From assembly GCA_017620015.1 (NCBI GenBank), contig JAFZRE010000022.1, positions 28,893 to 60,892 of the forward strand: a DNA stretch of 32,000 nucleotides, read 5' to 3'. The number at the start of each line of letters is the position of its first letter. Position 1 is the stretch's first letter. Shown one piece after another: positions 1 to 32,000 of the stretch. The stretch is from Bacteroidales bacterium (GTDB lineage Bacteria > Bacteroidota > Bacteroidia > Bacteroidales > ML635J-15). The position numbers and the translations under genes are program-made. Below the pieces are notes generated by a model, which worked only from the letters and a program-made list of their open reading frames with translations, searched no databases and was not told where the DNA came from.

Positions 1-903
1 GAAGCACTCATCGGATACCTTGTAATATTCAGTCAGATTATTCAGCCGGCAAAAACACTTTCGACAGGCTGGTTCAATGTGAAGAAGGCAATGGCATCAG
101 TTGACCGTGTTAACGAAATACTTGATGCACAAAACCCGATAATCAACTCTCAAGGCAACGAACACATTTCCGAATTCTGCCACGAAATCGAGTTCCGCAA
201 TGTAAAATTCGCCTACAATGCCGATTCAGAAGTGCTTCACGGTATAAACTTCACCATTAAGAAAGGGCAAACCATCGCACTTGTAGGACAGAGCGGCTCG
301 GGAAAATCGACCATCGTTGACTTGATTCCTCGTTTCTACGATGTTACCGATGGCGAAATCCTCATCGACGGCAAAAATATCCGCGACTACAAGCTCAAGG
401 AACTGCGCAGCCTAATGGGATATGTAAATCAGATCCCAATCCTATTCAACGATAGCATTCTCAACAACATAACGCTCGGACAGGAAGGTATTTCCAAGGA
501 AGATGTGGAACGCGCCGCCAAGATTGCCAACGCCTACGACTTCATTATGGAAACCGAAAATGGCTTCCAGACCAATATTGGCGATGGCGGCTGCAAACTC
601 TCTGGCGGTCAGCGACAAAGAATAAGCATAGCCCGCGCCTTGCTGAAAAATCCGCCAATCCTCATCCTCGATGAAGCAACATCAGCCCTCGATACCGAAT
701 CGGAACGACTGGTACAGGAAGCCATCGAACATCTGATGAGGAATAGGACTTCGGTTGTCGTTGCGCACAGATTGTCAACCATAAAGAATGCCGACATAAT
801 AATTGTCGTGGAAAACGGAAAAATCGTGGAAACAGGAAAGCACGACGAACTTATTGCAAAACAAGGAACTTACTATAAACTTCACACTTTACAAAACTCT
901 TAA
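1..903 (+). CDS. ABC transporter ATP-binding/permease protein, C-terminal part (MsbA/lipid exporter-like); 5' end outside window
   Basis: Frame 1 is open from nt 1 (EALIGYLVIFSQ...), so the listed start at 79 is internal. Walker A GQSGSGKST, ABC signature LSGGQRQR, Walker B ILILDEATSALD, H-loop VVVAHRLST. Confidence 0.9.
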   Translation, partial: EALIGYLVIFSQIIQPAKTLSTGWFNVKKAMASVDRVNEILDAQNPIINSQGNEHISEFCHEIEFRNVKFAYNADSEVLHGINFTIKKGQTIALVGQSGSGKSTIVDLIPRFYDVTDGEILIDGKNIRDYKLKELRSLMGYVNQIPILFNDSILNNITLGQEGISKEDVERAAKIANAYDFIMETENGFQTNIGDGGCKLSGGQRQRISIARALLKNPPILILDEATSALDTESERLVQEAIEHLMRNRTSVVVAHRLSTIKNADIIIVVENGKIVETGKHDELIAKQGTYYKLHTLQNS

Positions 904-905
904 AT

Positions 906-1430
906 ATGAAAATCAAAGCATTAGCATACATACTATTAGTTGCAATTGCATTAACGGCTTGCAACAAAACTCCTAAACCCAAAGGTTCAAGCAACGGCAA
1001 CAAGCCCACCAAGGAACTGAAAGTCCAGAAATACGACTTCGACAATCCGCCAGAGTTCCGCAAGGATGGTGAACTTCAATTCCTAAATGACAATGATTCT
1101 GTAATTTTCAGCATTGATATGGAACTTGCTACCAACGAAGAAGAACACGCACGCGGACTTATGTACCGCAAGCAGATGGACGAAAACAAAGGTATGCTTT
1201 TCTTGTTTTCCAACGAGGACTGGCGTTCGTTCTGGATGCACAACACGCTGATTCCTTTGGATATAATCTATGTAAACGCAAAACGCGAAGTCGTAAGCAT
1301 CTGCAAGAATACCAACACTTTGGACGACACTTCCCTACCCTCCGAAGCCCCTGCAATGTATGTAATCGAAATCAACGCAGGGCTTTGCGACAAGTACGGA
1401 ATAGATAAGGGAACGAAGGTGAATTTCTAG
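906..1430 (+). CDS. DUF192 domain-containing lipoprotein
   Basis: Lipoprotein-type signal (LVAIALTAC). The core GLMYRKQMDENKGMLFLF...FWMHNTLIPLDIIYV...MYVIEINAG matches the DUF192 pattern. The start lies 2 nt after the upstream stop. Confidence 0.75.
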   Translation: MKIKALAYILLVAIALTACNKTPKPKGSSNGNKPTKELKVQKYDFDNPPEFRKDGELQFLNDNDSVIFSIDMELATNEEEHARGLMYRKQMDENKGMLFLFSNEDWRSFWMHNTLIPLDIIYVNAKREVVSICKNTNTLDDTSLPSEAPAMYVIEINAGLCDKYGIDKGTKVNF

Positions 1431-1565
1431 GGCTTCGCCCGTTTCAATAGCTTCGCCGTTTCTGTGGCTGACGCCGTTTGAATGTTTCATGTTTGAATGG
1501 CTTCGCCGTTTCTGGGTTTAACTTTGTTGAGGGCTTCGCCGTTCAATGCCTGCGGCGTTTCTAAG
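1431..1565. repeat. About six degenerate copies of the word GGCTTCGCCGTTTC in a 3' intergenic spacer
   Basis: Read directly: ggcttcgcccgtttc, agcttcgccgtttctg, ggctgacgccgtttg, ggcttcgccgtttctg, ggcttcgccgttcaatg, cctgcggcgtttct. Confidence 0.6.
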
Positions 1566-1569
1566 ATTC

Positions 1570-1596
1570 CGCCCCCTGAGCGTAGTCGAAGGGGCG
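1570..1596. other. GC-rich hairpin CGCCCC-N15-GGGGCG
   Basis: A 6-bp G/C stem closes the repeat tract. There is no U-tract, so its role as a terminator is uncertain. Confidence 0.35.
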
Positions 1597-1707
1597 ACAA
1601 CCCAACTGACACTAATTGTTCATTATCCATTGTACATTATACATTCCCTTTTGTGTTAAAGTTTACATAAAACTCATTTGGGTACATTTTCCACAAAAAA
1701 TTAGTTA

Positions 1708-1715
1708 TATTTTTG
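1708..1715 (+). promoter_or_regulatory. Bacteroidota -7 promoter box TATTTTTG (TAnnTTTG)
   Basis: Exact consensus match 22 nt upstream of the ATG at 1738. Confidence 0.45.
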
Positions 1716-1737
1716 TGCCAATAAAAACATACGATAT

Positions 1738-4575
1738 ATGAAGCGGCTTATCACTTTATTATTCATATCAGCAATTTGCGTAGCAAGAATTTCTGCGCAG
1801 AATATTGAAATTTCCGGAAACCTTATCGAATCCGACACAGGAGAAGAAGTTCCATACGCAACCGTTATGCTTCTTAACGAGTCAGACTCCACCCTGCTCG
1901 AATATGCAATTTCGGGTTCAGACGGGCATTTCGTGTTCAAGAATGTGAAGAACCGCGACTATCTGTTGAAGATTTCGCACATTACCTACACGCCCTACCA
2001 GAAGCACATAAAGAAGACCGACGGCAAGAGCATTAACCTTGGTAACCTCAAGTTGTCGCCTATTGCCGAAGTGCTTATGGAAGTCGTTGTACACGAAGCT
2101 CAGGCTCCGTTATTATTTAAAGGTGATACCGTAGAATACAACGCCGCAACTTTCAAGGTTGCACCTGGCTCTACCGTAGAAGACCTGCTGAAAAAACTTC
2201 CAGGCATTGAAGTTGATGCCGACGGCGGAATAAAGTCGATGGGCAAGGATGTCAGCAAGGTCTATGTTGATGGCAAGAACTTTTTCGGTGATGACCCCAA
2301 GATGGTCACTCAGAACATTGATGCAGAAGCAGTTTCAAAGGTGCAAGTTTACAACGACAAGTCCGAGCAGGAAAAGCTTACTGGCATAAAGGACGGTACC
2401 CAGAACAAGGTTATGAACCTTGAACTGAAGCAGGAATACAAGAAGGGCTACTTCGGCAAGGCAAGCGTTGGTGCCGGCTGGGGCGATGGAAATTTCATTC
2501 CGTGGCTTGCAAAAGGCAGTTTCAACCGCTTCAACGACAAGTACCAGCTTTCGGTTATCGGCTACGGCAACGACATCAACTCCACCCGTACAGACTGGGA
2601 AGACATGCAAGAATTTAAGGGTTCGAGCGCATTTACCCACGACAATGGCGATTTCGGTTTTGGCAGTGGCAACGCATGGTGGGGCGGATTCGGAGGTGGA
2701 ATCAGTTGGGACGGCAACGGTTTTGCTCAAAATTACGGTGGAGGTGTAAACTTCAACTACGACAATGGCAAAACCATTCTTTACACCAACTACACCTATA
2801 ATCAAATTAATTCCCAAGCCGACATTTTCGCCAACCAGAAGACAATGTACACATTCATGGACACGGTTAGTAATATGAATGTAGATACAACATATTTTAT
2901 GACCGACACATCATACAATACAAACAAGAATTTTTCGCACTCGTTGTCGGCTCGTCTCGAAGAAAAAATCGACTCGCTCGACTACATTATCGGCAGAGTA
3001 AATGTAAAGTTCACAGGCACAAGAAAGAACTACGAGAATACTGCTATTTATCAGACTGCCAATCTTGACCTTATCAACCAATACGAAGAACTCAGCAACA
3101 GCAAACTCAACAACATAAACACCGATGCTCTTGTAATCTACAACCACAAGTTTATGAAACCGAAGCGCTCGTTCTCCATCAGTGCCGAAAACAACAACAC
3201 GATAGCGTTGGAAAAGGAAAACGAAGAGAATCTGAACGATTTTCTGAACGCAACAACACCAGACGAGCGTATAAAGGTTGCATCATCGCAGAACACTAAT
3301 ACCAACAATCTGAAATCGAGCGTAATGTATGTTGAACCTATAGGCAAACGATTCACATTCAGCACTTTCTACAATTTCGCAATGAACACCGAAAAGCTTT
3401 CGCACGAAGCTCAGGACGAACTTCAGTCGAATGCCGCCATCGACTCGCTGTCGCTCATTTCGCAGCGCGACCTCTTCTACAACCGTCTCGGAGTTGCATT
3501 TGCATATTCGTTCAACGGATTGTACATCAATGCAGGTGCGGCATACAAGAACTTGCAGCAGAACGGCAAATACACCCGCGCTAGTGTCGATGGAGACCCA
3601 CTCAGACGCAACTACGGAAGCGTTATCCCATACTTCGAAATTAACTGGGAATCACCGAATAACATCTGGATGTCGTTTGACTATTCTTACGACATCGAAG
3701 AGCCTGATTTCACTTATCTGCAACCGATTTCCACCAATATGGACCCGCTGTATGTTGTAAATGGTAATCCCAACCTTTCATATACCAGCGAACACAACAC
3801 AAGCGCAATGTTCGGATACCACAACAGAGCGTCATTTATGGGAGCATTCGTAAGTCTTGACTATTCGTACCAGCCCGACCTTATAACCTACAATCAGAAA
3901 ATTGAATATGTCGATGGACTTGGTTACAGAAATGTTCGTACCCCTGAAATCGTACACGGTGGACACCGCACTAGTGAAAATATACACTTGGAACTTCCCA
4001 TAATAAAGTCGAAATTTACTACTCACATCGGATTCCGTCACTACTATAACCAAAGTCCGACTTTCATCAACGGAATAGAAAACAAGTCGCAGAGCAATTC
4101 GTTCAACCCGAATATCACATTCCAGATAAACCTTTCGGACAAGCTCACTTGGAGAATAAATGGACGCTACGGCTACACAACCACAACCTACAAGTCGGAA
4201 AACTACTTCAACAACAACAAGACAACGAACTATAATGTCGGCACATCAATCAAGTGGCAGATGTTCGGTCGCACCTACTTGGAAGCAAACTATAAGTACA
4301 ACAAGTATATGAACAACGAGTTTACCAACAATCCCGACATGCACATCCTGAATGTTTCTATAAAGCAGTACCTTGGCAAGGGTAACAAGTTTGAACTTCG
4401 TCTCGCAGCCTGCGACCTTCTGAACCAGAGCGTTTCGATTGCCCAGTACGCATCTGTAAACCGTGTTTACTACCGTGAATCGCCAACCCTGTCGAGATAC
4501 TATATGCTTACCTTCTCGTACAACATGAAGGGCTTCCAGGATAAAGGACGCAATCGTCCAGAAATAGATTTCTAA
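1738..4575 (+). CDS. Outer membrane beta-barrel family protein (CarboxypepD_reg-like N-domain + plug-like domain + large barrel; TonB-dependent-receptor-like)
   Basis: Signal peptide MKRLITLLFISAICVARISAQ. CarboxypepD_reg-like ISGNLIESDTGEEVPYATVMLL...GHFVFKNV. Plug-like DTVEYNAATFKVAPGSTVEDLLKKLPGIEVD. Long Asn/Tyr/Gly-rich region of alternating strands ending in an aromatic terminus (...EIDF). Confidence 0.85.
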   Translation: MKRLITLLFISAICVARISAQNIEISGNLIESDTGEEVPYATVMLLNESDSTLLEYAISGSDGHFVFKNVKNRDYLLKISHITYTPYQKHIKKTDGKSINLGNLKLSPIAEVLMEVVVHEAQAPLLFKGDTVEYNAATFKVAPGSTVEDLLKKLPGIEVDADGGIKSMGKDVSKVYVDGKNFFGDDPKMVTQNIDAEAVSKVQVYNDKSEQEKLTGIKDGTQNKVMNLELKQEYKKGYFGKASVGAGWGDGNFIPWLAKGSFNRFNDKYQLSVIGYGNDINSTRTDWEDMQEFKGSSAFTHDNGDFGFGSGNAWWGGFGGGISWDGNGFAQNYGGGVNFNYDNGKTILYTNYTYNQINSQADIFANQKTMYTFMDTVSNMNVDTTYFMTDTSYNTNKNFSHSLSARLEEKIDSLDYIIGRVNVKFTGTRKNYENTAIYQTANLDLINQYEELSNSKLNNINTDALVIYNHKFMKPKRSFSISAENNNTIALEKENEENLNDFLNATTPDERIKVASSQNTNTNNLKSSVMYVEPIGKRFTFSTFYNFAMNTEKLSHEAQDELQSNAAIDSLSLISQRDLFYNRLGVAFAYSFNGLYINAGAAYKNLQQNGKYTRASVDGDPLRRNYGSVIPYFEINWESPNNIWMSFDYSYDIEEPDFTYLQPISTNMDPLYVVNGNPNLSYTSEHNTSAMFGYHNRASFMGAFVSLDYSYQPDLITYNQKIEYVDGLGYRNVRTPEIVHGGHRTSENIHLELPIIKSKFTTHIGFRHYYNQSPTFINGIENKSQSNSFNPNITFQINLSDKLTWRINGRYGYTTTTYKSENYFNNNKTTNYNVGTSIKWQMFGRTYLEANYKYNKYMNNEFTNNPDMHILNVSIKQYLGKGNKFELRLAACDLLNQSVSIAQYASVNRVYYRESPTLSRYYMLTFSYNMKGFQDKGRNRPEIDF

Positions 4576-4615
4576 AAAAGTGATAAGAGAGTAAAGGAAA
4601 AAGAAGTAAAGTAAA

Positions 4616-4635
4616 GGACGATGCATGCATCGTCC
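4616..4635. repeat. Perfect 20-nt palindrome GGACGATGCA|TGCATCGTCC (core GACG-NN-GCATGC-NN-CGTC)
   Basis: Read directly. It is preceded by GTAAAGG word repeats (4591-4617) and followed by an A-rich tract. Confidence 0.7.
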
Positions 4636-4652
4636 CCAAAAAACAAAAAAAG

Positions 4653-5378
4653 ATGAAACGAACAATCATACTAACAGCGATAATCGCACTTGCAGCAAGT
4701 TTTGCAAGCGCACAGCAGACATCGGGCACAATCGAATACGAAATAACTACTGATGTGGAAAAAATGATGCAGTGGTTTATGCCAGACAGGAAGATGGACA
4801 CATACTCGTGGAAAAGCGAATGGAAATTTAGAAAGTCGAAGGCATTACTGAAATTCTCACCATCAGAAACGCTCTACGAACCTATTGTAGAAGAAACAAT
4901 GGACAGATGGGGCGGTGCAACCGAAGAGCACACAATCTACAGCAACAAGGACAAAAACAAAGTCTGCTATGTAATTCGCCAAATGGGAAAACTTAGCATC
5001 GTTGATGACAGCATCCCGAAGTTGAAATGGAAAGTCACCAATGCAATGAAGGAAGTAGCAGGACACATCTGCATGAGCGCAACCTACAACGACACCATTA
5101 TGGGTCAGGAAATTACCGCTTGGTTTGCACTCGATATGCCTATCCCCTACGGTCCAGATGTTTATCACGGACTTCCGGGCATGATTCTCCAGATTGACCT
5201 CTACGGCGGAGGACAGATTTATGCAGCAAAAACCATCACCATGAGCGACACACCTGTGAAAATCGACAAGCCAAAGTACAAGAAGAAAACCAAGACAATG
5301 ACTGTCGCCGAGTATAACGCACAGGTTTACAAGTTTATGCAGGATATGAAGAAACGCCCTGGACCAATGATGTTCTAA
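4653..5378 (+). CDS. GLPGLI family protein
   Basis: Signal peptide MKRTIILTAIIALAASFASAQ. Family signature YHGLPGMILQIDL near residue 175. Its size (about 240 aa) and its position directly after an OMP_b-brl-type gene are typical of this family. Confidence 0.8.
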   Translation: MKRTIILTAIIALAASFASAQQTSGTIEYEITTDVEKMMQWFMPDRKMDTYSWKSEWKFRKSKALLKFSPSETLYEPIVEETMDRWGGATEEHTIYSNKDKNKVCYVIRQMGKLSIVDDSIPKLKWKVTNAMKEVAGHICMSATYNDTIMGQEITAWFALDMPIPYGPDVYHGLPGMILQIDLYGGGQIYAAKTITMSDTPVKIDKPKYKKKTKTMTVAEYNAQVYKFMQDMKKRPGPMMF

Positions 5379-5387
5379 AAGGGCGAA

Positions 5388-5513
5388 CAGGCTGAAAGGC
5401 TTGCAGGCTAACAGACAAAAAGTTGTGAAAACGAAAGGCTGTAAGGCTGTATAGCAGTTAGCCTGTAAAACACAAAAGGCTGTAGAGCTGTTCAGCTGTT
5501 AGCCCGTTAGCCC
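5388..5513. repeat. Degenerate word repeats (AGGCTGTA / GTTAGCC) in a 3' spacer
   Basis: caggctgaaaggcttgcaggctaacag ... aaggctgtaaggctgtatagcagttagcctg ... aaggctgtagagctgttcagctgttagcccgttagccc. GGCTAAC and GTTAGCC are mutually complementary. Confidence 0.45.
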
Positions 5514-5527
5514 ACAAACAAACTCCT

Positions 5528-6700
5528 ATGAAGGTAACAAAGAATCTACTTGTCATACTGTTAGCTGCAACATTTGCAACAAGTTGCAAGCAAAAGCAAG
5601 CTCCAGAGGTCCCGCAAATAATTGAAACTGACACTATTGTAGAAGAAGTCCAAACCAAGGACACCACATACCGAATATCTCTTTTGTTCGCTGGTGACCT
5701 TATGCAACACGACCTACAATTCAAGATGGCACTGCAAGATGACGGCACCTACGACTACAGCGAGTGTTTCCAATATGTAAAGCACGAAATTGAATCGGCC
5801 GACATTGCCGTCGCCAACTTAGAGACAACACTGGCAGGTCCACCCTATCATGGCTATCCAAATTTCTCTTCTCCAGACAAATACCTTGTAGATTGCAAGG
5901 CTGCTGGTTTCGACATTATGCTCACCGCCAACAATCATACCTGCGACAGACGACAGCAAGGGTTGGAACGCACCATACGCGTGATGGATTCAGTTGGAAT
6001 ACAGCACCTCGGAACATATTTGGACACTGCATCATTTGAGCAGAACTATCCCCTACTTATCGAGAAAAACGGATTCCGCATCGCCATGCTCAACTATACA
6101 TACGCAATAAATGGCGCAAAAGTTCACGCGCCAAACATTGTAAACCGCATCGATACTGCCAAGATATCCATCGACATCGAAAAGGCAAAAAGTATGGAGC
6201 CAGATGCAATTATTGCCTTCATGCACTGGGGCACAGAATACATGTTAGAACCAGACATTTCTCAAAAGAAATTGGCTGACTGGTTGTTTAACAAAGGTGT
6301 TACACATATAATTGGCGGACATCCTCATATCGTAGAACCAATAGAAATTCGTACTGACAGCATTACTGGCGAAAAGCACATTCTTGCCTACTCTCTCGGC
6401 AACTTCATTTCCAACAGCACCAGACAAGGTACCTACTGCGGTATGACAATCCGCCTCGAACTGGAAAAAGACAGTACTGTACGTATTGGCAATTGCGACT
6501 ACTCACTATATTTTGTCACGCATCCGCCAATAAATGGACACAAGCAATTCAGGATTTACCCTACAACTGTCCCCGACTCACTACTTAATTTTCATGAAGC
6601 ATACCGCAAGCACATTACACTTGACTCAATCAGACCATTTCTGAATGAGTGCAACAAGGGAATATATGAACGTGAAATAGAATTTTCGTCAAACGAATAG
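5528..6700 (+). CDS. CapA family protein (PGA_cap metallophosphatase-like)
   Basis: Lipoprotein-like signal (ATFATSC). SLLFAGDLMQH, VANLETTLAG, MLTANNHTCD, FMHWGTEY, IIGGHPHIVEP, YSLGNFIS follow the CapA/metallophosphatase motif order. Confidence 0.8.
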   Translation: MKVTKNLLVILLAATFATSCKQKQAPEVPQIIETDTIVEEVQTKDTTYRISLLFAGDLMQHDLQFKMALQDDGTYDYSECFQYVKHEIESADIAVANLETTLAGPPYHGYPNFSSPDKYLVDCKAAGFDIMLTANNHTCDRRQQGLERTIRVMDSVGIQHLGTYLDTASFEQNYPLLIEKNGFRIAMLNYTYAINGAKVHAPNIVNRIDTAKISIDIEKAKSMEPDAIIAFMHWGTEYMLEPDISQKKLADWLFNKGVTHIIGGHPHIVEPIEIRTDSITGEKHILAYSLGNFISNSTRQGTYCGMTIRLELEKDSTVRIGNCDYSLYFVTHPPINGHKQFRIYPTTVPDSLLNFHEAYRKHITLDSIRPFLNECNKGIYEREIEFSSNE

Positions 6701-6703
6701 TTT

Positions 6704-7504
6704 CTACCTTACTGCTTCCCGTACACGAACCAACTTAACCAGCAAATCTTCCATAAGGTCGAGCCTTAGCATATTTGCACCATCGGACTTTGCCACGGCA
6801 GGATTCGGATGAGTTTCCATAAACAAACCGTCGGCACCTACAGCAACGCCAGCCTTTGCCATAGCCTCAATCATCTGCGGTAGTCCGCCTGTTACGCCAC
6901 TGGTCTGGTTCGGCTGCTGAAGGCTATGGGTAACATCGAGCACAACAGGATAACCGAGTTGCCTCATTGTCGGAATACCACGGAAGTCGATAACAAGGTC
7001 GGTATAGCCGAAAGTAGTGCCACGTTCGGTAAGCATCACATTGCTGTTGCCTGCATCTACGACCTTCTGTGCAGCAAATTTCATAGCTTCGGGCGAAAGA
7101 AACTGTCCCTTCTTGATATTCACAATCTTACCGGTTTTTGCAGCAGCTACAAGCAAATCGGTCTGACGGCAAAGGAAAGCAGGAATCTGCACGATGTCGG
7201 CAACCTGCGCAGCAAAAGCGGCCTCTTCGGGCGCATGAATGTCGGTGCAAATCGGCACGTTGAGTTCGCGTTTAATCTTGGCAAGAATTTCAAGTGCTGC
7301 CTCGTCGCCTATTCCTGTAAACGAACTAATGCTGCTACGGTTAGCCTTGCGGTACGACGACTTGAAAACAAACGGGATGTCAAGTTTCTCACAGACAGAC
7401 TTCACCGTCTTGGCCGTTTCGTAGGTTATTTCAAGATTCTCGACCACACAAGGTCCTGCAATTAGGAAAAAATTCCGATGTCCTGTCAAATCCGATAAGT
7501 TCAT
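6704..7504 (-). CDS. kdsA: 3-deoxy-8-phosphooctulonate synthase (KDO8P synthase)
   Basis: Full-length 266 aa with FLIAGPCVVE, FVFKSSYRKANRSS, ICTDIHAPEE, QIPAFLCRQTDLL, NIKKGQFLSP, MLTERGTTFGY, VLDVTHSLQQP, GLFMETHPNP. Confidence 0.93.
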   Translation of the reverse strand: MNLSDLTGHRNFFLIAGPCVVENLEITYETAKTVKSVCEKLDIPFVFKSSYRKANRSSISSFTGIGDEAALEILAKIKRELNVPICTDIHAPEEAAFAAQVADIVQIPAFLCRQTDLLVAAAKTGKIVNIKKGQFLSPEAMKFAAQKVVDAGNSNVMLTERGTTFGYTDLVIDFRGIPTMRQLGYPVVLDVTHSLQQPNQTSGVTGGLPQMIEAMAKAGVAVGADGLFMETHPNPAVAKSDGANMLRLDLMEDLLVKLVRVREAVR

Positions 7505-7520
7505 GATATCTTATTTTTTT

Positions 7521-7528
7521 GCAAAGAT
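7521..7528 (-). promoter_or_regulatory. -7 box TATCTTTG for kdsA (minus strand)
   Basis: The reverse complement of caaagata is TATCTTTG. It lies 16 nt upstream of the kdsA ATG. Confidence 0.4.
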
Positions 7529-7703
7529 AAGCCTTTTAGTTGGCAATACACAAAAAAGTTATTGCTCTTGACAATTTGCAAATATATTTTCTTTTAAAAT
7601 ATAGGTAAAATCTGACTTCATAAACATCTGAAAAAATTATTTCATATTTATATAATAAAACCTACAGACATCCGTTATACTCACAAACAAAATATATTCG
7701 CCT

Positions 7704-7874
7704 ATGACAGATGTTTACACGTATTTTTACACAATTAGCACAAACGCGAAGGACAAGACGGAAGAATACCTGCTGGATTTAAACGAGATAGCAGAATTTG
7801 ACAAGTCATTTGAGTTTCTGCCCGACATTAGTCCGAATAACAGCGTAGTGAAAAAAATTTTGGAACTTGCGTAA
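7704..7874 (+). CDS. Possible small protein (56 aa), below the ORF-track cutoff
   Basis: Hand-translated: MTDVYTYFYTISTNAKDKTEEYLLDLNEIAEFDKSFEFLPDISPNNSVVKKILELA*. Its composition is more protein-like than the Ser-rich antisense 68-aa ORF (7727-7933). Hairpins at 7861-7899 and 7909-7926 follow it. Confidence 0.25.
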   Translation: MTDVYTYFYTISTNAKDKTEEYLLDLNEIAEFDKSFEFLPDISPNNSVVKKILELA

Positions 7875-7932
7875 AAGCGAATGATGGAAAAAAGTTCCAG
7901 CGATGAAGATGGCGAATTATCGCCATTCTTCA

Positions 7933-7940
7933 TATATTTG
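7933..7940 (+). promoter_or_regulatory. -7 box TATATTTG upstream of the RAYT gene
   Basis: Exact TAnnTTTG 14 nt before the ATG at 7955. It lies inside the 25-nt repeat 7925-7949. Confidence 0.45.
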
Positions 7941-7954
7941 CAAAAAATTCAGAT

Positions 7955-8416
7955 ATGGCAGATTGCTTTTCTCAAATATATGTTCAGTTAGTATTTGCAG
8001 TAAAAAATAGAGACGCTCTTATAATGCCCGAATGGGAAGATGAACTGTACAAATACATAAGTGGCATAATAGCAAATAAAGGGCAAAAGGCTCTTGCTAT
8101 CAATGGAACTCGTAACCACATACACATATTTGTCAATTTAAAGCCAAATTGCTGTATTTCTGACCTTGTTAGAGAAATAAAGAAATCTTCTAACGCATTC
8201 ATAAAAGATAAAAGATTATCAAAATTCAAATTTGAATGGCAAAACGGATATGGAGCATTCTCTTATAGCATATCACAAATAGACAATGTAATAAAGTATA
8301 TTAACAATCAAAAAGAGCATCACCGCAAACAAACGTTCAAAGAAGAATTCCATAATTTTATTGAGAAATTCCAAATCGAATACAAAGAGGAATATTCGTT
8401 TGAATGGATTGAATAA
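7955..8416 (+). CDS. IS200/IS605-like HUH Y1 transposase, REP-associated tyrosine transposase (RAYT) type
   Basis: 153 aa. HUH motif NHIHIF (His55/His57, nt 8117-8125). C-terminal KYINNQKEHH with the candidate catalytic Tyr115 (nt 8297-8299). No second IS605 gene (tnpB) is present. REP-like hairpins begin at the stop codon. Confidence 0.85.
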   Translation: MADCFSQIYVQLVFAVKNRDALIMPEWEDELYKYISGIIANKGQKALAINGTRNHIHIFVNLKPNCCISDLVREIKKSSNAFIKDKRLSKFKFEWQNGYGAFSYSISQIDNVIKYINNQKEHHRKQTFKEEFHNFIEKFQIEYKEEYSFEWIE

Positions 8417-8496
8417 TATTCGACCTCTCCGAGGTCGTGTTTTGTGGGGAATTATTGTGCTATAATTATTTGACCTCGCTGAGGTCAACAAATATG
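8415..8496. repeat. REP-like doublet A: hairpins CGACCTC-TCC-GAGGTCG (8421-8437) and TGACCTC-GCT-GAGGTCA (8471-8487)
   Basis: Two hairpins with 7-bp stems and 3-nt loops. The left one, with its AATATT flank, is the reverse complement of the right-hand hairpins of doublets B and C. Confidence 0.7.
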
Positions 8497-8521
8497 AAAA
8501 TGATACAAGTGTATTTCATCC

Positions 8522-8700
8522 AAAATCGGTCGTTAGAAAATATAGAAAGTTGTGGTCGGTCTTGTAAACGATTGTTATACAGATGTTTATGATTCAAATA
8601 TTCTAATGACCGCCATTAGAAAAATGTACTTGTAATAGCCTATACGTCAATTGTTTACAAGCGTAACCACTCATAACGACCCTTTAATGACCGATTGGGT
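8522..8700. repeat. Imperfect inverted repeat (about 55-nt arms)
   Basis: aatcggtcgtta...gtggtcggtcttgtaaacgattg compared with the reverse complement of caattgtttacaagcgtaaccac...taatgaccgatt. The word AATGACCG occurs at 8605 and 8686, and in the inverted orientation, with one mismatch (AACGACCG), at 8527. Confidence 0.35.
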
Positions 8701-8742
8701 TTATCGTTTTGTCATATGCATTCATAAAAAATATGATCATTC

Positions 8743-8820
8743 AGACCTCGGAGAGGTCTCATATTTATAGACAAAAACAATACATCAAACAACGACCCCA
8801 GTGGGGTCGAATATTATATG
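8743..8820 (+). repeat. REP-like doublet B: AGACCTC-GGA-GAGGTCT (8743-8759) + CGACCCC-AGT-GGGGTCG (8793-8809)
   Basis: Has the same layout as doublet C and is about 80 percent identical to it: hairpin + CATATTTATAGACA + spacer + hairpin + AATATTATAT. Confidence 0.75.
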
Positions 8821-8886
8821 TATCGAAAATTAACCGAACAGCAAAATGCTTTTGAAAATTACTTGTACAATTAAAATAATTTATAG

Positions 8887-8894
8887 TAGTTTTG
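8887..8894 (+). promoter_or_regulatory. -7 box TAGTTTTG with no downstream ORF
   Basis: Exact TAnnTTTG. The next element downstream is the terminator at 8949-8982. Confidence 0.3.
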
Positions 8895-8899
8895 CAATT

Positions 8900-8982
8900 G
8901 GAATTTATTCCACCAGCGACGTAGTGGGAATTTATTCCTGTTCGCACTAAAAGGCTTCCTATAAGAAGCCTTTTATTTTTTT
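8900..8982 (+). ncRNA. Candidate small RNA of about 80 nt (promoter-to-terminator cassette)
   Basis: Predicted start about 6-8 nt after the box at 8887-8894. Internal hairpin ATTCCAC-N10-GTGGGAAT, the word GGAATTTATTCC repeated twice, then an intrinsic terminator. There is no ORF. Confidence 0.25.
8949..8982 (+). terminator. Rho-independent terminator
   Basis: AAAAGGCTTC-ctataa-GAAGCCTTTT (10-bp stem) followed by ATTTTTTT. Confidence 0.65.
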
Positions 8983-9046
8983 GATATACCTATTGACATA
9001 TATCCTGCTCTCTGCAACCGTCCAAGACACAATGATTCAACAACTA

Positions 9047-9127
9047 CCGACCTCGGAGAGGTCACATATTTATAGACATAGCAAAAACGCTAGACAGCGA
9101 CCCCAGCGGGGTCGAATATTATATATG
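9047..9127 (+). repeat. REP-like doublet C: GACCTC-GGA-GAGGTC (9049-9063) + CGACCCC-AGC-GGGGTCG (9098-9114)
   Basis: Direct copy of doublet B, 304 nt downstream of it. Confidence 0.75.
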
Positions 9128-9172
9128 TTGAAATTTCGCTATAAACAAATGGAATGACTATCAAATTCTTCA

Positions 9173-9180
9173 TATATTTG
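9173..9180 (+). promoter_or_regulatory. -7 box TATATTTG upstream of the aminotransferase gene
   Basis: Exact TAnnTTTG 16 nt before the ATG at 9197. It lies inside the second copy of the 25-nt repeat. Confidence 0.45.
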
Positions 9181-9196
9181 CAAAAAATTTTCGAGT

Positions 9197-10318
9197 ATGA
9201 TACAGATGGTTGACTTAAAGTCGCAATACCTTAAAATAAAAGACGAAATTGACAGCGGTATTGCAAGAGTGATAAATAACACCGAATTTATTAACGGTCA
9301 GGATGTCAAGGATTTCCGCAAGGAACTTGCTACATATCTAAACGTTGGCAACGTGATAACCTGCGGAAACGGCACCGACGCCCTGCAAATTGCAATGATG
9401 GCTCTCGGACTGAAACCCGGCGACGAGGTTATCTCCACCGATTTCACATTCATCGCAACAGTCGAAACTATCGCCCTGCTGCAACTTACACCTGTTATGG
9501 TCGATGTTGACCCCGAAACCTATCTCATCAACCCCGACGAGATTGAAAAGGCAATCACTCCGCGCACAAAGGCAATAGTCCCCGTACACCTTTTCGGTCA
9601 GTGCGCCGATATGGAACGCATTATGGATATTGCACGCCGCCACAACCTTTATGTCATCGAGGACACCGCACAGGCAATAGGCAGCGACTACCATTTTTCT
9701 GACGGCACCGTGAAAAAAGCAGGAACAATCGGTCACATCGGCTGCACGTCGTTCTTCCCGTCGAAAAACCTCGGTTGCTACGGCGACGGCGGAGCATTGT
9801 TCACCAACGATGCCGAACTTGCCGAAAAAATCTCCTCCATCGTCAACCACGGTATGGAAATCCGCTACCACCACGACCGCATTGGCGTAAATTCACGCCT
9901 CGACACCATTCAGGCAGTAGTTCTCCGCGCAAAATTGCCTCACTTGGACGAGTACAACAACGCACGTCGCAAGGCTGCCGACTTCTACGACAAGGCTTTC
10001 GCCAACTGCACTAAAATCAGCACGCCCAAACGTGCCGACAAGACTACGCACACTTTCCACCAATATGTTGTCCGTCTCAATGGCGTTGACCGTACCGCGC
10101 TTATGGAACACCTTAAAGCAAAAGGAATTGCATCGGCAGTGTACTACCCTATCCCATTGCACAAACAGAAAGCATTTCAGGGATTCAAGTCAGACCCGAA
10201 CGCATTCCCCGTTACCGACAAGCTGTGCGAATCGGTAATGGCTCTGCCTATGAACACAGAACTCAGCGAAGAAACACTGAAATACATAACCGATTCGGTT
10301 TTAGAATTCGTGAAATAA
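9197..10318 (+). CDS. DegT/DnrJ/EryC1/StrS family sugar aminotransferase (PLP-dependent)
   Basis: GTDALQIAMMALGLKPGDEVI, VPVHLFGQCADM, VIEDTAQAIGS, and the PLP-lysine motif SFFPSKNLGCYGDGGA. 373 aa is the typical length. Confidence 0.9.
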   Translation: MIQMVDLKSQYLKIKDEIDSGIARVINNTEFINGQDVKDFRKELATYLNVGNVITCGNGTDALQIAMMALGLKPGDEVISTDFTFIATVETIALLQLTPVMVDVDPETYLINPDEIEKAITPRTKAIVPVHLFGQCADMERIMDIARRHNLYVIEDTAQAIGSDYHFSDGTVKKAGTIGHIGCTSFFPSKNLGCYGDGGALFTNDAELAEKISSIVNHGMEIRYHHDRIGVNSRLDTIQAVVLRAKLPHLDEYNNARRKAADFYDKAFANCTKISTPKRADKTTHTFHQYVVRLNGVDRTALMEHLKAKGIASAVYYPIPLHKQKAFQGFKSDPNAFPVTDKLCESVMALPMNTELSEETLKYITDSVLEFVK

Positions 10319-10330
10319 ATTGTATTCACG

Positions 10331-11149
10331 ATGAAAATTGCAGTCAAGATATTACTAGCCACAACGATAGCAGTATTTTGCTGCAATTTTTCATTTTCAC
10401 AGTTCATCAAGATGGACGACCGCGTGATTATTGCTGGCTATGTCCTTGACGAAGAAACCAATAAACCACTGATATACACCAACATATCAATCAAACACCG
10501 ACGTGAAGGCACAATAAGCGACACGTCAGGCTACTTTGCATTGTCGGCAAAAATGTACGATACAATACGTTTCTCGATGCTCGGCTACGAACGCAAGCAC
10601 GTTGTAATCGACGAAAAGGCAGTTGAACGAAACGAACCGCTTATTGTCAAGATGAAAACAACTGCATATATGCTACCGAGCGTTGACATTTTTGAGTGGC
10701 GCTACAACCAGTTGAAATACGAAGTCACCACCATGAACCTTCCCGATGACGACTATATTTATGCGCAACAAAATTTTCCAGTAAAACAGGCCGCCATCAG
10801 TTTCTACAACCGAACCGACAATAGCAGTGCAGGATTCTCGTTCAGTCCAATTACAGCACTTTACGAAAAATTCAGCAAGGAAGGCAAAGAACGGCAGAAA
10901 CTCGCCGAACTTCAAGAAAAAGACAAGGTTAGCCAACTTATTGAAGAACGCATAACTAACAGTCAAATTATGGAACTGACAGGTTTTACACAAGCAGAAA
11001 CATACAAGTTCCTCGACTGGTGCAATTTTTCCGCCGACTTCATCAACAGCATGAATGCCTACAATTTCATTATGGTTGTTAAACACAAGGCCGAGCAATA
11101 CAAGAAATTGAACCGAAGCGACAAAAGCGGAAAGATTTACCTTGAATAA
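10331..11149 (+). CDS. Hypothetical exported protein with a CarboxypepD_reg-like N-terminal domain
   Basis: Signal peptide, then IIAGYVLDEETNKPLIYTNISIK...GYFALSAKMYDTIRFSMLGYE. The C-terminal helical part was not recognised. Confidence 0.6.
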   Translation: MKIAVKILLATTIAVFCCNFSFSQFIKMDDRVIIAGYVLDEETNKPLIYTNISIKHRREGTISDTSGYFALSAKMYDTIRFSMLGYERKHVVIDEKAVERNEPLIVKMKTTAYMLPSVDIFEWRYNQLKYEVTTMNLPDDDYIYAQQNFPVKQAAISFYNRTDNSSAGFSFSPITALYEKFSKEGKERQKLAELQEKDKVSQLIEERITNSQIMELTGFTQAETYKFLDWCNFSADFINSMNAYNFIMVVKHKAEQYKKLNRSDKSGKIYLE

Positions 11150-11150
11150 T

Positions 11151-11223
11151 TGACAATGGACAATGGACAATTGATAATGGACAATTAATAATGGATAATT
11201 AATAATGGATAATGGACAATTTG
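11151..11223. repeat. Degenerate 7/14-nt tandem repeat (ACAATGG / ACAATTRATAATGG)
   Basis: tgacaatgg acaatgg acaattgataatgg acaattaataatgg ataattaataatgg ataatgg acaatttg, starting 2 nt after the stop codon. Confidence 0.7.
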
Positions 11224-11252
11224 TAGAGACGCGGCATGCCACGTCTCTACAA
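11221..11252. repeat. 32-nt near-perfect palindrome TTGTAGAGACGCGGCA|TGCCACGTCTCTACAA (core GACG-NN-GCATGC-NN-CGTC)
   Basis: Read directly. It has one C/A mismatch. The 18-nt core at 11228-11245 has the same pattern as the core at 4617-4634. Confidence 0.7.
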
Positions 11253-11317
11253 TTGCCAACCTTATAATTTCAATCAAAAAAATCACAAATTCCAAATCAT
11301 AAATCCCAAATTTGTTT

Positions 11318-11325
11318 TATCTTTG
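11318..11325 (+). promoter_or_regulatory. -7 box TATCTTTG
   Basis: Exact TAnnTTTG 28 nt upstream of the ATG at 11354. It overlaps the TTG start used by the ORF track (11312). Confidence 0.45.
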
Positions 11326-11353
11326 TGCATTATTAACATCAATTTTTTGTCTT

Positions 11354-13240
11354 ATGAGAAGATTTTATTATTTAATTATCGCAATGGCAACAGCAATGCT
11401 GATGTCAATCACTGCAAATTCACAGCAGGTGATAAACGAAGATTTTGAGTCATACGATGCCGGCTCGTATATGGCAACGGAAGTGCCTTCCCAGTGGGGA
11501 ACTTGGGGTGTCGGTCCATTGGGTGGTTTGATAAGCGAAGAACAAGCACACGGTGGAACCAAGTCTATGAAAGCATACAAAAACGGTTCTACAGACACCG
11601 ATGTCATCCTAAATTTGAACGATCGTACTACAGGTCGCTACAGAATAGAATTCTATATGTATATACCAGCAGGACACACTGGCTACTACAACATTCTACA
11701 GGATTACAACGAAGCAGACTCAAAATGGGGAATCCAGTTGACATTCAACGATGATACAGTCAAAATAGATGCCAACCAAAACCAGTACACACATTCGTAC
11801 ACTGCTGACTCGTGGACAAAAATTCAGCATTTTGTTGACCTTGACAACGACTGGGTTGATTTTTATCTAAACGATGAACTTGTAATCTCTTACCGATGGA
11901 GCAGAGGTACAAATGCAGGCGGAGTCAACAAACTTGATGCTATCGACTTCTACTCGCACACAGCCAACAACCAAGCTGGACTATACTACATTGATGACCT
12001 TGTAATTGAACAAGTTCCTGCACCAGCAGCACCAACAAACCTTACTGCCACAGTACAGAACGAAAGCGATGTCGTACTTAACTGGGAACCTGCCGATAAC
12101 GTTCAACTTGTTTATTACTCAATTTTGCGTGACCACGAAGTAGTTGCCACAACTACGGAAACCTCATACACCGATACGCATGTTTACCCTGGTTCATACG
12201 AATATAATGTACAGGCATACTGCGGAGCTGCAATCGGCTATTCCGACCTATCAAACACAGCACCAGCTGTTATCGAAGGTAGCGTTGAAAGGGAATTTGT
12301 ACTCGCCGAAGTATTCTCATACAAAAGTTGCGGCTATTGTCCATACGCAGCAAAGGCTCTCGACAATATGGAAGCAGCAGGAACTTTCGATATTATTGTT
12401 CTCGACCAACACATAACCGACACATACGGATACACAGAGTCAAATAACCGTTTCAACTACTGGGCAGGAAAGAACAATGAGTTCGGTCAGAACTATGGTT
12501 TTGATGGCACTCCTTCAATTGTTTTCGACGGATATGTTGGAATGTCTGGTGCATCAACAAATGTATCAGAAATGCAAGAAGCATATACCATTTACTACAA
12601 TCACGTAAAGAATATCAATTCTATATATAACCTTACTGCAGAATTGACACAGACCGAAGTAGGAAGCAAGACATTCACATTGAATGTTACCGCTGAAAAA
12701 CTTTCGGAATACTTTGGCAACGACCAGATTGTCGTAATGGCAGCTCTAGCAGAAGACATAGACTACAACTGGGGAGTAGCTAGAAAAATAAGCAACCTCG
12801 TCCGCGTTATATACCCCAACGCAAACGGTACAGTTGCAACTTTCGACGAAAACAACCAGTTCAGCACAAGCTACACAATCACCGTAAGCGACGACTACGA
12901 CATTTCAAAGTGCAAGGTTGTAGTATGGGTTGAAAATCACACTCAGGGACGCGTAATGCAGTCGAAGAGATTCAAGGTTAGCGACTACTATGTAACCAAT
13001 ATTGCTGAAGAAAGCACTGTTGCCAGCATCTACCCCAACCCATCGAACGGATTGTTCAACATTTCCGACAGCAACATTGAAAGCATTGAGGTTTACGACA
13101 TTACTGGAAAACTCGTAATGCAGCAGCAAGTTAATGCCGACAACGCAACAATCGACCTTACAAACTACGCAAAAGGAATTTACACCTTGAAGACATACAC
13201 TAACAGCATTGTAAAGTCTAACAAACTTATTGTAGAATAA
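11354..13240 (+). CDS. T9SS type A sorting domain-containing surface protein (LamG-like + FN3-like + Omp28/thioredoxin-like CxxC domain + Por CTD)
   Basis: The start was moved to the ATG at 11354 (MRRFYYLIIAMATAMLMSITANSQQ signal peptide). FN3-like PAAPTNLTATVQNESDVVLNWEP. FVLAEVFSYKSCGYCPY (Cys codons 12329-31 and 12338-40). C-terminal IYPNPSNGLFNI...IEVYDITGKLV...GIYTLK...KLIVE matches the T9SS CTD pattern. Confidence 0.8.
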   Translation: MRRFYYLIIAMATAMLMSITANSQQVINEDFESYDAGSYMATEVPSQWGTWGVGPLGGLISEEQAHGGTKSMKAYKNGSTDTDVILNLNDRTTGRYRIEFYMYIPAGHTGYYNILQDYNEADSKWGIQLTFNDDTVKIDANQNQYTHSYTADSWTKIQHFVDLDNDWVDFYLNDELVISYRWSRGTNAGGVNKLDAIDFYSHTANNQAGLYYIDDLVIEQVPAPAAPTNLTATVQNESDVVLNWEPADNVQLVYYSILRDHEVVATTTETSYTDTHVYPGSYEYNVQAYCGAAIGYSDLSNTAPAVIEGSVEREFVLAEVFSYKSCGYCPYAAKALDNMEAAGTFDIIVLDQHITDTYGYTESNNRFNYWAGKNNEFGQNYGFDGTPSIVFDGYVGMSGASTNVSEMQEAYTIYYNHVKNINSIYNLTAELTQTEVGSKTFTLNVTAEKLSEYFGNDQIVVMAALAEDIDYNWGVARKISNLVRVIYPNANGTVATFDENNQFSTSYTITVSDDYDISKCKVVVWVENHTQGRVMQSKRFKVSDYYVTNIAEESTVASIYPNPSNGLFNISDSNIESIEVYDITGKLVMQQQVNADNATIDLTNYAKGIYTLKTYTNSIVKSNKLIVE

Positions 13241-13254
13241 TAAATTTCAAAGAA

Positions 13255-14472
13255 GTGAATTTTGATGTAAAAGAAATCAGGAAGGACTTCCCGATACTTT
13301 CAGAAAAGGTTCATAACAAGCCGCTTGTCTATTTCGACAATGCAGCCACATCACAAAAGCCGCGAATAGTAATCGACACGATAGCCGAATACTATTCGCG
13401 CTTCAATTCGAACATTCATCGCGGTGTACACTACCTCAGCAACTTCGCCACCGAAGCCAATGAGCGTGCCCGCGAAACTGTTCGGAAATTCATAAACGCA
13501 AGTTCCACCGAAGAAATAATCTTCACGCGCGGAACTACCGAATCCATCAACCTTGTCGCCTACTCGTTCGGTGAGACTTTCATCGGCGAAGACGACGAAA
13601 TAATAGTCTCCGAAATGGAGCACCACTCCGACATCGTGCCGTGGCAACTCCTCTGCGACCGCAAAAAGTCCAAAATCAAGGTTCTGCCATTCGATGACAA
13701 CGGAGTTCTCGAAGTTGGAAAATTGGAATCGCTGATTACCGACCGCACAAAAATCGTTGCCGTTACGCAAATTTCCAACGTTCTCGGCACGGTAAATCCC
13801 ATAAAGGAAGTCATAGAAACCGCCCACAAGCACAACATTCCCGTCCTAATCGACGGAGCTCAGGGCGTACAGCATACAAATGTCGATGTTCAGGCACTCA
13901 ACTGCGATTTCTATGTGTTCTCGGGACACAAAACATACGGTCCTACCGGCGTAGGAGTACTTTACGGCAAAAAATCGCTTCTAGAACAGATGGTTCCCTA
14001 CCAAGGTGGTGGCGAAATGATCGAAAGCGTAAGCTTTGCCAAGACAACCTACAATGTGCTGCCGTTCAAGTTCGAAGCAGGAACCCCAAACTATATCGAT
14101 GCCATTGCCCTCGAAAAGGCAATTTTGTACATCCAGAATATTGGAATTCCAGAAATTGAAGCCTACGAGAAACAACTTCTCGACTATGCTACCGAACAGA
14201 TTTCGCAGTTCGACTGGGTAAGAATCATCGGCACTGCACCTCACAAGGCAAGCCTCATTTCGTTCGTAATGGACGGAATACACTTCTCCGATGCTGGTAT
14301 TCTCCTCGACCAACTTGGCATTGCAATCCGCACAGGCACACATTGCGCTGAACCAACAATGCAACATTTTGGAATCACAGGCACAGCGCGCGCATCGTTC
14401 GCATTCTACAACACAATGGAAGAAGTTGACGCACTTATCAACGGTTTGAAACGCATAAAAACAATGTTCTAA
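13255..14472 (+). CDS. sufS: Cysteine desulfurase, SufS type (class V aminotransferase)
   Basis: GTG start. IRKDFPIL, YFDNAATSQKP, NIHRGVHYLS, the PLP-lysine motif FSGHKTYGPTGVGVLYG, and the catalytic Cys in RTGTHCAEP. Confidence 0.9.
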   Translation: MNFDVKEIRKDFPILSEKVHNKPLVYFDNAATSQKPRIVIDTIAEYYSRFNSNIHRGVHYLSNFATEANERARETVRKFINASSTEEIIFTRGTTESINLVAYSFGETFIGEDDEIIVSEMEHHSDIVPWQLLCDRKKSKIKVLPFDDNGVLEVGKLESLITDRTKIVAVTQISNVLGTVNPIKEVIETAHKHNIPVLIDGAQGVQHTNVDVQALNCDFYVFSGHKTYGPTGVGVLYGKKSLLEQMVPYQGGGEMIESVSFAKTTYNVLPFKFEAGTPNYIDAIALEKAILYIQNIGIPEIEAYEKQLLDYATEQISQFDWVRIIGTAPHKASLISFVMDGIHFSDAGILLDQLGIAIRTGTHCAEPTMQHFGITGTARASFAFYNTMEEVDALINGLKRIKTMF

Positions 14473-15398
14473 TGGATAACGAACTGTTTTTCATAGTAAA
14501 TCCTAACTCCGGCAACAGCAAAGGTCGTATCTGGGACGAGATTTCAGCATATATGACCGAAAAAGGCATAAATTTCGGCTGTTACCTCACAAAATCTGCC
14601 AACGATGCAGTAAATGCCATTCCACAGATACTCAGTGAAGGGCACCGCAACCTTATTGTCCTCGGTGGCGACGGTACCACCAACGAGGTTGTGAACGGAA
14701 TTTTCTCGCAGACCGAAGTCCCCTACTCCGAAATCTGCCTCGGTTCAATTCCACAAGGCACAGCAAACGACTGGAACCGCTACTATGGCTGGGAAAACGA
14801 CTACAAGGCTTCAATCGAGCGACTGCTTAAACACAACATAACAAAACAGGATGTCGGCGTGGTAACATTCTCCGAAAATGGAGAAAGACGCACTAAATAT
14901 TTCATCAATAGCATTGGTTTTGGCTTTGATGCAGAAATTGTTAAGATGACAAACGAACTTTCGCACGAACAGCGTGGCAAGGAAATTACCTATCTGCTCA
15001 GTCTACTCAAATGCCTGTTGAAATGCAAGAAGCGTAATGTCTCAATCGAAGCCGAAGATTTCAAATTCAGTAGCAAGGTACTGTCAATCAGCATTGCCAA
15101 TGGAAAATATTCCGGTGGAGGAATGCAACAAACACCAGATGCCATCATAAACGACGGAGCATACGACATTTCCATATTCGGCGACATAGGCAAGTTCTTT
15201 GTTATTAGGAATGTAAGCAAACTTTACAACAGCACAATTAAGCAAATCAAAAACAAAAATGTCGTATTTGCCCGCACCGAAAACTGCATAAAGGTAACAT
15301 ACGACTGCCCAACTTTTGCCGAAACCGATGGAGAAATCATCGGCGACAGTCCATACGAGATTTCAATGATTAAGGGCGGACTGAATGTAATTGACTAA
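14472..15398 (+). CDS. Diacylglycerol kinase family lipid kinase (YegS/BmrU-like)
   Basis: FIVNPNSGNSKG and LIVLGGDGTTNEVVNG (DAGK catalytic motif). The TAATG stop/start overlap with sufS implies co-transcription. Confidence 0.85.
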   Translation: MDNELFFIVNPNSGNSKGRIWDEISAYMTEKGINFGCYLTKSANDAVNAIPQILSEGHRNLIVLGGDGTTNEVVNGIFSQTEVPYSEICLGSIPQGTANDWNRYYGWENDYKASIERLLKHNITKQDVGVVTFSENGERRTKYFINSIGFGFDAEIVKMTNELSHEQRGKEITYLLSLLKCLLKCKKRNVSIEAEDFKFSSKVLSISIANGKYSGGGMQQTPDAIINDGAYDISIFGDIGKFFVIRNVSKLYNSTIKQIKNKNVVFARTENCIKVTYDCPTFAETDGEIIGDSPYEISMIKGGLNVID

Positions 15399-15414
15399 AA
15401 TAAAGTAGAACACT

Positions 15415-17049
15415 ATGATAAGAAAATTTTTCACTGCAATAAGCATTTGCGTACTTTCGGCATCTGTTGCAACTGCACAAATCGACTACTCCGACTGGGT
15501 TGGCGGATACCCCGATGGTTGCACAAGCATAACGGTTGGCAAGAAAGCAAGTGCCGACGGTTCGGTATTTACCTCGCACACCGACGACAGCCACCGATCA
15601 AAATCGGAATTCAACATCGAGCCGGCACGCGACTATCCCAAGGGCGCAACAAAAAAGATTTACAAGCGCGTATCGAAGAACATCTACGCAATGCCCACAT
15701 ACGAATTCGAAGAAGTCGGTGAAATTCCGCAGGTTGCGCACACATACCGTTATATAAACACCGCCTACCCCTGTATGAACGAAAAGCAACTCGGCATTGG
15801 CGAATCGACTTTCGGCGGACGCAAGACGCTGGTTTCCGAAAACGGAATCATCGACTGCACACAACTCTGCCAACTTATGCTCGAACGCTGCGCCTCTGCT
15901 CGCGAAGCAATAACTCTCGCAGGCGAACTCATTAAAGAATACGGCTGGATAGATGTCGGTGAATGCCTCACCATTGCCGACAAGAACGAAGTTTGGCACC
16001 TTGAAATCATTGGTCCGGGCAAAGGCAAGAAAGGTGGAATCTGGGTTGCACAACGCGTTCCCGACGACCATATTGCAGTAAATGCCAACGCCAGCACCAT
16101 CAAGCATATCGACTTGAAAAACAGCGATATGTTTATGGCAAGTGAGAACATCTTCAAGATGGCTTTGGATTCGGGATGGTGCAAGTCGGAAGCAGATTTT
16201 GAATTCTGCCACGCCTACGCACCCGAAAGCCGCAACAGCATTGCTGCCCGCCGTCGCGAATGGCGTATATTTGACCTTGTGGCCCCGTCGCTCAAACTCG
16301 ATGCAAACGACCAGGACTATCCATTTTCGGTAAAACCCGACAAACCAGTGACTTTGGAACAACTTTCGATGATTTTCCGCGACTACTACGAAGGTACGCC
16401 ATACGACATTACACACGCCCTCACCATTACCGACAAGGACGGCAAAGAGATTATTTCGCCAATGGCAAACCCTCAAATGCCTTACGACCAGATGAAAATA
16501 GAGAACGTCCGCGGAAGCTGGTACGATGTGGACTCGAAAACAGGCAAGATTGAAATGCTCGGCGAACGCACGATAGCACGCTGGTACACAATGTACGCCA
16601 CCATTTTGCAATGCCGCTCGTGGTTGCCAGACGAAATCGGCGGTGTGGCGTGGATCGCCCTCGACAATGTTGCGACTTCGATTTATGTGCCGTTCTACCC
16701 ACAAATCACGCAACTGCCCAAATGCTACGAAACGCCAGGTCGTCCCAATGGTTACACCCAGGAATCTGCTTGGTGGGCTTTCAACAGGCTCGGCACACTA
16801 ACGCACCAGCGCTGGGGCGATATGCGCAAGAACGTGGTTGATGCAGTATGGATTCCGTGGCAGAAAGAACTTTTCGACAACCAGAAAAACATTGAAGCCG
16901 AAGCAAAAGCATTGATGGACAAGAAGAACGGCCGAAAGGAAGCCATTGCAAAACTTACCGAATACTCAAATATGTGGGGACAAAAGGTCGTTGACAAGGC
17001 TTGGAAACTCGGCGATTTCCTCTGGACTAAATATGATGAGAAATTCTAA
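15415..17049 (+). CDS. C69 family dipeptidase (exported)
   Basis: Signal peptide, then the nucleophile context DGCTSITVGKKASADGSVFTSHTDD. The length (about 540 aa) and WYTMYAT / VPFYP segments are typical of peptidase C69. Confidence 0.85.
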   Translation: MIRKFFTAISICVLSASVATAQIDYSDWVGGYPDGCTSITVGKKASADGSVFTSHTDDSHRSKSEFNIEPARDYPKGATKKIYKRVSKNIYAMPTYEFEEVGEIPQVAHTYRYINTAYPCMNEKQLGIGESTFGGRKTLVSENGIIDCTQLCQLMLERCASAREAITLAGELIKEYGWIDVGECLTIADKNEVWHLEIIGPGKGKKGGIWVAQRVPDDHIAVNANASTIKHIDLKNSDMFMASENIFKMALDSGWCKSEADFEFCHAYAPESRNSIAARRREWRIFDLVAPSLKLDANDQDYPFSVKPDKPVTLEQLSMIFRDYYEGTPYDITHALTITDKDGKEIISPMANPQMPYDQMKIENVRGSWYDVDSKTGKIEMLGERTIARWYTMYATILQCRSWLPDEIGGVAWIALDNVATSIYVPFYPQITQLPKCYETPGRPNGYTQESAWWAFNRLGTLTHQRWGDMRKNVVDAVWIPWQKELFDNQKNIEAEAKALMDKKNGRKEAIAKLTEYSNMWGQKVVDKAWKLGDFLWTKYDEKF

Positions 17050-17072
17050 TCCAATAATGATTTACTTTTTAC

Positions 17073-17231
17073 GTCATTCCGCAAGTCAGAACAGACACGC
17101 GATACAGAACGGAGAGCGTTGTGATGTTCGACTGTGCGGAATCTCCCCAAGTACTAATTTCAAGGAGATTCCGTATAAGCGAGTTCACACGACACGTTCC
17201 TCTGTCGGTTCACTCTGCTTTACGGAATGAC
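17073..17231. repeat. Twin-hairpin palindromic element built on four ATTCCG/CGGAAT cores
   Basis: H1: 17076-17087 pairs with 17130-17142 (12 bp, 1 bulge). H2: 17168-17180 pairs with 17217-17228 (12 bp, 1 bulge). Alternative fold: outer 17073-81/17223-31 (9 bp) plus inner 17137-46/17164-73 (10 bp). Confidence 0.7.
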
Positions 17232-17252
17232 ATCTTATTTTTATCCTAAACA

Positions 17253-18695
17253 ATGTCATTGATTTACAAACACATATTAACCCTTATAACTATTACGCTA
17301 CCGATTGCAGCAGTTTTCGGGCAAAACGACTTCATAGCTTCGCTGAAAAAGAATCTCGGCAACTACCGTCCGCAGTACATCGAAGCCAAAATTTCGTCAC
17401 CAGTCGGCAACGAACACCTTTACCCCAAGGTCATTATTTCAGAAGAGCCTTACACTCTGACACAGAACGCAATATCTTACTATGATGCAATATCGTCATT
17501 ACCAGAGGAAACAAAAATGTCGATGTTAAAGGCGCACTCCGAAATAGCCTACGCAGCCGAAAAATCAGGACTAGCCTCCTACCCCGACAAACTTCTGTGG
17601 CTCCCATTTGCGATTTCTGCATTCGGCAAGGAATACGAACTTGACGGCAACTGCGGTGTGTGGGGACTGCAATACCTATATGCAATAAAATACGGCGTAG
17701 AAATCAGCGAATGCACCGAAGGACGCCACGACATCATGCAATCGACACCGGCTGCAATACGCCAACTTCAATATCTGCACGACAAGTTCGACAAATGGGA
17801 CGAAGCTTTGGCAGCATACCTTTTCGGCTCGTCGAACCTGAAGCGAATGCAAGTGCAGAACAAGCCTTTAAACGAAATTTACACATCGCTAGACCCGTAT
17901 GGCAAGAACATTTTCGACATCTGGTGTGCAATGATTTCGTGGTCAGAAAACTATAGAAACTGCATAATCGAAGTCAAGGCGATAGAACAGCAATACGACA
18001 CCATCCGTATTAGTGACCGCATTCATATCGAGCAGATTTCCAAGGTAATGGGCATAAGTCTGAACGAACTGAAATCGCTCAATTCGACCTTCCATTGCGA
18101 AGTCATCGACGGACGGCATACTGCAGTGACATTCAAGCTGCCTACTGGCAGAAAAGATGATTTTACAAGGCTTCACGACAGCATTGTCAAGTACAACGAC
18201 ACCATTTATTTTCCACCGCCAAAGCCACCAGTAGAACCGAAAAACTACGTCGTTGAAGGTAATGGCGAAAAAATCATCTACACCATACAGAGCGGCGACT
18301 ACCTTGGCAAGATTGCGCAAAAATTCGGTGTGAAAGTCAGCGACATACAAGCCTGGAACGGTCTGAGCAACACCAACATAACCGCAGGCAAAACACTTGT
18401 GATATGGACAGGGAAGAAACCAGCCTCGAATAGCCAGACTACCCAGCCAAAGACAACCACAAACACAACAAAGCCCGCAACACAATCAAACACAAGCGCG
18501 TCCACAACCGCTACATTCAACGCAAAGGACTACACTTTGGTTGAAACCTACACGGTAAAATCTGGTGACAATCCGTACAACATCGCCAAGCGCTACAGTT
18601 GGGCTACTGCAGATGAAATTCTAAAATGGAACAACATCTCAGACCCGTCGAAATTACAGATTGGCCAGAAACTAAAAATCTACAAGAAAAAGTAA
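17253..18695 (+). CDS. LysM peptidoglycan-binding domain protein with an MltD/SLT-like N-terminal domain
   Basis: Signal peptide. SLT-like segment AISAFGKEYELDGNCGVWGLQYLY. LysM repeats YTIQSGDYLGKIAQKFGVKVSDIQAWNGL...GKTLVIW and YTVKSGDNPYNIAKRY...ILKWNNI...GQKLKIY. A Thr/Gln/Pro-rich linker lies between them. Confidence 0.8.
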   Translation: MSLIYKHILTLITITLPIAAVFGQNDFIASLKKNLGNYRPQYIEAKISSPVGNEHLYPKVIISEEPYTLTQNAISYYDAISSLPEETKMSMLKAHSEIAYAAEKSGLASYPDKLLWLPFAISAFGKEYELDGNCGVWGLQYLYAIKYGVEISECTEGRHDIMQSTPAAIRQLQYLHDKFDKWDEALAAYLFGSSNLKRMQVQNKPLNEIYTSLDPYGKNIFDIWCAMISWSENYRNCIIEVKAIEQQYDTIRISDRIHIEQISKVMGISLNELKSLNSTFHCEVIDGRHTAVTFKLPTGRKDDFTRLHDSIVKYNDTIYFPPPKPPVEPKNYVVEGNGEKIIYTIQSGDYLGKIAQKFGVKVSDIQAWNGLSNTNITAGKTLVIWTGKKPASNSQTTQPKTTTNTTKPATQSNTSASTTATFNAKDYTLVETYTVKSGDNPYNIAKRYSWATADEILKWNNISDPSKLQIGQKLKIYKKK

Positions 18696-18848
18696 AAACG
18701 CGAAGATTCGCGAACGTAAATTAGAACATTTTTCTCTAAAGAAATGTACAAACTTGGCAACTCGCTTGGATAACATTCTACAATTCAACAATTTGTCACT
18801 TTTTAGAAAAATAATTAAAAAATTATTTGCCAGTTAAAAATAAAGCAG

Positions 18849-18856
18849 TATCTTTG
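18849..18856 (+). promoter_or_regulatory. -7 box TATCTTTG for the tRNA gene
   Basis: Exact TAnnTTTG ending 9 nt before the first tRNA nucleotide. Confidence 0.5.
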
Positions 18857-18865
18857 CACCGCTTT

Positions 18866-18939
18866 TCCTCAGTAGCTCAGTTGGTTAGAGCACCTGACTG
18901 TTAATCAGGGGGTCGTAGGTTCAAGTCCTACCTGGGGAG
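18866..18939 (+). tRNA. tRNA-Asn (anticodon GTT)
   Basis: Folded by hand: acceptor TCCTCAG/CTGGGGA, D-arm GCTC-AGTTGGTTA-GAGC, anticodon arm CCTGA-CTGTTAA-TCAGG, T-arm GTAGG-TTCAAGT-CCTAC, discriminator G. 74 nt. CCA is not encoded. Confidence 0.93.
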
Positions 18940-18942
18940 CAG

Positions 18943-18971
18943 AAAAGCGGACTGAAAAGCCCGCTTTTTTT
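18943..18971. terminator. Intrinsic terminator after the tRNA, possibly bidirectional (cutC ends at 19012 on the opposite strand)
   Basis: AAAAGCGG-N10-CCGCTTTT followed by TTTT on the + strand and preceded by an A-run that would serve the - strand. Confidence 0.6.
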
Positions 18972-19011
18972 GTTGGTGCATTCCAAATCAATACAACTTG
19001 ATTATCAATGT

Positions 19012-19716
19012 TTATTTTGCCGCAGCAACAAAACGTTCAACTTCTTCTGAATCAGTCTCTATATAACGGCTTGAATCTTCAATATTGGTCTTTTGCATAT
19101 TTTCTATGGTATGCTTGCACGAAGAATGCACCTCGCCTACACCAGTTGCGCGTATTAGTTCAGCAACATTCTGCGAATTCACACCACTGCCAGCAAGAAT
19201 TTTGATTCTACCAGCTGCAAGTTTTTGAATTTCGCGCAGATTACCAATGCCCTCTGGTGCAGTCTTTCGTTGACCAGACGTCAGAATGCGGTCGCAACCA
19301 CATTCAATAATCTGTTCCAAAGCTATGTGCCAGTCGCGGCAACGGTCGAAGGCGCGATGAAAAGTCACTTCCATCGGACGGGCAAGCTTTACGATTTCTG
19401 CGGTGCGTTTTATGTCAATGTCAAGGTTTTTGTCGAGGAAACCGGCAACAACTCCATGAACACCAAGCTCTTTGCATATCAATACATCTTGTTTTATCGC
19501 CTCGTATTCGGCGTCGTTGTAACAGAAATCACCGGGACGCGGTCTAATGAGTACCATAGTTTTTAGAGACAGATTCTCAACACAATATTTTATTGCCGCA
19601 TACGATGGTGTAGTGCCACCTTCGTTAAGATTCTGGCATAATTCTATGCGGTCTGCTCCACCATTTTCGGCATTTATTGCCGACTGTACCGAATTGGCGC
19701 AAATTTCAACAATCAT
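19012..19716 (-). CDS. cutC: Copper homeostasis protein CutC
   Basis: MIVEICANSVQSAINAENGGADRIELCQNLNEGGTTPS, MVLIRPRPGDFCY, VTFHRAFD, RILTSG. Full-length 234 aa. Confidence 0.9.
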   Translation of the reverse strand: MIVEICANSVQSAINAENGGADRIELCQNLNEGGTTPSYAAIKYCVENLSLKTMVLIRPRPGDFCYNDAEYEAIKQDVLICKELGVHGVVAGFLDKNLDIDIKRTAEIVKLARPMEVTFHRAFDRCRDWHIALEQIIECGCDRILTSGQRKTAPEGIGNLREIQKLAAGRIKILAGSGVNSQNVAELIRATGVGEVHSSCKHTIENMQKTNIEDSSRYIETDSEEVERFVAAAK

Positions 19717-19734
19717 CTCTTTTGTTTTTTGCTA

Positions 19735-19742
19735 CAAAAATA
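19735..19742 (-). promoter_or_regulatory. -7 box TATTTTTG for cutC (minus strand)
   Basis: The reverse complement of caaaaata, 18 nt upstream of the cutC ATG. Confidence 0.4.
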
Positions 19743-19803
19743 TGAAATTTTACATTTGGTTTGCCTTGTATTTACAAAAGCACTATCTTCGCAAAAAAAA
19801 GAT

Positions 19804-21648
19804 ATGGCAAACAAAGTTCGTGAAATTCCAATTGAAGAGTTCTTCCGCAATTCAGAAAAGTCATCGTTTGACATTTCTCCAGATGGCAAACACATTTCAT
19901 ATCTGGCTCCTTACAAATCGAGGATGAACATTTTTGTTACTGGTATCGATTTGGCAGAACCGCATCAGGTCACATTCGAGGAAGACCGTGATGTTGATGG
20001 ATATATGTGGGCAAACAACAACCGAATCCTTTTTATGAAGGATGATGGCGGAGATGAGAATTTCCAACTTTACGGCGTTGATGCCGACGGTAGCGACACG
20101 CGACCGTACACCAAGATGAAAGGTGTTCGCACACATATCCTTGACGACTTGGAAGATATTGACGATGAGATACTTATCGAAACTAACCAACGCAACCCAG
20201 AGATTTTCGACCCATATAGACTCAATTTGAAGACTGGAGAAATGACAATGCTCGCCGAAAATCCTGGCAATATTCAGGCATGGATGACCGACCACGAAGG
20301 AAAGTTACGAATTGCCTATTCGATTGTCGATGGCGTTAACCAGGAAATGCTCTACCGCGACACCGAAGATGAAGATTTCCGTCCCGTAATACGCACTTCG
20401 TACAAGGAGGATGTTTCGGCTATTGTTTTCACTGCCGACAACAAGAATGTGTATGCAATCACAAACCTTGGTCGCGACAAATCGGCTCTGGTGCTCATGA
20501 ACCCAGCAACCGCCGAAGAACTTGAAGAAATTTTCACAAACGACCATTACGACATTTCTGGAATTGGATGGTCTAACCTGCGTAAAAAATTAACTTCGGT
20601 TTCGTATGCGGGACACAAGGATACAGTCCGCCATTTCTTTGATGCTGATGCAGAACGCATAAACGATAGGCTAAAAGCTGCATTCCCTAACCATAAGTTT
20701 GGTACGGCAGCTACCAACAAGGACGAGGATATGCGCATTGTCTATGTCGGAAACGACCGCACCCGTGGCACCTATTACCTATATGACGTCAAGGCGGACA
20801 AAATTAGCAAGATTGCCGACCTTTCGCCATGGCTGAAAGAAGACGAATTGTCACCGATGCTTCCTGTAGTTTACACATCGCGCGACGGCTTACAAATCGA
20901 AGCCTACCTTACATTGCCAAACGGCTACACTCTTGACTCTGCAAAAAATCTGCCAGCAGTCGTAATTCCCCATGGTGGACCATGGGCTCGCGACTATTGG
21001 GGCTACGATTCTGAAGTTCAATTCCTTGCAAACAGAGGCTATGCCGTGTTTCAGATGAATTTCCGTGGCTCTACCGGTTTTGGTCGCAAGTTCAAGGAAC
21101 TGTCGTACAAACAATGGGGACAGACCATGCAAGACGACATTACCGATGGTGTTATGTGGTTGATTGACAAGGGATATGTTGACAAAAATAGGATTGCAAT
21201 ATATGGAGGAAGCTATGGAGGATATGCAACATTACAAGCTCTGGTGAAAACTCCCAAACTGTTTGCCTGCGGCGTTGACTACGTTGGCGTATCAAATCTT
21301 TTTACCTTCCTAAATACAATTCCGCCATACTGGAAGCCAATGCTTGAGATGATGTACGAACAAGTTGGCAATCCCGAAACCGACAAGGAAATGCTTGCAG
21401 CAAACTCTCCTGCACTGAATGCCGAAAAAATTGTTCGCCCGCTGTTCATTGCCCAGGGAGCCAACGACCCACGTGTCAACAAAGCCGAATCGGACCAAAT
21501 GGTTGAAGCTTTGCGCAAACGTGGCGTAGAAGTTGACTATATGGTGAAGGACAACGAAGGTCACGGATTCCACAACGAGGAAAACCGCTTCGAATTTTAT
21601 CACGCGATGGAAGATTTTTTGAAAAAATGGCTGACAACAACCAAATGA
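19804..21648 (+). CDS. S9 family serine peptidase (prolyl oligopeptidase / dipeptidyl aminopeptidase-like)
   Basis: The start was moved to the ATG at 19804 (MANKVREIPIEEFF). The listed TTG at 19729 lies in the divergent promoter region. Catalytic triad context: YGGSYGGY (Ser), AQGANDPRV (Asp), NEGHGF (His). The N-terminal half is beta-propeller-like. Confidence 0.85.
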   Translation: MANKVREIPIEEFFRNSEKSSFDISPDGKHISYLAPYKSRMNIFVTGIDLAEPHQVTFEEDRDVDGYMWANNNRILFMKDDGGDENFQLYGVDADGSDTRPYTKMKGVRTHILDDLEDIDDEILIETNQRNPEIFDPYRLNLKTGEMTMLAENPGNIQAWMTDHEGKLRIAYSIVDGVNQEMLYRDTEDEDFRPVIRTSYKEDVSAIVFTADNKNVYAITNLGRDKSALVLMNPATAEELEEIFTNDHYDISGIGWSNLRKKLTSVSYAGHKDTVRHFFDADAERINDRLKAAFPNHKFGTAATNKDEDMRIVYVGNDRTRGTYYLYDVKADKISKIADLSPWLKEDELSPMLPVVYTSRDGLQIEAYLTLPNGYTLDSAKNLPAVVIPHGGPWARDYWGYDSEVQFLANRGYAVFQMNFRGSTGFGRKFKELSYKQWGQTMQDDITDGVMWLIDKGYVDKNRIAIYGGSYGGYATLQALVKTPKLFACGVDYVGVSNLFTFLNTIPPYWKPMLEMMYEQVGNPETDKEMLAANSPALNAEKIVRPLFIAQGANDPRVNKAESDQMVEALRKRGVEVDYMVKDNEGHGFHNEENRFEFYHAMEDFLKKWLTTTK

Positions 21649-21787
21649 ATAGTTAAGTTTTTAGACTACACCCACATACCTAAATAACACCATTCTGTTA
21701 ATTACTTTTTGATAAAAAGTAGGCTCAAAAATACGTTTGGTAATCCCAAACGCACTAATTTCGTAGCTGGTATTAAAGATTTGCAAG

Positions 21788-24700
21788 ATGGTTAATTTCA
21801 CGCATTTACACGTTCACTCGCACTATTCAGTACTCGACGGAATGTCGAAGGTTCCCGACTTAGTAAACAAGGCCATGAAAAACGGCATGACGGCTCTTGC
21901 CCTTACCGACCATGGCAACATGTATGGCATAAAGGACTTTTTTGACACCGTTAAGAAAGTAAATGAGAAAATTAATGACAAGATAAAAGAACAAAACACA
22001 ATTCTTAAAAACAAAGAACTTCCGGACGAAGAAAAAGCCGAAGCGCAAAAAGTCATTGATGAATTGACAAAGCAACTATTCAAGCCTATAATTGGCATTG
22101 AAGCATATTGTGCTCGACGTACACTGCACGACAAGGACAAGGACTACCGCGAACCATCACCCGAGACTGGAAAAATGAAAATAGTCGATAGCAGCGGATA
22201 CCATTTAATATTATTGGCAAAAAACAAAAAGGGCTACCAAAACCTTTGCAAATTGTCGTCAATTGGCTTCACACAAGGATACTACAGCACGCCTAGAATA
22301 GATAAGGAAGTGCTTGAAAAATACCACGAAGGCATAATTGCCAGTTCAGCCTGTCTTGGCGGTGAAATACCACAGCTTATTATTGCCAACAAACTCGACA
22401 AAGCCGAAGAAACTATACTTTGGTTCAAGCAGGTATTTGGCGAAGACTTCTACATAGAACTGCAACGACACAAAACCGACAAGCCTGGCGGAGCACGTGA
22501 CACTTACGAACGACAAGTTGCCGTAAACAAGGTGCTGGTTGAATTTGCACGCAAACACAACATCAAGATTATTGCAACCAACGATGTGCATTTTGTCGAA
22601 GAAGAACACGGAGAAGCCCACGAGAGGCTCATATGCTTAAGCACACAGACAGAACTAAACGACCCCAACCGAGGCATGGCCTACACCAAGCAGGAATGGC
22701 TCAAGTCGCCAGAGGAAATGGAAGCCATCTTCTCCGACCTACCAGAAGCTTTGGAAAACACAATGGAAATTGCCGACAAAGTAGAATTTTACGACATTGA
22801 CTCTGGACCTATTATGCCGGCATTCCCCATTCCCGAAGAATTTGGCACAGAAGAGGAATACCACAAGAAATTTAAAGACGAAGACCTTTTCAAAGAATTC
22901 ACTTGCGATGAAAACGGCCAAGTAGTGATGTCGCCGGAAGACGCAGAAAAGAAGATTAAGAAAATTGGCGGTTACGAAAAACTGTACCGCATTAAGCTCG
23001 AAGCCGACTACCTTGCAAAACTTACATGGGAAGGCGCACACAAGCGTTACGGAGAGAACCTCACACAAGAACAAACCGACAGAATAAAGTTCGAACTGCA
23101 CATAATGAAGACAATGGGTTTCCCTGGGTACTTCCTTATTGTACAAGACTATATACGTGGAGCACGCGAAGAACTCGGAGTTTGGGTTGGACCTGGACGT
23201 GGTTCGGCAGCAGGTTCGGTAGTCGCATACTGCCTGCATATTACCGACCTCGACCCTCTGAAATACGATCTTCTGTTCGAGCGTTTCCTCAACCCCGACC
23301 GTATCTCCCTGCCCGATATTGACGTTGACTTCGACGATGCAGGCCGAGGCAAGGTTCTAGATTGGGTAACACATAAATACGGTGAAGAAAAGGTGGCCCA
23401 CATCATAACCTACGGAACTATGGCTACAAAATCAGCAATTGCCGATGTTGGACGAGTACAAGGTGTTCCGCTTGACCGCGTCAACGAGATAAAAAAGATG
23501 ATTCCAGACAAGTTCCCAGACAATATAAAGGACGAAAAGGGAAAGAATCCAAAGGTTAACCTCAAAAACTGCATAAAATATGTACCCGAGATAAAACAGA
23601 TTCTCGAAGGCGAAGACCACAATACGTCCACAATGATTGAATACGCAGAAGAACTAGAAGGTACAATCCGTCAAGTCGGAATACATGCCTGCGGATTCAT
23701 CATCGGAGCCGACGACCTTACCAAATTCGCTCCTATCAGCACCATCGAGGACAAGGAAACAGAAGGTCGTGTGCCTGTAACCCAGTACGATGGACATGTC
23801 ATTGAAAGCGTGGGGCTTATAAAGATGGACTTCCTCGGACTGATTACCCTGTCGATAATGAAGGAAGCGGTTTCCAACATAAAGAAAACCAAAGGCATAG
23901 ACCTTGACATCAACAGCATTCCAATCAACGACCCAGAAACCTACAAGATATATTGTGCTGGCAAGACTGTTGCCATATTCCAGTTTGAATCGCCAGGAAT
24001 GCAGAAGCATCTGCGCGACCTACAGCCGACAGTATTCGAGGACCTCATCGCTATGAACGCTCTCTACAGACCGGGACCAATGGCGTACATTCCTCAGTTT
24101 ATCAACCGCAAGCACGGCAAGGAGCCTATCACATACGACATCCCCGTGATGGAGAAATACTTGAAAGACACCTACGGAATCACAGTATATCAGGAGCAGG
24201 TGATGTTGCTGTCGCGACTGCTTGCCGACTTTACACGTGGCGAAAGCGATGCTTTACGTAAGGCTATGGGTAAGAAAAAGAAAGACATTGTTGATGCAAT
24301 GAAACCTAAGTTCATAGAAGGCGGCAAAAGGAACGGACACGACCCGAAGATTCTGGAAAAAATATGGAGCGACTGGGAGAGCTTCGCATCCTACGCATTC
24401 AACAAGTCACATGCAGCATGTTACGCGTGGGTTTCGTACCAGACTGCATATCTAAAAGCCCACTACCCAGCAGAATTCATGGCTGCCAACCTTACGCTCA
24501 ACAAGGACGATATTACAGAAGTTACCAAGTTGATGAGCGAATGCAAGAATATGAAAATTAACGTTTTGTCGCCAGATATTAATGAAAGTGACCTCAACTT
24601 CACGGTAACCAAAAACGACGACATCCGCTTCGGACTCGGTGGTGTAAAAGGTGTGGGCGAAGGTGCTGTAATGGCTATTATCTCCGAACGCGAAGCTAAC

Positions 24701-25708
24701 GGACCATACAAGGATATATTTGACTTCGTCTCTCGCGTAAACCTCCAGTCCGTAAACAAGAAAACCATCGAAGCTTTGGCTTTCGGTGGAGCATTCGACA
24801 GTTTCAACACACCGACAAATCCCAATGCATCATCACGCGACCAGATAGTATCTGATTTCGGAGAAAAAGGCGAATCGGCACTCGATATGCTTATAAAGTT
24901 CGGACGCTCCGTACAACAGCAGAAGAACGACAACACAATGTCACTGTTCGGTGCATCAACAGCATCGTTTTCAATAGCACTGCCAAAACTTCCACCTCGA
25001 ATGGACAAGATGGTATATATGCCGATATTGCTAAAGAACGAATACTCTGTGCTTGGCATCTACCTGTCATCACATCCGCTCGACAAGTTCAAGTTTTTCA
25101 TAGACCACACTAACATAACTCATCTGGACGTAGCTACAAAAATTATTGACGAGAAAAAGACTAAGACTAAATTTACCATCGTAGGATACGTCACAAAAAG
25201 CACAGAAAGGACATCTAAAAATGGCAATTTATTCGGCGAATACACAATAATAGACTACCACGGAGAACTAAGATTCACACTCTTCGGGAAAGACTACAGC
25301 ACATACAAATCCGTATTAAACGAAGGGTATTCAATAATAATGGATGTCGAAATCAAGGAAAGGTTCTTCTTCAGCAACGACAAGAAAAAAGACGACAAGA
25401 ACAAAGAAGTCAACCTGTCGGCCGTATATTCTAACATCAGGATGCTGCAGGACGTTGATGTAAAATCCATAAATATGTATCTAGACATCAACGAAATAGA
25501 CTCCAATTTCAGAAAGGACTTCCTCAATGTCGTCAAAAAGTGCAAGGGCACAACGGAACTCTGCATAACCCTCATCAACAATACATCAATAAGCAAGGGT
25601 ATAAAAATGGTTTCAAGGTCAAAGCAAATCGACGTGAACAACGATGAACTGAACCAATTTATAAAAAACAACCCCAACACCATAAAAAAAGTAACTATTA
25701 CGCAATAG
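21788..25708 (+). CDS. dnaE: DNA polymerase III subunit alpha
   Basis: PHP domain FTHLHVHSHYSVLDG, LTDHGNMYG. Polymerase core GFPGYFLIVQDY, GPGRGSAAGS, PDIDVDFDD. FESPGM, YRPGP, FNKSHAACYA. OB-fold tail. 1306 aa with no intein-like insert. Confidence 0.95.
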   Translation: MVNFTHLHVHSHYSVLDGMSKVPDLVNKAMKNGMTALALTDHGNMYGIKDFFDTVKKVNEKINDKIKEQNTILKNKELPDEEKAEAQKVIDELTKQLFKPIIGIEAYCARRTLHDKDKDYREPSPETGKMKIVDSSGYHLILLAKNKKGYQNLCKLSSIGFTQGYYSTPRIDKEVLEKYHEGIIASSACLGGEIPQLIIANKLDKAEETILWFKQVFGEDFYIELQRHKTDKPGGARDTYERQVAVNKVLVEFARKHNIKIIATNDVHFVEEEHGEAHERLICLSTQTELNDPNRGMAYTKQEWLKSPEEMEAIFSDLPEALENTMEIADKVEFYDIDSGPIMPAFPIPEEFGTEEEYHKKFKDEDLFKEFTCDENGQVVMSPEDAEKKIKKIGGYEKLYRIKLEADYLAKLTWEGAHKRYGENLTQEQTDRIKFELHIMKTMGFPGYFLIVQDYIRGAREELGVWVGPGRGSAAGSVVAYCLHITDLDPLKYDLLFERFLNPDRISLPDIDVDFDDAGRGKVLDWVTHKYGEEKVAHIITYGTMATKSAIADVGRVQGVPLDRVNEIKKMIPDKFPDNIKDEKGKNPKVNLKNCIKYVPEIKQILEGEDHNTSTMIEYAEELEGTIRQVGIHACGFIIGADDLTKFAPISTIEDKETEGRVPVTQYDGHVIESVGLIKMDFLGLITLSIMKEAVSNIKKTKGIDLDINSIPINDPETYKIYCAGKTVAIFQFESPGMQKHLRDLQPTVFEDLIAMNALYRPGPMAYIPQFINRKHGKEPITYDIPVMEKYLKDTYGITVYQEQVMLLSRLLADFTRGESDALRKAMGKKKKDIVDAMKPKFIEGGKRNGHDPKILEKIWSDWESFASYAFNKSHAACYAWVSYQTAYLKAHYPAEFMAANLTLNKDDITEVTKLMSECKNMKINVLSPDINESDLNFTVTKNDDIRFGLGGVKGVGEGAVMAIISEREANGPYKDIFDFVSRVNLQSVNKKTIEALAFGGAFDSFNTPTNPNASSRDQIVSDFGEKGESALDMLIKFGRSVQQQKNDNTMSLFGASTASFSIALPKLPPRMDKMVYMPILLKNEYSVLGIYLSSHPLDKFKFFIDHTNITHLDVATKIIDEKKTKTKFTIVGYVTKSTERTSKNGNLFGEYTIIDYHGELRFTLFGKDYSTYKSVLNEGYSIIMDVEIKERFFFSNDKKKDDKNKEVNLSAVYSNIRMLQDVDVKSINMYLDINEIDSNFRKDFLNVVKKCKGTTELCITLINNTSISKGIKMVSRSKQIDVNNDELNQFIKNNPNTIKKVTITQ

Positions 25709-25724
25709 CATATAAAAATAGTTG

Positions 25725-25732
25725 TATCTTTG
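25725..25732 (+). promoter_or_regulatory. -7 box TATCTTTG for the OMP/caspase unit
   Basis: Exact TAnnTTTG 25 nt upstream of the ATG at 25758 and 17 nt after the dnaE stop. Confidence 0.5.
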
Positions 25733-25757
25733 CAAGAAATTTGAAAACAGATAACAT

Positions 25758-26525
25758 ATGAGAAAATTATTAATCGTACTGCTAATTACCATATTGCCGA
25801 TTGCAGCTTTCTCACAAAAAGTAGTAAACGGATTTGGTGTCGAATACCTTATGGGAAAGTCATACACATCAAGTGACCCGATGAAATTCTATTTCCCAGA
25901 CACTACGAAAACAAATAACGTTTATATGACCGACGAAACCCAAGTTTTCGGCGGAGCATTGTATTTTCCATTCGACATGGGTATAAAAAGGCACCGTTTT
26001 ACACTTGCCATCGGTTTTGAATACAGGTACACTTCACTAGGATTGGGGTCTCCAAACTCAGTAATCGATAACAGCAATATCCAAAGGGAAGGTTTGTGCT
26101 TGAACTCCACTACCTATACACCCTTAGTCCAAGTATTGTATAGGCCACACTTCTATCTAGGACGTCTTCACACATCCTTCAGTATCGGAGCCAACTTTAA
26201 ATACACCTTGTTCAAGACTCTTGAAATAAGCGACAAGGACAACCAGGCGCTTGTTGCATACAAGGACGGAGAAAACCTTATAGACTTCGGTGGCAATCCT
26301 GCTGCCGAACGCATGAGGGACTTAGGATTCCACATTGACCCGAGGATTGGATTCGACTTCTATTTCAACAACTCCTTTATGCTGTCAATATTTGCACTGG
26401 TACCAGACATTACCAACATTGCCGCAGTAAAGTCAGTAAAGGTACAATTCGGTGCAGGCGTGACCTACCTTATCAAGACGAACAAGATAACAGAAGCTAA
26501 AATTTTACAACAATACAAAAAATAA
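25758..26525 (+). CDS. Hypothetical small outer-membrane beta-barrel protein
   Basis: Signal peptide MRKLLIVLLITILPIAAFSQ. Alternating hydrophobic/aromatic strand pattern (TLAIGFEYRY, SFSIGANFKY, RIGFDFYF, QFGAGVTYLI). No family was recognised. Confidence 0.55.
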   Translation: MRKLLIVLLITILPIAAFSQKVVNGFGVEYLMGKSYTSSDPMKFYFPDTTKTNNVYMTDETQVFGGALYFPFDMGIKRHRFTLAIGFEYRYTSLGLGSPNSVIDNSNIQREGLCLNSTTYTPLVQVLYRPHFYLGRLHTSFSIGANFKYTLFKTLEISDKDNQALVAYKDGENLIDFGGNPAAERMRDLGFHIDPRIGFDFYFNNSFMLSIFALVPDITNIAAVKSVKVQFGAGVTYLIKTNKITEAKILQQYKK

Positions 26526-26530
26526 CGATT

Positions 26531-29500
26531 ATGAGGAATTTGTTTTTAATATCGGCAGTTTTATTAATCTGCTCCATATCGCTTAATGCACAAGACGTTG
26601 TTCCTGTAATTCAGTCGGGACACTCTGGAAGCATAATGTTTGTTGAATGGGACAACACTGGACGTTACATTGCTAGCGCCGACGACAATAATGAAATTAT
26701 AATCTACGACATTATAGCCGGCAAGGTTTTCTTCAGAACAAAATTCCCAGGCAAAAAACTCGTAACAGGAATCAAGTTCGATGATGACGGTCTGCTCTAT
26801 GCAAGCAACACCGACTATGCAATCAGCTTCGACCCGACTACACTCAAGACAAGCGAAGCTTCGCACGGAGTTCCGCCAAAGAAAATGTCGGCAAACTTCA
26901 AAATCAAGAACTCTTCGCTTAAGAAAACCGACGGTGGAACTTTGTTCAACAACAATGCATACACAAAATTCACATATGCAACCGAATCGGAAGACCGCAA
27001 ATACATCATCGCAGGTGATGAAAACGGCGGATTATATTTCTGCAACAACGAAATGATATTGCAGCACTACGAAAGCATCCATAGCCTTCCAATAAACGAT
27101 ATCTCATTCTCAAAGCAAGGCAATATGGTTGCAATAGCATCAGCCGACCGTTCCGTCAGCATCTGGCGACTGCCAAACTACAAGCTCGAAAAACGCTTAA
27201 TCCCAAGAAGTTTCAACATCTCTGCACTTTCGGCAAGCGCCGACAGCAAGTCGTTTGCTTTTGGCGATGAACTTGGATATGCCTACAAGATAACATTTGC
27301 AATCGACAAACTTGTATGCGAAGCAGTTGATGCTCACGACGGTCAAATCAACGACATACAAATGTCGGCAAACAGCTGCGTAGCAGTTACCGCAGGAAGC
27401 GACAATTCGGCTTCGGTAGTTGACTTTGAAAACAAGAAGGTATTGCAGAAATTCAAAGCCCAGAGCAGCTCCGGAAAGGTTAAGCAGGTGTTCGACATAA
27501 AGGGCATACAGGAACAGGCAATGAAAGGCAACGATGCAAAGGACAACATGTACGATGAAAACGTATATTCGGTAGCAGTTAGCCCCGACGGAAAATACCT
27601 TGTATATTCTGCTGGCAAATGGGGACTTGCTGACCCGCTTCTGAAATATGCCAACATCTCATCGCTAAACATACTTGGAAGCAAAGACGAGCGCATTGCC
27701 AAGAAGGGTGTTGCCGCAGGCATGGCTCTGCCAAACAACATCCACATATACAAACAGATGCTTATCGACACAACCAACAACCTATTCGGTGTCGAAGCCG
27801 ACAGAAAAATATATAAGCATAAGCCAGCTGTCCTCACTGGATTTGGTGCTGGGCTTGAATGCGAAATGAGTGCAATGACAGAAGCTTCTAATACCGACAA
27901 CGTGTTGATTCTCCGTCAGAAAGACGAACCTACAATGGACGGCTACTATATGCTTAAGATTGACCCGTCGAACGGTGATGTCTATAAGTGCAAAGGCTAC
28001 GAAATTGAACGTCTTGGCAAGGACGGCAAGAACGTAACCTACAAGGGTCAGTATGGCTACATAAGCGACTTTATCGTAATGAAAGGACAGCAATTCCTCA
28101 TTGCCGCAGCAAAGGATGCATCACTCAACATCTACGACATACAGTCGGGAAAGAAACTCCTCAGCATCTATGTTGTTGACGGTGGTAAACTTATCTACGT
28201 TACACCAGAACACTACTACATGGCAACAGGCGATGCAATTACAGGCCTCGGATACTACCACGAAGGTAGAATTTATCCTGCAGAGCAGTTCGACCTCCGC
28301 TTCAACCGCCCCGACTTGGTTCTGAAATCACTCGACGTATTCGACAACGAAATAATCGAAATGTATAAGTCGGCTTACAAAAAGCGTATCCAGAAACTTG
28401 GCTTCACCGAAAGCATGCTCAACGGCGAGATGGAACTTCCCGAAATAAAGATAATGAACATGGATGAGATAAAACTCACCACTTCAAGGTCTTCTATTGA
28501 CGCCAAACTTTCAATGAAGGACTTGAACTACAACCTCAACCGTCTAAATGTCTATGTTAACGATGTTCCGCTTTATGGAACCAACGGAATGGACTTGAGC
28601 GACAGATATTCAAGAGAAACTATTGCAAACATTGAAGTTCCACTGTCAACTGGAAGAAATACAATACAGTTCTCATGCGTAAACGAAAAAGGTATGGAAT
28701 CACTCAAGGAAGAAATAGAAGTCTTCTACGAGCCTCAAGGCAAAAAGCAGAAACCTACACTATACCTCATATCTTTGGCCGTTGCAGAATATGCACAGTC
28801 GGAATACAACCTACGCTACACCATCAACGATGGACGCGGATTTGTTAAGCTGTTCAGCGAAAATGCAACCAATTTCGACCATGTAGTTGTCGATTCTCTC
28901 TATAACAGCAATTGTACAAAGCAAAACTTCCTTGCTTTGAAGGAAAAACTTATGAAATCGAAAGTTGATGACTATGTATATGTACACATCGCTGGTCACG
29001 GTCTGCTTGACGATGATTTGAACTGGTACTTCGCAACCCAGAACATAGATTTCTTCGACCCGTCGGTCAACGGCTTGAAATACGAAGACATTGAAGGTCT
29101 GCTCGACGGTATTCCAGCCCGCAACAAGATGCTCCTAATGGATGCCTGCCACTCTGGTGAAGTTGACAAGCAGGACGGCGTAGAAATTGCAGACAAAGCA
29201 GATGGTGATGATACCCGTGGCGCAGTAACAGTAAACAAGCGCAAGAAAACAAAAAATAGCCTCGGAAACTCGTTCGAACTTATGCGTCTGCTCTTCAGCG
29301 ACCTTAAGAAAGGAACAGGAACTGTTGTAATCTCGGCTGCATCGGGTGGCGGTTACGCTTTGGAAAACGAATCCATCGAAAACGGTATATTTACCTACTG
29401 CCTAATGGACGCATTCAAGAAAAACAAGGCTGACAAGAACAAGGACAAGTCTATTTCGGTTTCCGAATTGCGTAACTTCATCTTCGATGGTGTAAACCGA

Positions 29501-29569
29501 ATGAGTGAAGGAAAGCAGCAGCCTACATCACGTCGCGAAAACCTCCAGAACGACTTTAACGTGAAATAA
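26531..29569 (+). CDS. Exported WD40-repeat beta-propeller / Ig-like / caspase (peptidase C14) fusion protein
   Basis: Signal peptide MRNLFLISAVLLICSISLNAQ. WD40-like units HSGSIMFVEWDNTGRYIASADDNNEIIIYD, HSLPINDISFSKQGNMVAIASADRSVSIWRL, HDGQINDIQMSANSCVAVTAGSDNSASVVDF, VYSVAVSPDGKYLVYS, AAAKDASLNIYDI. Caspase domain from about nt 28751: YLISLAVAEY, catalytic His in VHIAGHG (28997-28999), catalytic Cys in LMDACHSG (29147-29149), VVISAASGGGYALE, QQPTSRRE. Confidence 0.85.
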   Translation: MRNLFLISAVLLICSISLNAQDVVPVIQSGHSGSIMFVEWDNTGRYIASADDNNEIIIYDIIAGKVFFRTKFPGKKLVTGIKFDDDGLLYASNTDYAISFDPTTLKTSEASHGVPPKKMSANFKIKNSSLKKTDGGTLFNNNAYTKFTYATESEDRKYIIAGDENGGLYFCNNEMILQHYESIHSLPINDISFSKQGNMVAIASADRSVSIWRLPNYKLEKRLIPRSFNISALSASADSKSFAFGDELGYAYKITFAIDKLVCEAVDAHDGQINDIQMSANSCVAVTAGSDNSASVVDFENKKVLQKFKAQSSSGKVKQVFDIKGIQEQAMKGNDAKDNMYDENVYSVAVSPDGKYLVYSAGKWGLADPLLKYANISSLNILGSKDERIAKKGVAAGMALPNNIHIYKQMLIDTTNNLFGVEADRKIYKHKPAVLTGFGAGLECEMSAMTEASNTDNVLILRQKDEPTMDGYYMLKIDPSNGDVYKCKGYEIERLGKDGKNVTYKGQYGYISDFIVMKGQQFLIAAAKDASLNIYDIQSGKKLLSIYVVDGGKLIYVTPEHYYMATGDAITGLGYYHEGRIYPAEQFDLRFNRPDLVLKSLDVFDNEIIEMYKSAYKKRIQKLGFTESMLNGEMELPEIKIMNMDEIKLTTSRSSIDAKLSMKDLNYNLNRLNVYVNDVPLYGTNGMDLSDRYSRETIANIEVPLSTGRNTIQFSCVNEKGMESLKEEIEVFYEPQGKKQKPTLYLISLAVAEYAQSEYNLRYTINDGRGFVKLFSENATNFDHVVVDSLYNSNCTKQNFLALKEKLMKSKVDDYVYVHIAGHGLLDDDLNWYFATQNIDFFDPSVNGLKYEDIEGLLDGIPARNKMLLMDACHSGEVDKQDGVEIADKADGDDTRGAVTVNKRKKTKNSLGNSFELMRLLFSDLKKGTGTVVISAASGGGYALENESIENGIFTYCLMDAFKKNKADKNKDKSISVSELRNFIFDGVNRMSEGKQQPTSRRENLQNDFNVK

Positions 29570-29580
29570 TAACAAGCTAA

Positions 29581-29615
29581 AAAATGAGGCTGCCGATTGG
29601 CAGCCTCATTTTTTA
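29581..29615 (+). terminator. Rho-independent terminator after the caspase gene
   Basis: AAAATGAGGCTGCC-gatt-GGCAGCCTCATTTT (14-bp stem) running into TTTTT. Confidence 0.75.
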
Positions 29616-29647
29616 TACACAGATATCAACAGAAACGAAAAAAAGAG

Positions 29648-29655
29648 TATATTTG
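29648..29655 (+). promoter_or_regulatory. -7 box TATATTTG for the TPR gene
   Basis: Exact TAnnTTTG 26 nt upstream of the ATG at 29682. Confidence 0.45.
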
Positions 29656-29681
29656 TACTCTAACAAAATATTATCGGCAAA

Positions 29682-32000
29682 ATGAAAAATTCAAAACACT
29701 TCTGGCTAATAACCATTGCTCTTCTTACGTTTTCAAACCTTGCAGCAACAGCACAAACCGAAAAGTCGGAACTGCTTAACAAGTCGGATTCGCTCTATGC
29801 TTTAGCTTTCAACCTATACAAAACTGGTAAATATAATGAAGCCATCCCCCTATTCTCGGAATCATACGGTTTAGACACAATTATCTATCCGCCCAAACAT
29901 GTCAGACGCGAACACTCGCTCCGTCAAGCCGCAAGATGCTACTATATGTTAGGCGATACGGTCATGGCATACTCAATGTCGCCGACCTGCGTTACCGAGC
30001 AACCCGACAGGCGACTTACGGTCAAGTCCGACTCGCTCATAATGCTATGCAAGGAATATACATCGCAGAAAAAATACGAAGAAGCCCTCGAAATACTAAG
30101 CAAGGCTCAGTCGGCAATGAAAAAAAGCATCGGAACAAAAACATTCCTCTACGCCAACCTGCTGGAAAACAAAATGCCAATATACATACAAACAGGCAAT
30201 GCCGACAAGTTCATAGAATGTCTCAACGAAATAGAACAGGTAAGAGCCATCTCGCTAGGCAAAACAAACTTGCAATATATTGCTACAATCGAAAATATCG
30301 GTCTCGCCTACGAACTTTTCAAGAAAGATTATGACAAGGCAACCGAATATTACGAAATTGCAACCAACCTAAACAAAAACAACGGCGACAAGACAAAACT
30401 CATAAAATCGCTCACACGACTTGGCGATGCCTACATTCTCGGAAACCACTACGAAAAATCACTTGAAGCATACTTAGAAGCCTACGAAGTCATCAAGAAA
30501 AACGGACTGGAAAATGACGTTTGCAACACCTTTATCCTTAGCGGAATAACCAAAAACTACAACAATCTCGGCAAATACGCACTCTCCCTCGAATATGCCA
30601 TAAAAAATGCCGAAGTCAGCAAAATGATATATGGTGAAAAATCTAAGGAATATGCCAACATCTTGAACAATATCGGCGTAATACACAACGACTTGCACAA
30701 TCACGACAAATCAATCGAATACATAACCGAATGCTTAAACATATACAAGGATTTAAATGCTGACAAACTTCCGATTATCGCAACCTTTGAACTCGGTCTG
30801 GGAAATGCATATAACGACAAGGAAGACATTGCATCTGCCATGACACATTACCAGAAAAGCCTAGACATATACAAGATGAACAATCTTGAAAATAGTCTTG
30901 AATACGCCGACGCATTATCAAACATGGCAATTTCATACAATAAACAATCCGAGTTACATAAAGCATACGCAAACTACACACAAGCATACAAAATATACCG
31001 CGACAACTTAAAAACATGCGATATCATAAAGTACATAAGGTTGCAAAACAATTTATCGACTGTACTTATCCACATAGGAAAGTACGACGAAGCAATGTCG
31101 ATGCTTAACTGTTGCCTTGAAATGAGCCGAAAGTACCTTGACTTGAATTCGCCCTCCTACTCGTCAACGCTGACCAACACTGCCATCGTATATCAGGATT
31201 TAGGAAATTTCCAGAAATCTCTGGAGCTATTCAACGAATCCGCCAAAATAAAGAAGAATATATATGGAGAATACGACTATAAATACGCAGAGGCTCTGAA
31301 CAATATCGGCACAGCATACAATTATCTCAGGGATAACCAGAATGCCTACAAAACACTTACTCACACCTTAGAAATATATGACAAACTGATAAAGGACAGC
31401 ATAATATCTTTGCCTATAGGTTATTCGAACACACTCAACAACCTCGGCATATACTACGAACACATAGCCGACTACGGCAAAGCCATGGATTGTTTCGTGC
31501 GTTCATCAGAAATAAGCAAGAAACTTGCCGGTGAAAACAGCCTCGAATACATAAGAAGCCTCGGCAACCTCACAAATACCTACGCAAAGCAAAGAGACCT
31601 TCAATCTGCATTAGCAAACAGCATAAAGATATGCGAATTGATAAAAAAACTGTACAACACCGCGAACAACATCTTGTACGCAAGCAGCATCAGGCAACAA
31701 GGCGACATATACAACGAAATGAAGGATAGTACCAATGCAATAAGATGCTACACAAAATCACTCGAAATATATGGCAAAGAACTTGGTACCGACCACTACG
31801 AATATGGAACCACTCTTATGAATATCGGCATATACTACCACGACAATGGAAATTTAGGCAAGGCACTTGAATACGAGACTCAAGGTCTAAAAACAATAAA
31901 GGAAAAAATGGGCGACAGGCATCCGATGAGCATATACTCAATGGAAAATATAGCCAACCTATATTTTGACATGGGCGAGACAGAAAAAGCATTAAGCGAA
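29682..32000 (+). CDS. Exported tetratricopeptide (TPR_12/KLC-like) repeat protein; 3' end outside window
   Basis: Not in the ORF track because it has no stop in the window. Hand translation is open from the ATG at 29682 to nt 32000 (over 770 codons). Signal peptide MKNSKHFWLITIALLTFSNLAATAQ. Roughly a dozen or more repeats of about 42 aa follow, of the form A..LNNIG..Y....(Y/F)..A(L/M)..(Y/F)..(S/A)L.I. Confidence 0.85.
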   Translation, partial: MKNSKHFWLITIALLTFSNLAATAQTEKSELLNKSDSLYALAFNLYKTGKYNEAIPLFSESYGLDTIIYPPKHVRREHSLRQAARCYYMLGDTVMAYSMSPTCVTEQPDRRLTVKSDSLIMLCKEYTSQKKYEEALEILSKAQSAMKKSIGTKTFLYANLLENKMPIYIQTGNADKFIECLNEIEQVRAISLGKTNLQYIATIENIGLAYELFKKDYDKATEYYEIATNLNKNNGDKTKLIKSLTRLGDAYILGNHYEKSLEAYLEAYEVIKKNGLENDVCNTFILSGITKNYNNLGKYALSLEYAIKNAEVSKMIYGEKSKEYANILNNIGVIHNDLHNHDKSIEYITECLNIYKDLNADKLPIIATFELGLGNAYNDKEDIASAMTHYQKSLDIYKMNNLENSLEYADALSNMAISYNKQSELHKAYANYTQAYKIYRDNLKTCDIIKYIRLQNNLSTVLIHIGKYDEAMSMLNCCLEMSRKYLDLNSPSYSSTLTNTAIVYQDLGNFQKSLELFNESAKIKKNIYGEYDYKYAEALNNIGTAYNYLRDNQNAYKTLTHTLEIYDKLIKDSIISLPIGYSNTLNNLGIYYEHIADYGKAMDCFVRSSEISKKLAGENSLEYIRSLGNLTNTYAKQRDLQSALANSIKICELIKKLYNTANNILYASSIRQQGDIYNEMKDSTNAIRCYTKSLEIYGKELGTDHYEYGTTLMNIGIYYHDNGNLGKALEYETQGLKTIKEKMGDRHPMSIYSMENIANLYFDMGETEKALSE

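Follow-up and report, generated by a model that had tools for sequence, protein, structure and literature searches.

The window, by which we mean the whole 32,000-nucleotide stretch of DNA analysed here, comes from a rumen Bacteroidales bacterium and carries a two-gene operon on its forward strand (Table 1). The second gene, an open reading frame whose coordinates and length agree exactly with those given in an earlier note on this DNA, encodes a large protease, and a gene for a smaller partner protein ends 5 nt upstream of it. We take TAnnTTTG to be the Bacteroides -7 consensus and the copy of it ahead of the partner gene to be the putative operon promoter. At the other end, a terminator-like hairpin divides the operon from the next gene downstream, which has its own TATATTTG motif at positions 29648-29655 and encodes a protein with a signal peptide (…LAATA, followed by QTEK). 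The full-length gene (L001:13152-17138) scores 185 bits for CHAT (PF12770) and 281 bits for TPR_12, and its product is a second exported caspase-fold protease. Neither the partner nor the TPR-CHAT gene figured in the earlier note, which thereby missed the two most informative features of the context. Genes for S9 and C69 peptidases also lie nearby in the window; they are not conserved alongside the protease.

Table 1. Features of the two-gene operon and its flanks, with positions in the window
Feature	Position	Strand	Basis or remark
Promoter motif TAnnTTTG (TATCTTTG)	25725..25732	+	26 nt upstream of partner start codon; putative
Partner gene, 255 aa	25758..26525	+	ORF; signal peptide ends FSQ, before K
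Protease gene, 1012 aa	26531..29569	+	ORF, ATG start
Sec/SPI signal peptide, aa 1-20	26531..26590	+	Predicted cleavage between A20 and Q21, Bacteroidota Q-rule
Beta-propeller 1, aa ~21-310	26591..27460	+	Pfam WD40 families, AF2, Foldseek tandem-propeller matches
Beta-propeller 2, aa ~345-585	27563..28285	+	AF2 model, Foldseek double-propeller alignments
Helical connector, aa 586-637, and beta-sandwich, aa ~638-737	28286..28741	+	AF2 secondary structure
Peptidase C14 (metacaspase-like) domain, aa 738-1012	28742..29566	+	PF00656, metacaspase profile matches, invariant residues
Predicted S1-pocket Asp767	28829-28831	+	Aligns with Asp of metacaspase CxxD motif
Catalytic His823 (HIAGHG)	28997-28999	+	Invariant, aligns to metacaspase His
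Predicted S1-pocket Asp871	29141-29143	+	Two residues before catalytic Cys
Catalytic Cys873 (DACHSG)	29147-29149	+	Invariant, aligns to metacaspase Cys
Disordered p20/p10 linker, aa 878-913	29162..29269	+	pLDDT below 50 (AF2)
Invariant Arg896-Gly897 in linker	29216-29221	+	Alignment of 26 orthologues
Hairpin, 17-bp stem flanked by A- and T-runs	29578..29615	.	Bidirectional terminator-like
Exported TPR + CHAT protein, 1328 aa, start only	29682..32000	+	Runs past window end

The C-terminal domain of the protease matches Peptidase_C14 (PF00656) at 52.6 bits against a gathering cut-off of 21.4 (E = 6.4e-14), the match covering residues 752-1009 and positions 10-232 of the 233 in the model. His823, Cys873, Gly824, Gly876, Asp767 and Asp871 are invariant in an alignment of 60 sequences that reaches down to 18-20% identity. 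In a profile search of solved structures, His823 and Cys873 align to the catalytic residues of AtMC4 and Yca1, and in the C139A mutant entry 6w8r the substituted Ala falls in the Cys873 column; the intact catalytic dyad claimed at first reading is thus borne out. The same search returned AtMC4 at 4.9e-10, Yca1 at 2.7e-9, GSU0716 at 4.4e-6 and TbMCA2 at E = 5.6e-6 to 1.5e-5 (three entries); MALT1 reached E = 0.26 and animal caspases were not listed. By this profile comparison the nearest solved relatives are metacaspases, not caspases or paracaspases, so that the earlier label of a caspase (C14) domain holds for membership of C14 and fails in its narrower sense, the matches being to metacaspases and GSU0716 only. 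The EACC1-associated caspase type (NCBIfam NF047832) was considered as an identity for the protease and rejected (57.6 bits against a cut-off of 140).

The acidic S1 pocket of metacaspases consists of two Asp residues, Asp95 and Asp211 in TbMCA2 (PMC4357240, PMC6426788). Asp767 and Asp871 are their predicted counterparts, on a mapping that combines the profile alignment to AtMC4 and Yca1 with the CxxD and Cys-2 positions and is indirect relative to TbMCA2. Because both are invariant, the protease is predicted to cleave after Arg or Lys, not Asp. In the AF2 model, residues 743-1012 form an alternating strand/helix domain (pLDDT mostly 83-93) interrupted by a disordered linker between its p20-like and p10-like parts. 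This linker holds a KRKK cluster and an Arg896-Gly897 pair, invariant in 26 orthologues, that is a candidate autoprocessing site; an RG is kept in distant relatives having short linkers too.

Pfam WD40 (PF00400) scores 67.9 bits against a gathering cut-off of 27, so that it and PF00656 both exceed their thresholds, and ANAPC4_WD40 scores 49.3 bits against 22.9. The full-length AF2 model (pLDDT 83.6, pTM 0.76) aligns in Foldseek over 600-760 columns to double-propeller proteins, for example Utp/PWP2/WDR3 and Aip1 (1nr0), and propellers were the only matches listed for the whole protease. The N-terminal ~580 residues are accordingly modelled as two tandem beta-propellers: the first, with ~29 strands consistent with seven WD40 blades and with sequence matches to PDB WD40 proteins such as 2ymu, and the second, with ~21 strands (pLDDT mostly 85-94), divergent and showing few recognisable WD40 repeats. 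The earlier description of at least five WD40-like blades was right about the repeats and is replaced in its count by these two propellers. Its Ig-like spacer corresponds to the beta-sandwich of the model, with the addition of a preceding helical segment. Within the sandwich N677 and N710 are invariant in the 60 sequences, and the C-terminal half of the protein, residues ~520-1011, is the portion common to the widest set of relatives.

Several lines of evidence support export of the protease through Sec, a call that is based on sequence features and family conservation. The N-terminus (MRNLFLISAVLLICSISLNA, followed by QD) combines an Arg in the n-region with a hydrophobic core and an A-Q cleavage motif with Gln at +1, as expected under the Q-rule for Sec/SPI substrates of Bacteroidota (PMC5837995, PMC10653852). 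Signal peptides with an A/S-Q cleavage motif occur in almost all of the 60 homologues, and they are present in 83/91 N-intact caspase-domain ORFs from the fetched loci and in 109/132 long library representatives (83% look exported). Cys14 follows an Ile and is missing from many orthologues (e.g. P0002, P0013), and because it is not conserved the protein is judged not to be a lipoprotein. We found no T9SS sorting domain in the protease, whose C14 match extends to residue 1009 of 1012, and PF18962 (Por_Secre_tail) is absent from the precomputed domain list of every orthologue; ORF 11312-13240 in the same window, serving as a positive control, gives a clear Por_Secre_tail match of 53.7 bits. The Sec signal, the absence of a canonical lipobox and of a T9SS C-terminal domain, and the periplasmic location proposed in the earlier note therefore all stand, the periplasm being assigned by exclusion as the most likely location. 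Release in vesicles, or surface exposure via another route, may also occur.

The partner gene is the most consistent companion of the protease. A homologue directly precedes the protease gene, in the same orientation, in 37/37 non-redundant orthologue loci, and none was found beside the protease in fetched loci of ~40 distant relatives. Strict pairing of this kind shows functional linkage, not physical binding. A Pfam search with the partner protein of the window gave no match, and across the family weak OMP_b-brl matches appear in 4/35 members (one to PF13568 at 3e-8 and three weak ones to PF13505). The AF2 model (pLDDT 87.6) has eight long strands, and all 25 Foldseek matches at E <= 1e-3 are outer-membrane barrels, among them OmpA, Ail, OmpW, Pla and Legionella porins, with modest TM-scores of 0.44-0.54; on this structural evidence the partner is predicted to be a small 8-stranded outer-membrane beta-barrel. 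A gasdermin fold was considered and rejected, since the model matches outer-membrane barrels only and a signal peptide is present. In the predicted topology the partner has a KRHR turn and, in the periplasm, a C-terminal helix (…ILQQYKK), both of them conserved, and 25/30 of its conserved columns fall at the inferred periplasmic end (p = 3e-10). This enrichment lends modest support to a docking face, modest because variable outer loops and conserved periplasmic ends are common among outer-membrane proteins.

Conservation of the wider neighbourhood, a point raised in the earlier note, holds for the barrel partner; the TPR-CHAT gene occupies the +1 position in only 7/37 orthologue loci and lies outside the conserved core. 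In 16 loci a second OMP_b-brl_2 gene lies alongside in divergent orientation. Searched against PADLOC-DB, the proteins give only a weak generic 'caspase' match (22 bits) and a TPR match, the partner yielding nothing. P-loop NTPases (NACHT/NB-ARC/AAA, STAND) are absent from the Pfam matches, and the AF2 model contains no unassigned domain of that size.

The family to which the protease belongs is large, with 2,571 clusters (50% identity) matching its C-terminal domain at E <= 1e-30. The closest orthologues come from ruminant gut MAGs, and those at 48-56% identity include digester and sediment MAGs as well. Orthologues are single-copy per fetched locus and maintain a stable chromosomal synteny, in which the rumen clade has them beside dnaE; among relatives in other Bacteroidota, 2-4 paralogues stand in tandem (e.g. 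L055, L057, L058). All domains of the protease are under purifying selection, with dN/dS of 0.03-0.11 across every domain of the mature protein, 0.07 for both propellers and 0.42 for the signal peptide, values that are approximate, dS being close to saturation (1.1-1.6). Within the protein, conservation is highest in the protease domain. Exported clan CD enzymes include the gingipains, clostripain/C11 and legumain. The premise of the earlier note that prokaryotic caspase-fold proteases act in the cytoplasm overlooks such enzymes (for legumain in clan CD, see PMC4357240) as well as a survey of bacterial C14 proteins in which some members have probable signal peptides and WD40 is the domain most often joined to the protease (PMC3501461). 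In Psychroflexus torquis, a member of the Bacteroidota, large WD40-metacaspases bearing signal peptides were also described as 'putatively secreted' (PMC3914696). Secreted WD40-metacaspases were already noted in papers of 2012 and 2014, and the layout is not rare. We looked in the literature for a functionally characterised orthologue and found none, in agreement with the earlier note, which knew of no characterised system with this layout.

On the localisation, specificity, autoprocessing, partner interaction and biological role that we infer, we propose, at about even chances, that the operon encodes a periplasmic Arg/Lys-specific protease of the metacaspase branch working with an outer-membrane barrel in the processing or turnover of envelope proteins. 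One product would be a small beta-barrel of the outer membrane, the other an exported 110-kDa protease from the metacaspase branch of C14. The latter would cross the inner membrane by Sec, be cut by signal peptidase I between A20 and Q21 and, lacking both a lipobox and a T9SS sorting domain, stay in the periplasm. There the tandem propellers and beta-sandwich would form a docking platform, and the domain bearing His823 and Cys873 would cut after Arg or Lys. The enzyme is probably a zymogen, matured as in orthocaspases and metacaspases by cleavage at Arg896 in the p20/p10 linker, and the partner most likely tethers or regulates it through a conserved periplasmic face (predicted to comprise the KRHR turn, a His cluster and the C-terminal helix), or is itself the substrate. 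The module would act in a conserved, housekeeping-type processing or turnover of envelope proteins and not as a cytoplasmic death or defence switch, although the existence of partner-less relatives, some in tandem arrays or on genomic islands, makes a housekeeping role fit less well.

A C14 or CHAT protease combined with a repeat-domain sensor is a typical element of bacterial conflict systems, and the operon could instead be an envelope conflict or death module whose propellers sense an invader or damage protein and whose protease then cleaves envelope proteins, possibly including the partner, to kill or permeabilise the cell. The sub-threshold match to the EACC1-associated caspase type, the exported TPR-CHAT gene adjoining in the closest clade, and the tandem arrays of other Bacteroidota relatives, with those of Psychroflexus on a genomic island, are in keeping with such a role. 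We nevertheless consider it unlikely, given propellers on which purifying selection is no weaker than on the protease, single-copy orthologues in stable synteny, the absence of an NTPase/STAND module or a PADLOC system, a partner that is not gasdermin-like, and the restriction of the TPR-CHAT gene to a minority of loci. A nutritional or extracellular protease, located at the surface, in vesicles or in the medium, would degrade rumen proteins after Arg or Lys in the manner of gingipains, its propellers binding substrates. The ruminant origin of the close orthologues and the S9 and C69 peptidase genes nearby agree with this reading, and the predicted specificity together with the protease-plus-beta-sandwich arrangement recalls gingipains by analogy. 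However, the protease lacks the sorting domain and the lipobox that mark the known surface routes of Bacteroidota, though the genome has T9SS cargo; the peptidase genes nearby do not accompany it in a conserved way; enzymes of bulk degradation do not typically carry a double propeller of 580 residues or come with an obligate barrel partner; and the digester and sediment orthologues widen the habitat beyond the gut. To this reading, too, we assign a low probability.

BamB and TolB are established periplasmic propeller scaffolds of the envelope, and the double propeller might similarly be a scaffold or chaperone for the barrel, the protease serving only to mature or quality-control that client. 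Strict pairing with one small barrel gene and the second, divergent OMP_b-brl_2 gene would suit an assembly factor of this type, yet thousands of relatives keep the protease without a barrel partner, and conservation that is highest in the protease domain, with all catalytic and pocket residues invariant, argues that catalysis is central; we find such a role quite improbable. Less probable still, and in our estimation highly unlikely, is a chain in which a periplasmic ligand on the propellers triggers autoprocessing at Arg896 and the partner is then cut at its invariant periplasmic KRHR turn or C-terminal helix, leading to a change in outer-membrane permeability, vesiculation or lysis. The operon would in that case be an envelope-side equivalent of modules that pair a protease with a pore, and a regulated switch of the caspase family outside the cytoplasm. 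Finally, that the protein is a catalytically dead pseudo-protease serving as a binding module only is hardly credible, for although pseudo-orthocaspases are common in some bacterial groups, only 10/1078 Bacteroidetes homologues in the same survey are pseudo-variants (PMC6426788), and the six catalytic, pocket and glycine positions named above are invariant here.

Comparisons with better-known systems place the proposed periplasmic processing module among several partial likenesses. The metacaspases of Arabidopsis thaliana (MC4, 6w8s), yeast (Yca1, 4f6o) and Trypanosoma brucei (MCA2, 4af8) and the Geobacter protein GSU0716 (3bij) also belong to family C14; their 'xGHG' His and 'DxCHSG' Cys motifs align with those of the window protease (E = 5e-10 to 1.5e-5), and metacaspases share the predicted pair of acidic S1 Asp residues and a flexible linker separating p20-like and p10-like parts. 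Whereas these solved proteins are cytoplasmic (eukaryotic) or single-domain, the window protease is exported and has ~740 residues of propellers and beta-sandwich ahead of its protease domain, and the metacaspase Ser at His-2 is replaced by Ala821. Cyanobacterial orthocaspases (Microcystis MaOC1 and the WD40-bearing forms of Trichodesmium and Gloeobacter) are likewise prokaryotic C14 enzymes; they are specific for basic residues and autoprocess, and their most frequent accessory domain is WD40 (PMC3501461, PMC5756287). These proteins, however, are taken to be cytoplasmic and begin with the protease and end with WD40, in many cases with a NACHT NTPase as well; the window protease has the reverse order, a signal peptide, no NTPase and an operon partner predicted to be an outer-membrane barrel. 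The cluster on genomic island 15 of P. torquis (PMC3914696), compared here by description, contains tandem paralogues, as in L055, L057 and L058, and is known from a genome description that places it on a mobile island together with genes for CHASE-domain signalling; the window clade, by contrast, is single-copy, keeps its chromosomal synteny and has a specific barrel gene as partner.

Bacterial gasdermin operons similarly encode a membrane-targeting protein of ~250 aa directly upstream of a repeat-domain caspase-like protease, but here the partner has a signal peptide and a predicted outer-membrane-barrel fold, both proteins are exported, and a defence context was not found. The gingipains RgpB and Kgp of Porphyromonas, also Bacteroidota proteins, are cysteine proteases of the caspase fold that are exported, cleave after Arg or Lys and have an Ig-like domain beside the protease; they belong to family C25 of clan CD, not C14, are secreted by the T9SS via a C-terminal sorting domain and anchored at the surface, and have neither propellers nor a barrel partner gene, so that the analogy is functional only. 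In Prc-NlpI of E. coli and CtpA-LbcA of Pseudomonas, a periplasmic protease is directed or tethered by an outer-membrane-anchored protein for the turnover of envelope proteins. This is the logic proposed here, with the interaction predicted; those systems combine serine proteases with TPR lipoprotein adaptors, whereas the present one would combine a cysteine protease carrying built-in propellers with an integral beta-barrel.

Bacterial C14 proteases have been discussed almost wholly as cytoplasmic effectors of cell death and defence, and yet a very large, Bacteroidota-centred family of them, comprising thousands of clusters, appears to be built for export, and no member of it has been studied. 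The clade represented in the window offers a tractable entry to this family, with a two-gene operon, an obligate predicted barrel partner, a predicted Arg/Lys specificity and a candidate activation site. Its substrates would reveal what a caspase-family protease does in the bacterial envelope, and whether the 'death protease' framing suits most bacterial members.

The reading that we favor, at about even confidence, is that the exported WD40-Peptidase_C14 protein (the protease) would be a periplasmic, Arg/Lys-specific, metacaspase-like enzyme acting in conserved envelope proteolysis together with a predicted outer-membrane beta-barrel protein (the partner) encoded directly upstream. The protease ORF lies exactly where the earlier note had placed it, at the same length and on the + strand, and a Pfam search recovered both families named there above their cut-offs: WD40 (PF00400, 67.9 bits vs 27; also ANAPC4_WD40, 49.3 vs 22.9) and Peptidase_C14 (PF00656, aa 752-1009, 52.6 vs 21.4, E = 6e-14). 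An AlphaFold2 model computed with a 60-sequence alignment as input (mean pLDDT 83.6, pTM 0.76) divides the chain into the parts listed in the table. The top 50 Foldseek matches of the full-length model are WD40 double propellers only, and since tandem double-propeller proteins in the PDB (Utp/PWP2/WDR3, Aip1 1nr0) align over 600-760 columns, the WD40 assignment stands but the "at least five blades" of the earlier note become two tandem propellers.

Features of the window and of the protease. Nucleotide positions are those of the window, except for the full TPR-CHAT gene, which is given in L001, a homologue locus fetched for comparison; aa positions are those of the protease (AF2, AlphaFold2 model). 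The dN/dS values (Nei-Gojobori; 35 orthologue coding sequences, pairs at 75-95% identity) are approximate because dS is near saturation (1.1-1.6).
Feature	Position	Strand	dN/dS	Remarks
C69 dipeptidase	15415-17049			upstream of dnaE
LysM/SLT-like protein	17253-18695			upstream of dnaE
CutC	19012-19716	-		upstream of dnaE
S9 prolyl-oligopeptidase-family protein	19729-21648			upstream of dnaE
Partner gene	25758-26525	+	0.14 (whole)	255 aa, own signal peptide; 5 nt upstream of protease gene
Protease ORF	26531-29569	+		ATG start, 1012 aa
His823 (HIAGHG)	28997-28999	+		catalytic
Cys873 (DACHSG)	29147-29149	+		catalytic
Hairpin	29578-29615			perfect 17-bp stem, A-run and T-run flanks; between protease and TPR-CHAT genes
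TPR-CHAT gene	29682-32000, runs off end; full gene L001:13152-17138			1328 aa; downstream of protease
Signal helix	aa 2-16			AF2
Signal peptide			0.42	
All-beta domain	aa ~24-310			AF2; ~29 strands
Helical linker	aa 315-337			AF2; low confidence
Second all-beta domain	aa ~345-585			AF2; ~21 strands
Propeller 1			0.070	
Propeller 2			0.072	
Helices	aa 588-622			AF2
Beta-sandwich	aa 638-733		0.111	AF2
Alpha/beta domain	aa 743-1012			AF2
p20			0.049	
p20/p10 linker (loop)	aa 878-913		0.066	AF2; pLDDT below 50; immediately after Cys873 in the chain
p10-like part			0.034	

Diversifying selection on the propellers was not seen among the 35 orthologues, whose dN/dS gives no hint of the diversification of an arms-race-type sensor. 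These low ratios, together with the stable synteny described below, favor a ligand or substrate that is endogenous and conserved. A conflict or death module acting on the envelope side is an unlikely reading; PADLOC found no defense system, and identity with a known one was set aside.

The favored periplasmic location begins with the protease N-terminus, MRNLFLISAVLLICSISLNA followed by QD, in which a basic n-region and a hydrophobic core free of charges precede a small residue and Gln; the call was made from sequence features and conservation. The same layout, ending in A/S-Q, occurs in nearly all 60 homologues, which upholds the Sec signal proposed earlier and corresponds to the "Q-rule" of signal peptidase I substrates in Bacteroidota (PMC5837995, PMC10653852). 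Export-like N-termini were scored by a strict n-region/h-region heuristic in 83 of the 91 caspase-domain ORFs from the fetched loci whose N-terminus is intact and in 109/132 long representatives of a large library, the exceptions being mostly artefacts of start site or truncation, which argues that export is a predicted trait of the whole family. The absence of a canonical lipobox was likewise sustained, since Cys14 is preceded by Ile and missing from many orthologues, so that a lipoprotein was rejected. As the earlier note had also stated, no type IX (T9SS) sorting domain is present in the protease, the C14 match extending to residue 1009 of 1012 and leaving no room for one. The ORF at 11312-13240 in the same window served as an internal control: its 642-aa product combines an Omp28-like region with a clear match to the C-terminal sorting domain of T9SS cargo (Por_Secre_tail, 53.7 bits), evidence that type IX secretion is in use in this organism. 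With the established routes to the Bacteroidota surface excluded in this way, the periplasm is the likeliest destination, in agreement with the earlier note. That the protease is instead released as a nutritional enzyme is similarly improbable.

An HMM of the partner places its gene directly before the protease gene, in the same orientation, in all orthologue loci that include upstream DNA (37/37 after duplicate removal); the roughly 40 more distant relatives all lack it. A TAnnTTTG motif of the Bacteroidota type precedes the partner gene, and the hairpin that follows the protease gene could terminate transcription in either direction; with a putative promoter motif before and a hairpin after, the two genes look like one operon. 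The partner family comprises 34 clusters, found only in Bacteroidales and all annotated "hypothetical." By sequence, the partner of the window matches nothing in Pfam or the PDB, and OMP_b-brl matches, all weak, occur in 4 of 35 family members. Its AlphaFold2 model (pLDDT 87.6) places eight long antiparallel strands between a signal helix and a helix at the C-terminus, and all 25 Foldseek matches at E <= 1e-3 are outer-membrane barrels, among them Legionella porins, OmpA, Ail, OmpW and Pla, with modest TM-scores of 0.44-0.54. A gasdermin-like pore was rejected, as only outer-membrane barrels matched. With sidedness assigned from standard topology (termini periplasmic), the periplasmic end holds 25 of the 30 most conserved columns (hypergeometric p = 3e-10), namely a G-I-K-R-H-R turn, H131/F132/H138, P195-G198-D200-Y202 and a C-terminal …ILQQYKK helix, and the external loops are variable. 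This pattern in the model is consistent with a functional surface facing the periplasm, with modest weight because a comparable trend is seen across outer-membrane proteins at large. A purely assembly-related role, with the protease as scaffold or assembly factor for the barrel, we regard as quite unlikely.

The gene downstream of the protease encodes a predicted second exported caspase-fold protein, with a signal peptide ending …LAATA before QTEK, a TPR stretch of ~900 residues and, at the C-terminus, a CHAT domain (PF12770, 185 bits) that has no PDB match by sequence; in contrast, the CRISPR-associated Craspase type is cytoplasmic. It occupies the +1 position in only 7/37 orthologue loci, with the putative terminator and a separate promoter motif in between, and was rejected as a conserved functional partner. 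At -2, just upstream of the partner gene, 16/37 loci carry a divergent OMP_b-brl_2/OMP_b-brl gene of ~190-210 aa, a second small barrel seen in the clade at 48-56% identity (for example, L005:6428-7060, L006:6410-7042 and L007:6397-6969); its position is taken by dnaE in the 12 loci of the rumen clade, including the window. No other neighbor recurs among the 37 loci. The remaining window genes are ordinary chromosomal housekeeping, and the envelope- and peptide-related genes at 15415-21648 are not conserved with the protease operon beyond the closest clade. G+C dips to 0.325 at 8001-9000, vs about 0.40-0.50 elsewhere in the window; the ORF list (150 aa and longer) has a single entry there, of 153 aa (7955-8416).

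The predicted metacaspase-like activity concerns the C-terminal domain, in which the 60-sequence alignment (identity down to 18-20%) has H823, G824, C873, G876, D767, D814, D871 and E945 among its invariant columns. The dyad described earlier is thus intact, and a pseudo-enzyme is highly improbable. As a single-sequence query against the PDB, the domain gave chance matches only; a 21-sequence profile was needed to retrieve metacaspases, with AtMC4 (6w8s) at 4.9e-10, Yca1 (4f6o) at 2.7e-9, Geobacter GSU0716 (3bij) at 4.4e-6, TbMCA2 at 5.6e-6 to 1.5e-5 over three entries (4af8 at 1.5e-5), and AtMC9. MALT1 reached E = 0.26 and animal caspases were absent from the profile's match list, so that the label "caspase" does not hold in the narrow sense. 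"AGHG" of the protease aligns with metacaspase "SGHG" and "DACHSG" with "DSCHSG," and in the entry for a C139A mutant the Ala falls in the column of the catalytic Cys. D767 occupies the column of the CxxD-motif Asp and D871 precedes the catalytic Cys by two residues, matching TbMCA2 Asp95 and Asp211, the pair that accepts a basic residue at P1 (PMC4357240, PMC6426788). Because this pocket is kept, cleavage after Arg/Lys rather than Asp is predicted. The EACC1-associated caspase type was rejected, its NCBIfam model scoring under the cut-off. Arg896-Gly897, within the disordered p20/p10 linker that also holds a KRKK cluster, is invariant in all orthologues, and an "RG" is kept at this position even where a distant relative has a short linker; in view of how orthocaspases and metacaspases mature, Arg896-Gly897 is by analogy a candidate autoprocessing site.

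The protease family is large and no curiosity. A scan of 1.84 billion representatives returned 14,932 clusters for the caspase domain at E <= 1e-3 and 2,571 at E <= 1e-30; the domain lies at the extreme C-terminus in all top 150 representatives (mostly 1000-2265 aa, some shorter and fragment-like), and both catalytic motifs are present in 126 of 148 checked. Full-length orthologues (1006-1018 aa, 48-97% identity) come from ruminant-gut MAGs, digester and sediment Bacteroidales MAGs and Marinilabiliales MAGs, which include rumen MAG RUG12182 (97% identity to the window), and are annotated as "caspase family protein" or "WD40 repeat protein" and nothing else; none of them belongs to a cultured strain. 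Cytophagales relatives, including that of cultured Chryseosolibacter histidini PWU4 (32%), are 31-33% identical over the full length; aa ~520-1011 alone is common to many other Bacteroidota and to MAGs labelled Chlorobiota and Spirochaetes. In five Cytophagales loci (L046, L047 of PWU4, L048, L050 and L051), the relative is the last gene of a conserved same-strand set (for example, L047:2620-4980) whose other members encode two exported proteins, one of ~211 aa and a beta-rich one of ~245 aa, and a lipoprotein of ~330 aa; the lipoprotein has a borderline VWA match (23.2 bits vs cut-off 23.8), and the end of its gene shares 4 nt with the start of the protease gene. The ~245-aa protein was not established as a remote homologue of the partner (hhalign probability 2%, E = 0.023). 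Tandem arrays of 2-4 paralogues (1100-1450 aa, each with signal peptide and C-terminal C14) occur in L055, L057 and L058, and also in L038, L043, L061, L068 and L083, loci that come from a number of Bacteroidales and Bacteroidota MAGs; L038 and L043 have a second paralogue right behind the orthologue.

In the favored reading of a periplasmic metacaspase-like protease, the enzyme would be exported, catalytically competent and retained in the periplasm, its propellers and beta-sandwich would bind its targets, activation would probably occur at Arg896, and the co-transcribed barrel may serve as its tether, regulator or substrate. That prokaryotic C14 domains are joined to WD40 more often than to any other domain was known before, and C14 proteins with probable signal peptides were listed by the dozen in 2012 (PMC3501461). 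Cyanobacterial pseudo-orthocaspases have been proposed to carry TAT-like signals (PMC6426788), and a 2014 genome paper on Psychroflexus torquis (Bacteroidota) drew four large WD40-metacaspases, with signal-peptide genes of that cluster flagged as "putatively secreted" (PMC3914696). Given the 2012 and 2014 precedents, the exported WD40-C14 layout is neither new nor rare; the earlier note's statement that no characterized system has it agrees with the literature, in which we found no exported bacterial C14 protein that had been studied functionally. As far as we found, what is added to the record is that the protease is strictly paired with an outer-membrane barrel of its own, that predicted export extends across the whole family, that the pocket is of the metacaspase type and that the linker Arg is invariant.
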